DNA of 64,000 bases from assembly GCA_016199805.1 (NCBI GenBank), contig JACQGC010000018.1, forward strand, positions 5,219 to 69,218, in the 5' to 3' direction. The notes beneath the pieces are model-generated. The model did not search any database. It was not told where the DNA came from and worked only from the letters and a program-made list of their open reading frames with translations. The position numbers were made by a program, and so were the translations under genes. Shown in pieces: positions 1 through 64,000 of the stretch; the first letter of the stretch is position 1, and the number at the start of each line of letters is the position of its first letter. The DNA comes from Candidatus Nomurabacteria bacterium. GTDB lineage: Bacteria > Patescibacteriota > Minisyncoccia > Phycocordibacterales > UBA9973.

Positions 1-132
1 GATGTAGACCTAGAATCCGTGAAAAACACAGCGAGCTATGTATCGCCGGTGCCGGGAGGCGTGGGCCCGGTGACAGTGGCCATGCTCTTAAATAATGTAT
101 TAAAAGTAGCGAAGGGACGGAAGAATTTTTAG
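1..132 (+). CDS. folD: 3' end (C-terminal 43 aa) of bifunctional methylenetetrahydrofolate dehydrogenase/cyclohydrolase
   Basis: Frame 1 reads ...YVSPVPGGVGPVTVAMLLNNVLKVAKGRKNF*, which matches the conserved FolD C-terminus (PVPGGVGP-T-AML). The ORF runs off the window start. Confidence 0.6.
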   Translation, partial: DVDLESVKNTASYVSPVPGGVGPVTVAMLLNNVLKVAKGRKNF

Positions 133-138
133 ATTCAG

Positions 139-240
139 CCTCACCCCTGACCCCTCTCCAGCCCCATCCCAACCTTCCCCAGATTACTGGAGAAGGAGTT
201 CGAACCCTCTCTGGTACTTCGGAGAGGGCAGGGTGAGGTC
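139..240. repeat. GC-rich inverted repeat, member of the CCTCCCC/GGGGAGG palindrome family
   Basis: cctcacccctgacccctctcc (139-159) pairs with ggagagggcagggtgaggtc (221-240) across an about 60-nt C-rich loop, in the folD/PAP2 spacer. Confidence 0.4.
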
Positions 241-270
241 TGGCGAGGGGAATGTGGTATTATTATAATT

Positions 271-750
271 ATGAACAACAAAATCTTTTTCTTTTTTTAT
301 AATCTAGCTTATCAGTCGCAAGTCTTCGATGCAGTAGTTGTGTTTTTTGCTTTATATTTTCCTTATTTGGTGGCAATTTCAGTATTGGTATTTCTTTTGT
401 ACTTGAATAAAAAGAAAGAAATTTTGCTGACATTTTTCTCTGCAGGGTTGGCCTATGTCTTTGCTTATATATTTAAGCATTTATTCTCCACTTCTAGACC
501 TTTTGATGCCTTTCCGCAAGTTCACTCTCTCGTTGTAGAAACAGGGTACAGTTTTCCTTCCGGCCATGCCACTTTCTTCATGGCCCTGGCTGTGGCTATT
601 TTCTTTTATCACAAAAAAGCAGGTTATGTCTTTATGTTCTTTGCTTTATTGATAGGTCTGGCTCGTGTCATCGCCGGAGTGCATTTTCCGGTTGATATTT
701 TGGGAGGTTTTGTCTTGGGCGGACTGGTTTCTTGCTTGGTTGCCCGGTAG
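271..750 (+). CDS. PAP2-family phosphatase (undecaprenyl-diphosphatase / phosphatidate phosphatase type)
   Basis: Multi-TM protein carrying the PAP2 signature motifs SFPSGH and SR...GVHFPVD. Confidence 0.8.
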   Translation: MNNKIFFFFYNLAYQSQVFDAVVVFFALYFPYLVAISVLVFLLYLNKKKEILLTFFSAGLAYVFAYIFKHLFSTSRPFDAFPQVHSLVVETGYSFPSGHATFFMALAVAIFFYHKKAGYVFMFFALLIGLARVIAGVHFPVDILGGFVLGGLVSCLVAR

Positions 751-852
751 TGAGACTTTGCGACGCGTCTTTAGATGCATGCTTCGCATATCGCAAAGCT
801 CTACTGCCGGGTTGCATTTTTTACAAAAAATGTATAGTATATATACGTATTT

Positions 853-2226
853 ATGATTAAAAAAATTGTTTTATCTATCGTTATATTAGTCCTAGGCACC
901 GGGGTGGCCTTTTTTGTCTATAAGTCCGAGCCCAAGTTAAACAATCAGCTAAACAAGAATTCTGCCACCGCTTCGTCATTTTTCAAAAATCATCCTTTCC
1001 GTTTGGGACTCGATCTCTCCGGAGGAACACATCTCATATACAAAGCCGACACTTCAGCTGTGCCTGCAGGCCAAGTGGGGGATTCAATGGACGCGCTCCG
1101 TGATGTCATCGAAAGACGCGTAAATCTTTTCGGAGTTTCCGAGCCGGTGGTGCAGGTGCAACATGGCGGATTTGTCTCGGGTGCCGGAGAACAGTTGATT
1201 ATCGACCTTCCGGGCGTGACCGATGTAAAACAGGCAATCACCATGATAGGCCAGACCCCGCTTCTGGAATTTAAGACCGAAGCTCCAGCCGGAACTCCGC
1301 AAAAAGCGACCGTAGGCAAAGACGGTAAAGTGGTTTTGGATGTTGGCGGTCAATATGTCGCCACAGAATTGACCGGAAGATATTTGCAAAAAGCAACTTT
1401 GCAATTTGATGCAAATACCCGCGCCCCGACTGTCAGCTTGCAGTTTGATGACACAGGTACCAAACTCTTTGCTGAAATTACCAAAGCCAATGTCGGTAAA
1501 ACCGTGGCTATCTTTCTAGACGGCGCTCCGATATCCACTCCGGTGGTTCGCGAAGAGATTCCAAACGGCCAAGCGGTTATTTCCGGTTCCTTCACTCCAA
1601 CTGAAGCCAAAACCCTGGTTGGCCGACTAAATTCCGGAGCTCTGCCTGTGCCTATCACCCTTCTTTCCACTCAAACCATCGGTGCAATCTTGGGAGACAA
1701 TGCGGTCAACGCGGGAGTCAAAGCCACGGTCATCGGCTTCTTATTGGTGGCTCTTTTTCTTATATTGCTTTATCGTTTGCCTGGCTTGGTGGCGGTGGTG
1801 TCTTTAAGTATTTTTATAGTAATAATCTTGGCGCTTTTCAAACTTATGCCTGTCACGTTGACGGCGGCTGGTATTGCCGGGTTCATAATTTCCATCGGAG
1901 TGGCGGTGGATGCCAACGTGCTTATTTTCGAACGTATTAAAGAAGAATTGCGTTCCGGGCAAAATATCAAAGATGCGGTCAGGCTTGGTTTCTCCCGAGC
2001 ATGGTTTTCTATCCGGGACTCCAACATTTCAAACTTCATCACCGCGGTCATCCTTTTCTGGTTTGGCACATCCCTCATCAAAGGTTTTGCGCTGACCCTC
2101 GGAACGGGAGTCATCGTGTCGATGTTTAGCGCCATTGTCATCACCCGTGTTTTCTTGGGAGCTCTGGGATTCTTAGGGGAAGGCAAGGTCGCCCGATTCC
2201 TATTTTCAAGTGGAATCGGCAAGTAG
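853..2226 (+). CDS. secD: protein translocase subunit SecD
   Basis: 457 aa with an N-terminal TM, a periplasmic domain and a C-terminal 6-TM SecD/SecF core; lies directly upstream of secF. Confidence 0.9.
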   Translation: MIKKIVLSIVILVLGTGVAFFVYKSEPKLNNQLNKNSATASSFFKNHPFRLGLDLSGGTHLIYKADTSAVPAGQVGDSMDALRDVIERRVNLFGVSEPVVQVQHGGFVSGAGEQLIIDLPGVTDVKQAITMIGQTPLLEFKTEAPAGTPQKATVGKDGKVVLDVGGQYVATELTGRYLQKATLQFDANTRAPTVSLQFDDTGTKLFAEITKANVGKTVAIFLDGAPISTPVVREEIPNGQAVISGSFTPTEAKTLVGRLNSGALPVPITLLSTQTIGAILGDNAVNAGVKATVIGFLLVALFLILLYRLPGLVAVVSLSIFIVIILALFKLMPVTLTAAGIAGFIISIGVAVDANVLIFERIKEELRSGQNIKDAVRLGFSRAWFSIRDSNISNFITAVILFWFGTSLIKGFALTLGTGVIVSMFSAIVITRVFLGALGFLGEGKVARFLFSSGIGK

Positions 2227-2304
2227 AAAATTTATCAAGTTATAATGTCCATAAAGAAAATACTTTACAAACTTTAAAAACTTTCAACTTTATAACTAAC
2301 TTAT

Positions 2305-3210
2305 ATGTTTATAATAAATCACAAAAAAATATTTATCGGCATCTCCATATCATTGGTTGTTTTGTCGCTGGCCTCACTTGCCGTATTCGGATTAAAAATC
2401 GGCATCGACTTCAAGGGTGGCGCTTTGACTGAAGTTTCTTACAAAGTGGAACGCCCGGCGCAAGCCACTTTGGAAAAGCCGCTGGCTGATTTGAATTTTG
2501 GCGCCATTATGTTGCAGCCGACGGGTACTTTGGGTTACATAGTAAAGTCCCGAGACTTGAATGATGCCGAGCACACTTCACTTTTGGGCGCGCTTTCGGA
2601 AAACAATGCCGCTCCTCTGACCGAGCTTAGTTTCAATTCCGTCGGACCTTCGGTGGGCAAGGAGCTCACCAGGAAAGCCATTTTGGCCGTTATTTTAATC
2701 TCGCTCGCGATTATTTGCTTCATCGCTTTTGCTTTCCGAAAAGTTTCCAAACCGATTTCTTCCTGGAGATACGGTATCATTGCCATCGTCACACTTTTGC
2801 ACGACGTGGCTATACCTGTCGGAATATTTGTAGTTCTCTCGCATTTTTATGGGGCGGAGGTGGACAGTCTTTTCGTGGTGGCGGTCTTAACCATTCTCGG
2901 TCTTTCCGTTTCCGATACTATTGTCATCTTTGACCGAATCAGGGAAAATTTGAGAAACCAAGCAAGTGTTGCCAAACAAAACTTCAGCGAAATAGTCGGC
3001 AAAAGTTTGTCGCAATCATTTGTGCGTTCCATCTGCACGTCTCTCACTGTCATTCTGGTTCTTCTTTCCCTGTATTTCTTTGGTCCTGAATCCACAAAAT
3101 ATTTTGCCCTGATGCTCACCGCCGGAATGTTCTTCGGAACCTATTCCTCGATTTTCCTAGCCTCACCGCTACTAGTCTGGGTAGAAGAGTGGCAGAAAAA
3201 GCAGAAATAA
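2305..3210 (+). CDS. secF: protein translocase subunit SecF
   Basis: 301 aa; begins KIGIDFKGGALTEVSY, has a C-terminal multi-TM SecD/SecF domain, and is adjacent to secD. Confidence 0.9.
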   Translation: MFIINHKKIFIGISISLVVLSLASLAVFGLKIGIDFKGGALTEVSYKVERPAQATLEKPLADLNFGAIMLQPTGTLGYIVKSRDLNDAEHTSLLGALSENNAAPLTELSFNSVGPSVGKELTRKAILAVILISLAIICFIAFAFRKVSKPISSWRYGIIAIVTLLHDVAIPVGIFVVLSHFYGAEVDSLFVVAVLTILGLSVSDTIVIFDRIRENLRNQASVAKQNFSEIVGKSLSQSFVRSICTSLTVILVLLSLYFFGPESTKYFALMLTAGMFFGTYSSIFLASPLLVWVEEWQKKQK

Positions 3211-3304
3211 CCTATATAAAATAAGCATAAAAAATCCATTTTCAAAATGGATTTTTTATGCCATACTTTATGGGTTATAAATTATTATTTTAACTATATT
3301 TATT

Positions 3305-3886
3305 ATGGAAAAAAATTTTTGGCAGAGGAATAAAGTGGTTTTAATTATTTTAGCTGTAATCGTTCTTTTGGCGCTTTGGGTTGTCGGAAAATATAATTCT
3401 TTCGTCAGACAAAACGAAGCCATCACCAACCAATGGGCGCAAGTAGACAATCAATTACAAAGACGCTTTGATTTGATTCCAAACGTCGTCAACACCGTCA
3501 AAGGTATCACCAAGCAAGAGAAAGACGTCTTCACCGCTATCGCCGATGCCCGCACGCATTACGCTGGAGCATCAACTGTCGATCAAAAAGCCACCGCGGC
3601 AGGACAAGTGGAATCATCCCTGGGTAGACTTTTAGTTATCACCGAAAATTATCCACAACTATTATCCTCCAAGTCTTTTCAAGATTTGACGGTAGAGCTT
3701 GAAGGGGCGGAAAACAGAATTGCCGTGGAGAGAATGAAATATAACGACTTAGTAAAGAGCTTGAATGCCGGCGTGAAAGTATTTCCGAGCTCTATTGTGG
3801 CCTCTATTTTTGGAGTAAAAGAGCGTGCTTACTTTGAAGTAAAAGACGAAGCAAAAGTGGTTCCAAAAGTTGACTTTACCCAGTAA
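3305..3886 (+). CDS. LemA family protein
   Basis: N-terminal TM followed by YNSFVRQNEAI..QWAQVDNQLQRRFDLIPN, typical of LemA; followed by a TPM-domain gene, the classic LemA-TPM pair. Confidence 0.85.
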   Translation: MEKNFWQRNKVVLIILAVIVLLALWVVGKYNSFVRQNEAITNQWAQVDNQLQRRFDLIPNVVNTVKGITKQEKDVFTAIADARTHYAGASTVDQKATAAGQVESSLGRLLVITENYPQLLSSKSFQDLTVELEGAENRIAVERMKYNDLVKSLNAGVKVFPSSIVASIFGVKERAYFEVKDEAKVVPKVDFTQ

Positions 3887-3896
3887 TTTTAGCTGA

Positions 3897-4775
3897 ATGA
3901 AAAAATTTATTTTTCTGGTTTTTGCTTTTGTGTTTTTTGTGGGAGCTACTAAGGGCTTGGCTTTTGATATTCTAGCCAGACCGCAAAATTTTGTGAACGA
4001 CTACGCCGGAGTTCTTTCGGCGGAAAGCAAAAACGCGCTCGAGAGTAAAATTTCAAACTTCGAGAAACAAACAACTGACGAAATAGCGGTGGTCACAATC
4101 CCGTCCTTAGACGGAGACACGGTAGAAAATGTGGCGCAAGATATTTTCACCAAATGGGGCATCGGCAAAAAAGACAAAAATAATGGAGTGCTAATTTTAG
4201 TCGCCATTTCCGAACACAAGACCCGCATCCAGACCGGCTACGGAGTGGAGGGAGACCTCACCGACTTGGCGACTTCATACATGCAAAGCGAAATAATGGC
4301 CCCGGCTTTCAGGCAAAACGATTATTATTCCGGGCTCTCCGGCGCGGTGGATAAAATAATTGAATCCTTAAACGGTGGCAATGTCGTGCCCGAGGGATAT
4401 TCTTCATCCAAAAAATCAAACACAGATTGGAGTTTTATTTTCTTCCTCATGTTTATCGTTTTGCAGTGGGTTATCGCTATTTTAGGCAGGTCAAAATCTT
4501 GGTGGGGTGGCGGAGTGCTGGGGGCGGCTATCGGCGGAATAATCTGGTTTCTCGGATTGTTTTCTTTTACCATTTCGGCAGTCCTTTTTGCCTTCCTGAT
4601 AATTTTCGGGTTGGGGCTTGATTTTATTGTCTCGCGCGCTTACCAAAATGCGAAAAGCAAAGGCACACGTGTTCCTTGGTGGTTTGGTGGTGGCGGACCA
4701 GGTGGCGGTTCCGGAGGTTTTGGGGGATTTGGCGGCGGAATGTCGGGTGGTGGCGGTTCTTCGGGAGGCTGGTAG
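3897..4775 (+). CDS. TPM-domain protein (YgcG-like) with a Gly-rich C-terminus
   Basis: Signal peptide, then a TPM/methanol-dehydrogenase-like phosphatase domain (GVLILVAISEHKTRIQTGYG), TM segments and a GGGG tail. Confidence 0.8.
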   Translation: MKKFIFLVFAFVFFVGATKGLAFDILARPQNFVNDYAGVLSAESKNALESKISNFEKQTTDEIAVVTIPSLDGDTVENVAQDIFTKWGIGKKDKNNGVLILVAISEHKTRIQTGYGVEGDLTDLATSYMQSEIMAPAFRQNDYYSGLSGAVDKIIESLNGGNVVPEGYSSSKKSNTDWSFIFFLMFIVLQWVIAILGRSKSWWGGGVLGAAIGGIIWFLGLFSFTISAVLFAFLIIFGLGLDFIVSRAYQNAKSKGTRVPWWFGGGGPGGGSGGFGGFGGGMSGGGGSSGGW

Positions 4776-4802
4776 TTTGAATTCAGAATTACCACCCCTA
4801 AC

Positions 4803-4824
4803 CCCTCCTTAATCAAGGAGGGGA
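4803..4824. repeat. 22-bp perfect palindrome CCCCTCCTTAATCAAGGAGGGG (intergenic copy)
   Basis: Exact inverted symmetry. The identical 22-mer recurs at 38803-38824 inside a CDS. Confidence 0.7.
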
Positions 4825-4870
4825 GGAAAACAAAATTCCTATTTTTCAGTGTTTCTGTTATACTATTTTT

Positions 4871-5143
4871 ATGGAAATAAAGGATGTAGAAAATCTTGCC
4901 AATTTGTCCAGGATTGAATTGAGCGAAGAAGAAAAACAAGAAATCCTCAAAGACATGAAGGGTATTTTGGAGTATGTGAAGGTGGTGGAGGGCGTGCAAG
5001 TAGAAGACACAAAGCCGGAATATAATTTAAGAAATGTCTGGCGTGATGATGAAATAATTCCGCGCGAATTTTCACATGAGCTTATCACCGAACAATTCCC
5101 AGCATCACAGGATGGATTTTTAAAAGTAAAAAAGATTTTGTAG
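4871..5143 (+). CDS. gatC: Asp-tRNA(Asn)/Glu-tRNA(Gln) amidotransferase subunit C
   Basis: 90 aa reading LSRIELSEEEKQEILKDMKGILEYV; immediately upstream of gatA. Confidence 0.85.
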   Translation: MEIKDVENLANLSRIELSEEEKQEILKDMKGILEYVKVVEGVQVEDTKPEYNLRNVWRDDEIIPREFSHELITEQFPASQDGFLKVKKIL

Positions 5144-5147
5144 TAAA

Positions 5148-5257
5148 ACCTGTCCCGTACTAAATTTTTTAGAAAATATATTATGATAAAATATAATTAG
5201 AAAGAAAAAAGAAATGAAAATTATTAATAAAAATTTAAAATTTTAGTACTGGGATGA
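5148..5257 (+). repeat. bipartite stem-loop element (copy 1) between gatC and gatA
   Basis: acctgtcccgtactaaattt ... aatttaaaattttagtactgggATGa. The ends are inverted repeats (cccgtactaaa / tttagtactggg) around an AT-rich loop. A second copy lies at 47230-47306. The element ends in the gatA start codon. Confidence 0.45.
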
Positions 5258-6672
5258 TTGATATAGCCAAACTCACAATTGCAGAGGCGAGAAAAAAATT
5301 GGATGCAAAAGAATTTAGCGCGGTAGATTTGGCGCAGGCATATTTGGATGAAATAAAAAAGAAAAACAAAGAACTTAATGCTTATCTGGAAATTTTTGAT
5401 GATGTTTTGGAACAAGCCAAAGAAGTGGATGCTCGAATTGCCAAAGGGGAGTCGTATCCATTGCTCGGTATTCCTATGGCTATCAAAGATGTTATTTTGA
5501 TAAAAGGTAGGCGAGTTTCTGCCGCGTCGAAAATTTTAGAAAATTACAGAGCCACTTATGACGCTACAGTAATAACCAAATTAAAAAAACAAGGTGCAGT
5601 ATTTTTAGGCAGAACAAACATGGATGAATTTGCCATGGGAGGTTCCACAGAAAATTCTGCTTTCGGCCCGACCAGAAATCCACACGACACCAGAAGGGTT
5701 TCTGGGGGGTCTTCGGGTGGATCTGTGGCTGCAGTGGCCTCCAATATGGCCCTAGGAGCACTGGGTTCAGACACAGGGGGTTCTGTGCGAGAGCCGGCAT
5801 CTTTCTGCGGGATAGTGGGTATGAAGCCTACCTATGGCCGTGTATCGCGTTATGGGCTTATAGCCATGGGTTCTTCGTTGGATTGTATAGGCAGTATTGC
5901 TAAAAACACTGAAGATGCAAAAATTATCTATGATGCCATTTATGGGCATGACATCTTGGATAGTACGAGTATTGAAGATACCACTTATGCAAAACCCCAA
6001 ATAAAAAAAGTTATCGGCGTACCTTGGGATTTAGTCAACATGGAAGGGGTGGATGTGAAAGTCAAAGAAAATTTTAAACAGTCTATTTCTAAATTGGAAA
6101 ATCTTGGTTTCAAAATCAATGATATTTCCATAAAAAATATTGATATGGCTCTGGCGACTTACTATATTATTATGCCGGCGGAATCTTCCACAAACTTATC
6201 GCGTTTTGATGGAATGAGATATGGGTTACATAAAGATGGAAAAGATTTACTTGAAGACTATAGATTGACAAAGAGGGCAGGTTTCGGGAAGGAGGTTCGC
6301 AGGAGAATTTTGCTTGGCACATATGTGCTTTCTTCTGGATATTACGATGCCTATTATGGCAAGGCACAAATAGCTAGGAGCGCGTTAAAAGAGGAATTCG
6401 CGAAAGCGTTCAAGGATGTAGACATTGTAGCCACTCCGACTGCTCCATTTGTGGCTTGGAAAATAGGTGAAAAAAGTGATCCGCTGTCCGTATATCTTGC
6501 TGATATTTTTACCATTACGGCAAACATGGTTGGTATTCCGGCGATTTCTATACCCTCCGGTTTTTCGGAAGTAGAAGGCAAAAAATTGCCATTAGGAATT
6601 CAGTTTATGGCGCCACACGGGGCAGAGGACCTGCTTTTTGAAGTTGGTAAGAAGTTTGAGACAGTGTTATAA
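5254..6672 (+). CDS. gatA: Glu-tRNA(Gln) amidotransferase subunit A
   Basis: 472 aa with the amidase signature GGSSGGSVAAVAS and an LTIAEARKKL N-terminus. Confidence 0.9.
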   Translation: MIDIAKLTIAEARKKLDAKEFSAVDLAQAYLDEIKKKNKELNAYLEIFDDVLEQAKEVDARIAKGESYPLLGIPMAIKDVILIKGRRVSAASKILENYRATYDATVITKLKKQGAVFLGRTNMDEFAMGGSTENSAFGPTRNPHDTRRVSGGSSGGSVAAVASNMALGALGSDTGGSVREPASFCGIVGMKPTYGRVSRYGLIAMGSSLDCIGSIAKNTEDAKIIYDAIYGHDILDSTSIEDTTYAKPQIKKVIGVPWDLVNMEGVDVKVKENFKQSISKLENLGFKINDISIKNIDMALATYYIIMPAESSTNLSRFDGMRYGLHKDGKDLLEDYRLTKRAGFGKEVRRRILLGTYVLSSGYYDAYYGKAQIARSALKEEFAKAFKDVDIVATPTAPFVAWKIGEKSDPLSVYLADIFTITANMVGIPAISIPSGFSEVEGKKLPLGIQFMAPHGAEDLLFEVGKKFETVL

Positions 6673-6681
6673 TTTTTATAT

Positions 6682-7326
6682 ATGCAAACAGCTCAAGTTG
6701 TAGCGGAAAATAACCCCAACACCGGAACCTTCCTGGATTCCAGATACCTCGATCCGGGATATCTGTTTAATCACTTATTTCCCTATGTTAAAGATTTTTG
6801 GTTTTTTATCTCCAGTGACCAAGCCATAGCGGTTGAAAAAACCATCCTTGTTTTTCTGGCCATATTCTTTATCGCCATAATTTGCTACACATTTGTGCGT
6901 TTGTTTGAAATTCGAAAAAAAGAACATGCGCACCTGCATCACGAGATGAAGGAATATATGCACAACAAAACCGAGTACGAAAAACACCTGCGAGAAGAAG
7001 TCGGAGGTTCGAAAAATGAACGTTGGGGCAAGACATTAAACTATCTCTTTTCACAACATGGCAGTGATTGGAAACTGGCCATCATCGAGGCGGACTCTAT
7101 GCTCGAAGGCTTGCTCGACCAGCTCGGCTTCAAAGGGGACAACCTGGGTGACAAACTAAAATCTGCCAACCAAGAAAATTTTTCACAGCTTTCCACGGCT
7201 TGGGAAATTCATACTGTGCGAAACAGAATAGCCCACGAAGGACTAGCCTTTGAATTGACCCAGCATGAAGCCAAAAGAGTCATTGCCCTGTACGAGCAAA
7301 TCTTTCATAGTTACGGGTTTATATAA
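6682..7326 (+). CDS. hypothetical membrane-anchored protein
   Basis: 214-aa ORF with one TM (ILVFLAIFFIAIICYTFV) and a charged His-rich cytoplasmic part; no family recognised. Confidence 0.5.
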   Translation: MQTAQVVAENNPNTGTFLDSRYLDPGYLFNHLFPYVKDFWFFISSDQAIAVEKTILVFLAIFFIAIICYTFVRLFEIRKKEHAHLHHEMKEYMHNKTEYEKHLREEVGGSKNERWGKTLNYLFSQHGSDWKLAIIEADSMLEGLLDQLGFKGDNLGDKLKSANQENFSQLSTAWEIHTVRNRIAHEGLAFELTQHEAKRVIALYEQIFHSYGFI

Positions 7327-7374
7327 CCCCACCTCAAATCCTCCCCTTACATTAATGTGAGGAAGTTTTCTAGT

Positions 7375-7445
7375 TGCGGGAGGCCGAATCGAACGGCCGT
7401 CTTAAGGTTATGAGCCTTACGAGATGCCTCTTCTCTATCCCGCTG
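7375..7445 (-). tRNA. tRNA-Met (anticodon CAU), initiator-like
   Basis: Reverse complement folds as AGCGGGA-U8-A-GAGA/UCUC D-stem, UAAGG/CCUUA anticodon stem with loop CUCAUAA, GGCCG/CGGCC T-stem with loop UUCGAUU, and discriminator A. The 1:72 A-A mismatch and A11:U24 resemble initiator features. Confidence 0.75.
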
Positions 7446-7551
7446 TGAAGCAAAAGCTTATGTATGTATTATATTACAAAACAGGATTTTTGCAAGTAAA
7501 AATTTGAAAATAAGCCAGAATATGCTATTCTAAGCTGTGTTTGATATATAT

Positions 7552-7624
7552 GTCGGCGTAGCTCAGGCAGTAGAGCATGGGACTCATAAGCCCAATGTCG
7601 CAAGTGCAAGTCTTGCCGCCGACA
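7552..7624 (+). tRNA. tRNA with anticodon CAU (elongator Met or lysidine-type Ile2)
   Basis: GUCGGCG/CGCCGAC acceptor, GCUC/GAGC D-stem, anticodon loop CUCAUAA, T-stem GCAAG/CUUGC with an unusual T-loop UGCAAGU; 73 nt. Confidence 0.75.
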
Positions 7625-7680
7625 CAAAGCAATATTTATCCACATTGTTGGTTAGTTGTATCTCCTGTCACGGGGTATAA

Positions 7681-8016
7681 TGTTTAGGTCGTGGTTATTT
7701 TGATGGAGATGGTAACGTATGGTCAGGTTTAATGCATAAAGAAAGGAAAACAAAAAACTTTGTTATTTTCGTTGCATTCACTTCATGCTCATATGAGTTT
7801 CTGAATGAATTACAGAAGAGGCTTAATTTAGTCGGCATTGCCGGGGGTAGTATTTATAAGTCTAAAAAAAGAAAATTTTGCAGATTGCAATTCAGCACCT
7901 CCGGAGCTTTGAAATTGTATGATTTTATGTATAATAGGAAGGTAGAAGACTTTTTCGGCCTATTTTTAAATAGAAAGAAGAAAATCTTTGAAAAATTTAA
8001 TAGATTGCGGCTGTAG
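7681..8016 (+). pseudogene. LAGLIDADG homing-endonuclease-like ORF lacking a canonical start; its 3' end overlaps exon 1 of tRNA-Asp
   Basis: In-frame translation after the TAA at 7678 reads CLGRGYFDGDGNVWSGLMHKERKTKNFVIFVAFTSCSYEFLNELQKRLNLVGIAGGSIYKSKKRKFCRLQFSTSGALKLYDFMYNRKV... The GYFDGDG motif plus the downstream beta-strand pattern matches single-motif LAGLIDADG enzymes of the I-CreI type. The first ATG (7732) falls after the motif. The TAG stop lies within tRNA positions 8-10. Confidence 0.5.
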
Positions 8017-8317
8017 CTCAACGGTAGAGCACCCGCCTGTAGATTCGTGCAGCTTTCTGTCGAAAAGGCAGATTGAAACTCTTTGGGATATCGGTGAAGG
8101 CTAACCTCCGACTTTGTGTCGGAGTATGCGAATACCGAGGGAACCCTTCCATATTTTTGCTTTTATAATAAGTAAGCAAAGAGAAGGGGCGCCGTAGAGA
8201 CTAGATACCAAAGCACCTAAAAGTGAAAACTCACGGTGAAGATATAGTCCACGCCATTATGAAAATATTGGACTTAGTGCACGTGGGAGGCCGTGGGGTC
8301 AGCACCCATCAGCCGCG
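8007..8317 (+). tRNA. tRNA-Asp (anticodon GUC) interrupted by a group I intron in the anticodon loop
   Basis: Exon 1 (8007-8040) is GCGGCUG-UA-GCUC-AACGGUA-GAGC-A-CCCGC-CUGU. Exon 2 (8280-8317) is CAC-GUGGG-AGGCC-GUGGG-GUCAGCA-CCCAU-CAGCCGC-G. The joined loop CUGUCAC, G73, G10 and C38 match tRNA-Asp identity. Acceptor halves GCGGCUG/CAGCCGC pair perfectly across the insertion. The exon ends in U and the intron ends in G. Confidence 0.7.
8041..8279 (+). mobile_element. group I intron (about 239 nt) within tRNA-Asp
   Basis: Contains conserved core elements: the R-like sequence GUAGAGACUAGA (8193-8204; compare the Azoarcus intron GUAGAGACUAGACGG) and the S element AAGAUAUAGUCC (8239-8250). Size is typical of tRNA-borne group I introns (200-250 nt). 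Boundaries follow the 5'-exon-U / intron-omegaG rule. Confidence 0.7.
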
Positions 8318-8413
8318 CAAACATTTTCGATCTTAATTTATAAAGGTTTTTTTCTGCTGACTGATTGGATACAGAACTTCATGTTTGTTTAATATTTTTT
8401 GTGTATAATTTAG

Positions 8414-8773
<360 letters not shown>

Positions 8774-8937
8774 ACGCCGGAGCACTGTTTTGATAGTAAT
8801 CAAAACGCGAGGCGGTGCCCAGACCAAAATTTTTGACGAAAAATTTTGAGTCGCGGGAAAGATTCCGGTCGCTCGCGCAAAAAGAGATTTTTTCATCTTC
8901 ACAATTTCTTAATGAGAGAAAGTGTTATAATGAAACA

Positions 8938-9423
8938 ATGCAAGATGCACCCATTCCGGTGGATGAAGAAAAAAGAATAGAAGCAGTACATCGCTTGGCT
9001 ATATTGGATACCAAGCCGGAAGAACGATTTGATATTCTGACGCAGGAAGTAGTGAAGAAATTAAATGTATCTATGTCTATGGTCACCATACTGGATTCAA
9101 ACAGAGAATGGTTCAAGTCTTGCGTGGGGCTGGATAAAAAAGAAGGGGACCGGGCGGCATCTTTCTGCGGGCACGCGCTTCTCGCCAAAAATATTTTTGT
9201 GGTAGAAGATACCTTGAAAGACCCACGTTTTGCCGACAATCCCATGGTGGTTGGTTTTCCGTTTATCAGGTTTTACGCTGGTGTGGCTCTCTTTGATTAT
9301 AAAACCCGGCAGCCCATAGGCGTCTTCTGTGTGAAAGACACCAAACCAAAAAAACTCACCGTGCAAGAGATAGCCATCATTATAGATCTCGCCAATAAAG
9401 CGGAGAAAGAACTCAATAAATAA
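8938..9423 (+). CDS. stand-alone GAF-domain protein
   Basis: EKRIEAVHRLAILDTKPEERFDILTQ...SFCGHALL...FVVEDTLKDPRFADNP is a GAF fold. An extended -10 (TGTTATAAT) ends about 7 nt before the ATG, so the mRNA may be leaderless. A longer ORF from 8815 is possible. Confidence 0.7.
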   Translation: MQDAPIPVDEEKRIEAVHRLAILDTKPEERFDILTQEVVKKLNVSMSMVTILDSNREWFKSCVGLDKKEGDRAASFCGHALLAKNIFVVEDTLKDPRFADNPMVVGFPFIRFYAGVALFDYKTRQPIGVFCVKDTKPKKLTVQEIAIIIDLANKAEKELNK

Positions 9424-9463
9424 TTTTTGCAAAATAAGCCAAAATACACTAAGATAACTGGGT

Positions 9464-9538
9464 GCCGTCGTAGCTTAGCGGTAAAGCACGTCATTGGTAA
9501 TGACGAGACCAAGGGTTCGATCCCCTTCGACGGCTCCA
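9464..9538 (+). tRNA. tRNA-Thr (anticodon GGU)
   Basis: GCCGUCG/CGACGGC acceptor, anticodon stem CGUCA/UGACG with loop UUGGUAA, T-arm GGGUUCGAUCCCC, encoded CCA. Confidence 0.85.
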
Positions 9539-9546
9539 GGTTTTTT

Positions 9547-9619
9547 GCCGCTGTAGCTCAGGTAGTAGAGCAACGAATTCGTAATTCGTGGGTCGGATGT
9601 GCAAGTCATCCCAGCGGCT
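9547..9619 (+). tRNA. tRNA-Thr (anticodon CGU)
   Basis: GCCGCUG/CAGCGGC acceptor, anticodon stem ACGAA/UUCGU with loop UUCGUAA, T-loop UGCAAGU (same variant as the CAU tRNA). Confidence 0.85.
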
Positions 9620-9620
9620 C

Positions 9621-10508
9621 ATGGAACTAGATAAAAGTAATATAGAAAGCGAAATAAAAAAACTGGAAGACGAAATGCAAGCTCCGGATTTTTGGAATGA
9701 CAAAATGAGAGCGCAGGGTATTTTGAAAGAGCTGGCAGAACTAAAAGATAAAAAAGAAGGCGCAAATAAATACGACAAAGGCAACGCGATTGTGACCATA
9801 ATCTCCGGCGCGGGCGGAGACGACGCTGAAGATTTTTCATTGATGCTTTTTTTGATGTACGAAAAATATGCCAAGAAGCGAAGCTGGGGGCTAACGCTCG
9901 TCAGTGAACATAAAAACGACCATGGTGGATACCGAAACATTTCTTTTGAAGTTGCAGGCAAGGGTGTCTACGGGTTGCTCAAAAATGAAGGCGGCGTGCA
10001 CCGATTGGTGCGGATTTCGCCCTTTAACGCTAAAAAATTACGGCACACGTCTTTTTCGTTGGTGGAGATTTTGCCGAAGTTCTCAAAGTTGGAAGAAAAA
10101 GACGTTGTCTTGAGGCCTGAAGATTTAAAAATAGAATTTGCCAAAAGTGGCGGCCCAGGCGGACAAAACGTGAACAAGAGAGAGACAGCAGTACGCATTG
10201 TCCATGTTCCGACCAATATTTCGGCGCACGTTTCTACAGAGCGTTCCCAGGAACAAAACAGGGAATTGGCTATGGCAATACTCCGCGCCAAGATTTTCAA
10301 AAAAGCCGAGGAGGAAAAGAAAAGCATAGAAGAGAGCATGAAGCTGACCAAGAACACCGAGATAGAATGGGGCAGTCAGATACGCTCGTATGTCTTGCAC
10401 CCGTACAAGATGGTTAAAGACCACCGCACCAATGCGGAGACTTCTAACGTGGATGCTGTTTTGGACGGCGACTTGGATATTTTTATTGAAGCCGAGAAAA
10501 TTTTGTAA
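9621..10508 (+). CDS. prfB: peptide chain release factor 2 (compact form, no programmed frameshift)
   Basis: GGQ motif (SGGPGGQNVNK), SPF tripeptide (RISPFN), and C-terminal GWGSQIRSYVLHPYKMVKDHRT. The ATG at 9621 immediately follows tRNA-Thr. At 295 aa it is about 60 residues short in domain 1 compared with E. coli RF2. Confidence 0.85.
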   Translation: MELDKSNIESEIKKLEDEMQAPDFWNDKMRAQGILKELAELKDKKEGANKYDKGNAIVTIISGAGGDDAEDFSLMLFLMYEKYAKKRSWGLTLVSEHKNDHGGYRNISFEVAGKGVYGLLKNEGGVHRLVRISPFNAKKLRHTSFSLVEILPKFSKLEEKDVVLRPEDLKIEFAKSGGPGGQNVNKRETAVRIVHVPTNISAHVSTERSQEQNRELAMAILRAKIFKKAEEEKKSIEESMKLTKNTEIEWGSQIRSYVLHPYKMVKDHRTNAETSNVDAVLDGDLDIFIEAEKIL

Positions 10509-10590
10509 ATTCTTAAATAAAAAAAAGACGTGGGGTTTATCCCCCCACACCTCTTGCCAAGCCACATAAATCTGAAGTATTATTAAGCTT

Positions 10591-11358
10591 ATGAAAATAA
10601 AAATTGGTTTTCTGTTGGCCGTTTTGTTTTTTACTAGTGTGGGTTTTGTGCACGCCGCTGATTTAAATTTTACTAATAACACCAATATAAATATTGGAGC
10701 CAATACATATGTCATTACTGCCGGCTCAGTAGCCACTTCTCCGATGACTTTGAGCGCCACGACCCTGACGGTAACTGTGCCTGCCGGTACTTTTACCTTG
10801 CAATCTGCAAATGGTTTTGCCCTAGGCACAACCGGTAGCTTACCCCAATCCTGCAACGGCGGCACAAACCAAGTTATCATCACCGGAGTAGCCGGACCGA
10901 TAGTTATCACGCCAAACACTGGTTCAGTTGTCTGTCCTAGTAGTGGAAGTGTCACTTCTTCTGGCAGTGGCGGTTTAGTTTCCAGTGCACCATTACCACC
11001 CCCAGTCGTTACTCCACTACCAGCGACAACTCCACCTCCAACCGCAACCACTCCACCAGTCACAACTCCCACAACTCCAGTAACCACTCCAACCGGCAGT
11101 ACATCACAACCAACTGTAGCATCTCCCGTAACCTACAATTTAGGCACCACCACATTAAAGAATGGCAGTACCGGCAACGCCGTCAAAGAACTGCAAAGAT
11201 TTTTAAACAGCGACTTGAAGGCAAACATAGCGGTGGACGGCAAACTTGGACCGAAGACCATCGCCATCATCAAGAAATGGCAGAAAGCCCACAAGTTAAC
11301 CCCCGATGGTCTGATAGGGGCCAAGACCAAGAAATTGATGAATTCCTTAGCCAAGTAG
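10591..11358 (+). CDS. secreted Pro/Thr-rich protein with a C-terminal peptidoglycan-binding (PG_binding_1) domain
   Basis: Signal peptide, an ADLNFTNN motif, a PPVVTPLPATTPPPTATTPP linker, and a C-terminal GNAVKELQRFLN...DGKLGPKTIAIIKKWQKAHKLTPDGLIGAKT. Confidence 0.75.
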   Translation: MKIKIGFLLAVLFFTSVGFVHAADLNFTNNTNINIGANTYVITAGSVATSPMTLSATTLTVTVPAGTFTLQSANGFALGTTGSLPQSCNGGTNQVIITGVAGPIVITPNTGSVVCPSSGSVTSSGSGGLVSSAPLPPPVVTPLPATTPPPTATTPPVTTPTTPVTTPTGSTSQPTVASPVTYNLGTTTLKNGSTGNAVKELQRFLNSDLKANIAVDGKLGPKTIAIIKKWQKAHKLTPDGLIGAKTKKLMNSLAK

Positions 11359-11404
11359 TTTAAATTATTATTAAAATTATTAATTAAGTTTCGTAAAATC
11401 ACAA

Positions 11405-12052
11405 ATGCAAAATCAAAAAAAGTTTCTAATGAGTCTCGCCATATTACTAGCCGTCTTCTTTGTAGCTACCCAAGTCTTGGCTGACCTGACTTTCACCAAC
11501 AATTCCATCTCTGGCACCACAGCTTCTCTTTTAGACGTGGGAGCCGGGAACACCCTTTCATTACAAACCACCAACAATGGTCCGGTTACTTTCGGTAACG
11601 GTGCCATTACCATTGGCAACTTAGCCGGAGGTGGCATCAAATGTCTGCATGTTTCCAATACCGGAGTCGTCTCTGTGGCGGCGGCGGATTGTGGAGCGGG
11701 GGGAACAACTACTTTACAATTTTCTTTTATGTTGGGGGCTGACGGCGGAATTGCTTTAACGGATGGAATAGCTCAAAATACTATTTTCAGTAACCAACTC
11801 GGCAGAGGTATTCATATCACCAAGGTTTGGTGTGAGACGGATGCAGGAACTCCTACATTAAATATGAAAAAGCGCGGGGCTGGGTCCAACCTATTGTCAA
11901 GTAATTTAACTTGTACCACTTCCGGAGCTTCAGGCACGACATTTTCTTCAACTCAAGATGCATATGCTGATGGAGATATTATGGATTTCACATTAGCCAC
12001 AGCGACAACTGCGCGAAGGATTACAGTTGTAGTTCGTTACACTCTTGACTAA
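11405..12052 (+). CDS. secreted hypothetical protein (KCLHV-motif family, paralog of 48484-49233)
   Basis: Signal peptide plus ADLTFTNN; shares DxGAGNTL-x-QT..PVT.G.G..T.GNL..G..KCLHVxNTGxV..AAADCGxGG with the 48.5-kb ORF. Confidence 0.7.
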   Translation: MQNQKKFLMSLAILLAVFFVATQVLADLTFTNNSISGTTASLLDVGAGNTLSLQTTNNGPVTFGNGAITIGNLAGGGIKCLHVSNTGVVSVAAADCGAGGTTTLQFSFMLGADGGIALTDGIAQNTIFSNQLGRGIHITKVWCETDAGTPTLNMKKRGAGSNLLSSNLTCTTSGASGTTFSSTQDAYADGDIMDFTLATATTARRITVVVRYTLD

Positions 12053-12060
12053 ATAAAAAT

Positions 12061-13761
12061 ATGAAAAAACTAATTATATTTTTAATTTGCGTGATTGGTT
12101 TGGGTGCCACCACTGCTTTTGCCGCAACAGGCAAAGTAATTTATACAGGAACACCTATCGGTGACGGAACTATTGCCAATGTTTTTGACGGGAATTTTAC
12201 AAATGACTGGAATGGAACCAACGCCGGTTTTGATTTCGGCTCCGCCATCAATTTGACATCAATCAGGATGGCCATGTCATCATTTTACGGCACATAGTAT
12301 CCAGTTCCTGGCTCCGACACAGTGCAGAGGTCTCCAGATAATTCAACCTGGACGACTTTTCTGACATTTCCAAACTGGTCTCACCCGTATATCCCCAGGT
12401 ATCATTTTCTTGATACTGCAGTTTCACCAGGTGCGGCCTATAGATATTATCGCGTTTCTTCCGGTGGCAGTCCCGTAACATTTGGCGAATTGGAATTTGT
12501 CGGTAACGCAGGAGAGCCATCAAGCGGTTCGCGTCCGGTAGAACCGGTCGTCACACCTGCCGGTGGAGTGGCGCTTTATGGTTCTGTAACAATAAATATG
12601 TCGTCTCTGACAACGTCCGCGACGATGCATTACACGGTGGATGGGTCAACTCCGACATGCAGTAGTACGACATACAGTAGTCCGTTTACCTTGACCGTCG
12701 GAACAGCCACAGTGGTAAAAGCTGTGGCGTGCGATGCTACCTTGACCACTCAAGCATCACTTGTCACAACTTCCGGAACTTTTCGTAATTATGGAATTAA
12801 ACCAGCCGACACATCTTGGTCTGATGTTTCTGGGTATCCGAATTTTCACTCAGGAAGTATAATATTAGTAAACGGTCAGTATTACTATTTTACACAGTGG
12901 GAGGAGTCTTACAATCACGGAAGCGATCTGACTAACAATTCAGGTATTGAAATTTATAAAAGTTCTGATTTGCTGAATTGGACATGGGTTCAAGAAGTGC
13001 CTACTCCTAGTGCTCCGACTAATTGGTATTATGTTGAGAGACCCCATGTATTATACAATTCCAGTACATCAAAATATGTGATGTGGGCGCATTGTACCCA
13101 AACCCACGATGCCAACGACCGCGCTTGTATTTGGACAGCCAATGACCCGTCATCAACATGGACACTTCAAACCGCCACCCTCAACCCAACTGAGGGGGGA
13201 ACCGGGTACGGCTTTAAAGACTTCAACTTATTTCAGGAGTCAGATGGTAACGCTTATGTGGTTTACACCAGTGGCACACCAAATAACGCAGACAACTGGA
13301 TTGCCAAACTCACATCAGACTATTTAAATGTTACAGGTACTGATTATTTGCATCTAAATGCTGGAGTAAGTCGCGAAGCCCCGGTGCTGTTTAAACGTGG
13401 GTCAGCCTACTTCCTTATCACTTCTGCGTCCAACTACTATAATTTTAATGCAACTTTTGATGTCCAATACCAAACCAATATCGGAGCTTCACCACTGGCG
13501 AATAGTTGGTCGGCTTTAAATACCAATTATTTTTATACTTCTGATCCTATCGGAACTGCAAACAATGCTCAACCTACAGCAGTTCTTAATCTCGGCGGGG
13601 ACAACTGGCTTTATTTGGCGGACCACTGGCTAAGCACTGATTTACAACACTCAACTCGGGTTTGGTATATGCTTCGATTTCCAACGGGTACAACCATAGC
13701 ACCACCAAATCCACTACCAGCACAATGGGATATTCCACGACCCCAACGAAGGATGATGTAA
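12061..13761 (+). pseudogene. secreted F5/8 type C (discoidin) domain plus GH43-like beta-propeller protein, interrupted by an in-frame TAG (12295-12297)
   Basis: Both pieces (12061-12297 and 12322-13761) are in the same frame. The discoidin fold spans the stop (FDGNFTNDWNG..FDFG..IRMAMSSFYGT*YPVPGSDTVQRSPDNSTWTTF..YRYYRV). Downstream EAPVLFKRGSAYFLITSA and NGQYYYF are GH43-like. Confidence 0.6.
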
Positions 13762-13808
13762 AATATTTTTTCTTTGTTCGAACAAAAATCTATGGTAAGA
13801 TAAGGGAA

Positions 13809-14477
13809 GTGATTTATTTTAATAATGTTTCAAAAATATATAAGGATGCCACCGCGCTTCTAGACGTTACGTTCGTGATTGAAGCGGGGGAATTCGTTTC
13901 CATTGTCGGGCATTCCGGTGCCGGCAAGACGACCCTGACAAAAATGATATTAGCGGAAGAACCGCCGACCGATGGCACCGTCTTTTTCGAGTCCATAGAT
14001 GTGCACAAGCTGAAAAGCAAAGACCTCACCAATCTCCGCCGCCGCATCGGTGTGGTTTTTCAGGACTACAAACTCCTCTCCAACAAAACCGCCTACGAAA
14101 ACATCGCTTTTGCCATGGAAGCCGTCGGCAAGACCGAAGAAGAAATTGCGAGTGACGTGCCCCACGTCTTGGAATTGGTGGATTTGAGCCATAGGTTAAA
14201 CCATTTTCCGGATGAAATGTCCGGTGGGGAAAAGCAGCGCCTGGCCATCGCCCGGGCCATCATCAACCAGCCCGAGCTTATTATCGCCGACGAGCCCACG
14301 GGCAACCTGGACCCCGTAAATACCCACGAAATAGTGCAGATTTTGAAAAAAATAAACGACTTGGGCACGACGGTGATTTTGACTACCCACAACAGGGGAA
14401 TCATCGAGTCGGTAAATAAACGGGTAATTACGATGGAAAATGGGAAAATTGTTCGAGACACAAAACACAGCAAGTAG
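13809..14477 (+). CDS. ftsE: cell division ATP-binding protein FtsE
   Basis: Walker [13 protein letters not shown] signature [13 protein letters not shown], Walker B IIADEPT. A GTG start gives [11 protein letters not shown], aligning to E. coli MIRFEHVSKAY. Followed by ftsX. Confidence 0.85.
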
Positions 14478-14561
14478 TGGTATAATAGAATTACTTGTCC
14501 CGTTAGAAAATCAACGGACTTGTAAAAGTATGAAGTTTATTATTTTAAATTTTTTAATGGG

Positions 14562-15485
14562 ATGACAATGACGACTTTGAGAAGAATTATAAAGGGCGGA
14601 TTTTTGAACTTTAAAAGAGGCGGCATTGTTTCCTGGGCCGCGGTCTTGGTGGTGACCATCACTCTTTCCGTCATTACGCTCATAATTTTTCTTCAGGCGG
14701 TTTTGCATTTTTCCTTGAGCCAAATTAAAGATAAAGTTGATGTAACTATTTATTTCACTACCAGCGCGCCGGAAGATAAAATTCTGGCCTTGAAATCTTC
14801 TCTGGAGCAATTGCCCGAAGTGGCAAATGTTTCTTATACCAGCGCGGCGCAAGCCCTGCAACTTTTCCGTGACCGTCACCAAAATGATTACCCGACAATT
14901 CAAGCTCTGGATGAAATTGGGGCAAACCCACTCGGGGGATATCTCAATGTCAAAGCCAAAGAAGTTTCGGAGTATGAAAGCATCGCCAACTTTATGAAAT
15001 CCGACAATGCGCTCGTGCTCGGCTCGGCTTCCATCGTAGACAAAGTGAATTATTATCAAAATAAACTGGTCATAGACAGATTGAATACCATCATTGGCGG
15101 CGCGCAAAGACTCGGTTTTCTGTTGACATTTGTTTTGGTGATTATTTCCATCATTATCACTTTCAATACCATTCGTTTGGCCATATTTATCTCCAAAGAA
15201 GAAATTGGTGTCATGCGCCTGGTGGGTGCCTCCAAGATGCACGTGCGGGGACCTTTCATGACGGAGGGCGTGATATACGGTATCGTGGCTACGCTCATCA
15301 CTATGTTTATTTTTTGGCCAATCGGTTTTTGGTTGGGTAAAAACATGACCGATTTCCTCGGAATTAATCTCTACAATTACTATCTTTCCAACTTCTTTCA
15401 AATTTTTGCAATAATTTTATTATCAGGTATACTGCTAGGTGTGATTTCGAGTTTGCTGGCGGTTAGGAGGTATCTTAATAAATAG
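14562..15485 (+). CDS. ftsX: cell division permease-like protein FtsX
   Basis: 307 aa with an N-terminal TM, a periplasmic domain and a C-terminal FtsX-type 3-TM bundle, downstream of ftsE. Confidence 0.85.
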   Translation: MTMTTLRRIIKGGFLNFKRGGIVSWAAVLVVTITLSVITLIIFLQAVLHFSLSQIKDKVDVTIYFTTSAPEDKILALKSSLEQLPEVANVSYTSAAQALQLFRDRHQNDYPTIQALDEIGANPLGGYLNVKAKEVSEYESIANFMKSDNALVLGSASIVDKVNYYQNKLVIDRLNTIIGGAQRLGFLLTFVLVIISIIITFNTIRLAIFISKEEIGVMRLVGASKMHVRGPFMTEGVIYGIVATLITMFIFWPIGFWLGKNMTDFLGINLYNYYLSNFFQIFAIILLSGILLGVISSLLAVRRYLNK

Positions 15486-15518
15486 TTAAAAAGTAGAAAG
15501 TTATAAAATCAATAAAGT

Positions 15519-17150
15519 ATGAAAAATCCAAAATATATTTTTGTGGTGGGGGGAGTTATGTCCAGCGTAGGCAAGGGAATTGCGGCCTCCTCTATCGGAA
15601 AAATATTGCAGTCCCGCGGTTACCGGGTGGCCATTATGAAAGCGGATATGTACGTGAATATTGACGCGGGCACTATTCGCCCCGCCGAACACGGAGAAGT
15701 CTTTGTCGGCGAAGACGGCGTGGAAGCCGACCAGGACCTCGGAAACTATGAGCGTTTTACCGGCCAGACTAGCAAGAGGGTAAACTACATGACCACCGGG
15801 CAAATTTACCAGGAAGTCATCCGCCGTGAGCGAAACTTGGAATACGGCGGGGAAGATGTGGAAGTTTATCCGGATATTCCGAAAGAAATAATCAGGCGCA
15901 TCGAAGTCTGCCAGAAAGAAAATAAATCGGAAATCACGGTCATCGAATACGGTGGCACCGTCGGCGAGCATCAACTCTTTCCGTTTTTGGAAGCGACCAG
16001 AATGATGCGGTCAAAATTTCCCGGCGATGTTTTTGTCGTTTTGACGAGCTACCTGCCGACCCCGTCTCTTCTCGGAGAACAGAAATCAAAACCAACCCAG
16101 CGCGCCGTCTTGGATTTATATTCCGTCGGACTCAAGCCGGACTTTGTATTGTGCCGCGCCGACAAGCCAGCCACAGCTGACATCAAACGCACCATCAGCA
16201 ATGTCTGCAGTATTCCCGTGGAGAGAATAATCTCTGCGCCGGATGTTTACTCCATTTACGACGTGCCGGTTAATTTCGAAAATGAAAATTTTGGCAATAC
16301 TTTGCTCAAAACCATTGGCTTGCACCCGCGCGAGAGGGACTTGGCGGATTGGACGGCTTTGGCCAATAAAATAAAAAAGATAGATAAAGAAGTCACCATC
16401 GGTATCGTCGGTAAATATTTTAATTTTAAATCTTGTAAAGACACTTACATTTCCGTCATAGAATCCATCAATCACGCTTCTTGGGCGCAAGGTTACAAGC
16501 CAAAGATTCTTTGGTTGGATTCGGAAAAATACGAAAATAACCCGAAACTCTTGAGTGAGCTGGATGGTTTGGACGGCATCATCGTGCCGGGAGGCTTTGG
16601 CAACCGGGGAGTGGAAGGGATGATTTTAGCCGCCGATTACGCTCGCCGCAAAAAAATTCCATATTTCGGTTTGTGCCTGGGCGTGCAGATTTTGACTATC
16701 TCTTATGCCAGAAATGTTTTGAAATTGAAGGGCGCGAACTCTACGGAAATGAACGCGAATACACCGCACCCTGTCATCGCCACTATGGCCGACCAGATTG
16801 ATAAAATCAAAAATAAAAATTACGGCGGGTCTATGCGTCTGGGAGCTTATGCCTGCACCTTGGCCAAAGACACTGTCGCTTTTGGCGCTTACAAAACCGT
16901 GAACATTTCCGAACGTCACCGCCATCGATACGAAGTGAACACAAAATACGTAGCCGAATTGGAACAAGCCGGCTTGGTCTTCTCCGGCCGTTCTCCCGAC
17001 GGAGTACTCATGGAGATAGCCGAGCTACCAAAAAAAGTTCATCCGTTTTACCTGGGCACCCAATTTCATCCGGAATTCAAATCCCGCCCACTTTCCCCGC
17101 ACCCGCTCTTCTCCGCTTTCGTCAAAGCTTGCGTTGGCAAGCAGAAATAA
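15519..17150 (+). CDS. pyrG: CTP synthase
   Basis: 543 aa; IFVVGGVMSSVGKGIAASSIG N-terminus; C-terminal glutamine amidotransferase domain with GLCLGVQ and a His. Confidence 0.95.
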   Translation: MKNPKYIFVVGGVMSSVGKGIAASSIGKILQSRGYRVAIMKADMYVNIDAGTIRPAEHGEVFVGEDGVEADQDLGNYERFTGQTSKRVNYMTTGQIYQEVIRRERNLEYGGEDVEVYPDIPKEIIRRIEVCQKENKSEITVIEYGGTVGEHQLFPFLEATRMMRSKFPGDVFVVLTSYLPTPSLLGEQKSKPTQRAVLDLYSVGLKPDFVLCRADKPATADIKRTISNVCSIPVERIISAPDVYSIYDVPVNFENENFGNTLLKTIGLHPRERDLADWTALANKIKKIDKEVTIGIVGKYFNFKSCKDTYISVIESINHASWAQGYKPKILWLDSEKYENNPKLLSELDGLDGIIVPGGFGNRGVEGMILAADYARRKKIPYFGLCLGVQILTISYARNVLKLKGANSTEMNANTPHPVIATMADQIDKIKNKNYGGSMRLGAYACTLAKDTVAFGAYKTVNISERHRHRYEVNTKYVAELEQAGLVFSGRSPDGVLMEIAELPKKVHPFYLGTQFHPEFKSRPLSPHPLFSAFVKACVGKQK

Positions 17151-17167
17151 ATAGATTCAAAAATCCA

Positions 17168-17211
17168 TCCACCCCGTCTCGGAGTACCGAGCCACCCCTC
17201 AAGAGGGGAAT
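17168..17211. repeat. GC-rich palindromic element (contains CCCCTCAAGAGGGG), inverted copy of the 17612-17650 element
   Basis: ccaccccgtctcggagtaccgagccacccctcaagaggggaat. Its reverse complement resembles attcccctcttgaggggtggc...ggggtgga downstream of the DUF559 gene. Confidence 0.5.
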
Positions 17212-17228
17212 CATGCAATCCAAAATCC

Positions 17229-17624
17229 ATGTACCCATATTGGGATATTCCTAAAAATAAACTTTTAGCAGAAAGAACTAGAGATTTAAGAAAAGCTGGT
17301 AATTTGGCTGAGGTTTTGTTTTGGAAAATATTTAATGACAAAAAGAAATTAGGTTTTGATATAGATAGACAAGTAATTATAGGTCAATACATAGTAGATT
17401 TTTTAATTCCCGAACTTGGCTTAGTTTTTGAAATAGACGGCTCCAGCCACGATTCAAAAATAGAATATGATGCGGAAAGGGATGCTTTTATGAAAGACTT
17501 AAATTTGCAGGTGATTAGAATATCTGACTTAGAGGTGAAAAACAACTTAAGTAGCATTTACCACTTAGTGTTAGAGACAGTTGAAAAAAGAAAACAGGAG
17601 GTATTGGAATTATTCCCCTCTTGA
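17229..17624 (+). CDS. DUF559 endonuclease-domain protein (Vsr-like fold)
   Basis: RQVIIGQYIVDFLIPELGLVFEIDGSSHDSKIEYDAERDAFMKDLNLQVIRIS matches the DUF559 pattern. The last codons and the TGA stop lie inside the downstream palindromic repeat. Confidence 0.75.
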   Translation: MYPYWDIPKNKLLAERTRDLRKAGNLAEVLFWKIFNDKKKLGFDIDRQVIIGQYIVDFLIPELGLVFEIDGSSHDSKIEYDAERDAFMKDLNLQVIRISDLEVKNNLSSIYHLVLETVEKRKQEVLELFPS

Positions 17625-17650
17625 GGGGTGGCGCTTGCGCCGGGGTGGAT
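17612..17650. repeat. GC-rich palindromic element attCCCCTCTTGAGGGGtGGCGCTTGCGCCggggtgga
   Basis: Two nested hairpins (CCCCTC-TT-GAGGGG and GGCGC-TT-GCGCC). A nearly identical copy is at 19906-19944. Confidence 0.6.
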
Positions 17651-17718
17651 ATATTTTACTTCTTGACAACCCGCTTCCAATAAAATATACTTAGTCTACC
17701 TAACTATTAGGTAGACAT

Positions 17719-18141
17719 ATGATACATACACATGCTAAATCAAGTTTGGGGGATTTAATTCTAATATTACGAAGGAAAATCATGGAAAGCCTGAAGGCGG
17801 CCGGTTTTGAACATGAGCTTACTTTTTCACAAGTAGAGGTTCTTCATTTTGTCGGTCCGGAAGGCAAGGAAACCATGAAGAGTATTGCCGATTTTCTCAA
17901 AATTACTCCGCCTTCCGCCACGGAGATTGTGGCCGAGATGGAAAAGAAAGGTTTGGTTAAAAGGACCAGCGACGAAAGGGACAGAAGAGTGGTTTTCATC
18001 GTTCTGTCGCCCTTGGCCAAAAAGCTTTTTATTTCACTGCACAAACGCAAAGAATTCGTTTTAAAGAAAATATTTTCCAAATTAAGCAAAAAAGATCATG
18101 AAGAATTTGAACGCATTATTAGAATTTTAATAACTACATAA
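17719..18141 (+). CDS. MarR-family transcriptional regulator
   Basis: 140 aa with a winged-helix region (LTFSQVEVLHFV...MKSIADFLKITPPSATEIVAEMEKKGLVKR..DERDRR); first gene of an efflux operon. Confidence 0.8.
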   Translation: MIHTHAKSSLGDLILILRRKIMESLKAAGFEHELTFSQVEVLHFVGPEGKETMKSIADFLKITPPSATEIVAEMEKKGLVKRTSDERDRRVVFIVLSPLAKKLFISLHKRKEFVLKKIFSKLSKKDHEEFERIIRILITT

Positions 18142-19226
18142 TGATACACAAACATATCAAATCATTGCCACATCACCCCAAGAGAGTAATCATAATTTCT
18201 CTGGTTGTTGCTCTGTCTGTCGGAATATTCGGCTACGTAAAAATAAATAAAAAAGTAGCTAGTCCGGTTATTGAGAACGATATCACGAGCGCCGGAAACA
18301 TGCCTGCTTCAAACCACCTCACTCTCGGTTTCTTGGCTGCTGGCAGGATAAAGTCCGTTTCCGTAAAGGCGGGGGACAAGGTTGTAAAAGGGCAAGTCTT
18401 GGCAGCTCTGGACGCAGAAAATGCGCAAGGCGCCCTCTTGCAAGCCAAAGCAGCTTACCAGACGGCAGAGTCCAATTATCAAAAGATAATCAACGGAGCC
18501 ACTGGTCCGTCCATAGATGTGGCCAAAGCGGCGGTGCATACCGCGCAGGTAAATTTCGACGGGGTGACCAAGCAGCAAAATATTTTAGTGGCCAATGCCT
18601 ATTCAAATCTTTTGAATTCTTCGCTCATAGCGAAATCCAGCATAAGCAATTCTCTGGTTCCTCCTACCTTGAGTGGAGTCTATGGTAAAGATACACAAGG
18701 GACAATCAAAATTACTTTTGGGTTGGGTGGAGGCGCGAGCGAGAGTAAAGATTTTGTAGTCTCCGGTGTTTTAAATGGCATAGGCACGGCCAACACAAAT
18801 ACACCCGAACCGGTTTTAGATACGGGGATTTTTATACAGCTGCCCAAATTTGCCAATATTGAGTCTTATTCCAGCACCATCTGGAGTATAGATGTTCCAA
18901 ACACTACCGCGCCGAATTATCTCGCCAACTACAACGCCTATCAAACTGCTCTCCAGACAAAAACTCAAATGATTGCAAACGCCCAAGCTGTATTGGACCA
19001 AGCCAATGCTTCGCTTTCCGCACTCGTGGCTGCCGCTCGTCCCGAGGATGTAGCCGCGGCACAAGCTCAAGTAAACAATGCCCAGGGCGCGGTGCAGATA
19101 GCCCAAGCCGCAGTGCAAAACACTATTATTACCGCCCCGGCAGACGGCACGGTGACTTCTGTCGCTATTACTCCGGGACAAATCGCCACCCCGAACGCTC
19201 CGGCTATAGAATTTACAAGTAATTAA
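18141..19226 (+). CDS. efflux periplasmic adaptor (HlyD/EmrA family), TM plus coiled-coil part
   Basis: N-terminal TM, biotinyl-lipoyl-like segment (VKAGDKVVKGQVLAALD), and a long Ala/Gln-rich coiled coil. Confidence 0.7.
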   Translation: MIHKHIKSLPHHPKRVIIISLVVALSVGIFGYVKINKKVASPVIENDITSAGNMPASNHLTLGFLAAGRIKSVSVKAGDKVVKGQVLAALDAENAQGALLQAKAAYQTAESNYQKIINGATGPSIDVAKAAVHTAQVNFDGVTKQQNILVANAYSNLLNSSLIAKSSISNSLVPPTLSGVYGKDTQGTIKITFGLGGGASESKDFVVSGVLNGIGTANTNTPEPVLDTGIFIQLPKFANIESYSSTIWSIDVPNTTAPNYLANYNAYQTALQTKTQMIANAQAVLDQANASLSALVAAARPEDVAAAQAQVNNAQGAVQIAQAAVQNTIITAPADGTVTSVAITPGQIATPNAPAIEFTSN

Positions 19227-19265
19227 TCGCCTTATCGGCGACCTGCCGAAGAGGCAGAAAAATTT

Positions 19266-19904
19266 ATGGAAGAAAATAAAGAAAAACAAAATATTTTTAG
19301 CAAACCTTGGGTTCAAAGTCTAACCGCATTTATAGTTATTTTCGGCGTGCTGGCCATATTTTTGTTTTGGCAGGCAAATAGAAACACGATTCTTGTTGAA
19401 AATTCCGACTTGGAAGCGCCTATTATAAATCTGACACCGTCAGCTCCCGGAGTCTTGAATGCGTTATATGTAAAAGAGGGAGATGTCGTGGCGGCCAATG
19501 CGCAGATTGCCTTGGTGGGTTCACAAATCATCTCCACCAAGGTTGCCGGTATCATTGCTAGCGCGCCAAATGTCCTCGGGTCATATTTTTCTCCAGGGCA
19601 AATGGTGGCTTCGCTTGTAAATACCGGAGAAATGAAAGCCGTCGGACAAATAGAAGAAACCAAAGGCTTGAGCGACTTGAAAATCGGACAGCGGGCTACA
19701 TTTATTGTAGATACTTTTCCGGGTAAAACTTATGACGGAATAGTGGACCAAATCAGCCCCGTCTCAAACGACAATGGCATTATCTTTTCCATTTCCGACC
19801 AACGCCCGGTCAAAAAATTTAATATAAAAGTGCGTTTCAATGTGTCCGACTATCCGGAGTTGAAAAGTGGCATGTCTGCAAAAATTACAGTTTATACTAA
19901 ATAA
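19266..19904 (+). CDS. HlyD-family secretion/adaptor protein (lipoyl plus beta-barrel part)
   Basis: TM, then VKEGDVVAANAQIALV, and C-terminal ATFIVDTFPGKTYDGIVDQISPV typical of the HlyD_3 barrel. Confidence 0.75.
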   Translation: MEENKEKQNIFSKPWVQSLTAFIVIFGVLAIFLFWQANRNTILVENSDLEAPIINLTPSAPGVLNALYVKEGDVVAANAQIALVGSQIISTKVAGIIASAPNVLGSYFSPGQMVASLVNTGEMKAVGQIEETKGLSDLKIGQRATFIVDTFPGKTYDGIVDQISPVSNDNGIIFSISDQRPVKKFNIKVRFNVSDYPELKSGMSAKITVYTK

Positions 19905-19905
19905 G

Positions 19906-19990
19906 ATTCCCCTCGTTGAGGGGTGGCGCTTGCGCCGGGGTGGAAATGCATCCACCTCCCCCTAAAGGGTACTCCTCAAGAGGAGAATAA
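19906..19990. repeat. cluster of GC-rich palindromic repeats between the adaptor and MFS genes
   Basis: attcccctcgttgaggggtggcgcttgcgccggggtgga (a copy of the 17612 element), then GGTGGAaatgcaTCCACC, then CTCCTCaaGAGGAG. Confidence 0.6.
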
Positions 19991-20003
19991 AACAACAAAG
20001 AGT

Positions 20004-21491
20004 ATGGAAGAAGAAAATAAGGGTTCAAATTTGCGTTGGTGGATACTTTTGACCGTTATCATCGGGACTTTTTTGGGGCGTCTGGACGAGACCATTGTAA
20101 ACTTAGCCCTCCCAAAAATCATAAACGATTTTGGCATTACTGTTTCCGCGGCGAGTTGGATAGCGACTGCGTATATCTTGGCCAATACCGCTTTTGTTCC
20201 GATATGGGGTAAACTCGGAGACACTATCGGCCGGAAAAAAGTCTATCTTTGGGGTTTTAGTATTTTTATTTTTGGCTCAATTTTGGCGGGGCTATCATGG
20301 AACCTTCCATCTATGATTACTTTTCGTATCATCCAGTCCATCGCTAGCAGTGCGGACTATCCGACGGCTATGGCCATCTTGGCTGTCACCTTCAGACATG
20401 GCAAGGAGCGCGCGCAGGCACTCGGCATCTGGTCTTCTTCTTTCGCCGCGGCGATAGTTTTCGGCCCATTATTGGGAGGGCCACTTATCGACAATTTCGG
20501 CTGGCGCTCTGTTTTTATGATTAATATCCCAATCGGAATTTTGGGAATGTTTATGGCCGTAAGTTTCATAAATGAATCTCGTTCCGAAGTAAAAACCAGA
20601 TTCTTTGACTGGTGGGGTGCCATCACTTTGGGCGGAATGCTTTCCGCTTTGGTTTTGGTTTTGGACCAAGCTTCCATCTGGGGCTGGATGTCATTAAATA
20701 GCTCATTGTGCTATTTGGCCATTTTGGTTCTGCTCGGAGTATTTCTACGGATTGAGCAAAAAGTTCCAGAACCGATTGTGGATTTGAAATTCTTCAAAAT
20801 CCCGGCTTTTGTCAACGTGCTGGTAAACAATTTTATAGTTTTCATGGGTATGATGGGCGGTGTCTTTTTGATACCTATTTTCGCCCAAACTTTTCTCGGG
20901 TTCAACGCGACCCAATCCGGCTACCTATTTATTCCCATGGCAGCATCGTTGATGCTTGCTGCCCCTATCGGCGGGAGACTGATTGGAAAAGTGCAATCTC
21001 GGTTTATAATTTTTGCCAGTACCCTGACCGCCGCTCTCGGCATTTTTCTCTTGACCGGACTTGATCCAAAATCAGGAGCTTTAGCCATCGCCATACCGCT
21101 TTCTATCATGGCCTTTGGTATGGGTTTCGGTATGGCTCAACGCACCAATATTGTGGCCTCTGTGGTGCCGCAAAGCGAGATAGGCATCGCTTCATCCATT
21201 TTAGCATTGGTCCGGAACATAGCCGGCGCATTTGGAATCGCTATTTTTGCCACTATTGTAACCGCTAGAACCAAAACAAATGTTTCAATCATCAACAGTT
21301 TTAGTAGACTAAACAGCCATATACCACTTAATATAAAAACATTCATAGGTTTGATTGAGTTAAAAGCCCAAGTGTCGGCTTATGATTATGTTTTTTTGAC
21401 CGCAGCGCTCATAGTTTTTTTCGGCTCCTTTACCATTTTGTTTCTAAAACTAAAAAGCGAACGCACTGATATCAAAGTGCACGTGGAGTAG
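20004..21491 (+). CDS. MFS drug:H+ antiporter, DHA2/EmrB-like (14-TM type)
   Basis: LTVIIGTFLGRLDETIVNLALPKI..., WGKLGDTIGRKK, about 14 TM segments. The internal ATG at 20004 avoids the upstream repeat cluster. Confidence 0.85.
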   Translation: MEEENKGSNLRWWILLTVIIGTFLGRLDETIVNLALPKIINDFGITVSAASWIATAYILANTAFVPIWGKLGDTIGRKKVYLWGFSIFIFGSILAGLSWNLPSMITFRIIQSIASSADYPTAMAILAVTFRHGKERAQALGIWSSSFAAAIVFGPLLGGPLIDNFGWRSVFMINIPIGILGMFMAVSFINESRSEVKTRFFDWWGAITLGGMLSALVLVLDQASIWGWMSLNSSLCYLAILVLLGVFLRIEQKVPEPIVDLKFFKIPAFVNVLVNNFIVFMGMMGGVFLIPIFAQTFLGFNATQSGYLFIPMAASLMLAAPIGGRLIGKVQSRFIIFASTLTAALGIFLLTGLDPKSGALAIAIPLSIMAFGMGFGMAQRTNIVASVVPQSEIGIASSILALVRNIAGAFGIAIFATIVTARTKTNVSIINSFSRLNSHIPLNIKTFIGLIELKAQVSAYDYVFLTAALIVFFGSFTILFLKLKSERTDIKVHVE

Positions 21492-22112
21492 TTAGTTTTT
21501 TCGCGTTCGCTTTTTATACAGCAAGACTTGGATAAGGTTTACGCCGACACCGAGGGCGAAAACTATCACCCCGGCCTTGAGGAAAAAAGACAGGTTGTTT
21601 TGCCATTCGTTGCCCAAATAGAAACCTGTCATGCCATACATGATGGTATAAGCTATCTCTCCGAACAAGGCAAAAGTAAAAAAAGTTTTGAAAGACACTT
21701 TGGAAATACCAGCCATGATGTTGGTAGCCGGGGAGAGTTCGGTTAGAAACCGGCTGAAAAATATCAGCGAGGGGGCAAAGTCCACGATATAATCTTCAAC
21801 TTCATGAAAAGATTTTGAATGCAAAATATGCCGGAAGAAAACAAATCTGCCCAATACTTTCTCCCCGTATTTTTTTGCCAAAATGTATCCGATTATGTTT
21901 CCGGTCATGCTGCCTAAAAGCGTTATCCCGAGCACCAGGTAAATATTAAAATAGCCCTGAGAAGCAAACCCTCCGGCGGCGGCCAGCACCGTGCTGGCGG
22001 GTATGGGCAGGGCTATGGACGAAAGCAGGGCGACTATAAACAATCCCACGTATTTATAAAGAAGCAAAAAAGAAATTAGGTATTGAAACAAAGGATATAA
22101 AAATGTGGTCAT
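21492..22112 (-). CDS. DedA/VTT-domain membrane protein
   Basis: 206 aa multi-TM with the DedA core (GLFIVALLSSIALPIPASTVLAAAGGFAS..., FSRFLTELSPATNIMAGISKVSF). Confidence 0.8.
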   Translation of the reverse strand: MTTFLYPLFQYLISFLLLYKYVGLFIVALLSSIALPIPASTVLAAAGGFASQGYFNIYLVLGITLLGSMTGNIIGYILAKKYGEKVLGRFVFFRHILHSKSFHEVEDYIVDFAPSLIFFSRFLTELSPATNIMAGISKVSFKTFFTFALFGEIAYTIMYGMTGFYLGNEWQNNLSFFLKAGVIVFALGVGVNLIQVLLYKKRTRKN

Positions 22113-22181
22113 GCTTTAGTGGTCATTGTACCAAATAGAGCCTTTATATTCCAGAGAAAATATGCTAAGTTTAAGTAATAT

Positions 22182-22252
22182 TACGGGATCTGCTAATGGT
22201 AGGCAAACGCTCTCTGAAAGCGTGAATCTTGGTTCGAATCCAAGTCCCGTAG
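22182..22252 (+). tRNA. tRNA-Gln (anticodon CUG)
   Basis: UACGGGA/UCCCGUA acceptor with U1:A72 and G73 as in bacterial tRNA-Gln, anticodon stem ACGCU/AGCGU with loop CUCUGAA, T-arm CUUGG-UUCGAAU-CCAAG. Confidence 0.8.
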
Positions 22253-22253
22253 C
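22236..22253 (+). repeat. 18-bp direct repeat gaatccaagtcccgtagc (left copy, the tRNA-Gln 3' end)
   Basis: Identical 18-mer at 22611-22628; together they bound the GIY-YIG insertion. Confidence 0.8.
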
Positions 22254-22288
22254 ACTTCGGCAAGCTCAGTGTAAACGAAAATATTTAC

Positions 22289-22570
22289 ATGGAAAAACAT
22301 TACGTATACATGCTTCTTTGCGACCAGAAAACTTTTTATATCGGTATTACTTTTGATATTCAGAAAAGGTTAGAAGAACACAAATCCAAGGAATCTTTTT
22401 TTACAAAAAAGTTTTCTGAAGTTAAACTTGTATATTGTGAGAAATATAAAAATAAAAACGAGGCTGCAAAAAGAGAACGACAATTAAAGGGTTGGAGTCG
22501 CAAAAAGAAGCAAATGTTGCTTAATGGAAAAATCGGAATAAACTGCATTGAGCTGGATGAAGTGCTGTAG
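22289..22570 (+). CDS. GIY-YIG nuclease-family protein (YhbQ/UPF0213-like)
   Basis: YVYMLLCDQKTFYIGITFDIQKRLEEH...R: the GIY-X10-YIG core with conserved Arg and Glu. Confidence 0.75.
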   Translation: MEKHYVYMLLCDQKTFYIGITFDIQKRLEEHKSKESFFTKKFSEVKLVYCEKYKNKNEAAKRERQLKGWSRKKKQMLLNGKIGINCIELDEVL

Positions 22571-22610
22571 TATAATTGAGATGAGACGTTTGCCTTGAGC
22601 TTGCCGAAAG

Positions 22611-22628
22611 GAATCCAAGTCCCGTAGC
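22611..22628 (+). repeat. 18-bp direct repeat gaatccaagtcccgtagc (right copy)
   Basis: Exact duplicate of 22236-22253. Confidence 0.8.
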
Positions 22629-22653
22629 CAGCAGCAAACTTAGCATATTTTTT

Positions 22654-23040
22654 GTGGAATTAGAAGCGTTGTGCTATTATGGGGGTATGGGAACAGGAAA
22701 TTTTGGTCACCCTCCCGAGGGTGCGTTTATAATAGACAAGAAAAAGGCGGAATTTAAGAAACTGCTGTCTTCCTTGACTTCTTTGCTGGAAAAACTTTCC
22801 TTTGGACAAAGGCAAAAATTCATTGCCGAAGTCTCCCGTTTGAGCGAACAGCTTTTACATACTGACCCGGAACTCTTATTGGAAGAGGTAAACATTTTAG
22901 CCCAGCTTTATGGGGGCTTGTCCACATCTCTGAAAGGGGAAGCAAACAGAGAGATTATCAGCGCCGCCACGTTTCAGCTCGGAGAGATTTCTGCCGCCGC
23001 GCAAGAACTGCAAAAAATAAAACCGGGTGCAAGAGCTTAA
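22654..23040 (+). CDS. hypothetical protein
   Basis: 128-aa ORF with a GTG start, ending just before a strong terminator; no recognisable domain. Confidence 0.45.
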   Translation: MELEALCYYGGMGTGNFGHPPEGAFIIDKKKAEFKKLLSSLTSLLEKLSFGQRQKFIAEVSRLSEQLLHTDPELLLEEVNILAQLYGGLSTSLKGEANREIISAATFQLGEISAAAQELQKIKPGARA

Positions 23041-23065
23041 TAATAAATAAAAATAAATTAGAATT

Positions 23066-23100
23066 GCCCCGCGTTCAGCTGAACGCGGGGCTGTTTCTTT
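23066..23100 (+). terminator. rho-independent terminator GCCCCGCGUUCAGCUGAACGCGGGGC plus U-tract
   Basis: Perfect 11-bp GC-rich stem followed by TGTTTCTTT. Confidence 0.6.
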
Positions 23101-23104
23101 CTCC

Positions 23105-23132
23105 TTGTCAAAAACCCCCAAAGATGTACTAT
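23105..23132 (+). promoter_or_regulatory. sigma70-like promoter (TTGTCA, 16 nt, TACTAT)
   Basis: -35 at 23105-23110 and -10 at 23127-23132. The predicted start (about 23139) coincides with the first base of the long stem of the downstream structured RNA. Confidence 0.4.
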
Positions 23133-23139
23133 TAAAGCA

Positions 23140-23309
23140 GTCCAGAGGAAGAACGCTTTGAGTTGACCTGGGGTGTGACAGCCCCGGCTGGCGACCCGGG
23201 CTGTCCTCCCGCACGGCCTCGCGCTTCTCCTCTGGACTGAGAATTGTTTTTGTCTTGTCCTATCGTTTTTTACCCGAGCTTCCTTCACTGGCGCTCGGGT
23301 TTGTTTTTT
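23140..23309 (+). ncRNA. candidate small structured RNA (about 170 nt, unclassified; long closing stem, asymmetric internal loop, apical hairpin)
   Basis: GUCCAGAGGAAGAACGC (23140-23156) pairs perfectly with GCGCUUCUCCUCUGGAC (23221-23237). Inner hairpin GACAGCCC/GGGCUGUC. About 62% GC in a 40% GC genome. Own promoter. Ends at terminator ACCCGAGC...GCUCGGGU plus U6 (23272-23309). No ORF. Confidence 0.4.
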
Positions 23310-23676
23310 ATATGGGCTATTGCCATTTCAATTTTTTTATATATACTAAAGTAAATGTAGTTTAGGTTCCTTTGTAAAGGAGTACCACGTGGTAAACATA
23401 CAAACCGTTTTCTGTCCTAACTGCCAACTTAGGACAAACGTTCAATTCCCCAATTGCGTACATTGCGGGAAGAGTCTTGTTGTTTCGACCAAACAAAGCC
23501 AACCCGTCGCCACCGCTGCCCGCCCGCGGCAATGGCCAACGGTAGCCGTTCACTAGGTTCTGCATTTCCGCCGAAAGGCATCGTAAAGGGCAGGCTCGCC
23601 AAGCTTGCCCTTTTTCATTGCTTGCAATGTGCTAAAAAGGAGTATAATTAAATTATTAATAACCTATTAAAAATAT

Positions 23677-23916
23677 ATGAATCAAAACAAAAATTGTGAG
23701 AGTTGTATGATGCCTTTGGCAAAGGACCCTATGGTTAGTGGGAGTGACAAGTATTGCAGTTATTGTTTCCAGGGTGGCCGGTTGGTTTACGAGGGGAATG
23801 ACGTGAATGAATTTAAAAAAGCCAGTTATGAGAAGATGGTAGCAAGCGGCATGAACAAACTGAAAGCCAAATTTTTCGTTTGGATGATTGGCTTCGCGCC
23901 CCGCTGGAAGAAGTAA
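23677..23916 (+). CDS. small zinc-ribbon protein
   Basis: CESC...16...CSYC arrangement in 79 aa. Confidence 0.5.
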   Translation: MNQNKNCESCMMPLAKDPMVSGSDKYCSYCFQGGRLVYEGNDVNEFKKASYEKMVASGMNKLKAKFFVWMIGFAPRWKK

Positions 23917-23938
23917 AATAAGTGGTATACTTAAACAT

Positions 23939-24484
23939 ATGAAAATAGAATCAGAATGGAAAAAAGTACCAAAACCTAGATTAGAAAAGACGTATCCAAA
24001 ATCTCCGGAAGATAGCAAAAAGCTATATGATATGAATGTTGCCTTGCTCAATTATTTGGAGCGTTATTCCGGTGATGCTGATATGCAGTTTATAAAAGAA
24101 GATTTTGAAAGATCCGAAGAATTTGGAGAAAAAATCTCTGTCTTAAAGGACGCATTGTCGGTTTTTGAAAAGGAAACAGTGGATCAAGTCAAGGCAAGTT
24201 GTCGGGCACAAATTGACGAACTCTCTGCCGCTTGGCTCAATAAAAAAAATGGAGAAGAGGTTGTGCGTCTGATAGATATCAGACTAGGTAATATTTCTGG
24301 GGATTTTGGAGTTGATATTAAAAAAGAGGCTGATAATTTCATAGCTATGTTGCGCAAAAAGCCCGAGCTTTGGGCTTTTTGTAATCTTTTGATTGTCGGG
24401 GCTCAAGTAAAAAAAGATTTAACATATTTTAGAAAAGTTACAGAAACAGCTATAGCAAGTAATTCTGGTAATACAGTTCAGTAA
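23939..24484 (+). CDS. hypothetical protein
   Basis: About 180-aa charged, helical ORF. The internal ATG at 23939 was chosen because the longer ORF overlaps the upstream gene. Confidence 0.45.
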
Positions 24485-24489
24485 AATTT

Positions 24490-24699
24490 ATGTATCTTGT
24501 TTACATTTTGGAATGCGCCGACAAGACTTTGTATGTGGGTTGCACAAACAACCTGGAGAAAAGATTAAATCAGCACAATAATCATAAATCCGGAGCCCAT
24601 TACACCAAAATCCGCCGCCCGGTGGTTTTGAAATATTTTGAGAAATATAGAACTCTAAAAAGGGGACGAGCTCGGGAACGGAAAGAAGTAAAAATTTAA
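24490..24699 (+). CDS. GIY-YIG nuclease-family protein (second copy, YhbQ-like)
   Basis: [30 protein letters not shown]...R. A palindromic hairpin follows at 24702-24724. Confidence 0.75.
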
Positions 24700-24803
24700 A
24701 TTTCGCGAGGACCGTCCTCGCGAAACTCGATTTATATTTGATTGATATCTTTTCCTTTTAGGTATAGAGTGAATTTGAAGCGGAGTTCCGATAAGGGGGA
24801 AAA

Positions 24804-25100
24804 ATGAATAGCCACAGGATCTTGTGCAAATGTGAGTGTGGTAATTACGTACAACCGTTCTCTTTGCGGGTTACAGACCAGAAGTCTTTGATGGTCATCG
24901 GAAAATGCATTGCTTGTGAGTCGCTGGTCAATGTGTTCTTCCCGCTAGATTACCTCGAGGAGTCTTGTCCGGCTCCGGCCCCGACTCTGTTAATTGAGGA
25001 AGGAAAGCCCATGCCGGGGAAACCCTTCCATTTCACGGTGGAAGATGTAAGGATGTTGCGCTCGGGGAAAATTGACCCAGAAGAGGAAGGAGAAGGATGA
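24804..25100 (+). CDS. Cys-rich hypothetical protein (putative zinc finger)
   Basis: CKCECG...CIACES; good Shine-Dalgarno (AAGGGGGAAAAATG); higher local GC. Confidence 0.5.
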   Translation: MNSHRILCKCECGNYVQPFSLRVTDQKSLMVIGKCIACESLVNVFFPLDYLEESCPAPAPTLLIEEGKPMPGKPFHFTVEDVRMLRSGKIDPEEEGEG

Positions 25101-25242
25101 GTCCTCGGGCTTTTCAAGAAGAAGGGTACTAGGGGAGGCGAGCTTCGGCTTACCTCCCCATTTAAATTATAAATTTGCAAAAAATACTACTGCTCTTGTA
25201 ATTTTCTATAAATATGTTACAGTGTTTTTGAAAGGAGCACAT

Positions 25243-25473
25243 ATGCAGAACCGAGTTATTATGGTTTCTTCGGTCAACTTGCCCGACGAAGCCGCACAGC
25301 AGATGAACGACGAAATCAAAAAGTTGGGAGAAGGCTGGAGCGTGGTTGATATCAGCACCAACGTCGAAGTATTTGGTGTTGTTGTGGACGGCATAAACAT
25401 ACCGCCCTTACACCACGCTGTATACGCCATAACCGTCGCGTTACAGAAGCCGGACTTTGAAGAGGTCGACTGA
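25243..25473 (+). CDS. hypothetical small protein
   Basis: 76-aa ORF with Shine-Dalgarno AAAGGAGCACATATG, followed by a terminator. Confidence 0.45.
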   Translation: MQNRVIMVSSVNLPDEAAQQMNDEIKKLGEGWSVVDISTNVEVFGVVVDGINIPPLHHAVYAITVALQKPDFEEVD

Positions 25474-25566
25474 CATATCGTGGCGGCGAGGACTAAAATC
25501 GGTTTCATCGGGTCGGGCGTCCGCAAGGACGTCCGGCCTTTCACTTTAAATTTAATACAAACTTTT

Positions 25567-25606
25567 ACTGGCGGTGCTCCTCGAGGGGGCGACCGCCAGT
25601 TTTTTT
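25567..25606 (+). terminator. rho-independent terminator ACUGGCGGU...ACCGCCAGU plus U7
   Basis: 9-bp stem, GC-rich loop, TTTTTTT. Confidence 0.6.
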
Positions 25607-25617
25607 GACCTTATGAC

Positions 25618-25764
25618 TTTAAAACGGAACCCATTCAGCCAGCTGGTCGTAGGCGACCCAGCCTCCCCAGAAAATTACCACAAGCATTAACAATGCTATC
25701 ACCGCCAACGTTTTCTTGCTCTTTGCCAAGACAACGTTTCCCAAACTCTCCAAGAAATAGGACA
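25618..25764 (-). CDS. small hydrophobic protein (48 aa), not in the ORF track
   Basis: Strong Shine-Dalgarno on the - strand (GGAGGCTCCATG); product MSYFLESLGNVVLAKSKKTLAVIALLMLVVIFWGGWVAYDQLAEWVPF has one TM. Confidence 0.35.
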
Positions 25765-25786
25765 TGGAGCCTCCAAATAATATACT

Positions 25787-26137
25787 ATGCTCAAAAAGAT
25801 TTTAGTCAAATTAAAAAATAGGGAGTATAATAATAGTATGAATTACATACAAAAATATAAGGAATATTTACAAGATAACCCGGAGGGTTATTGGTTCAAG
25901 AGGAAACTTTACGGCTGGGGATGGACGCCGGCCAAATGGGAAGGGTGGATGGTGATTTTTATATTTTTACTTTTGATTTTATTGGTTGCCTGGAGCCTGG
26001 GCTCAAATCCTATGCCGACAGATTGGGATATTGATTTATATTTTACAAAAATTATTTTGCTGGTGGCTCTGCTCATTCTAGTCTGCTACAAAAAAGGCGA
26101 GAAGCCAAAATGGCAGTGGGGCAAGAGAAAAGAGTAA
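25787..26137 (+). CDS. hypothetical membrane protein
   Basis: Trp-rich, one to two TM; alternative start at 25838. Confidence 0.5.
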   Translation: MLKKILVKLKNREYNNSMNYIQKYKEYLQDNPEGYWFKRKLYGWGWTPAKWEGWMVIFIFLLLILLVAWSLGSNPMPTDWDIDLYFTKIILLVALLILVCYKKGEKPKWQWGKRKE

Positions 26138-26150
26138 GAATAAGAAATAA

Positions 26151-26624
26151 ATGGAAAAAGATTACATTTTCAAAACCAATCCGCAAAAGTCGGCCAACAA
26201 GGTCACTATCAATAGTTTTATGATGGGTTCTTTGTTTTTCGTTTTGACTCTCATCATCACCCTCGGCTCAAGCGAATTTTCGCATGCCATAATCTTCCAG
26301 CTGTTCTTGGCAGTGCCCTTGCTTTATGTTTCCAGCTTGGCTTATTCCAAAATCGGCTACTGGAAAGAAACTTATGAGTGGGATGCTTTGGGGTGGTTTA
26401 CAAACACTCTTGGCAACCTGTTTGTCATCAACGCCATCGGCTTGCTCGCGCTAAAATTCAGCTTAGGTTTGTCTCAGATTTACTTTGCTTTGTTCTCTTT
26501 CCTGATGGTCATTTACACCCTTATTAATATCCGGCAAAACAAAAAAATATTTTACGAAAAAATGTTCAAGTTAATTTTTCTCTTGTTGGTCGTGTTCCTC
26601 GGGGGAATTTTGTTTATAATGTAA
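26151..26624 (+). CDS. hypothetical polytopic membrane protein
   Basis: 157 aa, four predicted TM segments. Confidence 0.5.
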   Translation: MEKDYIFKTNPQKSANKVTINSFMMGSLFFVLTLIITLGSSEFSHAIIFQLFLAVPLLYVSSLAYSKIGYWKETYEWDALGWFTNTLGNLFVINAIGLLALKFSLGLSQIYFALFSFLMVIYTLINIRQNKKIFYEKMFKLIFLLLVVFLGGILFIM

Positions 26625-26630
26625 ATATAA

Positions 26631-26684
26631 TTTCGGCCGAGCTTTAATGGACGATTGCGCGGCATGATTTCGCAAAATCAAATG
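26631..26684 (+). repeat. about 45-nt conserved leader element (copy A); second copy at 35801-35850
   Basis: gcTTTAATGGACGATTGCGCGGCATGATTTCGC(a/t)AAATCAAAT is shared. It forms hairpin GCCGNGC...GCGCGGC and contains an ATG opening a short uORF in copy B. Confidence 0.45.
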
Positions 26685-26984
26685 CAAAACATCAAAAAAC
26701 CATTTTTACACGCTTTCGCCGCAGCTTTATATATTGTGTTTATTGTTTTCGCTATAAGCACCATAGGTTCTAAGATACCGCAGGATAAAGCCATTCTTAC
26801 GCCCATGGTTGTCTTGAGTTTATTTGTCTTGTCCGCAGCCGTCATGGGATATTTGTTTGTCTCGCAACCACTTATGCTCTATATGGAGAATAAAAAACAA
26901 GAAGCTATGGCTTTCTTTGGCAAAACCGTGATTATCTTCGCCTGCTTCGTGGCTCTCTTTGTGATTTTACTTTTCATTTTTTAA
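26655..26984 (+). CDS. hypothetical membrane protein
   Basis: 3-TM ORF. The annotated ATG lies inside the repeated leader; the true start may be ATG 26676. Confidence 0.5.
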   Translation: MRGMISQNQMQNIKKPFLHAFAAALYIVFIVFAISTIGSKIPQDKAILTPMVVLSLFVLSAAVMGYLFVSQPLMLYMENKKQEAMAFFGKTVIIFACFVALFVILLFIF

Positions 26985-27019
26985 ACTTTACAAATACGCA
27001 ATAGTGTATAGAATGTTTT

Positions 27020-27313
27020 TTGGGGGTGCAAATGACAAAAGAAAGGGTACCAACGGTTAAGTTCTACCGGGCTACTGGGGCAGATGTTTTCGAGCCGGAA
27101 GACCAGCCCGGAAACTATTTTGTTCCGCGACGCTTGCAGCTTGGCGATGAAATGGCCGCTCTGCGTGTGAAGAAGGATGGGCGGGAGTGGGTTCCGTTTG
27201 AGTGCCTGCCAGACCACGGGGTCCGCCCACCCCTTCGGGCTGAATTGACTTTTTTCCTCCGGCACGAGCCCGGACGGATTGTCGGAAAGATTGCCAGACG
27301 GAGCTTGGCGTGA
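27020..27313 (+). CDS. hypothetical protein encoded in a GC-rich island
   Basis: 97-aa ORF in an about 58% GC segment; no recognisable domain. Confidence 0.4.
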   Translation: MGVQMTKERVPTVKFYRATGADVFEPEDQPGNYFVPRRLQLGDEMAALRVKKDGREWVPFECLPDHGVRPPLRAELTFFLRHEPGRIVGKIARRSLA

Positions 27314-27466
27314 CCCAAGCTTGGCGGGTGGCCGATTCCACCCACAAAAAACACAAGTCGTTAAGATTTCCTATGGAAAAACACTGGCGGCTTTTTATAT
27401 TTTTTCATAATGTATTCATAATTTAATTATATTGTTCTCGTGGACGTTCTACAAAAGGAGAGAAAA

Positions 27467-27970
27467 ATGTCCACACTGATGTTGGAGTTTATGGTTCGGG
27501 AATCGCGCGGGATTATAGATCTTTTCGGGTTTTTCCCGGGGAAAAGAGTAAAGATTGACAAGGCCTTCCATGAGCTGGCTTTGGGCGAGAATGGTGACCC
27601 CGACTATTCTTGTGGCGAATTGAAATGTCGTTTGTTCGAGGGCAGTACCGATGATATTCAAATGGCTGCGCTGTTCGGCGCCCCAAAGGTGGCGAACTCC
27701 AGCCGTTTGTGTTCAATTCTCAGGTACCTCGGCAACGAAGGGGAGTCGTTGTTGGATATACCGGCGGGGGCAGACAGGAAAGTTGTTATCGTGGGGTATC
27801 TCTACAACCGCGATTGGCAACCCAGCCGGGTGATTTTCGTGGAGCATGAGTTTCAGCAACGCGTAGAGCAATTTTGCCTGCGTGTCCGGACGCTCTCAAA
27901 GGGTGAGTGGCAGCTAAACAAAAACAAATGGAGGGCCGAGAATCCTCCGGCAGTACTGGTCGCCGAGTAG
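27467..27970 (+). CDS. hypothetical protein (GC-rich cassette)
   Basis: Strong Shine-Dalgarno AAAAGGAGAGAAAAATG; 167 aa. Flanked by imperfect direct repeats (cataatgtattcataat / cacaatgtattcataat) and followed by a strong terminator. Confidence 0.5.
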   Translation: MSTLMLEFMVRESRGIIDLFGFFPGKRVKIDKAFHELALGENGDPDYSCGELKCRLFEGSTDDIQMAALFGAPKVANSSRLCSILRYLGNEGESLLDIPAGADRKVVIVGYLYNRDWQPSRVIFVEHEFQQRVEQFCLRVRTLSKGEWQLNKNKWRAENPPAVLVAE

Positions 27971-27979
27971 AAATCTTTA

Positions 27980-28017
27980 CAGTCCCGCCGGTCACTACCG
28001 GCGGGACTGGTTTGTTC
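27980..28017 (+). terminator. rho-independent terminator CAGUCCCGCCGGU-CACU-ACCGGCGGGACUG plus UUUGUU
   Basis: Perfect 13-bp stem. Confidence 0.6.
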
Positions 28018-28111
28018 ACAATGTATTCATAATCTAACGATATTATTTCAAAGTCGGAAATTATAAATTTTAATTCGCAACCCAGTAGGTGATTCTACTG
28101 AATCAAATAAT

Positions 28112-28537
28112 ATGAATAAAAGCAATCCAGTAGTACATTTTGAAGTGCCGGGAGAAAATATGGACCGGATGAAAAAGTTTTATGAAACCGCTTTTGGCTG
28201 GAAGTTGAACCAACTCGGCAAAGACATGGGAGATTACGTGGTCGTAATGACGGCGGAGTCGAACGAAAAAGACCCCATGGGTCGCCCGAAAATGCCGGGC
28301 GCCATCAATGGTGGATTTTACAAAAAGACAGACGACCCCATGAGTCAGTATCCGTCCATCGTGGTGGCGGTGGATGACATAAACGAAGCGACGAAAAAAG
28401 TTAAGGATGCGGGCGGGAAAGTAATCGGCGGAATGAAAAAAGACGGCACGCCGGACGAGATTCCCGGGGTTGGCCTCTTCTCATCAATTATTGACACTGA
28501 AGGCAACAGAATAAGTATTCTTCAGCCAAAGAAATAA
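28112..28537 (+). CDS. VOC-family (glyoxalase/bleomycin-resistance fold) protein
   Basis: VVHFEVPGENMDRMKKFYETAFGWK..., about 140 aa single VOC module. Confidence 0.7.
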   Translation: MNKSNPVVHFEVPGENMDRMKKFYETAFGWKLNQLGKDMGDYVVVMTAESNEKDPMGRPKMPGAINGGFYKKTDDPMSQYPSIVVAVDDINEATKKVKDAGGKVIGGMKKDGTPDEIPGVGLFSSIIDTEGNRISILQPKK

Positions 28538-28538
28538 G

Positions 28539-29024
28539 ATGCAGCAAAAAATTACACCTTTTTTATGGTTTGATAAAAATTGCGAGGAAGCAATGAATTT
28601 CTATTGCTCGATTTTCAAGAATTCAAAAATTTTGAGTGTCAAACGCTATCCGGACGAAGACTTGGAAGGTCCGCCCAAGGGTATGCAGGGCAAAATCATA
28701 ACAGCAGTATTTGAGCTCGAAGGGCAAAAGTTTATGGCTCTAGACGGAGGTCCATATTTTAAGCCGAGTGGGGCTGTCTCTTTCTACATCGAATGCGATA
28801 CCCAAGAAGAAGTGGATTATTATTGGAATAAACTAAAAGAAGGCGGAGATGAAAAAGCCCAGCAGTGCGGATGGCTGCAGGACAGATTTGGTTTCTCCTG
28901 GCAAGTTATTCCCAAGATTCTTCCGGAACTACTAAATAGCCCCGATGCGGCGAAGGCGGACCGCACTTTAAAAGCCATGCTAAAAATGAAAAAAATTGAT
29001 ATTGAAGGTTTGAAAAATGCTTAA
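28539..29024 (+). CDS. PhnB-like VOC protein (3-demethylubiquinone-9 3-methyltransferase-domain family)
   Basis: ITPFLWFDKNCEEAMNFYCSIF...GQKFMALDGGP...CGWLQDRFGFSWQV. Confidence 0.7.
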   Translation: MQQKITPFLWFDKNCEEAMNFYCSIFKNSKILSVKRYPDEDLEGPPKGMQGKIITAVFELEGQKFMALDGGPYFKPSGAVSFYIECDTQEEVDYYWNKLKEGGDEKAQQCGWLQDRFGFSWQVIPKILPELLNSPDAAKADRTLKAMLKMKKIDIEGLKNA

Positions 29025-29130
29025 TCCCGGATATACCAAATCCCTGGACGAATTTTTCATAAAGCTTTCATAAAAATCTGGTATTTTCTTAGGGTCGAGT
29101 AGATTAAAAAAACAAGTATCAATAAATTTT

Positions 29131-29316
29131 ATGATGAAATTAGCTTGTAAAGATTTAAATCCCGCTTCCACTTGCGATTTTGTGGCCACGGGTAGTTCGC
29201 AGTCGAAAGTCGTAGGTAAAATGATGGCTCATGCCAAAGTAAATCACCCTGAAGACTTGATAGGAATGTCCGATGATGAAATTGAAAGTATGATGGACTC
29301 CAAAGTTCACGAATAA
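29131..29316 (+). CDS. DUF1059-like small metal-binding protein
   Basis: 61 aa reading MKLACKDLNPASTCDFVATG...MAHAKVNHPE. Confidence 0.55.
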   Translation: MMKLACKDLNPASTCDFVATGSSQSKVVGKMMAHAKVNHPEDLIGMSDDEIESMMDSKVHE

Positions 29317-29338
29317 AACTTCGTGTTATACTTGGTGT

Positions 29339-30331
29339 ATGACTAAATCAGCAAAAATTTTGCTATCATTAATAATTATTATTATTATTATCTTAACTTT
29401 TGTTACTGTTTTTTATTTTAGCAACAAAAAAGGAGATAACATTCCGGTGTCAGTGCAAACGGTTTCGGTTTTGGGCTGTTATATCGCCAAACTTTCGCAG
29501 GATGTTTATACGCTTCAAATTCAATCTGAAAACGACGGAGCAGAGATTGGCATACTGGCTTACAACAACTACGAGAAAGACAGTTCGTCGGGAGTTTTCA
29601 TCGGAAAACTTTCCGGAGATGTTCTCTTGGGCAACTACTCTTTTGATTCGGAAGGAATGCATTCAAACCGGCAGTTGATATTCAAAAAAGTCGGCGACAA
29701 TCTAGTGGAAGGGTTTGGCGACGTGAAAACAGCGGGAGACACCGAAACACTCGCAGATACCAGCAAGGTCATCTATGACCCTAAAGTCACTTTTGTGAAA
29801 AGCAACGACTGCTTGGAGAATTTCACTGCAGGCAATGGTTCTTTTTCTTTCAACTACAATGCTTTTTTTAGAGCAATGTCCGGCAACAGCACTCTTTCCA
29901 AAGACTGGGAATTGAATTCAAAACAAAACGGGCTTCTCTTGGCGAGTGTGTACGTACCCCAAAGTTATATGCCAAAGACAAACTTTTCCGAGGCTACACT
30001 AACGATAGGCAAGTCGGCAGACATAAGCGCCATCAAGAATTGCTTAGTGGACACAAACGGTCCTTCTGTTAAAAAAGAAGTGGCCATGGTAAGTGGATAC
30101 CCATTTACCAAGTATGTTTTTGGTGATGCCGGGGCTGGAAATTACTATGAAACAACCAGTTACCGAGGTATTGTCGGCGGAGATTGTTATGCTGTGGAAT
30201 ACACCGTTCATTCCACCAACATCGGCAATTACGACCCGAGTCAAGGCATAAAACAATTTGATAGGGACAAAATAACCGGCGATATGGAGTCTGTTATACA
30301 TAGCCTCCGGCTGATTGTCGCCAGTAACTAA
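29339..30331 (+). CDS. hypothetical membrane-anchored extracytoplasmic protein
   Basis: N-terminal TM (ILLSLIIIIIIILTFVTVFYF) and a 300-aa Ser/Asn/Gly-rich ectodomain. Confidence 0.5.
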   Translation: MTKSAKILLSLIIIIIIILTFVTVFYFSNKKGDNIPVSVQTVSVLGCYIAKLSQDVYTLQIQSENDGAEIGILAYNNYEKDSSSGVFIGKLSGDVLLGNYSFDSEGMHSNRQLIFKKVGDNLVEGFGDVKTAGDTETLADTSKVIYDPKVTFVKSNDCLENFTAGNGSFSFNYNAFFRAMSGNSTLSKDWELNSKQNGLLLASVYVPQSYMPKTNFSEATLTIGKSADISAIKNCLVDTNGPSVKKEVAMVSGYPFTKYVFGDAGAGNYYETTSYRGIVGGDCYAVEYTVHSTNIGNYDPSQGIKQFDRDKITGDMESVIHSLRLIVASN

Positions 30332-30336
30332 ATAAA

Positions 30337-31443
30337 ATGGCTCCCATAATAATTATATTTTTTGCAGGAATAGTTTCACTGGTACTCGCACTAGTGCATG
30401 TGATTGTTTACAAGGCATTTGTTTCTATTTTTTCCCTGACCGCAACGGGGAAGTTGTTTTTAGGAATTATTTTAGCCGCCTTGTGTCTGAGCTTTGTTTT
30501 GGCTTCAATTCTAACCTTTAATTTCAATAATTTATTTACCAGGACTTATTACACCATCTCGGCGACGTGGCTTGGTTTCGCTTTTTATCTGTTTTTGGCT
30601 TCGTGTATATATGTCTTGACTATTTTATTGTCACGAATTTTTGGTATTGATACTCCAAAGTTGTTTGGCATTCTGTGTCTAGTGTTGGCTCTCGCGGTGA
30701 GTATCTACGGTGTGGTTCACGCGCGCACTCTTTTGGTAAAAAATATAAATGTGACATTGCCAAACTTGCCGGCAGGGTGGCAGGGCAAGCGAGTCGTCTT
30801 TGTCAGTGACATACATCTGGGCGTGGTGCTGGGGCGGGATTTTGCGCAGAAAATTGTGGATAAAATAAACGAAATCAATCCGGACATAGTTTTTATAGGG
30901 GGCGATCTTTACGACGGAGTGAAAGTGGATGAAAACCAAATTGTTCAGCCGTTTGCAGGTTTGCATCCGGCGCTCGGTACATATTTTATCACTGGAAACC
31001 ATGAAGAATTTCGCGATAATAAGCCCTATCTGGAAGCCGTAAAAAATATAGGTATACGCGTTTTAAATAATGAGCTGGTGAATATAAATGGTTTGCAGCT
31101 TATCGGCGTGGATGACCGTGATTCTGTAAATCTGGCCAAGTTTCAAAATATTCTCGCCAATCTAAACATAAATAAAAATGAACCGTCCATTTTGTTAAAA
31201 CATGAACCATTTCAGCTGGACGAAGCTGCCAGGGTGGGCATAAGTATGCAAATTTCCGGGCATACTCACCGTGCGCAAGTTTTTCCACTGAACGGTTTTA
31301 CCTATTTAATTTACAAAGGTTATGATTATGGTCTTCATCTTTTTGGTAAAATGTCCGTGTATACTTCGAGCGGAGTGGGTACTTGGGGGCCACCGCTAAG
31401 GGTGGGTAGCGACAGTGAAATAGTTGTTTTTACATTTAGTTAA
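30337..31443 (+). CDS. membrane-bound metallophosphoesterase (calcineurin-like)
   Basis: 4 TM N-terminus; VVFVSDIHLG, GGDLYDG, GNHE and GHTH motifs. Confidence 0.75.
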   Translation: MAPIIIIFFAGIVSLVLALVHVIVYKAFVSIFSLTATGKLFLGIILAALCLSFVLASILTFNFNNLFTRTYYTISATWLGFAFYLFLASCIYVLTILLSRIFGIDTPKLFGILCLVLALAVSIYGVVHARTLLVKNINVTLPNLPAGWQGKRVVFVSDIHLGVVLGRDFAQKIVDKINEINPDIVFIGGDLYDGVKVDENQIVQPFAGLHPALGTYFITGNHEEFRDNKPYLEAVKNIGIRVLNNELVNINGLQLIGVDDRDSVNLAKFQNILANLNINKNEPSILLKHEPFQLDEAARVGISMQISGHTHRAQVFPLNGFTYLIYKGYDYGLHLFGKMSVYTSSGVGTWGPPLRVGSDSEIVVFTFS

Positions 31444-31481
31444 TAGTTTGAATTTTTGCAAATTTTTGGTAAAATAAAGAG

Positions 31482-32027
31482 ATGATGGATAAATTAAAAT
31501 TTGCTCTATTTTCAATAGTCGTTTTGGCTGTAGTCGGACTCATCGGGTATTGGGCTGTGGTCACCATCCAGTCCGGCAGTGAATTTGGAACAACCCAAAA
31601 AATTACCCAACTACAAAAAGAAAACGAAGATTTGACGAAACAATTGGCAGACCTGACTGACAAATTAAATACGCTTACACCAGAGCCGGTGGATACCACC
31701 CCTGTGGCCCAGAATCCAGATCCCCAAACACCGACTACCCCGACACAACCGACCACATATAAAAACCAATCTCTCGTAAACGAATTGCAGGTGCTTGTAT
31801 CCAATAAAGTGTTTATGAAATTAAAATCAAGCGGTACCCGGGTGGGCACCGTGCAGAAATTCTTAAATCTTTACAACAAAACTTCCAACAAAATTGATAA
31901 TGATTACGGAGCAAACATGGTCAAAGCTGTGTCCGCCTTTCAAAAAGACCAGGGTCTTTCCGCCGATGGACAAGCGGGTCCAAGCACCTACAGCAAAATG
32001 ATTGATTGGCTCAAGAAGCAGGGATAA
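31482..32027 (+). CDS. membrane-anchored protein with a putative peptidoglycan-binding domain
   Basis: TM, coiled coil, Pro/Thr linker, and C-terminal GTRVGTVQKFLN...VSAFQKDQGLSADGQAGPSTY (PG_binding_1-like). Confidence 0.6.
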   Translation: MMDKLKFALFSIVVLAVVGLIGYWAVVTIQSGSEFGTTQKITQLQKENEDLTKQLADLTDKLNTLTPEPVDTTPVAQNPDPQTPTTPTQPTTYKNQSLVNELQVLVSNKVFMKLKSSGTRVGTVQKFLNLYNKTSNKIDNDYGANMVKAVSAFQKDQGLSADGQAGPSTYSKMIDWLKKQG

Positions 32028-32033
32028 AAAACT

Positions 32034-33113
32034 ATGTATCAAGAAAAAAGACACAAACTAATAGCATTTTTCTGTGTTGCGATTGTTTTAATCGGTGGAT
32101 ATTTTACTTACACACATTCCGGGAAAAATAAAATGCCGGAAGTGAAACAAATAGATACCACCCCCACCACACAAACAGTTGCCGTGAACGTACCCATAAA
32201 AATACCGGCGAAACCTACTCCGCCGCCGTTACCTCTCGGCACGGACCAATTTGTGGTTTCGCTCGCGGCCACTTCGGATGATGTTTCCGGAAAGTTGCTG
32301 GATGGAGAATACATAAAAGATGCTTCGGCTTTTACGACACTTATAGGCGCAAAAGTAATTGCACCCGGCGCGTATAAAATTTCTAAAGACATGACCCCGG
32401 CACAACTTTTGCAAGTTTTGCGCGGCAAGCCGTATATGAAATGGATAGTCATTCCGCCCGGATTGCGCAAGGAAGAGATTGCCGCCCTGCTCGCGCCCGC
32501 CCTCGGTTGGACAAAAAAACAAACCACGGAATGGATTACCAAAGACACGATCACCAAACCGGAATACATTGAGGGAGTATATGCTCCGGATACATATTTG
32601 ATTCCGGTGGGGGAAAAACCGGTAGATGTCACCACCCGGCTCATTTCCAAATTCAACGAAGGGTTCGCGCCATACTTACCACAATTCACGGCGAAGAATA
32701 TTAAGTGGACTACAGCTCTCACTCTCGCTTCCATAGTGCAAAGAGAAGCCGCCAATGTGTCTGACATGCCGCTCATTTCCGGCATACTTTGGAACAGGCT
32801 CAATCAAAACATGATGCTGGGTGTAGATGCCACATTGCAATACATACGCGGCAACAAAGGCGCAGGCTGGTGGGCTCCGATTACTGTGGCTGACAAACAA
32901 ACCGACTCTCCATACAATACATACAAACATACCAGTTTGCCTCCGCACCCGATAGCCAACCCGAGCCTGCAAGCCATAGATGCAGTCTTAAATCCTACCA
33001 AGACAGATTGCCTGTATTATATTCACGATAAAAACCATATCACTCACTGCGCCGCCACCTACGAAGAACACCAGGTGAATATACAGAAATATTTAATCAG
33101 CCCCGCAAATTAA
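32034..33113 (+). CDS. mltG: endolytic murein transglycosylase MltG (YceG-like)
   Basis: N-terminal TM; C-terminal YceG signature (GLYSPDTYLIP..., ASIVQREA, LQ.D.T..Y). Confidence 0.75.
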   Translation: MYQEKRHKLIAFFCVAIVLIGGYFTYTHSGKNKMPEVKQIDTTPTTQTVAVNVPIKIPAKPTPPPLPLGTDQFVVSLAATSDDVSGKLLDGEYIKDASAFTTLIGAKVIAPGAYKISKDMTPAQLLQVLRGKPYMKWIVIPPGLRKEEIAALLAPALGWTKKQTTEWITKDTITKPEYIEGVYAPDTYLIPVGEKPVDVTTRLISKFNEGFAPYLPQFTAKNIKWTTALTLASIVQREAANVSDMPLISGILWNRLNQNMMLGVDATLQYIRGNKGAGWWAPITVADKQTDSPYNTYKHTSLPPHPIANPSLQAIDAVLNPTKTDCLYYIHDKNHITHCAATYEEHQVNIQKYLISPAN

Positions 33114-33157
33114 ATTACATAAAAAGTTATCCACACCCGCCATTGTGGGGAATTGAC

Positions 33158-33178
33158 ATATACCCCCAGGGGGTATAT
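33158..33178 (+). promoter_or_regulatory. CsoR-type operator ATATACCCCCAGGGGGTATAT overlapping a promoter (TTGACA at 33153-33158)
   Basis: Perfect GC-cored inverted repeat of the TACCC-N-GGGTA class bound by CsoR repressors, placed between a consensus -35 and the csoR start. Confidence 0.55.
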
Positions 33179-33187
33179 GCTGTTTAC

Positions 33188-33454
33188 ATGAAACAAGACA
33201 TAAAAAATAAAGCCTTACGCAGATTGAAGATTGTGGAAGGTCAGGTGCGGGGCTTGCAAGAGATGGTGAACAAAGAAAAATACTGTATTGATATTATTAC
33301 CCAAACCAGCGCGGTGAGAAAAGCGCTTTCCAGCGTGGAAGATTTGATCTTGGAAAATCACTTATCTACGCATGTTATTCACCAGATTAAACATGGACAG
33401 GAAGACACACCCATTAAAGAAATATTAAAAATTTATAAGCTAAAAAGCAAATGA
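33188..33454 (+). CDS. csoR: CsoR/RcnR-family metal-sensing repressor
   Basis: LRRLKIVEGQVRGLQEMV...C.D...Q..A...AL with conserved Cys and His. The stop overlaps the copA start (ATGA). Confidence 0.75.
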   Translation: MKQDIKNKALRRLKIVEGQVRGLQEMVNKEKYCIDIITQTSAVRKALSSVEDLILENHLSTHVIHQIKHGQEDTPIKEILKIYKLKSK

Positions 33455-35796
33455 ATACACCTAAAACATTTAGAATAAAAGGCATGCATTGCGCATCTTG
33501 CGCGAGCATCATAGAGAGAACCGTAAAAAAGATTGCGGGAGTGGAAGATATATCTGTAAACAACGGAACAGAAAATGTCAGGATTTCTTTTGACGAAAGT
33601 AAAACAAGTCCAGAGTATTTTAATAAAAAACTGGAACCGCTCGGATATTCTTTGGTGGTACCAGATATGAATATGCAAGGCACGGCTATGCAAATGGGCA
33701 TGAGTGAAAACGAACATGCGGCGCACCTGGGACTGAACCAGACAAAAAAAGAAAAACTGGCCGAACTAAAAGACATGCGCAATAAGCTTTTCTCACTCAT
33801 CCCGATTGTGCTGGTAAGTATTTTTGTCATGGGCTGGGATATTTCTGCGCAATTTAAAATTTTTCCGGAAATGTCCGCGACTTTCGAAAACTTTTTTCAC
33901 TATCTTTTGCCGATACTCGCCACCTATACGCTCTTTGTGGTGGGCAAGCCATATCTGCTCGGCCTGTATCGTTTTTTCCGCTACGGCAAAGCCAATATGG
34001 ACACACTGATTGGGCTCGGCACAGGAGTGGCCTTTTTATATAGTTTCATCATCAGCGCTTTCGGGGAAAGTTTGAAAAATTTTGTAAACGTTAATCAAAG
34101 TTACTACGATGTTTCGATTGTGGTCATTGCTTTCATCACCCTCGGAAAATATCTGGAGGCCCGGTCAAAACTAAAAACCGGCGATGCCATAGAAAAACTT
34201 TTAAATCTACAGGCCAAGACAGCTTTGGTAATCCGCGAAGGCAAAGACCCCGAAGGAAAGCAAGCTTCCTACGGGGCAGGGATTGAAATCCCCATCGAGC
34301 AGGTTGTTCATGGTGATCTTATTATTGTAAAGCCCGGGGCAAAAATTCCGGTGGATGGCGTCATCACTGAGGGTTCTTCTTTTGTGGATGAAGCCATGGT
34401 CACCGGAGAATCTATGCCGGTTAAGAAAAGTATCGGTGACAGTGTGGTGTCGGGAACAATAAACACGACAGGGTCTTTCGTTTTCAAAGCCACGAAAATC
34501 GGCTCGGAAACTCTCCTTGCGCATATCGTGAAAATGGTGGAAGAAGCGCAGGGCAGCAAGGCGCCCATTCAGGCCTTGGCCGATAAAATTTCAGCTATTT
34601 TCGTTCCAATTGTTTTGGGCATTGCCGTGGTCACTTTGGCTTTGTGGCTCTTGATTGGCACGCAGTATCTGGGTTTCTCGCAAGCATTTTCATTTGGGCT
34701 GGTTTCTTTTGTAGGGATTTTGGTGATAGCTTGCCCGTGCGCGCTCGGTCTGGCTACTCCAACTGCGATAATTGTCGGTGTAGGTAAAGGAGCTAAAGAG
34801 GGAATACTCATCAAAGACGCAGCTACGCTCGAAAAATTGCACAAAGTGGATACGGTGATTGTGGACAAGACCGGGACCATAACAATAGGCAAACCGACTC
34901 TGGTTGATATACAAAATTTTACGGACAAAAAAGATGAGGAAATAATTTCCATTTTAGCTTCACTCGAAAATAAATCGGAGCACCCGATAGCTCACGCGAT
35001 TATGAATTACACGAAAGAAAAAAATATTCCAATATTTGAAGTTTCAAATTTTGAAAGTATAAAAGGAAAAGGATTAAAAGGGTCAGTCGCGGGTGAAGAA
35101 TATTTTGTTGGGAATGTGAAACTAGTGCAGGATCTCAATGTGTCCTTTGATATTTCAAAAATCGAAGAATTTACAAAGCAGGGGAAAACACCGGTAATTT
35201 TAACCACAGCAGAAAAAGTGATGGGTTTTGTGATGGTGGCAGATGAAATAAAAACCGAATCAAAAAAAGCAGTGGAAGATTTACACAGACTCGGCATCAA
35301 AGTCATAATGGTGACAGGGGATGACGAGAGAACAGCCAAGCATATTGCCTCGTTGGTTGGCATCGACAGTGTCTTGGCCCACGTATTACCCGAAGATAAA
35401 TTAAACAAAATAAAAGAGTTACAAAAAGAAGGGCACGTAGTAGCCATGGCCGGAGATGGAGTCAACGACGCGCCAGCACTCGCGCAGGCGGACGTGGGCA
35501 TAGCCATGGCTACAGGCACAGACGTGGCTATCGAGAGCGCCGGCATCACCCTCCTCGGCGGAGACATTTCCAAGCTGGTCAAAGCCATAAAGCTTTCCAA
35601 GATGACCATGCTCGGCATCAAACAAAATCTCTTCTGGGCTTTTTTCTACAATGTTGTCGGTATTCCGCTCGCGGCAGGAGTATTCTATCCGCTTGGGGGT
35701 TGGCTTTTAAACCCGGTATTTGCCGGCATGGCTATGGCTTTTTCCAGTGTTTCCGTAGTCGGGAATTCATTGCGCATTAAAAGCAAAAAATTGTAA
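33451..35796 (+). CDS. copA: copper-translocating P-type ATPase
   Basis: N-terminal HMA (GMHCASCASIIE), CPC motif (CPCALGLATP), DKTGT, and GDGVNDAP. Confidence 0.9.
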   Translation: MNTPKTFRIKGMHCASCASIIERTVKKIAGVEDISVNNGTENVRISFDESKTSPEYFNKKLEPLGYSLVVPDMNMQGTAMQMGMSENEHAAHLGLNQTKKEKLAELKDMRNKLFSLIPIVLVSIFVMGWDISAQFKIFPEMSATFENFFHYLLPILATYTLFVVGKPYLLGLYRFFRYGKANMDTLIGLGTGVAFLYSFIISAFGESLKNFVNVNQSYYDVSIVVIAFITLGKYLEARSKLKTGDAIEKLLNLQAKTALVIREGKDPEGKQASYGAGIEIPIEQVVHGDLIIVKPGAKIPVDGVITEGSSFVDEAMVTGESMPVKKSIGDSVVSGTINTTGSFVFKATKIGSETLLAHIVKMVEEAQGSKAPIQALADKISAIFVPIVLGIAVVTLALWLLIGTQYLGFSQAFSFGLVSFVGILVIACPCALGLATPTAIIVGVGKGAKEGILIKDAATLEKLHKVDTVIVDKTGTITIGKPTLVDIQNFTDKKDEEIISILASLENKSEHPIAHAIMNYTKEKNIPIFEVSNFESIKGKGLKGSVAGEEYFVGNVKLVQDLNVSFDISKIEEFTKQGKTPVILTTAEKVMGFVMVADEIKTESKKAVEDLHRLGIKVIMVTGDDERTAKHIASLVGIDSVLAHVLPEDKLNKIKELQKEGHVVAMAGDGVNDAPALAQADVGIAMATGTDVAIESAGITLLGGDISKLVKAIKLSKMTMLGIKQNLFWAFFYNVVGIPLAAGVFYPLGGWLLNPVFAGMAMAFSSVSVVGNSLRIKSKKL

Positions 35797-35800
35797 AATA

Positions 35801-35850
35801 AAGCCGCGCTTTAATGGACGATTGCGCGGCATGATTTCGCTAAATCAAAT
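35801..35850 (+). repeat. about 45-nt conserved leader element (copy B)
   Basis: See 26631-26684. Hairpin GCCGCGC-N14-GCGCGGC followed by ATGATTTCGCTAAATCAAAT (a uORF MISLNQIL*). Confidence 0.45.
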
Positions 35851-35853
35851 ATT

Positions 35854-36876
35854 ATGAAAAAATACACATTCCATGTAAAAGGCACACATTGCGCATCTTG
35901 CAAAATATTGATTGAAGATATTTTCAAGGAACAGGATTTCATTGTGAGTTCAAAAGTTGATTTGAGAAATGAAACCGTAGAAATAGAAACCAATAACGAA
36001 AAAAATGCCGAAGAAATAGCTGAAATCTTAAACACGAAAATAAAACAAAACGGGTATATGCTTTCGGTGGGAAAAATCACGGAAGAGCAAAAAGAAGATA
36101 ACACTATTTGGCAAGCCATACCTATAGGACTGGCATTTTTGGTTTTGTTTTTCATGTTGCAAAAATCCGGTATTCTAAATCTGGGTGTTGGTGGCAAGAC
36201 TACACCGGTCACTGGGTTTATTATCGGAATCATCGCTTCGCTTTCGAGTTGCTTGGCGATAGTCGGGGGACTCATACTATCGTTATCCGCCAAAGTCGCA
36301 CAAGACGAGCAGTATGGCAATTTGGAAGGAGCGAAAAAACCCTTGATGTTGTTCCATGCCGGAAGATTGTTCGGCTTTGCGGTTTTGGGCGGAGTGCTGG
36401 GGTTGATTGGTGAGGCTGTCGGCATAAGCTTTGTCTTTTCGGCAATACTGGGGCTCATCGCTTCCGCGGTGATGATAATACTCGGGCTGAATCTCATCGG
36501 AATATTTAAAAAGAGCACCATCACATTACCCTCAAATATATTTTCTTTCTTTAGAAAAGTGGAACATGCCACATGGGCGCCTGTTTTGATAGGGCTAGGA
36601 ACTTTTTTCTTGCCTTGCGGTTTTACCCAGTCCATGCAAATCGCCGCCCTGTCCAGTGGTTCGTTTATTTCCGGAATGCTTATAATGTTTGCCTTTGCCT
36701 TAGGGACACTGCCGGTCCTTTCACTTCTTTCTTTCGGGTCAATGTCTTTCGCCCAGTCTAAATACGCGCCGCTATTTTTTAAATCAGCGGGAATAGTTGT
36801 GGTGGGCTTAGGAATATTCGCCTTATTAGCCCAACTTGCCGGGTTGGGAATTATTAACCCGCTTTTTAATTTATGA
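35854..36876 (+). CDS. HMA-domain protein fused to a TauE/SafE- or DsbD_2-like membrane domain
   Basis: KGTHCASCKILIE N-terminal metal-binding domain plus a 6-8 TM C-terminal domain with a conserved LPCGF motif. Confidence 0.7.
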   Translation: MKKYTFHVKGTHCASCKILIEDIFKEQDFIVSSKVDLRNETVEIETNNEKNAEEIAEILNTKIKQNGYMLSVGKITEEQKEDNTIWQAIPIGLAFLVLFFMLQKSGILNLGVGGKTTPVTGFIIGIIASLSSCLAIVGGLILSLSAKVAQDEQYGNLEGAKKPLMLFHAGRLFGFAVLGGVLGLIGEAVGISFVFSAILGLIASAVMIILGLNLIGIFKKSTITLPSNIFSFFRKVEHATWAPVLIGLGTFFLPCGFTQSMQIAALSSGSFISGMLIMFAFALGTLPVLSLLSFGSMSFAQSKYAPLFFKSAGIVVVGLGIFALLAQLAGLGIINPLFNL

Positions 36877-37265
36877 ACAAAAATACTTTAATCGCCATAA
36901 CCGTTATTTGTGTAGCAATCGTCGCTTTTATTTTTATCAGTGGAATCGGTACCGGCAACCCTTCGGGTTCGGCTGTGGAAAACGCGCAAATCAAAGATGG
37001 TGTCCAGTATGTCACTATCAATGCCGGAGGTGGATACTCGCCAAGGATTTCCAGTGCCAAGGCGGGCGTGCCAACAAAATTAATAATGAAAACAAACGGC
37101 ATATATGATTGCTCGGCCTCACTGGTCATAAATTCCATCGGCTATAGGAAAATTCTGCCTCAAACGGGGGAGACGGAAATAGACATAGGCACTCCACAAG
37201 CAGGTGTGCCGTTACGGGGTGTATGCGGCATGGGCATGTACAGCTTTTCTGTTAACTTTAAATAA
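36873..37265 (+). CDS. cupredoxin-like domain protein (membrane anchored)
   Basis: TM, then YVTINAGGGYSPRISSAKAGVPTKLIM...CGMGMYSF, consistent with a Cupredoxin_1-type fold and Cys/Met ligands. Confidence 0.55.
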   Translation: MNKNTLIAITVICVAIVAFIFISGIGTGNPSGSAVENAQIKDGVQYVTINAGGGYSPRISSAKAGVPTKLIMKTNGIYDCSASLVINSIGYRKILPQTGETEIDIGTPQAGVPLRGVCGMGMYSFSVNFK

Positions 37266-37287
37266 GAAAAGTGGTATAATATCCCGC

Positions 37288-37743
37288 ATGGAAAACCAAG
37301 AAAAACAAAATGTTTCGGAGCCGCATGTCAGGATTTTCAACGAAGAAGTGAATTCACGGGATAAGGGAAAAGAAAAAGTCGATGAGCAAAAGAACGATTT
37401 TCACCATTACCATCATCATTATCATGAAGGCAGGCATTTTGGTAGTGGAGTTTCCGGACTGGCTGTCTTCTTTGTGGGAATTTTACTTTTACTCAACACC
37501 TTTGGGTTAGCTTCGAGGGGTGTTTGGAATTACATCTGGCCATTTTGGCCGGTCTTGTTGATATTGATGGGAATCAGAATTATTACCGGGTATAACAAAG
37601 TCGCCAGGTTTTTCATTTTCATTTTTTCCCTGGTCATGTTTAGTTTTATTGTTTTATATGCGCTCATTCATGTCGGCTCTCCGCTTGTTTATAATTTAAA
37701 CTTGTCTCCGGACTTTATCAATTATATTCTCCAATTAAGATAA
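37288..37743 (+). CDS. His-rich membrane protein (DUF5668 / LiaF-N-like)
   Basis: HHYHHHYHEGRH tract followed by 3-4 TM. Confidence 0.5.
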   Translation: MENQEKQNVSEPHVRIFNEEVNSRDKGKEKVDEQKNDFHHYHHHYHEGRHFGSGVSGLAVFFVGILLLLNTFGLASRGVWNYIWPFWPVLLILMGIRIITGYNKVARFFIFIFSLVMFSFIVLYALIHVGSPLVYNLNLSPDFINYILQLR

Positions 37744-37755
37744 TAAGATAATTTT

Positions 37756-38253
37756 ATGAGAAAAATAATTTTTGGAACCATCTTGATAGTTTTAGGTCTC
37801 TCGGCTCTCTTGGGTATTTCTTTGCTAAAGTTTTTCTTTGCTTTTATTCTGATAGCTATAGGCATAAAGATAATCATCGGGAACGAGTACAATTTGAATT
37901 TTGATGCGGCAAAACCGTTTTCCAGCGAGAACTTAATAAATGAATTGAATATTTTCAGTTCCGCCGACAGAGTCATCAAATCCGAGAATTTCAAAGGGGG
38001 CAGAATAACCATGATTTTTAGTGGCGGCAAGATAGACCTGCGCCACATCAGCACGTCCGAAAGTGTCATCAATCTGGAAATAATAGCAATCTTCGGCGGA
38101 GCGGAACTCATCGTTCCAAAAGGCTGGAAAGTAAATTCACAAGGGACTTCAATCTTCGGTGGTTATGACACAAAGATAGAAGGAGAGGGAAACAGCATAA
38201 CCTTAAATCTAAAAGGCGTGGCAATTTTTGGAGGAGTAAAGGTCACAAACTAG
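37756..38253 (+). CDS. LiaF-like (DUF2154-type) membrane protein
   Basis: 2 TM, then beta-rich repeats IFGG.E.IVPKGW..., IFGG.D..., IFGGVKV. Confidence 0.55.
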   Translation: MRKIIFGTILIVLGLSALLGISLLKFFFAFILIAIGIKIIIGNEYNLNFDAAKPFSSENLINELNIFSSADRVIKSENFKGGRITMIFSGGKIDLRHISTSESVINLEIIAIFGGAELIVPKGWKVNSQGTSIFGGYDTKIEGEGNSITLNLKGVAIFGGVKVTN

Positions 38254-38268
38254 CTCGGAATTATAAAC

Positions 38269-38619
38269 ATGGAAACAAATATTTGTCCGGTTTGTCATCA
38301 GCCCATACTTCCCACTTATTATTTTTGTCCCAATTGCGGCGCAAAGGTAAACGAACCTCCGCTTTCCACCAGTGCGGGAACGCAGGCTCTCATATACCTA
38401 GAGAGTATAGTTTTGCCTATAGTCCTTTTTCTTTTTATCAAAAAATGGCCGGGAGTAAAATATTTCAAATCAAAAGATCCGAAAGCGAACAGAATCGGGC
38501 AGGTTGCCTGGGTGCTCCTGATAGTTTCCACAATTTTTGTCATATGGTTTTCGTATGTCTGGACCGAGCAGGCCATTCAGTCTTCAGTAGACAGTATAAA
38601 TACCGATTTTAATTTCTAG
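38269..38619 (+). CDS. zinc-ribbon membrane protein
   Basis: CPVC...CPNC N-terminus plus two TM. Confidence 0.55.
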   Translation: METNICPVCHQPILPTYYFCPNCGAKVNEPPLSTSAGTQALIYLESIVLPIVLFLFIKKWPGVKYFKSKDPKANRIGQVAWVLLIVSTIFVIWFSYVWTEQAIQSSVDSINTDFNF

Positions 38620-38681
38620 CGCACCATCTTCATTAGTTCTTTCGTATATAGCCTGTATTATCAATATCAAACACACAACAC

Positions 38682-39191
38682 ATGGAACCAAAAAATAATT
38701 CACAAAAAAATATAGCCATCGCCCTAGTCGCCGTCGCCATAGCCGCAGTTTTATCTGTGCCTATTTTCTTGGGAAAGAAAACCACCACCCTGCCTTCGGC
38801 ACCCCTCCTTAATCAAGGAGGGGATGGGAGTGGTAATTCTACTCCAGTCGTTTCGAAAACTCCTCCGGTAGACGTTCCCAAGAAAACTCTTTCGGTTTAC
38901 AAAGATGGCACCTATACGGCTACAGGTTCTTACGATTCTCCGGGTGGAATGGATAAAGTCACCGTCACCCTTACGCTAAAAAGTGATGTCGTCACCGATG
39001 TTTCGGTGACTCCGATAGCAGGTGATAGTCTTTCAAAGAAATATCAGGATATGTTTGTCTCCGGCTACAAGCAATTTGTCGTCGGGCAAAAAATAGCCGG
39101 CTTGCAGCTCTCAAAAGTTTCCGGTTCATCTCTTACTCCAATCGGTTTCAACGCTGCGCTCACCCAAATAAAAGCGCAAGCCAAGGCATAG
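38682..39191 (+). CDS. FMN-binding domain protein (extracytoplasmic flavoprotein)
   Basis: TM, then YKDGTYTATGSYDSPGGMDKVTVTLTLK...TPIGFNAAL (FMN_bind; the conserved Thr/Ser flavinylation site context). Confidence 0.7.
   Translation: MEPKNNSQKNIAIALVAVAIAAVLSVPIFLGKKTTTLPSAPLLNQGGDGSGNSTPVVSKTPPVDVPKKTLSVYKDGTYTATGSYDSPGGMDKVTVTLTLKSDVVTDVSVTPIAGDSLSKKYQDMFVSGYKQFVVGQKIAGLQLSKVSGSSLTPIGFNAALTQIKAQAKA
38803..38824. repeat. 22-bp palindrome CCCCTCCTTAATCAAGGAGGGG embedded in-frame in the FMN-binding protein CDS
   Basis: Identical to 4803-4824. Encodes PLLNQGG within a low-complexity linker after the TM. Confidence 0.7.
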
Positions 39192-39194
39192 TTT

Positions 39195-40067
39195 ATGGCG
39201 CAATTTACTTTTGACGGTATCGGCACGAAGTGGCAGATAGATATATTTGAAGATTTATCGGAAATAGACCAAGACAAACTTCTGGCTCGCGTAAAAAATC
39301 GCATCGAAGTTTTTGACAAAAACTATTCGCGTTTTCGCGATGATTCGCTAGTGACTAAAATGTCCAAAGAAACGGGCGTTTTTGCGCTACCCGACGACGC
39401 GGAAAAGATGTTTACCCTTTATTATGATTTATATAAAATTACCGACGGATATTTTACACCGTTAGTCGGAAACATATTATCCGACGCGGGATATGATGCG
39501 AAATATACTTTAAAGCAAAAAAAAGAACTGGAAAAAGCGCCGATCTGGGAAGATGTGATGGAATATAAATTTCCAAACATCGAAATTAAAAAACCGGTCA
39601 TCTTGGATTTTGGCGCGGGAGGAAAAGGGTACTTGCTCGATTTGGTGGCAAAAGAAATTGAAGCGAGTGGAATTTTTGAATATTGCATTGATGCGGGCGG
39701 AGATATCTTGCACAAAAATAAAGTACCGACTCGGGTAGGCTTGGAGAATCCGGAAAACACAGAGGAGGCGATAGGTGTTTACAACTTACAAAACAAAAGT
39801 ATAGCCGGTTCAGCTGGCAACAGGCGTGCGTGGGGAAATTTCACCCACATAATGAATCCCAAAACCCTAATTTCACCGAGAGACATAATAGCAGTCTGGG
39901 TAGTGGCGGAAACTGGTCTCGTGGCAGATGCGCTTGCCACCTGCCTATTTTTCGTTCCAGTATCCACCTTGTCAGACAAATACAAATTTGAATACGTTTT
40001 AGTAAAAAAAGACCATTCCATAGAAAAATCGTCCAATTTCAAAGGTGAGATGTTTTTAAAATCTTAA
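39195..40067 (+). CDS. apbE: FAD:protein FMN transferase (ApbE family)
   Basis: DGIGTKWQIDI..., LDFGAGGKGYLLD, CIDAGGDI; directly downstream of its likely substrate, the FMN-binding protein. Confidence 0.85.
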   Translation: MAQFTFDGIGTKWQIDIFEDLSEIDQDKLLARVKNRIEVFDKNYSRFRDDSLVTKMSKETGVFALPDDAEKMFTLYYDLYKITDGYFTPLVGNILSDAGYDAKYTLKQKKELEKAPIWEDVMEYKFPNIEIKKPVILDFGAGGKGYLLDLVAKEIEASGIFEYCIDAGGDILHKNKVPTRVGLENPENTEEAIGVYNLQNKSIAGSAGNRRAWGNFTHIMNPKTLISPRDIIAVWVVAETGLVADALATCLFFVPVSTLSDKYKFEYVLVKKDHSIEKSSNFKGEMFLKS

Positions 40068-40096
40068 ATTATATTGTTACCCCTAGATCAATACCT

Positions 40097-40516
40097 ATGC
40101 CCCATTTCAGCCATGGCGTAAATGGGGCAGTGTGGTATCATATATACATGAGCCCAAGATATAAAGGTATGCGAGTAAATGCTTTCGGTTTGCCAGCATT
40201 TAAAAATGGCAGGAAAAGCCGTGCAAAAACTGAAAACAGGAAAAAATCTTTTTATCATGTCACTTTTCTTTCACCTTTTAAAAAAGATTCTTCAAAGAAT
40301 TTGATTGTAATGTACGACATTCCACATTTACAGAAAAAGGAGCGGGATTGGTTTCGTCGGCAATTAATAAAATTTGATTATATAATGATTCAAAAAAGTG
40401 TTTGGGTTGGACCGTCTCCACTACCCAAAAATTTCTTAGACTACTTAAAAGAAATAAAAATAGGGGATAAGTTTAAAACCTTTACATTGGCAAAATCTTA
40501 TACAGAAAAACTTTAA
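40097..40516 (+). CDS. hypothetical small protein with a Cas2/VapD-like C-terminal half
   Basis: NLIVMYDIPHLQKKERDWFRRQLIKFDYIMIQKSVW...GDKFKTFTLA resembles the Cas2 pattern (hydrophobic strand-YD, ...R..R..L...G..IQ.SVF, ...D.V.I..L). The ORF start lies inside a palindrome, so the true start may be internal. Confidence 0.4.
   Translation: MPHFSHGVNGAVWYHIYMSPRYKGMRVNAFGLPAFKNGRKSRAKTENRKKSFYHVTFLSPFKKDSSKNLIVMYDIPHLQKKERDWFRRQLIKFDYIMIQKSVWVGPSPLPKNFLDYLKEIKIGDKFKTFTLAKSYTEKL
40098..40129. repeat. 32-bp palindrome TGCCCCATTTCAGCCATGGCGTAAATGGGGCA (near-perfect; upstream copy)
   Basis: Centred on CCATGG; differs from the downstream copy by a CA/AC swap. Confidence 0.75.
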
Positions 40517-40537
40517 TTTACTACATTACTTACCGAC

Positions 40538-40569
40538 TGCCCCATTTACGCCATGGCGTAAATGGGGCA
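40538..40569. repeat. 32-bp perfect palindrome TGCCCCATTTACGCCATGGCGTAAATGGGGCA (downstream copy)
   Basis: Its reverse complement equals itself. Second copy 440 bp upstream; together they bracket the Cas2-like ORF. Confidence 0.8.
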
Positions 40570-40617
40570 CGATGTCTTGATGTATAATTTTTTTCATAAT
40601 TTTGCTATAATAGCTTC

Positions 40618-42360
40618 GTGGAATCACAAACTAAACAGTGCCAGAATTGCCAGAAAGACTTTATAATAGAGCCGGATGATTTCGGTTTTTACGAGAAAAT
40701 AAAAGTCCCTCCGCCGACCTTTTGCCCGGAATGCCGGCTACAAAGGCGCTTGGCCTGGCGTAACGAGCGGGCCTTGTACAAACGCAAGTGCGGTTTATGC
40801 CAAAAAAGTATTATTGCAATGTATCATGAATCCATGCCATTTCCCGTATATTGTCGAGAGTGTTGGTTCGGAGATGGATGGGACCCAACTTTATATGGAA
40901 AGAAATACGATTTCAATAGAACATTTTTCGAACAATATAAAGAATTTTCAAATACTGTGCCCAGGCTAGCTTTGTGGCAAAGGAGTTCTACAAATTCAGA
41001 TTATTCCAATATGGTTGGAGAATCGAAAAATGTATATCTATCTTCTTCGGTTGTAAAAGAATCAGAAAATGTTTTTTATTCAAAGTCGGTAGATAGATCC
41101 AGAGATATCGTTGATTGTTTAAATATAATAAACGGATCAGAGAGTTTGTATGAGAACGTGGAAGCACAAAGTAATTATAATTCTCAATATCTTTTACTCT
41201 GCAGGAGTTGTTTGGATTCATACTATTCTGTTGATTGTATAAATTGTAGTAATTGTTTTCTTTCTTACAATTTGCGAAATAAAAAATTTTGTATTCGCAA
41301 TCAGCAATATGAAAAGGAAGATTATTTTAAGAAAATAGAAAAATTAAATTTAAGGAGCAGGGCTTCACGTGATTTTTTGCTGGAAGAATTTGCAGAAATT
41401 AAAAAGAAGGCAATTTATCGTTTTGGAAATATCACTAAATGTATTAATGTGACAGGAAATAATCTTTTGAATGTAAAAAATGGTAAAGATTGTTTTGAAA
41501 TTTATGATGTGGAAAATGCGAAATATTGTTATCGAGCGTTTAATCTCAAAGACTGTATGGATTTTGATTATGGAGGGTGGTCAGAATTGATGTATGAGTA
41601 CGTAACTGGCAGTCTAAATGATTATAATGTTAAATTTAGTTATTCTGCGATGGAATCCGTAAGAAATGCCGATTATACGGAATTTTGTCGAAATTGTTCT
41701 AATCTGTTTGGTTGTATTTCACTTAAAAATACAGAAAATGCAATTCTGAATATAATTTATTCCAAGGAAGAATACGAAAAACTCCGGACGCAAATCATGG
41801 AACATATGAATAGCAATCCATTTATAGACAAAGCAGGCAAAGTTTATCGATATGGAGAATTTTTTCCTATAGAAGTTTCTCCTTGGGTATATAATGAGAC
41901 TTTGTCTCAGGAATTTTTCCCAATTACCAAAGAAGAGGCGGAGAGGAATGGTTATCCATGGCGGGAACCGGATGTAAAAAATTTCGAGATTACAATTCCT
42001 ACAGAAAACATTCTGGACAATATTGACGATGTTAGTGAAGATATTTTAAAAGATGTTCTGGGTTGTGCCCACGCAGGAGAGTGTGCTCATCAATGCAATA
42101 CTGCTTTTCGTTTAACAAACTATGAACTGGTTTTTTATAAAAAACATAACATACCGCTTCCAATTCTTTGCCCCAACTGTCGTTATTACGAAAGATTCAA
42201 AGTTATGCCAGCATTGAAATTATGGCACAGGCAATGCATGTGTGATAAGAAACACACGCACCATGAGGGCAGATGCGAGATTGAATTTGAGACCAGCTAT
42301 GCGCCAGATAGGCCGGAAATAGTATATTGTGAAAAGTGTTACCAGCAGGAGGTTTACTAG
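40618..42360 (+). CDS. 580-aa cysteine-rich protein with N- and C-terminal zinc-ribbon modules and a central Asn/Ser/Cys repeat region
   Basis: GTG start after an extended -10 (GCTATAAT). Termini: CQNC-17-CPECRLQRR...C.LC and CPNCRYYERF...C.C, each with the shared FY.K..(V/I)P.P..CP.CR motif. The middle has about 20-aa periodic repeats (C.NCSN.F...). Confidence 0.6.
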   Translation: MESQTKQCQNCQKDFIIEPDDFGFYEKIKVPPPTFCPECRLQRRLAWRNERALYKRKCGLCQKSIIAMYHESMPFPVYCRECWFGDGWDPTLYGKKYDFNRTFFEQYKEFSNTVPRLALWQRSSTNSDYSNMVGESKNVYLSSSVVKESENVFYSKSVDRSRDIVDCLNIINGSESLYENVEAQSNYNSQYLLLCRSCLDSYYSVDCINCSNCFLSYNLRNKKFCIRNQQYEKEDYFKKIEKLNLRSRASRDFLLEEFAEIKKKAIYRFGNITKCINVTGNNLLNVKNGKDCFEIYDVENAKYCYRAFNLKDCMDFDYGGWSELMYEYVTGSLNDYNVKFSYSAMESVRNADYTEFCRNCSNLFGCISLKNTENAILNIIYSKEEYEKLRTQIMEHMNSNPFIDKAGKVYRYGEFFPIEVSPWVYNETLSQEFFPITKEEAERNGYPWREPDVKNFEITIPTENILDNIDDVSEDILKDVLGCAHAGECAHQCNTAFRLTNYELVFYKKHNIPLPILCPNCRYYERFKVMPALKLWHRQCMCDKKHTHHEGRCEIEFETSYAPDRPEIVYCEKCYQQEVY

Positions 42361-42383
42361 CCTTTGGCTAGTGTACTGATTTT

Positions 42384-42406
42384 CCTCCCCCTAATGTAGG
42401 GGGAGG
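42384..42406. repeat. palindrome CCTCCCCCTA-ATG-TAGGGGGAGG
   Basis: 10-bp arms. Nearly identical element at 56997-57018 (CCTCCCCCTACGTAGGGGGAGG). Confidence 0.7.
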
Positions 42407-42441
42407 TTAGGTGGGGGTATAATTTAGTGCTGAGGTGAATT

Positions 42442-44322
42442 TTGCACCACTTTTTTGTAATTTGGCGTATAATATGGGGTATGAGCAAAAAATCACACAA
42501 AAGAATATTTGGTTTTTCATTTTTAATTTTAACAATAATGTTTTTGTCTTTTACCAGTAAGGCTTTTGCCATGACTCCCACATTGTCGCTTTCTCCGACA
42601 GGGGACGGGGACTCGGTGCAAGTAAATGTCACCGGCGACCCGAATTCCAGTGTGCTTATTTTCTATATTAAAACCGGGTCTGGTCCACAGACTCTTTCTC
42701 TCGGAACTACCAATACAAACGGGACTTTGACAAACACAGTCAGTACTTCAAACTATGGTGTGGCGGCAGGCAGTTCGGTGTATATCACTACGGGTGGCAT
42801 CAATGGTGCCCATTCCAACACAGTAGCTTGGCCGGCAGTCAGTTCTCTTCTCTCTAGCAGTAACATGCTGACCTTGAGCCAGACGGGCCTCGTGCTCACC
42901 CTCGGGCAAGCTATGTCTGTTACCGCCACCAATCTGAACAACAGTCAGCTTTATCAAGCCAGCAATACCAGTCCGCAAATCGCAAATTTTAGCATCAGTG
43001 GCTCTCAAATAAATGTCACCGCCAACAGCTACGGCACCACCACGGCTTCTTTTTGCTTGATTAACAACACTTCAAACTGTGGAAGTATTTATGTCATCGT
43101 TCAAAGCAGCAGTGCGCAACCGCTCACCTTCAGCCAGAGCAGTGTGACACTGTCTCCAGGGCAAACTGTCTCCGTACAAATTTCCGGCGGTTCCGGAGTT
43201 TATTCGGTGCTCAATAATTCCAGTCAAAACAATGGTGTGGTTACGACCAGTATCTCTAGTAGCACCATCACTTTGACCACGAGTGGTACGACCGGTTCGT
43301 CATCTATAACTGTTTGTTCTACAGACATGAATTCTTGCGGTATCATCAACGTGACTATCGGCAATACTGTTTCTTCGGCAGTTTCATTTAGTCAGCAAAA
43401 CCCAACCCTTGCCGTAGCCCAAAGTCTGAACATCAGTATTTTTGGTCCGACCAACAGCTTATTTTATGTGAATTCAAATTCAAACCCAAGCATCGTTCAA
43501 GCCAATCTCTCGGGTAGCACTCTAACTCTTCTTGGAATCACCACCGGCTCTTCGACAATAAGTATCTGTGCCTCTACGAGTAATTGTGCCAATTTGAGTG
43601 TAACCGTCAGCACTAGTTCGAGTGGTGGGGCGTTGATTTTGAGCCAACAAAGTGTAAATCTTTCTGTTGGGCAGACGAGTACAGTGACAATTTCCGGAGG
43701 CACGATGCCATACAATATTTTCACAAACTCCAGTAATATTTTTCAAGCAACTTTAAATAGTAATATACTTACACTCGTAGGTTTGAGTAACGGAACTTCT
43801 CTTATGAACGTATGTTCTGCGGGAGGGAATTGCCTAACATTATCTGTGTATGTGGGAGTAACCAATCCCAATGCCTTGCCTACAGGTTGTGTATCTACGA
43901 CGGGTTTTAGCCAGACGACTGGCCAGTCGTGCAATACCACAACCACAACCACAACCACTACCAATACATACGTACCCGTAGATTGCACCGGGGCCGCTTT
44001 TAGTGTTTCTACTGGAGTGGCTTGTCCCGCCAACACTATTACCACTACTCCCGTAACTACGGTCACTGTTCCAGACGATACTATCAACACTCCGACAACG
44101 AGCACTGCCTTTAAATTCACCAAAGCAATCAAGCTTGGCTCAAAAGGCGCAGAAGTTACGCAGCTACAGAAAAAATTAAAAACTCTGGGATATTTTAATA
44201 CCACAGCCACCGGAACCTTTGGCCCCATTACAGAAAAAGCAGTCAAAGCATTTCAAAAAGCACACAAACTTCCGCAAGTGGGCAATGTGGGACCGCTCAC
44301 GCGCGCGCTTCTCAATAAATAA
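42442..44322 (+). CDS. cell-surface protein: signal peptide, five Ig-like (about 80-aa) repeats, Thr-rich stalk, C-terminal PG_binding_1 domain
   Basis: Tandem repeats (L.LSQ..V.L..GQ..SV...)...C..L.V. C-terminus GSKGAEVTQLQKKLKTLGYF...FGPITEKAVKAFQKAHKL. Confidence 0.7.
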   Translation: MHHFFVIWRIIWGMSKKSHKRIFGFSFLILTIMFLSFTSKAFAMTPTLSLSPTGDGDSVQVNVTGDPNSSVLIFYIKTGSGPQTLSLGTTNTNGTLTNTVSTSNYGVAAGSSVYITTGGINGAHSNTVAWPAVSSLLSSSNMLTLSQTGLVLTLGQAMSVTATNLNNSQLYQASNTSPQIANFSISGSQINVTANSYGTTTASFCLINNTSNCGSIYVIVQSSSAQPLTFSQSSVTLSPGQTVSVQISGGSGVYSVLNNSSQNNGVVTTSISSSTITLTTSGTTGSSSITVCSTDMNSCGIINVTIGNTVSSAVSFSQQNPTLAVAQSLNISIFGPTNSLFYVNSNSNPSIVQANLSGSTLTLLGITTGSSTISICASTSNCANLSVTVSTSSSGGALILSQQSVNLSVGQTSTVTISGGTMPYNIFTNSSNIFQATLNSNILTLVGLSNGTSLMNVCSAGGNCLTLSVYVGVTNPNALPTGCVSTTGFSQTTGQSCNTTTTTTTTTNTYVPVDCTGAAFSVSTGVACPANTITTTPVTTVTVPDDTINTPTTSTAFKFTKAIKLGSKGAEVTQLQKKLKTLGYFNTTATGTFGPITEKAVKAFQKAHKLPQVGNVGPLTRALLNK

Positions 44323-44364
44323 AATACTTAGGCAAAAACCAAGCGTTGATGTATACTACAGGTA

Positions 44365-45516
44365 ATGAAAAAGAATCTTTTCTGGATTATTTTGGTACTG
44401 CTTATTATTATCGGTGCCTGTTTTTTCTTCCCGGGATTTTTGGGCGGGGCTGTTTCGTATAAAAAAAGCGCGCAAGTAATAAATACCAGTTTACCCGAAG
44501 TAAAAGCTAACCCAATTACTTCGAATAAAGCTCCTCTCGACGTTATCGCCTATGATAAAAAATTAAATGAAATAGCCAACAATCCACCGGATCCTATCAT
44601 TTACACAACCGTCAAAACTCCCGGGAAAGATAAGAACGGCAAAGCTATAACCATAACCACCAAAGTTCCTCTTGACCCACAGCCGGTAAAAACCCATCTC
44701 TGGCCGGTAAAAACAGTTTATCCGAATGCCGGCGCGCTTTTGCCTTTCAACCGCATCGTCGCTTATTATGGAAATTTATATTCAACCAAAATGGGAGTGC
44801 TCGGGGAATATCCCGAAGCTATAATGCTAGAGAAGTTGGAAGCAGAAGTAAAAAAATGGGAAATAGCTGACCCGACGACTCCGGTGATTCCGGCCTTGCA
44901 CTACATCGCAGTAGTTGCCCAAGGAGCTCCCGGCGATAGTGGTAAATATAGATTGCGGATGCCAGGCTCTGAAATAGATAAAGTGCTGGCCATGGCGGGG
45001 AAAATAAACGCGATAGTTTTTTTGGATATTCAGGTTGGCTTTTCCAATGTGCAAACAGAAATTCCGCTGTTGGAAAAATATTTAAAATTGCCAAATGTGC
45101 ACTTGGCCATTGACCCGGAGTTTTCCATGAAGACCGGCATCCGTCCGGGAAAAGTCGTGGGCACCCTCGACGCGGCTGATATAAATTTTGCCGCTAATTA
45201 TCTGGCCAATCTCGTGAAAGAAAATAATCTCACTCCGAAAATTCTCATCATTCACCGATACACGCAAAAAATGGTGACGAATTACAAACTTATCAAACCA
45301 CTGCCAGAAGTTCAATTCATTATGAATATGGATGGCTGGGGCGGGGAGGCAAAAAAAATCGGCACCTATAAAAACTTTATTTATCCGGAGCCGGTGCAAT
45401 TTACCGGTTTCAAATTATTCTACAAAAATGACATTTTGACTCCTGGCACCACCCTGATGACACCGACTACTTTGCTCAAATTAAATCCACAGCCCATATA
45501 TATACAGTATCAGTAA
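44365..45516 (+). CDS. hypothetical exported protein
   Basis: N-terminal TM or signal peptide; 383 aa; no confident family. Confidence 0.5.
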   Translation: MKKNLFWIILVLLIIIGACFFFPGFLGGAVSYKKSAQVINTSLPEVKANPITSNKAPLDVIAYDKKLNEIANNPPDPIIYTTVKTPGKDKNGKAITITTKVPLDPQPVKTHLWPVKTVYPNAGALLPFNRIVAYYGNLYSTKMGVLGEYPEAIMLEKLEAEVKKWEIADPTTPVIPALHYIAVVAQGAPGDSGKYRLRMPGSEIDKVLAMAGKINAIVFLDIQVGFSNVQTEIPLLEKYLKLPNVHLAIDPEFSMKTGIRPGKVVGTLDAADINFAANYLANLVKENNLTPKILIIHRYTQKMVTNYKLIKPLPEVQFIMNMDGWGGEAKKIGTYKNFIYPEPVQFTGFKLFYKNDILTPGTTLMTPTTLLKLNPQPIYIQYQ

Positions 45517-45699
45517 ATAGGTGTTATAATATAAAAATGCCGGGTATTGAAAGCCAAAATTCTAGTCCCAAAAAGGTACTCTCTCCGGAAGAGGAATTTC
45601 CGCTAACCCATTCAGAAAGAGAAAAAAATATTTTAAGAAATAGAATCAGGATGAAAGGATACAAGAATCTTTCCGAAGAAGAATCAATGCAATGGTATC

Positions 45700-46119
45700 T
45701 TGACACAGAAGAGAGTAAAAATGACAATAGCCCACATCATGGAAACTAAAGAACAAAAAGCTTGGCGGGAAGTAAAATATCACGAGAAATTTTTAAACGC
45801 CTTTCGGGGGTTGCGGGTTTTTTGGAGTACGACCAGGAATTTATACGTGCATATTTTTGTGGCGCTGGTGGCTGTATTTTTTGGATTTTATTTTGAAATT
45901 TCCGGTTTTGAATGGATTGCTTTGATTTTTGCCATATCTTTTGTTTTTGTTTCCGAAGCATTTAATACGGCCATTGAGATAGACATAGATCTGACCTCTC
46001 CTGAATATCATCCTTTTGCCAGAGACACCAAAGACGTAGCTGCCGCGGCTGTCTTGCTGGCTGTGTTTACGGCCATCATTATCGGGCTGATAATTTTCTT
46101 GCCGAAAATCTTCATCTAG
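45700..46119 (+). CDS. dgkA: diacylglycerol kinase / undecaprenol kinase family (DgkA)
   Basis: REVKYHEKFLNAFRGL...VSEAFNTAIE...AKD.AAAAVL: 3-TM prokaryotic DAGK signature. Confidence 0.75.
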   Translation: MTQKRVKMTIAHIMETKEQKAWREVKYHEKFLNAFRGLRVFWSTTRNLYVHIFVALVAVFFGFYFEISGFEWIALIFAISFVFVSEAFNTAIEIDIDLTSPEYHPFARDTKDVAAAAVLLAVFTAIIIGLIIFLPKIFI

Positions 46120-46187
46120 TTTTCATTAGATTTTTATAATCTTACAAAAGAATTTAAAAAGTAGTTCCTTTAAAAAGGAGGGGGCAG

Positions 46188-46733
46188 ATGGGGATAGACG
46201 AAAATGTTGGACGAATAGTTTTTTCTTTCGCGAGGGATACACCTTGGGAAGAAATCAGCCACGAGTTCTATGAGCCCTTTCTTGCTCTTCCTCCGGAGAA
46301 GCGCGGGAAAATATGGGCAGATTTTGTGCGTTCCGGCTGTGGGGTTCGGACTATCTCTGTTCCAGACACAGAGATTTTAAAAGTCAGAAGAATAATTACC
46401 AATGTCAGGGATTTGGAAGAATGGCAGCACCCCGCGCAGACCATAGGCGCTGTAAAAGGCCACATGATTTACGACTTCTTGGAAAAAAGTAAAATGCTGG
46501 ATAGGTGTATTAACCTGACCAGCCTGAAGTTGATTCAGGCCAAGGGACCCTCCTTTTACCGCCACTACTGGGCCGGAAAAAAGATTTTCGCCTGGAAGTC
46601 GGTTAGACCCAGGAGCCCAAAAAGCAAGTTACGGCGCGCCCCATTTCTCTGTGAGTGCGGTGATAAGATTTTGCTGGATTATCGCTTTCTGGATGACAAT
46701 TGGCCCAGCGACAGCCCTGCTTTGATGTATTGA
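46188..46733 (+). CDS. hypothetical protein
   Basis: 181 aa, slightly GC-enriched, followed by a terminator. Confidence 0.45.
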   Translation: MGIDENVGRIVFSFARDTPWEEISHEFYEPFLALPPEKRGKIWADFVRSGCGVRTISVPDTEILKVRRIITNVRDLEEWQHPAQTIGAVKGHMIYDFLEKSKMLDRCINLTSLKLIQAKGPSFYRHYWAGKKIFAWKSVRPRSPKSKLRRAPFLCECGDKILLDYRFLDDNWPSDSPALMY

Positions 46734-46750
46734 AGATTATCTGTTTTTTG

Positions 46751-46797
46751 GGTCTGGTGAGCTATTAAGGCGCGCCAGACCTTGCTGTATGTTTTTT
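46751..46797 (+). terminator. hairpin GGUCUGG...CCAGACC plus U-tract
   Basis: 7-bp stem, GC loop, then TTGCTGTATGTTTTTT. Confidence 0.5.
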
Positions 46798-46816
46798 AAA
46801 TTGTTAAAATGTATGT

Positions 46817-47227
46817 ATGGGAAATAATAATGTTAAAATTTTCATTGGAATAATCGGTCTTTTGATTCTGGGCACAATTGCCGCAGTATTATTGCAGTCA
46901 AACAGCACCCCTCCGGGGCCAGGCAAATATGATACTTTTGCGACTTGCCTGAAAGACAAAGGCGCCGTGTTTTACGGAGCTTGGTGGTGTCCACATTGCC
47001 AGGCTCAAAAGAAAGCTTTTGGTTCTTCCGCTAAATACTTGCCTTATGTCGAATGCTCTACAGCTGACGCGACTGGACAGTTGCAAGTATGTACAGATCA
47101 AAAAATACAAAGCTATCCGACTTGGAAACTGGCCGATGGTACTATTATTCCCGACGATTCACCAGATGGAGCCGGAGTGAAGCTTGAAACCTTGGCCGCC
47201 AAGACGGGCTGCGTGTTGCCACAATAA
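46817..47227 (+). CDS. membrane-anchored thioredoxin-fold thiol:disulfide oxidoreductase
   Basis: TM, then WCPHC active site (CxxC) and a second Cys pair. Confidence 0.7.
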   Translation: MGNNNVKIFIGIIGLLILGTIAAVLLQSNSTPPGPGKYDTFATCLKDKGAVFYGAWWCPHCQAQKKAFGSSAKYLPYVECSTADATGQLQVCTDQKIQSYPTWKLADGTIIPDDSPDGAGVKLETLAAKTGCVLPQ

Positions 47228-47229
47228 AT

Positions 47230-47306
47230 ACCTGTCCCGTACTAAATTTCACCTAAAAACAAATGACCACTATTATTAACAATTTAAAATTTTAGTACTG
47301 GGATGA
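47230..47306 (+). repeat. bipartite stem-loop element (copy 2) between the thioredoxin-like and DsbB-like genes
   Basis: Same end sequences as 5148-5257, including the ...tagtactgggATGa start-codon context. Confidence 0.45.
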
Positions 47307-47854
47307 ACCCTGTCACCATTCACTATTTAAACGTTTCTCTGGGGTTTGGGGTTATCATTGCCCAGATTTTTTGTGTCGTGGCTTTATTTTTACTGTTTTT
47401 CGGACCGAAAAAGAATTTTTATCTTGATTTCATAAACAAGCATGTTCTCATTTTGGGGTTTTTGATTTCTTTTGTCTCCGCGGTGTTTCCCTTAGTCTAT
47501 TCCGAAATCATTCATTTTCTGCCGTGTTATCTGTGCTGGTGGCAGAGAGTTTTTATGTTCCCGTTGGTGCTGATGTTCGCAGTTGCTTTATGGGACAAAG
47601 ACAGAAAAGTGATTCGTTATGCTCTGCCACTGCTCTGTGCGGGTTTCCTTGTCTCTCTATATCAGAATTTTTTCTATTATTTTGGAGAAAGTTCGGCTTT
47701 ACCCTGCGACGCATCCGGAGTTTCCTGTTATCAGCACCTAGTTTCCGAATTTGGCGGGTACATTTCAATACCAATGATGGCGCTCACGGCCTTTTTTGCC
47801 TTGCTGACTCTTCTGGTTGTTGCTCATTTTTATGGAAAGAATAAAATAGATTAG
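47303..47854 (+). CDS. DsbB/BdbC-like disulfide bond formation protein
   Basis: 4 TM with paired Cys motifs (LPCYLCWWQR and C..SGVSC). Confidence 0.7.
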   Translation: MNPVTIHYLNVSLGFGVIIAQIFCVVALFLLFFGPKKNFYLDFINKHVLILGFLISFVSAVFPLVYSEIIHFLPCYLCWWQRVFMFPLVLMFAVALWDKDRKVIRYALPLLCAGFLVSLYQNFFYYFGESSALPCDASGVSCYQHLVSEFGGYISIPMMALTAFFALLTLLVVAHFYGKNKID

Positions 47855-47957
47855 AAGATTATTAATTAATTTCGCTTCGGCGGGAAAATTTTATGGGAAA
47901 AGGAAACAACGCATACAGAAAAGATGTGAAGAAGCCAAAGAAAGCTAAGAAGAAATA

Positions 47958-48389
47958 ATGGTTAAAAAAATTATTTTAATTCTTTTAGGGTTGGAAGTTC
48001 TCGCGGGGCTGGGGTTTTTGGTTGTGAATAAAAATAACCAAACGGCACGGCCCGTGACAGAAAATCCTATAAAAAACACAACAGAGTTCAGTAAAGAAAT
48101 TACATTGAGTCCAAGTGACAAAATTACTTTTTCCGATGGTTTAAGTGTAGTTTTGAAAGAAATTAACGATTCCCGTTGTCCGAAAAATGTGCAATGTATT
48201 TGGGCAGGGGAACTCGCGGGGACTTTTGATATATCAGGCGGTAAACTTACCACTCTTAAAGAAATTACTCTTGGAACAATAAACAACAAAAGTGTGACTT
48301 TAGATGGATACACTTTTTCTCTGCAAAACGCGACCGTAAATAAAATCACAATCCTTGTTCAATATGAGAAAAAAGTTATCCCCACTTAA
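47958..48389 (+). CDS. hypothetical secreted protein
   Basis: Signal peptide, 143 aa. Confidence 0.5.
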   Translation: MVKKIILILLGLEVLAGLGFLVVNKNNQTARPVTENPIKNTTEFSKEITLSPSDKITFSDGLSVVLKEINDSRCPKNVQCIWAGELAGTFDISGGKLTTLKEITLGTINNKSVTLDGYTFSLQNATVNKITILVQYEKKVIPT

Positions 48390-48483
48390 ATGATTGCTGG
48401 ACTCTTGTAAAATAAGGTATTATTAACTTAATTGTCATTAAAAATTAATTTTTTAAGTTGTGCTCGGCATGATTTTAAATCAT

Positions 48484-49233
48484 ATGCAAAATAAAAAAAT
48501 ATTCTATACAGTTCTGTTTGTTTTTGTTTTATTCGGTTTTGCTTCTATGGCGGCCGCATCGGTCACGATTAGCGGTACTAGTATCATCGGTACAGTCGGT
48601 TCTACTATAGATATCGGAGCTGGCAACACTCTTTTAATCCAAACTGTCGGGAACGCTCCTGTCACCATAGGCACCGGTCTGGTTACCTTGGGTGGTAATT
48701 TGAAAATTGTCGGTCTGGCTGGCAGTGGCACAAAATGTCTGCATGTGGACAATACTGGAGCGGTAGGTTTAGCTGCAGCGGATTGCGGCAGTGGTGGAGG
48801 CTCGCAACCTACGATTTTTAGCAGTGGCACAGCTGTTCAACAAGCAGTGGAGTGCGCGCATGGCACTGTCGGCACAGCCCAACTCTCCGGATTGGCGGCT
48901 GGTGCAAGTGGTGAAGTCACTCTTCAAACAGGGATTTCCGGTGATGTAAGGTGGCAAGGTATTTTACTTTCTGAAACAACTCAATTTACCGGCACAAACT
49001 TAACAGTCTCAATGGGACGCCCAGGTTCTACTACTCACGCCGAAATGACAAATGGAGTTAACTTTCCTTTAGGAGTAGGTTCTAGTGACACAAATTATTT
49101 CAGTACTCGTCCAATACCACCACAAATCACAAGTACTTACGGTGTTGTGTTAAATTTTGCTGTTACTTCCGGAAACGTCAATGCTTCCACTGGCTCTCTG
49201 ACCTGGGAAATGTGCGGATACAAAGCTCGCTAG
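48484..49233 (+). CDS. secreted hypothetical protein (KCLHV-motif family, paralog of 11405-12052)
   Basis: IDIGAGNTLLIQTVGNAPVTIGTGLVTLGGNLKIVGLAGSGTKCLHVDNTGAVGLAAADCGSGGG aligns with the 11.4-kb ORF. Confidence 0.7.
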   Translation: MQNKKIFYTVLFVFVLFGFASMAAASVTISGTSIIGTVGSTIDIGAGNTLLIQTVGNAPVTIGTGLVTLGGNLKIVGLAGSGTKCLHVDNTGAVGLAAADCGSGGGSQPTIFSSGTAVQQAVECAHGTVGTAQLSGLAAGASGEVTLQTGISGDVRWQGILLSETTQFTGTNLTVSMGRPGSTTHAEMTNGVNFPLGVGSSDTNYFSTRPIPPQITSTYGVVLNFAVTSGNVNASTGSLTWEMCGYKAR

Positions 49234-49251
49234 GTTTTACGCAAAAAATCT

Positions 49252-51558
49252 ATGAAAAAAAATTTAATCTTTTATTTTATTTTTATAATCTTGTTGGGAT
49301 TTTCCGTGAATGTCGGAGCTTTGCACGCCGGTGCGCCGATTGGTATGGGTCCCGGAGGGAAGGTGGATTTATTTGATTGGTATAATGCCACGGCCTCAGG
49401 TTGTTCGCCAAGTAGTCCTTTTCCGGCTTTGATGTGTGTAGGTGGCGCGGCAAGTTCCAAACCCCAAGGCGATACGTATTACTTTAGTGCGTGGCTTCCC
49501 AATGCATCCCAATTGCCCGTGACAACCGGACTACCTCTTGTGGGAACTTTTAACGATGGAACGTCTCAAAACTGTAATGGCAATTTGGCTCTTATGCAAC
49601 TAGCTGCGTTTGATTGGAGTAATAGAAATGCAAGTAAAATATCAGAAGTAAATTGTATGTCAGGGTATAGTCCTGGTTCAAATGTACCCGCCGGGTGGTT
49701 TGCTCATTGCACCAGTGGCGATGACGGAGTGGGAAATACCTGTGGTTGGAAGACACGTTCTCCACTTTCAAAAGGTGGGCTGATATATTTGCCTATGGAA
49801 AGACAAATTGGTAGTGGTGCTGCGTCGGCTCATGACTCTACAGTAATAGTATCTCCAGATTCAGGTGCTCATTGGTGCAATCCGTACACAGTTACCAATC
49901 GTGCTGGAAGTCCAGGATGCGACAGCAGTAATTGGTCTGCCACAGGGGACGCTCCAAAATGCGGAGCAGCCAGTGGAACATCCGGTGTACAATGCTTGGA
50001 CGCAGCTTATGCAGGAGGGATGATGTGGCACAATATGCCAGCATCAGTCAACGGAACACCAATTTATAATTGGAATTTTTATCAATACGGGCAGGACGGT
50101 TCTCTTCCCGCGAATATAGGAGGTGATTGCGACCCTGCAACATATACTTGCGCAATGCTTGATGACGGAAGTATCGCTCGTGTATTAAATACCGATTTAC
50201 CATCACTTGATGTGACAAAATGGCAGTATGTAGCAAGTACTGATGCACAATCAAATCCCACTTGGACTTCAACATTTACCAGCCGAAAGTCCGTTATTGC
50301 TTTTTCTCCGAACAGTGACAACGATTTAATGAAACCGCGAGGAATTCTTAGCGCACCGGTTTATATAAAAGAATTTAAATCTTATATTTTAACTGGGTTC
50401 AAGTATGGTCCAAGTAGGGTTGAGTTTTTATCTTCTCCTAGCGCATTTGGTCCATTTAAGCCTATTGGAATATTTCCCGGATATATTGGGTTTAATGCCG
50501 CAAATTTGGGTATAGGGTATACAGTGGTATCCACAAACCCGCCACACGTTCAAATAACAGTCGTGGCAGATGAAAAAAGTTTTGCTGGAGCAGGCGGCGG
50601 AGTGCCAACTTTCCAAAAATTTGACCTCGTGCTTGGTCCTCAGTATGGCGGTGTGGGAGATGTTCCGTCATATTTAGACACGAGTATGGGAAAAGTTAAT
50701 TCCGGATGGCAATTTACATCCGGGGAAGAGCCGGGAACATTCATTCGCAAAGGTCTTATTTGGGCTTTTGATTTTATGGACCATGGTGGAGTTACTGCCA
50801 GTACTTATCAATTCTTTCATGATGTTGCCAACGGCGGAGCAGTGATGTCACCATGTTTTACAGATGGGGCAACAAATTGCAATGATGGAATTATGGGTTT
50901 GAAGGGGTTAAGTTTACTTACGAATGGAATACGAATTCAAGATGGATATTCTGCACGCTATGAATCAAATATATCGGACATCAATAGAGGTACTACAGCG
51001 GGCAACCAGAATGCGCCTTCGGTTATGCAGGGAAATGGCACGTATTCCGTTGTTGGTATTTACAAACTGGACTCTATCGGATACACGACATCTTTGTGGA
51101 TAACAGGTAACCCATCAGACGGAAATGCATCAGTCGGTCTAACGACTCAGCAAACAACAGGCTATATGGGAATTGACTGGGGTAATGTTTATACTTTCAG
51201 ATGGGCTTACAGAAGTGCGTTTGCCCCTATAGCCGGGAATTGGTATTTTATGTCGGCTACAGTAACTGCTGGCAGTCCTCCCACTGCAAAATTATGGGTT
51301 GGTGGAGCGGTAACTCCCGGTGTGCTCACAGATGTAATATCTGGCGTCTCTAGGACAAAAAATGGTGGAACCCCTGCTACTGTTCCGGCAGTTTCAGCCG
51401 GACCACTTGTTCTTGAAAATGACGGTTCAGGACACATTCCAAATGCATCTTATGCTGGATTGATGCTTTACAATCGTGCTCTCAGTGATACAGAAAATCA
51501 ACAATTATATCAAAGCTTTAAAATTAAAATGAAGGAGAGAAACATTATTATTCAATAA
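49252..51558 (+). CDS. large secreted protein with a C-terminal LamG/concanavalin-like jelly-roll domain
   Basis: Signal peptide; 768 aa; C-terminal ...WYFMSATV...LWVGG...LMLYNRALSDTENQQLY typical of LamG_3. Confidence 0.6.
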   Translation: MKKNLIFYFIFIILLGFSVNVGALHAGAPIGMGPGGKVDLFDWYNATASGCSPSSPFPALMCVGGAASSKPQGDTYYFSAWLPNASQLPVTTGLPLVGTFNDGTSQNCNGNLALMQLAAFDWSNRNASKISEVNCMSGYSPGSNVPAGWFAHCTSGDDGVGNTCGWKTRSPLSKGGLIYLPMERQIGSGAASAHDSTVIVSPDSGAHWCNPYTVTNRAGSPGCDSSNWSATGDAPKCGAASGTSGVQCLDAAYAGGMMWHNMPASVNGTPIYNWNFYQYGQDGSLPANIGGDCDPATYTCAMLDDGSIARVLNTDLPSLDVTKWQYVASTDAQSNPTWTSTFTSRKSVIAFSPNSDNDLMKPRGILSAPVYIKEFKSYILTGFKYGPSRVEFLSSPSAFGPFKPIGIFPGYIGFNAANLGIGYTVVSTNPPHVQITVVADEKSFAGAGGGVPTFQKFDLVLGPQYGGVGDVPSYLDTSMGKVNSGWQFTSGEEPGTFIRKGLIWAFDFMDHGGVTASTYQFFHDVANGGAVMSPCFTDGATNCNDGIMGLKGLSLLTNGIRIQDGYSARYESNISDINRGTTAGNQNAPSVMQGNGTYSVVGIYKLDSIGYTTSLWITGNPSDGNASVGLTTQQTTGYMGIDWGNVYTFRWAYRSAFAPIAGNWYFMSATVTAGSPPTAKLWVGGAVTPGVLTDVISGVSRTKNGGTPATVPAVSAGPLVLENDGSGHIPNASYAGLMLYNRALSDTENQQLYQSFKIKMKERNIIIQ

Positions 51559-51576
51559 GGTGTATAATTATAAATT

Positions 51577-54033
51577 ATGAATAAAAAAATAATTTCTTTT
51601 CTTACAATATTTTTTCTGATTACAACAATGTTGAATTTTCTATTGTTTTTTACTTCGCAGCGTACATATGCTGTCATGACCGTAAATGCCTTGGTGGTAG
51701 GTGCTGGCGGCGGCGGCGGTGGTGCTGGCGGCGGCGGCGGTGGTGCTGGCGGTTATTTAGTTGATGCTACTCACGTTGTAACGGCACAGGCATACACTAT
51801 TACAGTTGGAGGTGGAGGTACAGGATCGACTGGTAACACGGCTACAGCTGGAGGCAATAGCGTTTTTGATACACTGACAGCTGTCGGTGGAGGTAAAGGT
51901 GCTGGGGCAGTTGGTGGTAATATCAATAATGGTGGTAACGGAGGATCAGGTGGCGGAGGATCAGGAGTAAACGGAGGTACTTCAAGCGGAGGTACGGGTA
52001 GTCAAGGTCAGAGTGGAGGTGGTAATGGAGGGTTTGCTGGAAGTGGTCCTGGAGGAGGAGGAGGAGGAGCATTAACAGCAGGAACTAGTGGGACATCCAC
52101 TACTGTAGCAGGAGTTGGAGGGAACGGTATAGCTAATAGCATTTCTGGCGTTTCAGTGACTTATGCTGGAGGAGGAGGCGGCGGAATGTATAACAATGGT
52201 ACCCCTGGTTCTGGTGGAGCAGGAGGAGGCGGAACAGGTACTAATCAGGGTCTCGGTGGCGGGAATGGAACTTCTAATACTGGTGGTGGTGGTGGTGGAG
52301 CTGGTAACACACAATCTGGAGGACAGGGTGGTTCAGGCGTCGTGATTATCGCCTACCCAACCGGATCACTTACAGCTACTGGCGGTACTATTACAACTAG
52401 TGGTGGAAATACCATTCATACTTTTACGGTTAGTGGTACATTTACCGTGTCATCTTCTGCCGCTACTTCTTACACCATCACTCCTCCATCGCCAGCTTCC
52501 GGTGGTGTAGGGAATGCCTCCGGAAATTTCACGGTCGCTGCAAACGGTCCGTACACTGGTAGTATGACACTTTCCGATGGCGGAGCTGGTGGAACTTTTT
52601 CCCCAACATCACTAACCTTTTCAAATTCTTCTTCGCAAACATTTACGTACACACCGTCTACTCTTGGAGTAAGAACAATCAGCACTGCCGCTTCTCCGGC
52701 CTTAGGAACTGATCAAAGTACCACATATACTTCTTTATCAACTGCCAAAGCTATCACTTTATTTAATTTTAATGGACTTGCCCCCACTGTGACTGGTGTA
52801 GTCACTGAAGGCTCTCACACCATAGCTCTGACGGTTCCATTTGGTACGAACGTCACGGCCTTGGTAGCGACTTTCACAACTACCGGAAGTTCAGTCGCCG
52901 TTGGAGCAACAACACAGGTAAGTGCAACTACACCAAACAATTTCACGTCTCCAGTTACCTATACCGTCACCGCTGCTGACAGCTCTACTCAACCGTATGT
53001 TGTTACAGTGACAGTAGCTCCGAATTCTGCTAAAGCCATCACGGCATTTAATTTCACCCCTCCGGCCACCACAGTCATAATTGACCAGGGGGATCATACC
53101 ATCAGCATGTTTGTTCCAAATGGTACAAATGTCACGGCTTTAGTTCCGACAACTATCACCATTACCGGAGCATCTGTCAGTCCAAACGTGGGTGTTGCTC
53201 AAGATTTTTCCACTTCAAAAATATATACTGTTACTGCCGCTGATGGTTCCACCCAGCCGTACACAGTTTCAGTGACGGTAGCCGCCGCGGTTCCACCCGT
53301 TTTGTTTCTTAGTGACACTATTCTCGCTCTGACTTCTCCGGTTGTTAATCTTACGGCTCTTACTGGTTCTGCAGCAGACTCCGTGACGGTAAATGCAGGT
53401 AACGTGGTTGTTGTCATTTCTTCCACTTATGGTGGCAACTTTAGGTTAACTTCACCAGTAGCAATGACAGTCACCGGAGGCACAATTTCTCAAACTTGTT
53501 CAACCGGAGTAGAAACCGAAACCATCACTCAAGTAAGTGGCACGGGCACATACACACTTACTCCGACTGGTTCCGCTTGCAGCGGTGGGGCAGTAGTAAC
53601 TCCATCCGGTGGCGGGGGATTGATTACTGACTATGTTCCGCCTGCAGTCACTCCTCCGGCAGCAGTAGACAATAATAACCAAAATGGAATATTGCCTCCA
53701 CCGCCGACAACCACCACAACTCCATCGATAGTCACTCCTCCGGCAACAATTCCAGTTCCTCCCGTTGTTCCTGTTAATCCTCCACAAACAACAGGAGGAC
53801 AAACGTCTTATAACTTTGGCCCGACCACTCTGAAGTTTTGGAGCCAAGGTGAAGGCGTCAAAGAATTGCAAAGATTCTTGAACAATGAATTAAAGCTTGG
53901 TCTAACAATAGATGGCAGATTGGGCTTAAAGACAATTACTGTCATAAAAAAATGGCAGAAAGCGCATGGACTCACTCCCGACGGATTGATTGGCGCCAAG
54001 ACCAAGGCTTTGATGAATAAGTTGGCAAAATAA
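51577..54033 (+). CDS. Gly-rich/Thr-rich cell-surface protein with a C-terminal PG_binding_1 domain
   Basis: Signal peptide; GGGGGAGGGGGGAGG tracts encoded by a 21-bp tandem repeat (51703-51750); Ig-like Thr-rich repeats. The C-terminal 60 aa are near-identical to the ORF at 10591. Confidence 0.7.
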   Translation: MNKKIISFLTIFFLITTMLNFLLFFTSQRTYAVMTVNALVVGAGGGGGGAGGGGGGAGGYLVDATHVVTAQAYTITVGGGGTGSTGNTATAGGNSVFDTLTAVGGGKGAGAVGGNINNGGNGGSGGGGSGVNGGTSSGGTGSQGQSGGGNGGFAGSGPGGGGGGALTAGTSGTSTTVAGVGGNGIANSISGVSVTYAGGGGGGMYNNGTPGSGGAGGGGTGTNQGLGGGNGTSNTGGGGGGAGNTQSGGQGGSGVVIIAYPTGSLTATGGTITTSGGNTIHTFTVSGTFTVSSSAATSYTITPPSPASGGVGNASGNFTVAANGPYTGSMTLSDGGAGGTFSPTSLTFSNSSSQTFTYTPSTLGVRTISTAASPALGTDQSTTYTSLSTAKAITLFNFNGLAPTVTGVVTEGSHTIALTVPFGTNVTALVATFTTTGSSVAVGATTQVSATTPNNFTSPVTYTVTAADSSTQPYVVTVTVAPNSAKAITAFNFTPPATTVIIDQGDHTISMFVPNGTNVTALVPTTITITGASVSPNVGVAQDFSTSKIYTVTAADGSTQPYTVSVTVAAAVPPVLFLSDTILALTSPVVNLTALTGSAADSVTVNAGNVVVVISSTYGGNFRLTSPVAMTVTGGTISQTCSTGVETETITQVSGTGTYTLTPTGSACSGGAVVTPSGGGGLITDYVPPAVTPPAAVDNNNQNGILPPPPTTTTTPSIVTPPATIPVPPVVPVNPPQTTGGQTSYNFGPTTLKFWSQGEGVKELQRFLNNELKLGLTIDGRLGLKTITVIKKWQKAHGLTPDGLIGAKTKALMNKLAK

Positions 54034-54035
54034 AG

Positions 54036-54644
54036 ATGCTGGGTTTTACCCAAAAAGAAAAAGCATTGTTCCAAAAATTAAACACCCCATCAAAAGTGCA
54101 AGATTTTTTGAACAGTTTGAAGTTTAATTTTGAAAGGGGCGGGGAGACATTAAAAAGCCCACTTTTTACTAGTAGGCATAAGAATGCGCATTGCTTTGAA
54201 GCTGCGCTCCTCGGGGCTTATATGCTCTCCCTGCAGGGTTTTAAGCCTTATTTGGTTCATCTAAAGTCTACCATAGAGGATTACGACCACGTGATTGCGC
54301 CTTTTAAAATAGGTGGATTTTGGGGAGCTTTATCCAAAACTAATCATGCTGTCCTGCGATACCGCGAACCAATTTACAAAAACATCCGCGAGCTGGCTAT
54401 GTCGTATTTTCATGAATATTTTTTAAATAGTGGAGAAAAAACCTTAAGGCAATATTCAGAATTATTTAATTTGAATAATTTAAATAAAGATTGGGTAACC
54501 AGAGAGGGGAACCTTTGGGATATAGATAAAAAGCTTGATAAAATAAAACATTATGACATTGTGCCAAAAGTTTATATAAAGAAATTGAGAAAAGCGGACA
54601 ACTTAGAAATTAAGGCGGGGAAAATTGTGGAATGGAAAAAGTAG
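54036..54644 (+). CDS. hypothetical protein
   Basis: 202 aa, soluble; a conserved Cys/His (AHCFEAALLGAY) suggests a possible papain/transglutaminase-like fold but this is unconfirmed. Confidence 0.5.
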   Translation: MLGFTQKEKALFQKLNTPSKVQDFLNSLKFNFERGGETLKSPLFTSRHKNAHCFEAALLGAYMLSLQGFKPYLVHLKSTIEDYDHVIAPFKIGGFWGALSKTNHAVLRYREPIYKNIRELAMSYFHEYFLNSGEKTLRQYSELFNLNNLNKDWVTREGNLWDIDKKLDKIKHYDIVPKVYIKKLRKADNLEIKAGKIVEWKK

Positions 54645-54685
54645 AGTATAATATAGAATTATTATTAGTTTAACACAAAAAAACC

Positions 54686-55066
54686 ATGCCCATTTTATTT
54701 ATTTTTGGTAGAGTTTTGTTCGGGGGTTACTTTATTATGAGCGGTTACAATCATTTCAGGCATCATCGCATGTTCACGGGCTATGCGCAGTCCAAGGGCG
54801 TGCCTTTGGCGCCGCTAGCCGTGTGGTTCACCGGTTTGATGCTCATCTTTGGAGGGGTGGGAATACTTCTCTGGGTTTACTTAAAATTTTCAATTATTTT
54901 ATTAGCTGTATTCTTGCTCGTGACGACTTTAGTCATGCATCAGTACTGGAAAGTCACCGACCAAAACATGAGAATGACAGAGCAAATCAACTTCAATAAA
55001 AACATGGCGCTTTTGGGTGCTTTACTTCTCTTTTTTTCTATTCCTCTGCCTTGGTCGGTTTCTTAA
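54686..55066 (+). CDS. DoxX-family membrane protein
   Basis: LFIFGRVLFGGYFIMSGYNHF..., 4 TM. Confidence 0.75.
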   Translation: MPILFIFGRVLFGGYFIMSGYNHFRHHRMFTGYAQSKGVPLAPLAVWFTGLMLIFGGVGILLWVYLKFSIILLAVFLLVTTLVMHQYWKVTDQNMRMTEQINFNKNMALLGALLLFFSIPLPWSVS

Positions 55067-56727
55067 TTGCCGAAAATATTTCCGAGCAATCTCATAAACC
55101 AATTCTTTTTTGGAGTTTCCGTCTGCGGTACTTCGGGAGCTGGTGTGAGCGCATTTATTACTGATGCGGTGTTTTGAGTGCTGGGATTATTTGCGACATT
55201 CATTGATTTTGGTTTAGGGTTTTTTGTTGCGCTTATTTCCGGGATGGGGGCGCTTTTTACTTTTACTAGTGGGGTTTCCGTGACTGCTGGCATTTCCGGT
55301 TTTGTAAAACTTTGCATTACCTGGTTCCAGCTTTTGCCGGAAAGGGCAGAGGTTACATAGGCGGTTTCCCAGGTTTTATTGGTAACGCTTTCATTTTTTA
55401 CTCCGCCGTCCGTGTCTTGGATTGTTGCCAAATAATCAGATGGAGTATTGCCATTTTTTGCCCAATCTTCCGGTTTTTCATTCATGGCCAATATTCCTTC
55501 CAGTGCCCAAGCGGTGGAAGAAGCATTGTCATTCCAGCTACCGTCATCTTTTTGATTTTGTTTTAAGAAATCTTCAGCCTTAGTTAAAGCATTTGGTATC
55601 TTTTCCTCCCCTGACAAGGGGAGGGCAGGGAGGGGTTGTATTTTATTGAACATTGCCAGCGCCTCTATCGCCGCGCCGGTCATATCCACAGAACCATCCC
55701 AAGAACCGTTTGTGTTTTGCTCGCTCAAAACAAAGGAGATGTCAGCATTTATCATTTGGTCATTTTGTGTGTAACCGGCATTTTGCAGAACAATCAATGC
55801 AAAGATGTCGTCATTGTCTTGGTTTGCATCTCCGAATTGTTTGCCGTCGAAAGAATCGGTTATTTTTTTGATATAATTTTCGCCGTTGGTGTCGTATGGG
55901 TTGAGTCCGAGCGACATCAATGCCATAGCATGTCTTTCATAATCGGTTATATTTAAAGCTGTGATTTTTGAAATCCCAAAATATTTTATCAATTTCAATA
56001 CCTGCGCCTGATTGTTTCCGGAAGCCAGAGATAAAGCAGCCCAGTCGGTGTATAAATCGGAACCCCAAGACCCGTCGGCGTTTTGTTGTGCAATCAAAAA
56101 ATCGTAAGCTTTTTGTGTGTCAAAAGCTAGCTTGGCGGGTGGTGTAGCTGGGGCTGTTATCGTAGGTGAATCGGTAGTAGTGGGGTTTGTATATGTAATA
56201 AGCGGACCTCCGCCACTACTTACGGGGATTAATGAATTAATGTGAAGTATTACTTGGTCGCTTGCAGTGCTGCCAGGAGCCCAATTATCAATCTTAAAAA
56301 TTATCGTATCTTGCGCCACCACTGGCAGGGAAGAAATACCAAGCATAGAAAAATTATCTGGCGAAGTTCCATTTTTATATATTGCCCAATATTGGCTAGA
56401 TGGATCAGGCACAACGTCATTAATTGAGTCAATCTGTAATCCAAGACCCGGAAAATTTGAAAATTTTGCACCCAAAACCGAAGAGCCGTTTTTTGTTGCA
56501 GCATCAAATGCACAAATAGCTAGATAAGAACCCATAGAAGTTGTTTCTGGGTAACTATATACTACTCCATTCTTGTCGGTTACTGTACAGCTGGCTGGTA
56601 CATCTATCATTATGTCAATGTTTAGCGGTGCCGCATGCGCTGTGCCAAAAAAACCAAGAACCATAAAACCTAGCAACACTATTTTAAAAATTTGATTTTT
56701 CATATTTCCAGGAGACCATGTCCCCAA
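55063..56727 (-). CDS. secreted prenyltransferase/squalene-oxidase-repeat (alpha/alpha-toroid) protein; transcobalamin alpha-domain-like
   Basis: Signal peptide; repeated QxxDGSWG motifs (DGSWGSD, NGSWDGS, DGSWNDN) characteristic of PFTB/terpene-cyclase repeats. Confidence 0.7.
   Translation of the reverse strand: MGTWSPGNMKNQIFKIVLLGFMVLGFFGTAHAAPLNIDIMIDVPASCTVTDKNGVVYSYPETTSMGSYLAICAFDAATKNGSSVLGAKFSNFPGLGLQIDSINDVVPDPSSQYWAIYKNGTSPDNFSMLGISSLPVVAQDTIIFKIDNWAPGSTASDQVILHINSLIPVSSGGGPLITYTNPTTTDSPTITAPATPPAKLAFDTQKAYDFLIAQQNADGSWGSDLYTDWAALSLASGNNQAQVLKLIKYFGISKITALNITDYERHAMALMSLGLNPYDTNGENYIKKITDSFDGKQFGDANQDNDDIFALIVLQNAGYTQNDQMINADISFVLSEQNTNGSWDGSVDMTGAAIEALAMFNKIQPLPALPLSGEEKIPNALTKAEDFLKQNQKDDGSWNDNASSTAWALEGILAMNEKPEDWAKNGNTPSDYLATIQDTDGGVKNESVTNKTWETAYVTSALSGKSWNQVMQSFTKPEMPAVTETPLVKVKSAPIPEISATKNPKPKSMNVANNPSTQNTASVINALTPAPEVPQTETPKKNWFMRLLGNIFGN
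55605..55624. repeat. palindrome CCTCCCCTGACAAGGGGAGG inside the - strand CDS
   Basis: Same family as 139-240. Encodes PLSGEE in-frame. Confidence 0.6.
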
Positions 56728-57133
56728 TTTTTATTTTATAATTTGAAACGCCGACAGACGCTTCGACCCCGTTCACATAATAAATCCAACTCATACTATT
56801 ATTATTTTTTATTTCATTTATGCTATCAATGAATTTTCCCATTCCGGTGTACTCTTTTTCAGTAAAGTTAATTTTTTTCTCACTCCGGAGCTTGTCCATA
56901 AAGTCATAAACACTCGTTTCACCCGGTATATCGTCTTTTAGGTCTAATTTCTTTATCTCGGGAGTTGTTTTTGGCGGTGAAAGTACCCCTACCCGTCCTC
57001 CCCCTACGTAGGGGGAGGAGAAAGGAGGGGGTATATACCTAGAATTTTGCTTTTGAATATTTTTATAAACAAAAATAGAGCCCAGACAAGCTATAAGTAA
57101 AACTATTAAAATTATTTTCTTGGTTTTAAACAT
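56684..57133 (-). CDS. DUF4430 domain protein (transcobalamin beta-domain-like)
   Basis: TM, then YVNGVEASVGVSNYKIKIGDMVSWKY C-terminal DUF4430 signature. Start taken at the ATG at 57133 so that the upstream terminator hairpin is not coding. Confidence 0.7.
   Translation of the reverse strand: MFKTKKIILIVLLIACLGSIFVYKNIQKQNSRYIPPPFSSPYVGGGRVGVLSPPKTTPEIKKLDLKDDIPGETSVYDFMDKLRSEKKINFTEKEYTGMGKFIDSINEIKNNNSMSWIYYVNGVEASVGVSNYKIKIGDMVSWKYEKSNF
56997..57018. repeat. palindrome CCTCCCCCTACGTAGGGGGAGG inside the DUF4430 CDS
   Basis: Near-identical to 42384-42406. Encodes SPPYVGGG in-frame. Confidence 0.65.
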
Positions 57134-57140
57134 AAAAAAA

Positions 57141-57325
57141 CTGCCTTGCGGGCAGAATTGGGGAACCTTCACCCTGTCATTCGCGAATGACGGGGTTCAA
57201 ATAAAGAAGAAGGTTTATCCTGCTCGGGACTAATGAAATAATTGGTATTCGGACTTGTTCCCGACCTAAATCGAGACTTACCGTAGCGGCACTGTACTGG
57301 AATCTAACCAGTTTCCCCAATCACT
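57141..57325 (-). promoter_or_regulatory. probable cobalamin riboswitch (aptamer plus intrinsic terminator) upstream of the DUF4430 operon
   Basis: The - strand RNA reads GAUUGGGGAAACUGGUUAGAUUCCAGUACAGUGCCGCUACGGUAAG..., resembling the cobalamin-riboswitch core (AGGGAA, GGUGAAAUUCC, GCAGCGGUAAGG as in E. coli btuB). Its 3' end is CUGCCCGCAAGGCAG plus U7 immediately before the ATG. Confidence 0.55.
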
Positions 57326-57375
57326 TCTTTTGGTTTTTAAATGAACGTCTTTAGTATATACTGGTTTCATACGCT

Positions 57376-57807
57376 ATGTCAAAAAAAGGTGTGGATAAAA
57401 AAATAATGGTCTTTGGAACCTTTGATGGCCTGCATAAAGGGCATCTTAATTTCTTCAAACAGGCTAGACTTTTGCACCAATTTCCAATTCTCGTCGTATC
57501 TATTGCTAGGGATAAAAATGTTTTTAAGATAAAAGGGAAGTATCCGGAATTGAACGAGAGAGCCAGAATGGCTCTGATAAAAAAATGTGCCTTGGTTGAT
57601 AAAGTGGTTTTATCCGGCATAAAAGATCACCTGCCGCACATTACAAGAGAGCATCCGGATATTATAGCGCTCGGTTATGACCAGAGAGATTATGTGCGGA
57701 ATCTTAAAAAAGATTTGAAAAATAAGGGTGTTTTGGTTAGGATTGCGCGCCTGAAACCCTTTAAAGAAAAAAAATATAAAAATCACTTGCTAAAAACAAA
57801 AAGATAA
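57376..57807 (+). CDS. cytidylyltransferase-like nucleotidyltransferase (FAD synthetase / FMN adenylyltransferase-like)
   Basis: VFGTFDGLHKGHLNFF: the (H/T)xGH motif of the nucleotidyltransferase alpha/beta phosphodiesterase superfamily. Confidence 0.65.
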   Translation: MSKKGVDKKIMVFGTFDGLHKGHLNFFKQARLLHQFPILVVSIARDKNVFKIKGKYPELNERARMALIKKCALVDKVVLSGIKDHLPHITREHPDIIALGYDQRDYVRNLKKDLKNKGVLVRIARLKPFKEKKYKNHLLKTKR

Positions 57808-57822
57808 ATATAATTTTATATT

Positions 57823-59112
57823 ATGAAAGATATATTTAAAAATAAAGATTTTCACACTATATTTTTTACAAGTTTTTTATCTCTGCTCGTTGTTATTGTC
57901 GTGGGACTCGGTTTGGTTTGGCGTTTTCGCGGAAATATTTTCGGATGTTTTGCTAAAGAATATTTGGCGGAAACACAAAATGCAAGTGTTGTTGAAAAAG
58001 ATGTTGCTGGAAATACCACCCTAAAGCAGCCCATTTTCTCGCAAGATTCCTTAGTGGTGAACGCCGTAAAAAAAACAAATCCGGCCGTCGTGTCTATAAC
58101 TATATCGCAAGAAGTTCCCAAATATGAGAATTGTATTAATCCAAATCAACAACAACAGCAAAATCCCTTTGGTGACTTATTCCCAGGTTTCAATTTCAAT
58201 ATTCCCCAATATCAGTTGTGTCAAAATGGTACCCAGAAAAAAGAAGTCGGCGGCGGGTCGGGGTTTTTTGTATCGAGTGACGGATTGATTGTAACCAACA
58301 AGCACGTGGTGGACCAAAAAAGTGCGGAGTATACGGTATTTACAAATGACGGTAAAAAACACACGGCTACCATTGTCGCCCGTGACCCGGTTTTGGATAT
58401 TGCTCTTATTAAAATTTCCGGAAGCGGTTTTTCATATTTATCACTGGGAAATTCTGATGATTTGGATGTGGGGCAGAGTGTCATTGCTATAGGTAATGCT
58501 CTCGGAGAATTCAGAAATACCGTTTCCGTGGGGGTAGTCTCGGGACTAGCGCGGTCAGTCACCGCCGGCGACAGTTCTTCCGGAAATACGGAAGTTTTAG
58601 ACCACGTCATTCAAACCGATGCCGCTATCAATCCCGGAAATTCCGGTGGACCTCTTTTAAACCTAAACGGGGAAGTTGTGGGCGTAAACGTCGCCATTGC
58701 CGAGGGTTCCCAAAATATTGGTTTTGCTCTGCCCATAAACAGCGTAAAGAATTCTATTGAATCCGTAAAATCCACCGGTAAAATTGTTCGTCCATATCTA
58801 GGGGTTCGCTATGTGGCCATAAACGCGGACTTGAAAGATAAAAATAATTTAACAGTTGATTACGGAGTACTGGTAAAAGCAGGGGCGACCGCGAGCGACC
58901 TCGCCATCATTCCTGGTTCTCCCGCCGACCGGGCCGGCATAGTGGAAAATGATATTATTTTGGAAATTGACGGAGTAAAGCTGGATGATAATACCAGCTT
59001 GGCTTCGCTTATCAGACAAAAAACCATAGGTCAAGTAATTAACCTAAAAATTATCCACAAGGGCGTGGAAAAAACAGTGTCGGTCACTCTCACTGCCGCG
59101 CCGGATAACTAA
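57823..59112 (+). CDS. htrA: HtrA/DegP-family serine protease with a PDZ domain
   Basis: TM; GSGFFVS...TNKHVV (His), D, GNSGGPLLNLNGEVVGVN (Ser); C-terminal PDZ. Confidence 0.85.
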   Translation: MKDIFKNKDFHTIFFTSFLSLLVVIVVGLGLVWRFRGNIFGCFAKEYLAETQNASVVEKDVAGNTTLKQPIFSQDSLVVNAVKKTNPAVVSITISQEVPKYENCINPNQQQQQNPFGDLFPGFNFNIPQYQLCQNGTQKKEVGGGSGFFVSSDGLIVTNKHVVDQKSAEYTVFTNDGKKHTATIVARDPVLDIALIKISGSGFSYLSLGNSDDLDVGQSVIAIGNALGEFRNTVSVGVVSGLARSVTAGDSSSGNTEVLDHVIQTDAAINPGNSGGPLLNLNGEVVGVNVAIAEGSQNIGFALPINSVKNSIESVKSTGKIVRPYLGVRYVAINADLKDKNNLTVDYGVLVKAGATASDLAIIPGSPADRAGIVENDIILEIDGVKLDDNTSLASLIRQKTIGQVINLKIIHKGVEKTVSVTLTAAPDN

Positions 59113-60260
59113 ATATCCCCCTTCTCGATTGTCGAAGACAAGTAAACTCCATAAAGCATTAGTGTTCCCAAGATTAGAAAGATAAATTTAAATGATGGCA
59201 CCAAGTAAAAAATAGCCAGAGCTGCGAGTGGAGCTACGATGTAGGCCACAGGGGAAGCGCTGCGGTATACCCCGACAAACTCTTCATTTTCCGGTCTGAT
59301 ATGTTTGAAGAAATAAGCGTCACTCATGGATTCCACGGCGGAAGCGCCGATGCGGGTCAAAAAGAGTACGAGTGCCCAGACCAAAACAGTATGCCGGGTG
59401 ATAAAAAAGAGAGATATCGTGGCCAGCGCGGTAATGGCAAAACCAAACATTAATATTTTTCTTTCGCCGACAATGTCGGCATATTTGCCTAATTTAATCG
59501 GTACAAACAAGAAAGGTAAAAGCATGATTGTAAAAATAAGTCCGATTTGTTCCCAGGAAAATCCCAAATGAGCAGATAAATATATCGGGGTATAGATGAC
59601 CATAGCGCAGTAAAAACACTGTAACAAGAAAGTGAGCCCATATGCTCTTAGTAAGTTTTTATTTCTAAAAAATTCACCCACATAATTTGTTATATTTTTT
59701 TTATCATAATTCGGATCGGGTATCTTTTTGAGGTTAAAAAAAGACACGAGGAAAAACAGCAGCATTATGGCAAAACTGGCCAGGTAAATATGCCGGAAAT
59801 CAAAATTTCTGCCGAATATTCCAAAAGATAAGACAGCCAGTATCCAAGCCAAGTTTGACAGCACTATATAAGTGCCCCTGATTTTACCGGTAAGTTTGTC
59901 TTCGGAAAATATTTTCAGTATTTCATCCAGAGAGAAAATTAGCAAAGTGTTTGCGGAAAGAAATACAATGAATAAAACAACCACCAGCCATGTATTATGC
60001 ACAAAAGCGAGTGCTTCAAAAATCATAGCAAAAACAAAAGACACCAAAAGTATAAATTTATATCCTCCCAGTACCCTCCAAATTTTTGGAACAATCAGGA
60101 GCGCTATGATTGAAAAGAACGAACCTAGGGCATACACTATGCCTGCCAGTTTTTCCCCGGTGAAAGAAGAAATAAAACTGGAGTTTATATAAGCAGCTAG
60201 GGCTACCGGAAGAGAATACAAAAACCCGGCCAAATATATTATTTTTCTATTGTGTTGCAT
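59109..60260 (-). CDS. MFS transporter
   Basis: 383 aa with 12 predicted TM. Confidence 0.8.
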   Translation of the reverse strand: MQHNRKIIYLAGFLYSLPVALAAYINSSFISSFTGEKLAGIVYALGSFFSIIALLIVPKIWRVLGGYKFILLVSFVFAMIFEALAFVHNTWLVVVLFIVFLSANTLLIFSLDEILKIFSEDKLTGKIRGTYIVLSNLAWILAVLSFGIFGRNFDFRHIYLASFAIMLLFFLVSFFNLKKIPDPNYDKKNITNYVGEFFRNKNLLRAYGLTFLLQCFYCAMVIYTPIYLSAHLGFSWEQIGLIFTIMLLPFLFVPIKLGKYADIVGERKILMFGFAITALATISLFFITRHTVLVWALVLFLTRIGASAVESMSDAYFFKHIRPENEEFVGVYRSASPVAYIVAPLAALAIFYLVPSFKFIFLILGTLMLYGVYLSSTIEKGDI

Positions 60261-60263
60261 TGT

Positions 60264-62204
60264 TTATACACTCAAAATTACCGGTATGACCAAAGGTCTC
60301 TTGGCGGTTTTCTGATACAAGAACTTGGATATATTTTCTCCGAGGTCTGCCTTGATGATGTCGAAATCCACTACCGGCATTTTGACGACTGCATTTTCTA
60401 TTCCGCTTTTGATTATGATTCTTACCTGGCGCAAAAGCTCTTGGTTTTCTTTGAGGTAAACGAACCCGCGGGAAATCAAATCCGGGGATTTTTTCAGTTT
60501 GCCGGTTTTTTGGTCAATGAGTGCGATGATGACAAACATCCCGTCTTGCGAGAGCATCTGTCTGTCTCGGATTACCACGTCTTGGGTGTCAGAAATGGAA
60601 GTGCCATCTACCAACATATTTCCAGAGGGCGCTTTCTCTTTGCGAGCAGCTATTTTTTGTCCGTCGGCAGATATTTCGATGATAGAACCATTGTCCGGTA
60701 CCACGATATTTTCTTCACTCATACCCAAGTCGACAGCGAGCTCTTTGTGTTTTTCCAAGAAAGAATGGTGTCCGTGAATCGGTATAAAGAATTTTGGATG
60801 AGTCTTGCGGTGTAGCCATTTTATATCTTCTTGGTTGCCGTGACCGGTGGCATGCACGAAATCTTCACCCGCAGTGCGATAACTGATTATTTTAACACCC
60901 TGCCTAGTCAATCCGTCTTTCATTTTTTGGACCTTTAACTCATTGCCCGGGATTATCGAAGCCGAAAGTATTATCGTGTCTCCCTTATGCAGTTTAAATT
61001 TGGTGTGCGATTTATTGGCCGCGCGGTTGAGTGAGGCAAACTCTTCTCCTTGAGCGCCGGTCATCAATATAACCACTTTGTTTGGCGGATAATTATCTGC
61101 ATCTTCTATCGGGATGATGGTGCCTTTTTTAGGAGTGAAAAGTCCGGCTTCTATGGCCACGTCGATGTTTGTCTTCATTGAACGTCCATCGAGAACTATC
61201 TTTTTACCCATTGATTCGGCAAATTTGACTATGAAAGCCAATCGGGTGATGTGAGAAGCAAAGGCGGCGATAATCATCCGGCCACTTACTTTTCTGATTA
61301 GATTTTCAAGTCCTTGGTGCACTTTTATTTCCGGCAAAGAAAAACCTTCGTTTTCAATGTTGGTGGAATCGGTCATCAAGAGGAGCACTTTGGCCTTGTC
61401 AAAAATCGAATATTCTTTTTCTTCTTCTTTAGAAACAATGCCATCCACTTGGTCGAGCTTGTAATCTCCCGGGGTTACTATCCAACCATGCTGTGTTTCC
61501 ACGATTATACCCATAGAGTCGGGAATGGTGTGGGTCACGCCGAAGAATTTAACTTTTATTTTTCCACAAGTCACCACTTCATCTTTTTCCACCATATTTT
61601 CCTTCATGGCTGGCAAGTGTGGAAATTCCGCTTGGCGTTTTCGCATCATCAAGATGGAAAGTTTCCTGGAATAAACAGGTGGGTTGCCGATACGTGAAAG
61701 CACCAAAGGCACGCCACCGATATGGTCGAGGTGTCCGTGAGTTATAAACAATGCTCGTATTTTTTCTTTGCGTTCTTCCAAGTAGGTAGTGTTGGGTATT
61801 ACGTAATCAACACCCGGAGTTGCTTCCGTAGAAAAGTGCATTCCGGCATCGATGATGATGATATCTTCGCCGATTTCAATGGCGGTCATATTTTTACCGA
61901 TTTCTTCCACTCCGCCGAGCGGAATTATACGTACTACTCCGGCTTCCGGCGCGGGAATTTTTGCGCTACTCACATTGCCGGCATTTGAATATTGATTTTT
62001 TGCGCCAAAAGGCCGGGAACCTTTATTTTGCCCAAATCTTTTTTTGGTATATTGGTAAGTGGAGCTCTTGGAAATCCTTTTTGCCCCTCCAGATGTACCT
62101 CGTCCAAATTTTGTATGAGTAATGTCCAGAGGAGTTGTTTTTTGTTCTATTTTTTTCTCATCAACGCTTATTGCGCTGAAAGATAGTCTTGTTTTTTTTG
62201 TCAT
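60264..62204 (-). CDS. rnj: ribonuclease J (beta-CASP metallo-beta-lactamase RNase) with a basic N-terminal extension
   Basis: HGHLDHIGGVP motif, beta-CASP motifs, and an about 80-aa Lys/Gly-rich N-terminal tail. Confidence 0.85.
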   Translation of the reverse strand: MTKKTRLSFSAISVDEKKIEQKTTPLDITHTKFGRGTSGGAKRISKSSTYQYTKKRFGQNKGSRPFGAKNQYSNAGNVSSAKIPAPEAGVVRIIPLGGVEEIGKNMTAIEIGEDIIIIDAGMHFSTEATPGVDYVIPNTTYLEERKEKIRALFITHGHLDHIGGVPLVLSRIGNPPVYSRKLSILMMRKRQAEFPHLPAMKENMVEKDEVVTCGKIKVKFFGVTHTIPDSMGIIVETQHGWIVTPGDYKLDQVDGIVSKEEEKEYSIFDKAKVLLLMTDSTNIENEGFSLPEIKVHQGLENLIRKVSGRMIIAAFASHITRLAFIVKFAESMGKKIVLDGRSMKTNIDVAIEAGLFTPKKGTIIPIEDADNYPPNKVVILMTGAQGEEFASLNRAANKSHTKFKLHKGDTIILSASIIPGNELKVQKMKDGLTRQGVKIISYRTAGEDFVHATGHGNQEDIKWLHRKTHPKFFIPIHGHHSFLEKHKELAVDLGMSEENIVVPDNGSIIEISADGQKIAARKEKAPSGNMLVDGTSISDTQDVVIRDRQMLSQDGMFVIIALIDQKTGKLKKSPDLISRGFVYLKENQELLRQVRIIIKSGIENAVVKMPVVDFDIIKADLGENISKFLYQKTAKRPLVIPVILSV

Positions 62205-62227
62205 TAAGTTTACTTATAGTTTTTATT

Positions 62228-63991
62228 TTAATAATTAGTTGATTTAGTAAAATCACCTTGGGTTGCGAATATTTTCCAGACATTTTCAGTGTCTGTGTAC
62301 CAATGATATACGTTTGAAAAACGGTCTTTGGGGGAGATGACATGGTTTATAGAAAATCCTTTTAGATTTGGAGATACCACATATATGAAATTCGGACTAT
62401 AAAGAAAAACAGCAGGCATATCTTTTCTGATTTCATCCTCAAATTGCGCGTATTTCTTAATCCTAGCTTGTTCATCTATGGTGACAGAAGCGTCTTCCAG
62501 TATTTTGTCCACTTTTACATTGGTATACATGGCTACATTCAGCCCCGGGTCTTTCCGTTGCGTCGAGTGCCAAAAAGCAAACAAGTCTGATTCGTGATTT
62601 ATTATTTCTCCGAACAAAAGAGCGTCATAATTGCGAGGACGGATAACGCTTTGGTTCAAATTGCCAATCTCAAAAGTTTTTATGTCGACTTTCATTCCAA
62701 CATTAGCCAAATCTTGCCTTATCATCTCGGCTGTTTTGGCGAGTTCGGGAGCATTTCCGGTCGAGATGGAAAACTCCAAAGTGGTAACAGTTTTTTTCTT
62801 GCTTTTGTCAGCTGTAGTTTTTTGTAGAAATCCATCGGGTCCTTTTGACCAGCCGTCTTTAGCCAGATTGCTTTGCATTGTTTGTAGTATTTGTTCACGT
62901 GAAGTGTTGCTTGCCTTGGACATTTCTTGAAAGGAGATTACTCCGGGTGGTATAGGGCCATCGATTGCGGTTGCATACCCGAAAAGCACTTCGCGGATTA
63001 TCTTATCTTTATCTATCACTTGGCCTATGGACTTGGTGATGACTTTGTCGGTAAAGAGGCGGTTCTGATTTTGGTTGAAGAAAAGCCCGAAAATTCTCGG
63101 TAACACCGAAGAGTTTATCTCGTAATTTCTTTCCTTTAAAATATCGGCATTGAGCGGGGTGATGGAGCTTATCTGGTCTACCACTCCCGCTTCCAGGGCA
63201 TCCAAGAGGTCGTTCTCGTTTGAATAAAAATATAAATTCAAACTAGCAACATACGGCTCACCCAGTATAAATTTTTTGAACGGTACCAATTCATATGACT
63301 CTATGGCTCCCGATGTTTGCTTGATGACATTTTTTATCATATAAGGTCCGGAGCCGACGGGGGAAGTGTTTGCGTTGTTGAGTTCTATGGCTGAACCACT
63401 CCACAGATAGCTGGGCATGATGCCGATAGTCGCATTTTCCAAAAATGATTGATAAGGTTGTTTCAAGGCGAATTGAATTGTTTTATTGTCTACTTTTGTA
63501 ACCATTACTCCATCCCAGTCCACTTTGTGCGGACTTTTTATAATCGAATCTTTTGCTTCATTTATGGTGAAAAGAACATCATCTGCTGTCACTGGTTTGC
63601 CGTCTTGAAAAAATATTTTGTCTTTTAGAGTAAAAGTGTACATCAAACCATCTTTAGACATTTCATATTTTTCCGCCAAGTCTGGAATCAATGTTCCGTC
63701 TCCGTTTTTCCTCATCAATCCGGAATAAATGAGCGAAGTCATATCCAGGTCGGCCGGAGTACTGGATAGAATCGGATTTATAAAACGGGGAGTTCCGATG
63801 ATACCTTCGGAGATAGTTCCTCCGCGGGAAGGAATACTCACCATCATGGATTTATTTATTTTTTCGAGCATTGAGATGGTGCTTATAAAAAGCAGTGCTA
63901 CAAAAGCAATAAAAAATACCCATTCCTTTTTCGAGAAGGCATTAAAAACAGAATTGATTTGGTCTTTTGTAGGCAATTTAAAACTACTCAT
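62228..63991 (-). CDS. ABC transporter substrate-binding protein, family 5 (peptide/nickel type)
   Basis: N-terminal TM anchor; SBP_bac_5 fold pattern (...LIYSGLMRKNGDG.LIPDLAEKYE.S.DG..YTF.LK....F.DG.P.TA.DV.F). Confidence 0.8.
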   Translation of the reverse strand: MSSFKLPTKDQINSVFNAFSKKEWVFFIAFVALLFISTISMLEKINKSMMVSIPSRGGTISEGIIGTPRFINPILSSTPADLDMTSLIYSGLMRKNGDGTLIPDLAEKYEMSKDGLMYTFTLKDKIFFQDGKPVTADDVLFTINEAKDSIIKSPHKVDWDGVMVTKVDNKTIQFALKQPYQSFLENATIGIMPSYLWSGSAIELNNANTSPVGSGPYMIKNVIKQTSGAIESYELVPFKKFILGEPYVASLNLYFYSNENDLLDALEAGVVDQISSITPLNADILKERNYEINSSVLPRIFGLFFNQNQNRLFTDKVITKSIGQVIDKDKIIREVLFGYATAIDGPIPPGVISFQEMSKASNTSREQILQTMQSNLAKDGWSKGPDGFLQKTTADKSKKKTVTTLEFSISTGNAPELAKTAEMIRQDLANVGMKVDIKTFEIGNLNQSVIRPRNYDALLFGEIINHESDLFAFWHSTQRKDPGLNVAMYTNVKVDKILEDASVTIDEQARIKKYAQFEDEIRKDMPAVFLYSPNFIYVVSPNLKGFSINHVISPKDRFSNVYHWYTDTENVWKIFATQGDFTKSTNY

Positions 63992-64000
63992 ATCAAGTTG

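Follow-up and report, generated by a model that had tools for sequence, protein, structure and literature searches.

Among described surface systems, the closest in layout to the genes considered here are the mosaic adhesive trimer (MAT) fibres of Bdellovibrio bacteriovorus, in which the signal peptide is followed by a conserved domain and the tips vary, TNF-like lectins among them; the conserved N-terminal domain is beta-rich and comprises about 130 aa (PMC10769870). Phage receptor-binding proteins (tail fibres and tail spikes) likewise join a constant N-terminus to a variable C-terminus, and C1q/TNF heads are found on collagen-like fibres such as BclA of the Bacillus exosporium. In host-attached Paceibacteria, extracellular proteins with peptidoglycan-binding domains are reported to be highly expressed (PMC10936435). 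Next to nothing is known about how members of the huge Parcubacteria/Paceibacteria branch of the candidate phyla radiation (CPR) locate and hold on to their hosts, and work on host attachment has to date mainly addressed the type IV pili of Saccharibacteria.

The window analysed here, i.e. the whole 64-kb stretch of DNA, is ordinary chromosome of Candidatus Nomurabacteria bacterium, a CPR organism whose genome is tiny. The window contains two clusters, S1-K1-G1 (cluster 1) and K2-L2-S2 (cluster 2), whose six genes all lie on the + strand at the coordinates given in an earlier, sequence-only reading. S1 and S2 denote wall-anchored stalk proteins, K1 and K2 the "KCLHV" proteins, Kn the N-terminal module of the latter, G1 a GH43-type protein and L2 a propeller plus lectin protein. 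Neighbouring genes are spaced by 46 and 8 nt (cluster 1) or by 18 nt in both cases (cluster 2), and a typical Sec signal peptide can be read off the N-terminus of 6/6 proteins. Both loci are tight same-strand operons encoding Sec-signal proteins, and the arrangement of six secreted proteins as modules agrees with the modular envelope system previously suggested. The further description as two paralogous clusters of repeated three-part architecture stands only in part: both loci encode three envelope proteins, and the K and S components are paralogous over part of their length, but the gene order differs (S-K-G vs K-L-S) and the third components, G1 and L2, are analogues that are not homologous in sequence. 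The genes around the clusters include prfB, ftsE/ftsX, pyrG and a DsbB-like gene, the last located upstream of cluster 2. The features of the two clusters are:

10591-11358, + strand: S1, 255 aa, with signal peptide, S-domain, Pro/Thr linker and PG_binding_1 (ORF, Pfam).
10657-10995, + strand: S-domain of S1, a stretch of about 100 aa that contains two conserved cysteines (alignments; HMM E = 2.2e-33).
11170-11340, + strand: PG_binding_1 of S1, aa 194-250 (Pfam, E = 5e-11).
11405-11707, + strand: signal peptide of K1 and Kn, including the KCLHV...AADCG hairpin (Kn profile, E = 2e-40).
11708-12052, + strand: C-terminal head of K1 (about 114 aa) and stop codon (same domain in other K proteins).
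12061-13761, + strand: G1, GH43-type plus CHB_HEX_C_1, with an in-frame TAG at 12295-12297 (translation, Pfam, PDB relatives).
48484-48804, + strand: signal peptide of K2 and Kn, including the KCLHV...AADCG hairpin (K1 alignment, Kn profile); the start ATG at 48484 agrees with NCBI protein HY311_03935 (249 aa).
48841-49233, + strand: C-terminal head of K2 and stop codon, a predicted jelly-roll beta-sandwich of TNF/C1q/phage-cement type (predicted fold).
49252-51558, + strand: L2, 768 aa, with a beta-propeller at the N-terminus (about aa 30-560), followed by a ConA/LamG-like lectin domain at the C-terminus (about aa 590-745).
51577-54033, + strand: S2, 818 aa, with signal peptide, Gly_rich_2, Ig-like (DUF5018) repeats, S-domain, Pro/Thr linker and PG_binding_1.
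53296-53646, + strand: S-domain of S2 (HMM E = 1.1e-41).
53845-54015, + strand: PG_binding_1 of S2 (Pfam, E = 3.4e-11).

K1 (11405-12052) and K2 (48484-49233) could be aligned over residues 1-105 only, at 50% identity (E = 6e-28). The kinship of the two KCLHV proteins is real over this stretch; the rest is unalignable and the heads are different. In a six-frame scan of the window, the motif GAGNTL...KCLHV...AADCG was confined to the K1 and K2 ORFs. Among 1.84 billion (1.84e9) proteins, the family comprises 180 cluster representatives at E ≤ 0.001, and re-scanning with the Kn profile matched 159/180 of these, which form the basis of the position and hairpin counts. Kn falls within the first 70 residues in 145/159 members, almost always directly after the signal peptide, and its 50-80 aa (approximately) are followed by a variable shaft and a head. 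The KCLHV...DCG hairpin, originally taken to define the family, was present in just 16/159 members; the family-defining element is the shorter N-terminal module Kn, and the hairpin is an add-on. The Kn family is rare and without existing annotation: Pfam and NCBIfam contain no model of the module, and the KCLHV proteins matched nothing in Pfam, NCBIfam, PHROG or PDB sequences, in line with the earlier statement that the KCLHV family has no assigned function. Among named genomes the Kn family was seen only in Patescibacteria (n = 4).

By similarity, 32 groups can be distinguished among the C-terminal regions of 136 members, and the regions range in size from 57 to 2538 aa. In scans of 121 Kn members, Pfam detected Beta_helix in only 4 and YadA_head in only 2, and PHROG yielded matches to virion structural proteins (17), tail spikes (15) and two tail-fibre families (12 and 8); a right-handed beta-helix occurs in some members. 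At the sequence level, many tips of the family share homology with PHROG families of phage tail fibres or tail spikes. Exchange of a tip is visible upon comparison of loci L016 and L022, where the flanking genes rpe, tktN, tktC and pfkB are 78, 89, 90 and 82% identical, respectively, and the K genes at the same position have only their first 54 aa in common (72% identity). As judged from these alignments, the pair shows replacement of the tip at an orthologous locus with retention of the N-terminus. The K1 head recurs as the C-terminal end of P0053, P0056 and the 619-aa K protein of L002, and gave no PDB or Pfam match. That the K1 head is homologous to that of K2 was considered and rejected (hhalign against the K2 family, probability 0.15%).

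Structure prediction, recommended in the sequence-only reading, was informative for K2: in the monomer model the head is a compact TNF/C1q-like jelly-roll beta-sandwich with phage cement and fibre proteins as structural neighbours, and the Kn part is of low confidence (pLDDT ~50). Searching PDB sequences with K2 returned nothing useful. Jelly rolls of the TNF/C1q-like type typically cap trimeric fibres and often bind sugars. K2 differs from BclA and other C1q/TNF-headed collagen-like fibres in having, in this genome, no collagen repeat, and in lacking sequence similarity to them.

The last 60 aa of S1 and S2 are 73% identical in protein, close to the roughly 75% reported previously for these near-identical anchors. 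Recent gene conversion between the two tails was rejected, their DNA identity being just 66%. Like other PG_binding_1 wall-binding proteins, S1 and S2 match the full profile (PF01471, positions 1-57/57; 43.1 and 43.6 bits, respectively, cut-off 23); they differ in lacking a catalytic lysin domain (Pfam, NCBIfam) and in carrying an S-domain and passengers on a Pro/Thr stalk. S2, earlier labelled a low-complexity stalk, is more than that, as it contains Gly_rich_2 and DUF5018 (Ig-like) domains. Residues 80-255 of S1 align with 633-818 of S2 at 46% identity, a stretch that includes the two-cysteine domain. The S-domain, which within the window is found in S1 and S2 only, aligns between S1 and residues 574-690 of S2 as well as with the S-type proteins from three other loci (L002, L003, L006), and that of S2 is 58-67% identical to the S-type proteins of L002 and L006. 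A family search with the S-domain profile gave two fragments only, and failed to recover the window's own S1 and S2. The mature N-termini of S1 (ADLNFTNN) and K1 (ADLTFTNN) are alike. Homology of Kn to the S-domain was rejected despite this similarity (hhalign probability 1%).

We hold with moderate confidence that the two loci are best explained as a kit for surface adhesin fibres with wall-anchored stalks, swappable tips and glycan-active partners. In such a kit, S1 and S2 would be tied to the peptidoglycan of their own cell via the C-terminal PG_binding_1, and the extended Pro/Thr linker would present the S-domain outward, in S2 together with the Gly-rich and Ig-like passengers. Kn would constitute the constant end, retaining or presenting the K protein at the cell surface, and the C-terminal head would bind the ligand and be swapped by recombination; the K proteins would then be displayed at the surface, probably as trimers, and bind ligands. 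G1 (GH43, possibly inactivated) and L2 may serve as glycan-cutting or glycan-binding partners, and the kit as a whole would recognise, perhaps trim, foreign glycans on a host cell or polymer. It is plausible but unproven that the K proteins form a host- or glycan-attachment kit. That Kn docks on the S proteins is suggested tentatively and with some doubt; the S protein of L008 contains no S-domain, so docking is not obligatory and the idea may be wrong. An unlikely extension of the adhesin-kit reading would make the Kn fibres the host-recognition apparatus of Paceibacteria-type CPR, with trimers plugged via Kn into an S-domain pedestal, heads captured from phages and other phyla (Acidobacteria, for example) and swapped to change the host glycan that is bound, and co-encoded propeller/lectin enzymes that open the glycan coat of the host.

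The logic of the proposed K/S/G/L kit is analogous to that of the Bdellovibrio MAT fibres, K being known here from genes and predicted folds. The layout (compared as layout, not as sequence) is the same, with signal peptide, conserved module and mosaic tips in succession, and the exchangeable nature of the tips is likewise seen in the 32 groups among 136 members and in the L016/L022 pair. However, Kn is shorter (about 50-80 aa vs about 130 aa), and many Kn proteins, the median length being 331 aa, are short and have little shaft. They are produced by CPR cells, which are presumed to be monoderm, and their genes often have a PG_binding_1 stalk gene as partner. The outcome is a small, sharply defined and unannotated family with a constant N-terminal module, phage-like swappable tips and a recurrent wall-anchor partner, features which open the way to predicting host range from tip type.

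The two putative glycan-active partners also lend themselves to a different reading, i.e. a polymer-scavenging secretome in which G1 and L2 are extracellular glycosidases, the K heads and lectins are carbohydrate-binding helpers, the S proteins provide retention near the wall, and the cell feeds on environmental polysaccharide. The G1 ORF from 12322 matches Glyco_hydro_43 (56.3 bits, cut-off 32.2) and CHB_HEX_C_1, and its best solved relatives are GH43 exo-beta-1,3-galactanases (3vsf, E = 2.7e-28); the matches to 3vsf and to 7bys (E = 1.3e-20) span about 300 residues. On this evidence G1 is a sequence member of GH43, but differs from the galactanases in its in-frame TAG, which separates the signal-peptide part (12061-12294) from the rest and leaves the frame interrupted. 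The TAG, overlooked in the sequence-only reading, could represent a pseudogene, an assembly error or read-through. That reading had described the protein at 12061 as discoidin plus GH43-like; the latter assignment stands, and for discoidin/F5_F8_type_C no Pfam match was obtained, either with the stop bridged (residues 1-245, E ≤ 0.01) or with the separate parts (E ≤ 0.1). The LamG-like character of the protein at 49252 was confirmed, as the C-terminal domain of L2 gives a profile-or-fold match to ConA-like lectin/Laminin_G_3. At the level of predicted fold, the L2 propeller resembles GH183/GH43 and the ConA-like domain resembles the accessory domain of GH43 arabinanases, so that L2 appears to have the same layout as GH43/GH183-type propellers with ConA-like accessory domains (AbnA, 5ho0). 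No CAZy-type family in Pfam is similar to L2 in sequence, and searching PDB sequences with L2 returned nothing useful. Three Asp residues of L2 (D74, D203 and D510) are invariant. In line with scavenging, the pair of K2 head and L2 also occurs in free-living Acidobacteria, without Kn or S and beside sugar-related genes, glycosyltransferase genes among them. The function of the pair therefore need not concern episymbiosis, and K2 head and L2 represent cross-phylum reuse between Acidobacteria and CPR. Nevertheless, scavenging is improbable: G1 is interrupted, many Kn genes are solitary with no enzyme gene nearby, and tips of phage receptor-binding type that are replaced between close relatives are left unexplained.

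Gene neighbourhoods bear on whether the components form a unit at all. The K2-L2-S2 order recurs in three other CPR contigs (L005, L006/L007 and L008/L001), and the S1-K1-GH43 arrangement was not encountered a second time among the other K loci compared; the synteny in other CPR genomes that had been put forward as a check is in this way borne out for cluster 2 and not for cluster 1. K genes that adjoin an S-type wall-anchor gene are also present in Wolfebacteria and further Patescibacteria, and this adjacency was seen in five independent groups (cluster 1; cluster 2 with L006 and L008; L002; L003 with L024; L012 with L013), K loci without an S neighbour forming four. "Minimal" S proteins, consisting of signal, S-domain, linker and PG_binding_1, directly adjoin K genes in four loci. 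Roughly one in two independent K loci consists of a solo gene amid housekeeping genes. These solo genes, together with the differing gene orders, the non-homologous third components, the unrepeated cluster 1 and the frequency of PG_binding_1 proteins (n = 4 in the window), are what would be expected of independent secreted proteins, brought together because CPR genomes cluster fast-evolving surface genes and resembling an architecture partly by coincidence. We doubt this account, since K2-L2-S2, with its 18-nt gaps in the window, is retained among orthologues with K2 identities of 86% to as little as 54%, and since K genes have the S-domain as a neighbour in no fewer than four additional, distant CPR loci. 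If the components were merely ordinary secreted proteins, the gain would be better annotation for about 180 protein clusters.

The adhesin-kit reading must also be weighed against a polymerising surface filament of Ena, TasA or donor-strand pili type, in which the N-terminus of K links subunits and cysteines form inter-subunit disulfides. The mature N-terminus is indeed strongly conserved right behind the predicted cleavage site, the KCLHV extension holds a cysteine pair, and a DsbB-like gene is at hand. However, most Kn members lack this cysteine pair, the C-termini are extremely heterogeneous whereas pilins keep one subunit fold, and the K2 head model matches many other jelly rolls at least as well as Ena, making a filament very unlikely. 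Least credible of all is a prophage or tailocin remnant, with K as tail fibres fitting the baseplate via Kn and the PG_binding_1 proteins acting in lysis: the PHROG tail-fibre, tail-spike and virion matches of many members, the phage-like neighbours of the K2 head, the match of S2 aa 27-392 to PHROG 2295 (E = 4.6e-40) and those of the S1/S2 PG_binding_1 tails to endolysin PHROGs are opposed by the Sec signal peptides, the missing lysin domain, the absence of capsid, terminase, tail-tube and integrase genes near either cluster, and the housekeeping neighbours. The same chromosomal setting, the signal peptides and the lack of viral relatives distinguish Kn proteins from phage receptor-binding proteins, and a viral origin of the K genes was rejected, as their neighbours are housekeeping genes and neither IMG/VR nor a set of 50,697 phage genomes yielded a relative.

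A few minor observations concern the setting of the two clusters. An insertion hot spot behind the release-factor gene, shared by the window and L005, was considered, since the K2 triad of L005 likewise lies behind such a gene, and dropped: the L005 gene is just 35% identical to prfB of the window, so that it encodes the other release factor and the two loci do not correspond. A compositional trace of recent transfer from high-GC Acidobacteria was likewise discarded, as third-position GC (GC3) in the cluster genes lies below rather than above background (0.32-0.45 vs 0.453 ± 0.056). Scans for promoters and terminators gave counts close to shuffle expectation, the sole notable site being a 10/12 promoter-like match at 10554-10583, ahead of S1.

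Two clusters of three genes each, with intergenic gaps of 8-46 nt within both, lie on a 78.8-kb contig of Candidatus Nomurabacteria bacterium:

10591-11358, + strand: S1, wall-anchored stalk protein (cluster 1)
11405-12052, + strand: K1 (HY311_03685), "KCLHV" protein (cluster 1)
12061-13761, + strand: G1, GH43-type gene (cluster 1)
48484-49233, + strand: K2 (HY311_03935), "KCLHV" protein (cluster 2)
49252-51558, + strand: L2 (HY311_03940), predicted propeller and ConA-like lectin protein (cluster 2)
51577-54033, + strand: S2, wall-anchored stalk protein (cluster 2)

A Sec-type signal peptide with an AxA-like end site was read from the translated sequence of all six products. The clusters are real, and judged from sequence they would represent modular surface fibres with wall anchors, of putative function and of a kind already known. 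They are more structured than the modular envelope system proposed in the sequence-only reading, while the function suggested there, glycan capture or attachment, is unproven. Cluster 1 is flanked upstream by two tRNA-Thr genes and prfB, and downstream by ftsE/ftsX and pyrG. The tRNA-Thr pair (GGT, CGT; 9464-9620, just 5' of prfB) overlaps the mechanically listed GTG start of prfB (9588), and the true start is consequently further downstream. Cluster 2 is preceded by a DsbB-like gene (47303-47854, Pfam E = 4.5e-07) and a small secreted ORF.

Alignment of K1 with K2 was limited to the first ~105 residues (50% identity, E = 6e-28). The KCLHV motif was indeed found in just these two window ORFs; however, it does not define the family as had been claimed. 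The defining element is a short N-terminal module, Kn, consisting of a signal peptide followed by roughly A-[SA]-L-T-F-x(2)-N-A-I-T-G-T-x-A-S-x-I-D-[LV]-G-A-G-N-x-L-S-L-Q-T-T-N-N-G-P-I-T-T-G-x-G-L-x-T-x-G-G. A word-indexed profile search returned 64 K-related proteins, which fell into three sets sharing the N-terminal part only, the K2 C-terminal domain only or the K1 C-terminal domain only. An exhaustive Kn profile search of 1.84 billion representatives gave 180 proteins at E ≤ 0.001, of which 96 reached E ≤ 1e-10. When 163 retrieved members (57-2538 aa, median 331) were re-scanned, the profile matched in 159, the module being located within the first 70 residues in 145 of these and the KCLHV...DCG hairpin present in 16. 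All four species-representative genomes with a Kn match were Patescibacteria (two Nomurabacteria, one Wolfebacteria, one unclassified). Conserved cysteine pairs occur in both the Kn extension and the S-domain, a two-cysteine domain of the stalk proteins, and a DsbB-like gene lies just 5' of cluster 2; extracytoplasmic disulfide formation may therefore matter.

G1 is by sequence a GH43 enzyme, as had been recognized at 12061, with an additional CHB_HEX_C_1 domain (Pfam) and exo-beta-1,3-galactanases as its nearest solved relatives; the discoidin domain claimed for its N-terminus found no Pfam support. An in-frame TAG (12295-12297) within the N-terminal domain could reflect a pseudogene, an assembly error or read-through, and the portion 3' of it would be without a signal peptide. 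L2 gave no Pfam match and no sequence similarity to G1. Its model, built from a 55-sequence alignment (pLDDT 88, pTM 0.86), argues for a propeller-type, glycosidase-like protein in each cluster; by sequence, G1 alone of the two belongs to a known family. Such proteins would also suit a scavenging secretome, a rival to surface fibres that has to be weighed against the constant N-termini and replaceable tips of the K proteins.

The K2 head, its C-terminal domain, shares ~53-68% identity with the C-terminal domain of ~230-400-aa proteins with differing N-termini, including proteins of Candidatus Solibacter. On two contigs (L018, Solibacter, 3989-6941; L025, 6001-9013) a K2-head gene is directly followed by a homologue of L2 that aligns along its full length at 37-39% identity, without a Kn module or wall-anchor gene and with sulfatase and glycosyltransferase genes nearby; other K2-head loci are without L2 (L019, L020/L021, L026). 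This suggests a head-plus-L2 pair shared across phyla, which, being adjacent in Solibacter-type contigs without Kn, would predate the CPR operon or be more mobile than it. As the CPR copy has Kn where other K2-head proteins have an unrelated N-terminus, Kn would fit a lineage-specific presentation module.

Both S proteins end in PG_binding_1 (Pfam), and the ~75% identity claimed for these anchors was closely reproduced, at 73% over the last 60 residues; the corresponding DNA is only 66% identical, which argues against recent gene conversion. The likeness reaches 5' beyond the tail through a Pro/Thr linker into the S-domain (~100 aa, two conserved cysteines), and S2 contains Gly_rich_2 and DUF5018 (Ig-like) domains (Pfam) in addition. 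A minimal S protein (signal, S-domain, linker, PG_binding_1; 255-317 aa) directly adjoins K in cluster 1, L003 (Wolfebacteria), L024 and L012/L013, the last with two tandem K genes. Likewise, the K2-L2-S2 order was found again in other CPR contigs, namely L005 (K2 86%, L2 64% identity), L008/L001 (64%, 47%) and L006/L007 (54%, 37%). The third gene at these loci retains Ig-like repeats and/or the S-domain plus the tail, with varying N-terminal passengers (LamG in L006; Cadherin-like and Flg_new_2 in L008, where the protein has no S-domain), and in L002 two large K genes are accompanied by Kelch-like proteins and by an S-type protein that has Fn3 repeats. Solo K genes, with no S neighbour, occur among housekeeping genes in L009/L010, L004/L017, L016, L022/L023 and the P0060 contig. 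With orthologues collapsed, K and S are linked in five independent groups and K is solo in four; these solo loci would favour a rival reading as unrelated neighbours, which has the recurring gene order against it.

The C-terminal regions of 136 K members formed 32 similarity groups, and Pfam matched almost nothing among 121 members (Beta_helix 4, NosD 2, YadA_head 2). The gene string rpiB, rpe, tktN, tktC, K, pfkB is common to L016 and L022, two related genomes with flanking proteins 78-90% identical. Their K proteins (L016 4896-6080, L022 8001-9011) are 72% identical over the first 54 residues with nothing alike afterwards, one ending in YadA-like repeats (P0062) and the other in PF26696 PTL_trimer (precomputed annotation). 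This is a direct case of tip replacement with Kn kept. Weak IS200-like (Y1_Tnp) transposase genes adjoin solo K in L004 (9098-9844) and the P0060 contig (3869-4564), as does a similar ORF without Pfam match in L016 (6123-6863); such genes might help to move or swap cassettes. A solo Kn protein in L010 (9974-11710) carries a tail-spike-depolymerase-like right-handed beta-helix (Pfam Beta_helix/NosD), and its C-terminal motif ...YADNTAALAGGLVAGDPYRT... is also present in P0055 and P0062. PHROG virion structural, tail-spike and tail-fibre profiles each matched 8-17 K members, as a phage remnant would predict, but no phage genes lie near either cluster, and searches of IMG/VR and of 50,697 phage genomes found no K relatives.

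The K2 model from a 47-sequence alignment had a mean pLDDT of 70 (80-89 for the head, residues 120-249; ~50 for the Kn part), and among predicted viral structures it matched collagen-like/C1q proteins and phage fibre proteins. A polymerising filament is the remaining rival, with the wide variation of the C-terminal regions in size and type against it. In combination, the constant N-terminus with variable C-terminus, phage receptor-binding-type tips, tip replacement, fibre-cap fold of K2 and Sec signals suggest that the K proteins are exported, adhesin-like fibres. The closest published design is that of the Bdellovibrio MAT family, in which a conserved domain follows the signal peptide, the tips are mosaic and include TNF-like lectins, and the surface partner is not known (PMC10769870). 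For the K proteins, the bare S-domain on a wall-anchored stalk, a recurrent neighbour, would by adjacency be a natural candidate partner, although the solo loci and L008 weaken this assignment. In host-attached Paceibacteria, some of the most highly expressed genes encode extracellular proteins with peptidoglycan-binding domains (PMC10936435), which makes expression plausible but does not bear on the cluster genes themselves.

Directly 3' of S2, a 202-aa protein (54036-54644) gave a weak, below cut-off Vasohibin-like match (E = 3e-4); its adjacency to the triad is not kept at other loci. Further PG_binding_1 proteins of 184 aa (31473-32024) and 626 aa (42442-44322, with a T2SS-T3SS_pil_N-like region) have tails far less S1/S2-like than S1 is to S2. 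Just 5' of the latter, a 580-aa ORF (40618-42357) without Pfam match has an unusually low GC content of 35%. The GC3 of the cluster genes (48484-54033, 11711-13761) is 0.32-0.40, compared with a mean of 0.453 ± 0.056 for 20 other window genes, a mild compositional offset.

Follow-up and report, generated by a model that had tools for sequence, protein, structure and literature searches.

A small gene for a DUF559 (Vsr-like) nuclease lies between two inverted copies of a GC-rich hairpin repeat in the window (the whole 64-kb stretch of DNA analysed here), and the repeat is a member of a dispersed REP-like family, whose copies in Patescibacteria and many other phyla are for the most part solo or arranged as inverted doublets, with some in frame within genes. 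By analogy with known systems, the nuclease cassette may be functionally tied to this repeat family in the manner of a REP/RAYT pair or a homing element, a reading to which we assign a probability of about one half. On this reading the DUF559 gene would be the protein-coding partner of the repeats, a relation comparable to that of a RAYT and the REPs around it, or of an autonomous element and its MITE-like derivatives. The cassette and the second repeat site of the window comprise the following features (window positions):

17148–17150: pyrG stop codon TAA
17151–17662, + strand: whole cassette, an insertion of 512 nt that separates the pyrG stop from the −35 box of the MarR promoter
17151–17228, + strand: vestigial N-terminal extension of the DUF559 ORF, in frame and stop-free
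17160–17214, + strand: left repeat, forward orientation
17167–17175: box 1 of the left repeat, ATCCACCCC
G17176–C17193: hairpin A of the left repeat (stem 17178–17182/17187–17191, loop AGTA, T.C mismatch 17177/17192)
17195–17199/17204–17208: hairpin B of the left repeat (CCCCT/AGGGG), then tail AAT
17229–17624, + strand: DUF559 / Vsr-like PD-(D/E)XK nuclease gene, 131 aa
17609–17657, − strand: right repeat, inverted orientation
17615–17628: hairpin B of the right repeat
17631–17642: hairpin A of the right repeat (GGCGCTTGCGCC)
17642–17650: box 1 of the right repeat (GGGGTGGAT)
17663: −35 box of the MarR promoter, TTGACA
19906–19945, − strand: solo type-1 repeat copy, first half of a doublet of inverted copies; its hairpin A (GGCGCAAGCGCC) is that of the right repeat
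19950–19988, + strand: type-2 repeat variant ATCCACCTCC-CCCTAAAGGG-TACTCCTCAAGAGGAGAAT, second half of the doublet

The composite repeat is a GC-rich double hairpin of ~45 nt that runs from ATCCACCCCG through a variable hairpin A to CCACCCCTCAAGAGGGGAAT. Both cassette arms have box 1 (ATCCACCCCG) in common, as well as the 3′ part (CCACCCCTCAAGAGGGGAAT), and the architecture of the left arm recurs in hundreds of copies elsewhere. The 20-mer CCACCCCTCAAGAGGGGAAT occurs exactly twice in the 64-kb window, at 17192–17211 (+) and 17612–17631 (−), whereas none is expected from 100 dinucleotide-preserving shuffles of the window. Together with the Pfam match described below, these occurrences bear out the preliminary description, in which the DUF559 gene was placed between inverted copies of one GC-rich repeat. 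Its proposal that the repeat supplies the final codons and the TGA also holds, the gene ending in TTC CCC TCT TGA (17613–17624; F-P-S-stop) within the downstream copy. The cassette gene has a GC content of 30–31%, as against ~43–49% in its surroundings, and across 24 loci the DUF559 gene lies 5–16 points below its flanks.

The two arms diverge in hairpin A by compensatory changes, the upstream CTCGG-AGTA-CCGAG corresponding to GGCGC-TT-GCGCC downstream. Covariation in hairpin A was assessed in gap-free length classes instead of the MAFFT alignment (48 elements), in which misalignment of the variable hairpin A left RNAalifold with no more than the base of hairpin B. In these classes 91% and 86% of the hairpin A cells are paired, compared with 13–49% when the partners are slid; 40 and 68 cells carry double changes, and none of 500 shuffles reached the observed score. 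Such covariation argues for conservation of hairpin A as a structure, and, since it contains almost no G-U pairs, for a hairpin formed by DNA rather than by RNA. Folded as single sequences, the cassette arms show no unusual stability (z-scores −0.6 to −2.1). The possibility that box 1, box 2 and the 3′ GGGG pair in a three-way arrangement was considered and set aside, its register being ambiguous and the association being explained by common descent. No Rfam match covers the repeats, either at the gathering threshold over the whole window or at E≤10 over 17100–17720, and the ‘Pedo-repair' motif gave no match.

The DUF559 frame stays open through the left repeat back to the pyrG stop codon, and the extension at 17151–17228 would read I D S K I H P P R L G V P S H P S R G E S C N P K S. 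The majority of homologs initiate 5′ of the left repeat, so that a repeat-encoded N-terminal extension is translated. The orthologous copy in L209 has TAA-ATG at the equivalent position, with the translation MQNKIHPPRLAKASHPSRGESCNTKFMYPYW, and the ancestral start position in the window is occupied by ATA (17151–17153). Having lost its original ATG, which became ATA, the window copy is now initiated at Met 17229.

The ORF at 17229–17624 matches the Pfam DUF559 profile (PF04480) with an E value of 7.9e-22 and 77.6 bits (cutoff 20.6) over profile positions 4–108 of 109; Pfam otherwise gave only a weak match to MTES_1575. DUF559 is a very large family without assigned function, and automatic annotation often calls its members ‘very-short-patch-repair endonuclease'. 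An alignment of 26 homologs shows the acidic/His motif D ... E-x-D-G-x-x-H, with D57, E68, D70 and H74 invariant, and C termini that read FPS in all sequences except one, which reads FRS. By sequence the nuclease matches the PDB entry 3hrl (E=3.9e-8), the motif aligning to VDF / EADGGQH. An AlphaFold2 model (pLDDT 80.8) returned 3hrl (E=3e-5; TM 0.91 normalized on the target), 3r3p (I-Bth0305I; E=6e-4) and 1cw0 (Vsr; E=2e-2) in a Foldseek search, and is thus predicted to adopt the restriction-endonuclease-like α/β fold of 3hrl, Vsr and I-Bth0305I. The gene is under strong purifying selection, with a dN/dS of ~0.11 at a dS of ~0.9–2 among copies. The invariant residues, the Vsr-like fold and the low dN/dS make it probable that the nuclease is active. 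The 3hrl protein (NGO0050) and the E. coli YcjD-type proteins (NCBIfam PRK09767) belong to the same Pfam family and share the fold and the VDF...E-x-D-G-x-x-H motif, but the window protein scores 51 bits against PRK09767, below the equivalog cutoff of 218 bits, and a repeat-framed insertion context is undescribed for 3hrl or YcjD-type proteins in the literature searchable here.

The relationship to the Vsr fold, and the ‘very-short-patch-repair endonuclease' label that some sources give to homologs, might suggest a canonical repair enzyme correcting T:G mismatches that arise from deamination of 5-methylcytosine. This identity is scarcely plausible: the Pfam Vsr profile (PF03852) does not match, Vsr is only a distant structural match in comparison with 3hrl and I-Bth0305I, and no cytosine methyltransferase lies nearby, the neighbours being pyrG, MarR, HlyD-like and MFS genes.

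Comparison of the pyrG–MarR junction among relatives, one of the checks named in the preliminary description, reveals insertion polymorphism. The junction is empty in L205/L206 (TAA-tc-TTGACA); the cassette is likewise absent from L203/L204, where a different GC-rich repeat doublet occupies the site, and from L207/L208, where two other genes do, while L209/L210 carry the orthologous cassette. Homology among the window, L203, L205 and L209 breaks at the pyrG stop and returns at TTGACA. Relative to the empty junction, the whole block 17151–17662 is an insertion, which one related lineage carries and three lack. Against L205, the single comparable junction, TAA|...|TTGACA shows no target-site duplication, and no intermediate ‘empty doublet' was found at this site in the relatives compared. 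The polymorphism, along with the many DUF559 copies with the same flanks that a further suggested search brought to light, contradicts the alternative that the unit is conserved as it stands across a broad lineage. The reading of the unit as a selfish element therefore stands as far as the polymorphism goes, but not as far as a recently arrived or decaying gene is implied (dN/dS ~0.11, dS ~1–2): the window copy is old, fixed and still intact.

Near-identical cassettes occupy other junctions in other Paceibacteria. The closest homologs (83–86% amino acid identity) sit after rpoD, between AA_kinase and map, and between pilB and a response regulator, and in the DUF559 tree the copies cluster by lineage, not by site. 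None of the rpoD, AA_kinase|map, pilB|response regulator and ‘MEQ' gene sites is present in the window, and among the metagenome loci only occupied versions of them were seen. The age of the copies and the small number of recurrent Paceibacteria junctions also fit vertical inheritance with losses. In streamlined CPR genomes the cassette immediately follows the stop codon of a housekeeping gene, with which it is probably co-transcribed. Its orientation relative to the flanking genes is identical in 11 of 11 Paceibacteria loci, distributed over four recurrent sites.

This constancy of orientation is the reason for rejecting a programmed inversion (phase-variation) switch, in which the inverted repeats would flip the DUF559 gene relative to an upstream promoter. 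Such a switch had to be considered, given that predicted inverted-repeat inversion targets (Milman et al. 2023, PMC9881135) show enrichment of ‘DUF559 domain-containing protein' with an odds ratio of 14.3, and that R-M (restriction-modification) genes, frequent hosts of the cassette, are classic inversion targets. It is nevertheless very improbable: no recombinase gene adjoins the cassette in the window or in L001, the arms are unlike in hairpin A, flipping of the in-frame versions described below would destroy the host ORF, and the enrichment, reported without long-read follow-up in PMC9881135, is explained by the flanking inverted repeats themselves.

Outside CPR, the repeat–DUF559–repeat unit is usually read through in frame inside R-M genes. 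In 38 of 62 non-Paceibacteria loci an open frame continues for 100 aa or more to either side of the unit, and 13 of the 15 host ORFs tested are R-M proteins. HsdR orthologs with and without the insert are >90% identical over their aligning parts (~61% of the query) and differ in length, with 1,078–1,079 aa when empty and 1,212–1,281 aa when occupied. The boundaries of the HsdR insert are clean and repeat-encoded, and one HsdR codon position holds divergent DUF559 alleles.

These in-frame copies weigh against the proposal that DUF559 is an ordinary resident host gene, for instance a repair or processing nuclease, inherited together with generic REP-like hairpins that serve as terminators, mRNA stabilizers or insulators, and subject to deletion only. 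Several observations suit a resident gene, namely the purifying selection and old divergence, the few recurrent syntenic Paceibacteria sites with their constant orientation, a position immediately after housekeeping genes that would allow co-transcription, and the fact that the majority of repeats do not lie beside a DUF559 gene. However, residence leaves unexplained the in-frame insertion at many positions of unrelated R-M proteins, presence and absence among >90% identical HsdR genes, the divergent alleles at a single codon position and the grouping of the Paceibacteria copies by lineage over site. Nor is the downstream hairpin a canonical intrinsic terminator: a simple scan predicted none on the + strand at the right repeat. 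We consider a purely resident gene rather unlikely.

The repeat family extends well beyond the cassettes. Repeat matches are present in 78 of 82 loci (the window and 81 DUF559 loci), and 176 of the 220 matches fall within 150 nt of a DUF559 domain, which accounts for just a few percent of the 905 kb covered. The association spans at least ten phylum-level groups, with hairpin B variants that follow the host clade. An unbiased metagenome scan for the 20-mer gave 11 matches within 300 nt of DUF559 and 75 that are clearly solo, a call made only where each side had 700 nt of flank or more; solo copies make up ~87% of those with enough flank. An inverted partner accompanies 53 of 116 metagenome copies (46%), and 20 of 116 (17%) lie inside long ORFs. 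The flanks that frame the gene in the preliminary description are not exclusive to it and belong to this dispersed, mostly solo family. The window holds only four repeat copies, two of which form the doublet at 19906–19988, located between the stop of the HlyD-like ORF (19904) and the ATG of the MFS gene (20004). This type-2/type-1 arrangement is common among metagenome copies; relatives do not have the doublet, the copy at 19906–19945 being absent from the equivalent junction in L203, L205 and L209. Close homologs were absent both from the phage collections, which gave no match, and from the plasmid collections, which gave only distant matches (30–40% identity); IMG/VR contributed a single repeat match.

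That repeats insert alone, both at intergenic sites such as the 19906–19988 doublet and inside ORFs (a solo in-frame doublet in the L062 HsdR, a purD-like CDS and a T9SS CDS), raises the question of whether they are mobile agents moved by some other enzyme, either landing by or in DUF559 genes or carrying DUF559 as captured cargo. Extra tandem copies do accumulate beside DUF559, and the left and right arms of a single cassette often differ in their hairpin A sequence. We regard this as decidedly unlikely, since no alternative enzyme is consistently linked to the repeats, the HsdR site is either empty or carries the full cassette, the association recurs in ten or more phylum-level groups, each clade having its matching repeat variants, and the nuclease residues are conserved.

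Returning to a nuclease that is tied to its own repeats, a possible mechanism can be outlined. The nuclease would recognize and cut the conserved CCACCCC boxes or the hairpins, whether in duplex form or extruded from the DNA, and host recombination would mend the break, with the repeats acting as portable homology. Repair would then copy, replace or delete the cassette in a homing-like manner. In streamlined CPR genomes the cassette ends at a repeat-derived TGA, and in other phyla the unit is read in frame inside host genes. A lone PD-(D/E)XK nuclease is not known to perform transposition chemistry, and mobility would therefore, as a conjecture, have to rely on host recombination. More tentatively, and as a possibility that falls short of even odds, this DUF559 clade may comprise the mobilizing enzymes of a cross-phylum class of mobile DNA whose repeats spread both alone and as homing cassettes. 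Solo spread would then be REP- or RPE-like, including in-frame insertion; the bracketed nuclease would be the autonomous cassette entering CPR intergenic junctions, and in other phyla it would home in frame into R-M genes without an intron or intein. If correct, this would assign a function to DUF559 and establish a PD-(D/E)XK analogue of REP/RAYT.

Among known systems, REP/REPIN elements with their RAYT share with the cassette a single small nuclease-type gene that is flanked by inverted short GC-rich palindromic repeats and under purifying selection, a repeat whose remaining copies are dispersed, the majority of them lacking the gene and many paired as inverted doublets, and a hairpin stem that is variable yet structurally conserved beside invariant short motifs. 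Unlike RAYTs, the enzyme is a Vsr-like PD-(D/E)XK nuclease and not an HUH/Y1 (IS200/IS605-like) transposase, so that the system may work like a REP/RAYT pair but is no member of that class. It also differs in that its repeat has two hairpins and two CCACCCC boxes, in that its cassette is seen at several sites as well as within ORFs, and in that the family spans many phyla including CPR. Rickettsia palindromic elements (RPE) are similarly short palindromic repeats tolerated in frame in conserved genes and translated as extra peptide; however, they are confined to one genus, whereas the present GC-rich double hairpins cross phyla and some of them bracket a nuclease gene.

Vsr-like/EDxHD homing endonucleases (I-Bth0305I, PMC3239194; ‘fractured genes', PMC2677866) belong to the same nuclease superfamily and are likewise free-standing or embedded in host genes. 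Their sporadic distribution, with presence and absence at defined positions of conserved genes or junctions, has its counterpart here at pyrG|MarR and in HsdR. The cassette gene differs in having no intron, intein or split intein around it and instead inverted hairpin repeats that are often simply read through, and the similarity to I-Bth0305I is low (14–16% in the structural alignment). As in a TIR transposon with its MITEs, terminal inverted repeats enclose one gene and the gene-less doublets look like internal-deletion derivatives, the [-][+] doublet arrangement in other phyla matching that of the [-]DUF559[+] cassette. In contrast to such transposons, Pfam detects no DDE or other transposase domain, no target-site duplication is seen at the one comparable junction and the cassette arms diverge in the middle hairpin.

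As far as we found, the repeat and cassette family is large and undescribed in the literature searchable here, with repeats that also occur alone across bacterial phyla; the sole relevant item on repeat-framed DUF559 cassettes was the enrichment table of PMC9881135. In one widespread DUF559 clade a specific hairpin repeat, itself a dispersed element, frames the gene almost without exception, and gain and loss of the unit take place at defined sites, among them in-frame positions in HsdR, HsdS, Type ISP/IIG and methyltransferase genes. This offers a testable hypothesis for the function of the family, a nuclease acting on its own repeats. It also accounts for the odd Pro/Gly/Ser/Arg-rich peptides (HPSRGE, PPLEGW and so on) at the ends of many predicted proteins, for the flagging of DUF559 as an ‘inversion target' by predictors based on inverted repeats and for one source of length variation among defence genes. 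Even very compact CPR genomes maintain a REP-like repeat family and a dedicated nuclease.

The wider proposal of a hotspot of five selfish nuclease genes amounts to an inventory, unsupported as one linked phenomenon: a window search found no CCACCCC repeat at the GIY-YIG, LAGLIDADG or Cas2-like ORFs. The LAGLIDADG ORF has no Pfam match, and the Cas2-like ORF is a better match to the PaaX middle domain than to Cas2. Motif regular expressions for GIY-YIG and LAGLIDADG found nothing; the two GIY-YIG ORFs are real, their identity being confirmed by Pfam.

On the best-supported reading, window 17151-17662 is one of a large family of nuclease cassettes that are associated with a family of REP-like repeats. 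The preliminary description had placed the DUF559 gene between inverted GC-rich repeats and had derived its final codons and TGA stop from the repeat. The features of the region are as follows:

15519-17150, CTP synthase gene pyrG, upstream neighbour
17160-17214, upstream repeat arm, full extent
17192-17211, + strand, upstream 20-mer CCACCCCTCAAGAGGGGAAT
17229-17624, + strand, DUF559 ORF of 131 aa (Pfam DUF559, E=7.9e-22)
17609-17657, downstream repeat arm, inverted, full extent
17612-17631, - strand, downstream 20-mer CCACCCCTCAAGAGGGGAAT
17663-17716, region of the MarR promoter-like site, TTGACA-17-TATACT (11/12 matches)
17719-18141, MarR-type regulator gene, downstream neighbour

The Pfam match of the ORF far exceeds the gathering score, and the 20-mer occurs in exactly two copies in the 64 kb window, where none is expected by chance. 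Both arms run in the same order, from box 1 (ATCCACCCCG) through a short, GC-rich hairpin A to a second CCACCCC box, which runs into hairpin B (CCCCT-CAAG-AGGGG), and a tail AAT. Compensatory changes set hairpin A of the upstream arm (CTCGG/CCGAG) apart from that of the downstream arm (GGCGC/GCGCC). The terminal codons TTC CCC TCT TGA fall within the downstream arm, and the gene has a GC content of 30-31% against 43-49% in its neighbourhood. The repeat framing and terminal codons therefore bear out the earlier account on both points. An independent assembly (L001, Logan SRR12113408 contig) is identical to window 11.6-17.6 kb and breaks off inside the right repeat, 4 nt past the DUF559 stop codon, as would be expected if the repeat were multi-copy in that sample and interrupted assembly.

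Comparison with the pyrG regions of the closest relatives, whose pyrG proteins are 95, 93, 92 and 89% identical to that of the window, shows that the cassette is polymorphic at this junction. In relatives L205/L206 the site is empty, with pyrG-TAA, two bases and the MarR promoter TTGACA-17-TATACT, whereas L209/L210 carry an orthologous DUF559 cassette that shares the right arm of the window. L203/L204 contain a GC-rich repeat doublet of another kind (~106 nt) and no DUF559 (in L203, which has the 95% identical pyrG, 5434-5540, ACCTCACCCC..., TTCCCCCTCTCC..GGGGAGGGGGAAGGGGGTGAGGT), and L207/L208 contain two unrelated genes. Metagenome loci L118, L126 and L129 also have the L203-type repeat, there beside type-1 repeats. 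The alignments break at the pyrG stop and at TTGACA, and the insert is therefore 17151-17662, or 512 nt. Since divergence among the five genomes is about equal (pyrG 80-85% nucleotide identity), the pattern requires either several losses or more than one gain. A rival reading takes the unit for an ordinary host gene with regulatory hairpins, subject to deletions only. The cassette lies exactly upstream of the MarR promoter, which is left intact together with the perfect 10-bp inverted repeat GTCTACCTAA/TTAGGTAGAC just after it, within 17663-17716. The promoter hexamers and the central CCTAACTATTAGG are kept in four of four relatives and the outer palindrome bases vary; this inverted repeat is a likely MarR operator.

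Beyond the window and L209/L210, no DUF559 locus was found adjoining pyrG or MarR. The closest homologs of the window copy (83-86% amino-acid identity) surpass the same-site L209 copy (81%) and occupy other junctions. Sites recurring in Paceibacteria are:

after rpoD: L214, L008, L009, L137
between an AA_kinase gene and map: L212, L010, L011, L108
between pilB and a response regulator: L211, L014, L017
before one further conserved gene: L002, L003, L005, L007, L124

The cassette usually starts 0-6 nt past the stop codon of a co-oriented upstream housekeeping gene. A distance tree joins the copies from the window, L209, L214, L212 and L211 in a single clade, drawn from four different sites, and places same-site copies of other lineages elsewhere. 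Movement among a restricted number of sites fits this tree, as does concerted evolution; five ancient paralogs inherited by simple vertical descent do not. An inversion switch is a rival reading with a point of contact in the literature, DUF559 being enriched among inversion targets predicted from inverted repeats (PMC9881135), but orientation is the same in 11 of 11 Paceibacteria loci at four recurrent sites and no recombinase gene adjoins the cassette.

Outside CPR, the reading frame of a defence gene usually runs straight through the cassette. At 38 of 62 non-Paceibacteria loci, the ORF that contains the DUF559 domain stays open for at least 100 aa to either side of it, reaching up to ~1000 aa upstream and ~850 aa downstream. 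Restriction-modification proteins account for 13 of the 15 host ORFs scanned, comprising Type ISP/IIG enzymes (Type_ISP_C domain split by DUF559), HsdR, HsdS, an HsdM-S fusion, Eco57I/TaqI-type enzymes and N6_N4 methyltransferases (among loci L020-L081, for example, L035 3181-6984, L062 4915-8895 and L021 5215-7077). The usual order here, [inverted arm]-DUF559-[forward arm], is the opposite of that in Paceibacteria. For the L062 HsdR, the database has many orthologs whose identity exceeds 90% across the aligned parts (~61% of the query); they measure 1078-1079 aa without the insert and 1212-1281 aa with it. Their alignment shows a clean insertion (...NASG, insert, ENGDKRGGVVWHTQGSGKS) with repeat-encoded edges (NSPPLEGWSQTGVV ... 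PPRPxGTPPxEGN), and one codon position is occupied by clearly different DUF559 alleles. Orthologs with and without the insert, together with these divergent alleles, provide direct evidence that gain, loss or exchange affects the repeat-DUF559-repeat unit as one block. The same HsdR carries an extra solo in-frame repeat doublet elsewhere in the protein.

Linkage of gene and repeat was assessed with a generalised repeat pattern in the window and 81 DUF559 loci from a species-representative genome collection. Other DUF559 copies do have the same flanks: repeat matches occur at 78 of the 82 loci, and 176 of the 220 matches lie within 150 nt of the DUF559 domain. In the reverse test, searching metagenome contigs for exact copies of the 20-mer yielded at least 120 stretches; DUF559 lies within 300 nt in 11 of the 139 matches listed, and 75 of those listed with at least 700 nt on both sides are solo repeats with no DUF559 nearby. 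Among the matches listed, 53 of 116 complete type-1 elements have an inverted partner, typically type-2, within 75 nt, and 20 of 116 lie within ORFs open for at least 60 codons on each side. To judge from these samples, the gene is nearly always repeat-framed and the repeat mostly gene-free, the same relation as between RAYT genes and REP sequences, or between autonomous elements and their MITE-like derivatives. In a further rival reading, the repeats are moved by other means and DUF559 is a passenger or landing site. Solo repeats lie in frame within coding sequences at L096 ~2237, L106 ~10923 (- strand), L111, L135 and L136; one host is a purD-like gene, judged by eye from the translated flank, and others are T9SS-type C-terminal sorting domains.

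The window holds further repeats:

19906-19945, - strand, type 1, and 19950-19988, + strand, type 2, a solo inverted doublet of the same family as the cassette arms
4790-4830, + strand, simpler GC-rich repeat at a gene end
42381-42425, - strand, the same simpler type at a gene end
55601-55640, - strand, the same simpler type at a gene end

The doublet fills the gap between an HlyD-like ORF stop (19904) and an MFS gene ATG (20004). This junction has no spacer in L205 and a different, unrelated palindrome in each of L203 and L209, indicating that intergenic junctions of this lineage repeatedly acquire palindromic inserts. The simpler type has a CCACCCC-like box and one hairpin (CCCCTCC..GGAGGGG / CCTCCCC..GGGGAGG) and may be related to the double-hairpin family. 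Rfam returned no family match for the window repeats.

Hairpin A is highly variable, with 107 different sequences among 214 type-1 copies. Standard pairing holds for 91.4% and 86.0% of cells in two gap-free length classes (31 and 25 distinct sequences), compared with 13-49% when the 3' partners are slid 1-3 columns; two-sided changes number 40 and 68 cells, and 0 of 500 shuffles reached the observed covariation score. Only a few cells are of G-U type, which is unusual for RNA and fits a DNA palindrome, so that the hairpins are probably conserved as structure in DNA. The hairpin-B stem extension varies with host clade in compensatory fashion:

TCAAGA: Paceibacteria, Brocadiaceae, Ignavibacteria, Hyphomicrobiales, Gracilibacteria
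TCC..GGA: Bacteroidota
TTC..GAA: Methylotenera and Gallionellaceae
TCT..AGA: Cloacimonadota and Nitrospirota

More than 300 homologs share ~70-87% identity with the window protein, chiefly from Paceibacteria and Nomurabacteria metagenome bins. The C terminus is F-P-S-stop in 25 of 26 aligned homologs and F-R-S in one, and most of the 26 have an annotated N-terminal extension of 25-40 aa (..IHPPRLxxxSHPSRGE..WNPKSLYPYW) that is the translated upstream repeat. In the window, the frame stays open across the upstream repeat, all the way between the pyrG stop codon (17148-17150) and Met 17229, encoding I-D-S-K-I-H-P-P-R-L-G-V-P-S-H-P-S-R-G-E-S-C-N-P-K-S. At most Paceibacteria loci an ATG lies in frame 10-30 nt 5' of the repeat, with Leu or Ile at the position of the window Met1. 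The pyrG stop is followed by ATG in the orthologous L209 cassette (TAA-ATG) but by ATA in the window (TAA-ATA), indicating that the ancestral start of the window copy has been lost and that an internal Met serves instead; the same start loss is seen in at least one other lineage (L211).

Among solved structures, the one nearest in sequence is 3hrl (E=3.9e-8), a DUF559 protein of unknown function, with which the VDF and E-x-D-G-x-x-H motifs align. The AlphaFold2 model (pLDDT 80.8, N-terminal 12 residues disordered) matches 3hrl with a TM of 0.91 on target, followed by I-Bth0305I (a Vsr-like homing endonuclease), PvuRts1I/AbaSI and Vsr. A true Vsr repair enzyme is another rival reading. The family alignment shows no variation at D57, E68, D70 and H74. 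The median pairwise dN/dS of 0.11 and dS of ~0.9-2 indicate that the nuclease is maintained by selection and that the copies are not recent. Between window and L209, dS is 0.89 for DUF559, below the flanking genes (1.5-2.9), which may reflect AT-biased composition or later gene conversion. PADLOC, NCBIfam and PHROGs gave weak or generic matches only, and the phage and plasmid collections searched contained no close DUF559 homologs.

The anatomy of the cassette, its linkage to the repeat, the polymorphism, the in-frame insertions and the selection on the gene are thus shown. As to the enzymatic link between nuclease and repeat and the mode of movement, we infer that the nuclease would act on its own repeats, at either the conserved boxes or the hairpins, after which the host, by recombining repeat copies, would duplicate, replace or remove the cassette. 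The literature searched, of incomplete coverage and hence offering absence of evidence, held no description of repeat-framed DUF559 cassettes, of a DUF559 link to a dispersed repeat family or of in-frame insertion into restriction-modification genes. The components are known (Vsr-like nuclease, REP- or RPE-like repeats, homing-type polymorphism); their combination appears new.

The preliminary description had also proposed a hotspot of five nuclease-type genes, of which only part stands besides the cassette itself. The other ORFs concerned are:

22289-22570, small stand-alone GIY-YIG ORF (Pfam E=7e-16), beginning 36 nt past tRNA-Gln (22182-22253)
24490-24699, small stand-alone GIY-YIG ORF (Pfam E=1e-14)
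40097-40516, proposed Cas2-like ORF
7732-8016, proposed LAGLIDADG ORF, near two tRNA-Met genes (7373-7444 and 7552-7625)

Both GIY-YIG ORFs are genuine. The Cas2-like ORF scores better against PaaX_M (E=5e-12), the middle domain of PaaX regulators and itself Cas2-like, than against CRISPR_Cas2 (E=6.5e-7); it probably encodes a protein of the regulator type and not a CRISPR nuclease. The LAGLIDADG assignment found no Pfam match at E<1e-3. Within the 64 kb window the CCACCCC repeat family is not associated with any of these ORFs, and nothing beyond proximity was found linking them to the DUF559 cassette. The window also contains a cobalamin riboswitch at 57223-57362 on the - strand (Rfam RF00174, 36.6 bits against a gathering score of 31.5).

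Follow-up and report, generated by a model that had tools for sequence, protein, structure and literature searches.

A predicted hairpin small RNA gene and a small zinc-ribbon gene recur as a compact cassette in two uncultured bacteria

What is encoded in a hairpin-rich interval of about 630 bp (positions 23041–23676) of a Candidatus Nomurabacteria genome? The interval lies within a 64,000-nucleotide stretch of contig JACQGC010000018.1, the whole of which we refer to as the window. The initial annotation, made from the sequence, had described the interval as GC-rich and ORF-poor, with a promoter-to-terminator unit that resembled 6S RNA in size and architecture followed by some 300 nt of further palindrome-bearing DNA, and had proposed one or more small RNAs. 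To our knowledge, almost nothing is known about the regulatory RNAs and small proteins of CPR bacteria. The genomes of these organisms are tiny and their non-coding DNA is expected to be functional. On balance we favour the interpretation that positions 23100–23620 of the + strand comprise a ~170-nt sRNA gene coupled to a zinc-ribbon gene, the products of the two being likely RNA–protein partners.

The 117-aa ORF to the left of the interval (22687–23040) is 100% identical to protein HY311_03750 (NCBI) of Candidatus Nomurabacteria (CPR/Patescibacteria), and one Logan contig (L001) matches 4.4 kb of the locus at 100% identity, with no extra variation. The local GC content, put at about 60% at the outset, is indeed high in the hairpin (66%) and at 23440–23620 (56%), but this does not extend to the flagged interval as a whole, which has 45.6% GC as compared with 42.7% for the 64-kb window. 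A tRNA/tmRNA scan gave nothing within the interval, and the sole tandem repeat reported by TRF is an AT-rich 10-mer repeat at 23038–23058. The features of the locus are collected in Table 1.

Table 1. Features of the interval and its neighbourhood, in window coordinates; L003 is the contig that carries the second copy of the cassette.
Feature	Position	Strand	Basis or remark
Left-hand genes			MFS transporter, DedA/VTT protein, tRNA-Gln, small GIY-YIG ORF, 117-aa hypothetical
Terminator T0 of the 117-aa gene (22687–23040)	23066–23091	+	11-bp stem, 9 GC, T-tail
Promoter-like site P1, TTGTCA-16-TACTAT	23105–23132	+	9/12 match; promoter function putative
Rod-like hairpin, ~100 nt	23138–23239	+	MFE, shuffles, comparison with L003
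Helix P1 of hairpin	23140–23149/23228–23237	+	
Helix P2 of hairpin	23150–23156/23221–23227	+	
Helix P3 of hairpin	includes invariant UUGACCU, 23163–23169; pairs with GGCCUC, 23215–23220	+	
Helix P4 of hairpin	23169–23184/23198–23211	+	
Apical part of hairpin	23185–23197	+	
U-rich single-stranded linker	23240–23271	+	GAGA..UGUU.UU partly conserved
Intrinsic terminator T1, ACCCGAGC...GCUCGGGU + UUUGUUUUUU	stem 23272–23300, U-tract to 23309	+	z –4.6
Promoter-like site P2, TTGCCA-16-TATACT	23320–23347	+	10/12 match, best of region
Shine-Dalgarno AAAGGAG	23376–23382	+	6 nt ahead of GTG start
55-aa zinc-ribbon protein gene, GTG start	23389–23556	+	RBS, conserved homolog
GCC-GAAA-GGC mini-hairpin (GNRA), 3' UTR	23570–23579	+	kept as GCCGAAAGGC in L003
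Intrinsic terminator T2, GGGCAGGC...GCUUGCCC + UUUUU	23588–23615	+	conserved in L003; right end of cassette
Right-hand genes			Zn_ribbon_2 protein, then run of small hypothetical genes

The three intrinsic terminators proposed for this interval are all present on the + strand (T0, T1 and T2), and the proposed sigma70-like promoter is likewise there as promoter-like site P1, with a –10 element that ends 6 nt upstream of A23139/G23140. Promoter-like matches are over-abundant in the AT-rich DNA of this locality (12 observed in the region against 4.9 expected), so that the match alone is weak evidence. Downstream of this site the predicted RNA folds into a long rod. The hairpin alone has an MFE of –57.9 kcal/mol, and the hairpin together with its terminator (23138–23310) reaches –74.7 kcal/mol (z –5.3), with none of 200 dinucleotide shuffles folding as well. 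Among 6390 GC-adjusted 105-nt scan windows covering the 64 kb, the one at the hairpin ranks 11th while covering it only partly, and extrapolation from the GC-adjusted fit places the full hairpin at about z –4.8. A long hairpin followed by a terminator in a unit of ~170 nt, as first described, is thus borne out, and it is among the most stable of the GC-adjusted windows. The closing stem is less regular than the perfect 17-bp helix originally reported, as only 10–12 of its pairs are clean, and beyond them come a G.U pair and two A.C mismatches or bulges; the internal loops of the consensus are at most ~3–7 nt. Other strongly folding intergenic segments of the window are situated at 131–255, 741–845 and 25511–25615.

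T1 would provide the 3' end of the predicted ~170-nt sRNA, which places ~70 nt at the 3' side of the RNA (the linker and T1) outside the rod. With a promoter-like site, an intrinsic terminator, a conserved fold and no conserved ORF, the unit may be regarded as a stand-alone sRNA gene. The ORFs that cross the hairpin are not conserved in the homologous locus described below. Two annotated ORFs that had been judged spurious, 23058–23288 on the – strand and 23454–23651 on the + strand, do look so. Pfam matches neither of them, the homologous locus contains no counterpart of 45 aa or longer to either, and the gene collection has no entry for the one on the – strand.

The segment to the right of T1 (23310–23615) had been taken for further RNA. 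It is instead a protein gene with a promoter-like site, an RBS and a terminator, and the description of the interval as ORF-poor has to be given up, since it overlooked the ORF at 23389–23556, whose RBS is strong and for which a conserved homolog exists; this ORF is uncalled in every gene source on record. Its translation, (M)VNIQTVFCPNCQLRTNVQFPNCVHCGKSLVVSTKQSQPVATAARPRQWPTVAVH, has the N-terminal stretch (M)VNIQTVFCPNCQLRTNVQFPNCVHCGKSL..., includes the peptide stretch MVNIQTVFCPNCQLR... and ends in a poorly conserved tail. The zinc-ribbon knuckles CPNC-x10-CVHC are present and are kept in the homolog P0009, a protein of 57 aa (MVNIQTVVCLNCFTKTNKSFPICGSCGK...) that is 44–50% identical, according to how the two are aligned, and retains the four Cys. 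PHROGs, PADLOC, NCBIfam and Pfam give no family above cut-off for the 55-aa protein, the best Pfam score, among Zn_ribbon_3/DZR-type zinc-ribbon matches, being 19.7 as against a cut-off of 27, and a PDB profile search returned only sub-threshold matches to the eL37 zinc ribbon (E 0.007–0.09). The AF2 model, which is of low confidence (pLDDT 61), has an N-terminal beta ribbon (pLDDT ~70) and a disordered tail.

Comparison of the gene with that of P0009 is informative as to translation. Codons 2–7 (VNIQTV) have five synonymous third-position differences, two of the four conserved Cys are kept via TGC/TGT changes, and codons 1–32 carry 9 synonymous-only as against 14 nonsynonymous differences. 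A synonymous pattern of this kind, with the Cys retained, marks the gene as one that is translated and shows that the ORF is under purifying selection. The palindromes noted in this segment were found, at 23369, 23384 and 23414/23429. Neither CCTTTGTAAAGG, which lies partly over the RBS, nor ACCACGTGGT, which includes the start codon, is conserved; GTCCTAA..TTAGGAC lies in codons 9–16, where the homolog has GTCTTA..TAAGAC. GC-rich islands that appear poor in ORFs can, as here, conceal genuine small genes that begin with GTG.

Protein P0009 was the only true small homolog recovered by HMMER from 1.84 billion protein representatives. It sits on a 5-kb JGI contig (L003) and on a 1-kb ENA contig (L004), the latter equal to L003 bar one mismatch, and these represent a metagenome lineage unrelated to that of the window. 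Positions 3768–4335 of L003 align across the whole unit (window 23100–23620) with ~71% identity overall, and the cassette on L003 has both genes in unchanged order and spacing, complete with hairpin, linker, T1, RBS, mini-hairpin and T2. The equivalent of promoter-like site P1 is TTGCTT-16-TAAAAC, likewise 6 nt from A-GUCCAGAG, and the geometry of –35, 16 nt, –10, 6 nt and A-GUCCAGAG is identical in the window and L003. The T1 stem ACCCGAGC/CUCGGGU is the same in both, and the block TATATACTnAAnTAAATGTAGTT around promoter-like site P2, with 21 of 23 positions identical, is the best-conserved non-coding block. The gene on L003 has AAGGAG situated 11 nt upstream of an ATG start.

Homology between the window and L003 ends at promoter-like site P1 on the left and at T2 on the right. 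The flanking genes are unrelated, with the 117-aa hypothetical and the Zn_ribbon_2 gene in the window, and a 123-aa hypothetical and an opposite-strand OmdA gene on L003; where a homolog of the 117-aa protein occurs at 61% identity (L002), no cassette adjoins it. From these borders and unrelated flanks, together with the cassette-free L002, it follows that the unit is a cassette of ~520 bp found in different contexts. T0 falls within the flagged interval and outside the conserved cassette, and is without homology to L003. The hairpin and the zinc-ribbon ORF co-occur in both independent copies, and the two genes would seem to have been inherited or moved together. The two genomes share another conserved non-coding block as well, element X, but its placement with respect to the cassette differs between them. 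A model of circular permutation or integration of element X and the cassette was rejected, as the intervening genes are non-homologous and no shared core repeat was seen.

A cassette that is non-syntenic in its two hosts, with element X differently placed, invites the explanation that the inverted repeat acts as DNA, whether as a cruciform or hairpin recombination or attachment site, as an origin, or as the end of a mobile element. The folding of the window copy is compatible with this, as the hairpin is slightly better on the – strand (–63.2 kcal/mol) than on the + strand (–57.9 kcal/mol). On L003, however, five G.U pairs put the + strand 10.6 kcal/mol ahead of the – strand, and each of the five would turn into an A.C mismatch in the complementary strand, as also in DNA extruded from the duplex. 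The G.U pairs of L003, together with the T-tails of T0, T1 and T2, which are all on the + strand, favour an RNA made from the + strand. We therefore consider a DNA element quite improbable, the more so as no terminal or target-site repeats are seen at the homology borders and the integron attC core sites RYYYAAC/GTTRRRY are absent from the base of the stem (GUCCAGAG/CUCUGGAC). The ORFs scanned include no mobile-element genes: no integrase, recombinase, transposase or reverse transcriptase was found in ten ORFs of 19923–26624 with Pfam, or in a similar set with PHROGs. The element is single-copy in the 64 kb, in which 3-mismatch searches, a repeat finder and nhmmer gave no extra copies of hairpin or cassette, and the repeat finder gave no direct-repeat family over the RNA.

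The hairpin of L003 (z –5.2) forms the same rod as that of the window (z –5.3). In a single pairwise alignment of the two, hand-fitted and guided by structure, the four helical segments contain 38 consensus pairs, and 93.3% of cells are paired. The pairs comprise 22 that are invariant, five with double-compensatory changes, five with a one-sided change to or from G.U, and five that are paired in one copy only. When the 3' partners are slid by 1–3 columns, 39–53% are paired with 0–3 double changes, and in shuffles the observed pairing values were reached in 14 of 500. The invariant parts are the basal helix GUCCAGAG/CUCUGGAC and UUGACCU opposite GGC(C/A)UCGC. The sequences of helix P4 differ strongly between the copies, notwithstanding z of about –5 in both, the apical 11–13 nt are unalignable (apical loop CUGGCGA in the window copy, UACAUCUCC in L003), and the linker and loop sequences diverge freely, with indels. 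As there are two independent sequences and the alignment is hand-fitted, this covariation is supportive and not conclusive, and at ~71% identity some of the conservation may reflect limited divergence. With this in mind, the two sequences support a conserved hairpin structure with compensatory changes. The small-RNA reading given to this unit from the start gains from the second copy, which keeps the promoter geometry, the helices with their compensatory changes, and the terminator.

It could be argued that the hairpin has no dedicated function and represents an inverted repeat that is neutral or in decay, such as a former cluster of terminators or what is left of a repeat element, kept in two fairly close relatives for want of time to diverge, as it occurs in two lineages only, at ~71% identity, and the genome has other strong intergenic folds. 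We regard this as unlikely. Pairing is kept at 93% through five double-compensatory changes and five wobble-compatible ones while the linker and loops have diverged, the promoter spacing and the terminator are retained, and helix P4 differs between copies that nevertheless both fold at z of about –5.

A different possibility, to which we give a modest chance, is that the hairpin and T1 are a cis-acting 5' leader of the zinc-ribbon gene, with transcription from promoter-like site P1 either ending at T1 or continuing through it. It would then be a protein-dependent attenuator, possibly autoregulated through binding of the zinc-ribbon protein to the hairpin, or a processive antitermination element of the put or EAR kind. 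Promoter, structured RNA, terminator and ORF on one strand form the classic layout of such a leader, the hairpin and ORF are always together, and T1 is separated from the start codon by only ~80 nt. However, the strongest promoter-like match of the region (10/12) and the best-conserved non-coding block (21/23) both fall in the spacer between T1 and the ORF, which argues for a separate transcript of the ORF. A pairing between ACCCGGGC of helix P4 and the 3' arm of T1, which the window sequence would allow, is lost in L003, and there is neither a conserved antiterminator or alternative pairing nor an Rfam riboswitch or leader match. The hairpin and T1 are moreover separated by a poorly conserved linker of 32–40 nt. 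The processive antitermination RNAs HK022 put and Bacillus EAR share with this locus a promoter-proximal structured RNA, a terminator and genes, but here we see a single rod as opposed to the two put stem-loops, an apparently separate downstream promoter, and no model match.

Searches for further relatives were extensive. Rfam 15 gave no family for the hairpin when the whole window was searched at the gathering score. At E<=10, with the region or the hairpin alone and for both the window and L003, there were terminator look-alikes or noise only and no family common to both copies; the best of the sub-threshold matches all fall on T0. The hairpin pattern (stem plus UUGACCU) has 0 occurrences in 241 million metagenome records and 0 in 185,579 species-representative genomes. 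Stem plus GAG gave five chance matches in the metagenomes, with no rod and no terminator. In viral contigs, the closing stem gave 18 chance matches, of which 15 belong to a single redundant family of near-identical sequences resembling phage coding DNA, the 5'-UTR block of the ORF gave none, and the T1 pattern gave two unrelated terminators. On the protein side, a profile search of 5.8 billion proteins found no homolog beyond P0009, back-translated scans of genomes and viral contigs found none, and protein cluster look-up returned singletons. P0014 was rejected as a generic zinc ribbon on a high-GC contig without the hairpin. The upstream protein of L003 has no homologs, and blastn against GenBank phages and PLSDB plasmids gave no match. 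In the collections searched, the cassette family has so far two independent members. Two complementarities were considered and dismissed as chance, each being present in one copy only: an sRNA–mRNA pairing of UUGUCCUA with UAGGACAA in the window, and a pairing of a CUACAU loop with AUGUAG in the UTR of L003.

CPR genomes often have divergent housekeeping RNAs, and a rod-like RNA of a predicted ~170 nt might be a 6S or SRP 4.5S RNA that has diverged beyond recognition by the Rfam models. This appears to us very improbable indeed. Neither RF00013 nor RF00169 matches one or the other copy at E<=10, including under the lax filters for short queries; the internal loops are of ~3–7 nt, the rod comprises the 5' 100 nt only, there is no GNRA-capped domain IV motif, and the element is absent beside the closest homolog of a flanking gene. 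The lack of a pattern match in 185,579 genomes and 241 million metagenome records is also unlike a housekeeping RNA. The original comparison with 6S RNA is not sustained, since in addition there is no large central bubble and the rod leaves out the 3' 70 nt. On our reading the hairpin RNA is a candidate new sRNA family that is absent from Rfam and distinct from 6S RNA.

We return to the interpretation that we favour, an sRNA gene coupled to a zinc-ribbon gene. As the hairpin and ORF recur together in another uncultured bacterium, they are probably a working pair, and this coupling, with the invariant base and loop of the hairpin and a co-oriented layout in which the two genes are separated by a terminator, suggests an RNA–protein partnership. 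Transcription of the sRNA would probably start at A23139/G23140, 6–7 nt past the –10 element. The 5' ~100 nt of the RNA would form the rod, and the linker would be followed by T1, which is predicted to end the RNA at ~170 nt. The zinc-ribbon mRNA would be made from promoter-like site P2 of its own and ended by T2. In the mechanism that seems most likely the two would act as partners, the protein binding the hairpin at its invariant base and internal loop so that a small RNP results. Alternatively, the RNA may restrain the activity or the expression of the protein, in an arrangement formally like that of an RNA antitoxin and a protein toxin, and in this variant T1 would set the ratio of RNA to mRNA.

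It is tempting to go further and view the cassette as a new kind of mobile CPR RNA–protein module, a selfish or defensive unit passed among the reduced genomes of episymbionts, in which the hairpin RNA neutralises, guides or scaffolds the 55-aa protein. It might for instance be a new type of RNA antitoxin with protein toxin, or a tiny RNP whose recognition stem is sequence-specific, but we attach only a small probability to this. The locus does offer a concrete pair, namely an RNA of defined fold with an invariant, recognition-like base and a small protein missed by gene calls. If the RNP or the toxin–antitoxin-like model is true, this would be a new minimal RNA–protein system; otherwise it is an orphan sRNA family with two members.

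Comparison with known systems shows points of likeness and of difference. The cassette's RNA resembles 6S RNA (RF00013) in being predicted as a small, independently transcribed, rod-like RNA, of about the same size (~170–190 nt), but it has no match to the model and no large central bubble that could mimic an open promoter; the 3' third consists of linker and terminator outside the rod, with no pairing of the RNA ends, and the distribution is patchy and cassette-like and not that of a housekeeping RNA. It differs from SRP RNA (RF00169) in having no GNRA-capped domain IV and no model match, and in being absent from the pattern scans of genomes and metagenomes. The reverse transcriptase that adjoins retron msr-msd is not found among the ten ORFs of 19923–26624 scanned with Pfam or the similar set scanned with PHROGs.

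The type III toxin–antitoxin systems (ToxIN, CptIN and TenpIN) have a more similar layout, with promoter, structured non-coding RNA, terminator and protein gene on one strand, and they too are compact, self-contained, non-syntenic modules. Their antitoxin is made of tandem repeats of 34–36 nt, whereas here there is a single hairpin of 100 nt, and their toxin is a ToxN/AbiQ-type endoribonuclease of ~170 aa, whereas here the protein is a zinc ribbon of 55 aa. The cassette also has an extra promoter-like site before the protein gene, and gave no match in PADLOC. In ssrA-smpB and in rsr with Y RNA, a structured RNA gene likewise adjoins the gene of a small protein that is a potential binder. There is no similarity to tmRNA or Y RNA in sequence or by model, and neither SmpB nor Ro is related to the 55-aa protein, for which binding would be hypothetical. 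The parts of the hairpin that are invariant, its stem base and internal loop, look like a module for recognition by protein and recall the conserved bulged stem of Y RNA to which Ro binds.

Element X, a second non-coding block conserved between the window and L003 (the 5-kb metagenome contig carrying the other independent copy of the hairpin cassette), has a core of 81 nt with 81% identity by blastn. One hairpin reads AGCTTGG..CCAAGCT in the window and GTCTTG..CAAGAC in L003, differences that are apparently compensatory; a second hairpin, GGGTGGCCG(A/C)TTCCACCC, and the segments AAGTCGTTAAGATTT and CACTGGCG(G/A)CTTTTTATATTT are also conserved. In L003 element X lies directly upstream of the cassette, whereas in the window it is situated 3.7 kb downstream, after the ORF at 27034-27313. 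Because of this different placement relative to the cassette, the comparison suggests that intergenic modules have been shuffled between the two genomes.

Within the cassette, the zinc-ribbon ORF contains an mRNA hairpin, GUCCUAA..UUAGGAC, whose L003 counterpart (GUCUUA..UAAGAC) retains pairing through two nonsynonymous changes (P10L and R15K). This may reflect a structural constraint in the coding sequence, or chance.

An AT-rich near-palindrome with the core ATAATTTAATTAT precedes three genes in the window, one of the three copies being inverted, and is a candidate operator or promoter element common to these genes. Elsewhere, a 25-nt inverted repeat encloses a tRNA-Gln and a GIY-YIG ORF, and there is another small GIY-YIG ORF in the window. 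Two terminator-like, GC-rich hairpins, GGGTCGGGCGTCC..GGACGTCCGGCC and then ACTGGCGGT..GACCGCCAG with a T-run, follow in succession 3' of an ORF ending at 25473.

Two further intergenic segments fold much more strongly than their GC content predicts, the first (60% GC) into a multi-branched structure; no Rfam family reaches its gathering score on either of them. Three pairs of short, highly similar repeats in the window, one of them inverted, may be common regulatory or terminator sequences. A cobalamin riboswitch (RF00174) scores above gathering in this CPR genome.

Features of the window, with L003 coordinates where available
Feature	Window	L003	Detail
Element X	27294-27402	3650-3756	
ORF hairpin	23414-23435		
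Near-palindrome	23643-23673		Zn_ribbon_2 gene at 23677
Near-palindrome	27400-27436		gene starting 27468
Near-palindrome	28011-28047		gene at 28112
Inverted repeat	22148-22172 / 22636-22660		25 nt, 92% complementary
tRNA-Gln	22182-22253		
GIY-YIG ORF	22289-22570		93 aa
GIY-YIG ORF	24490-24699		
Terminator-like hairpins	25511-25600		
Folded segment	131-255		residual z -5.3 (GC-adjusted stability)
Folded segment	741-845		residual z -5.0
Repeat pair	26636-26683 / 35803-35850		48 nt, 96% similar
Repeat pair	17621-17652 / 19916-19947		32 nt, 97% similar
Inverted repeat pair	40098-40131 / 40536-40569		34 nt, 94% similar
Cobalamin riboswitch	57223-57362 (-)		36.6 bits
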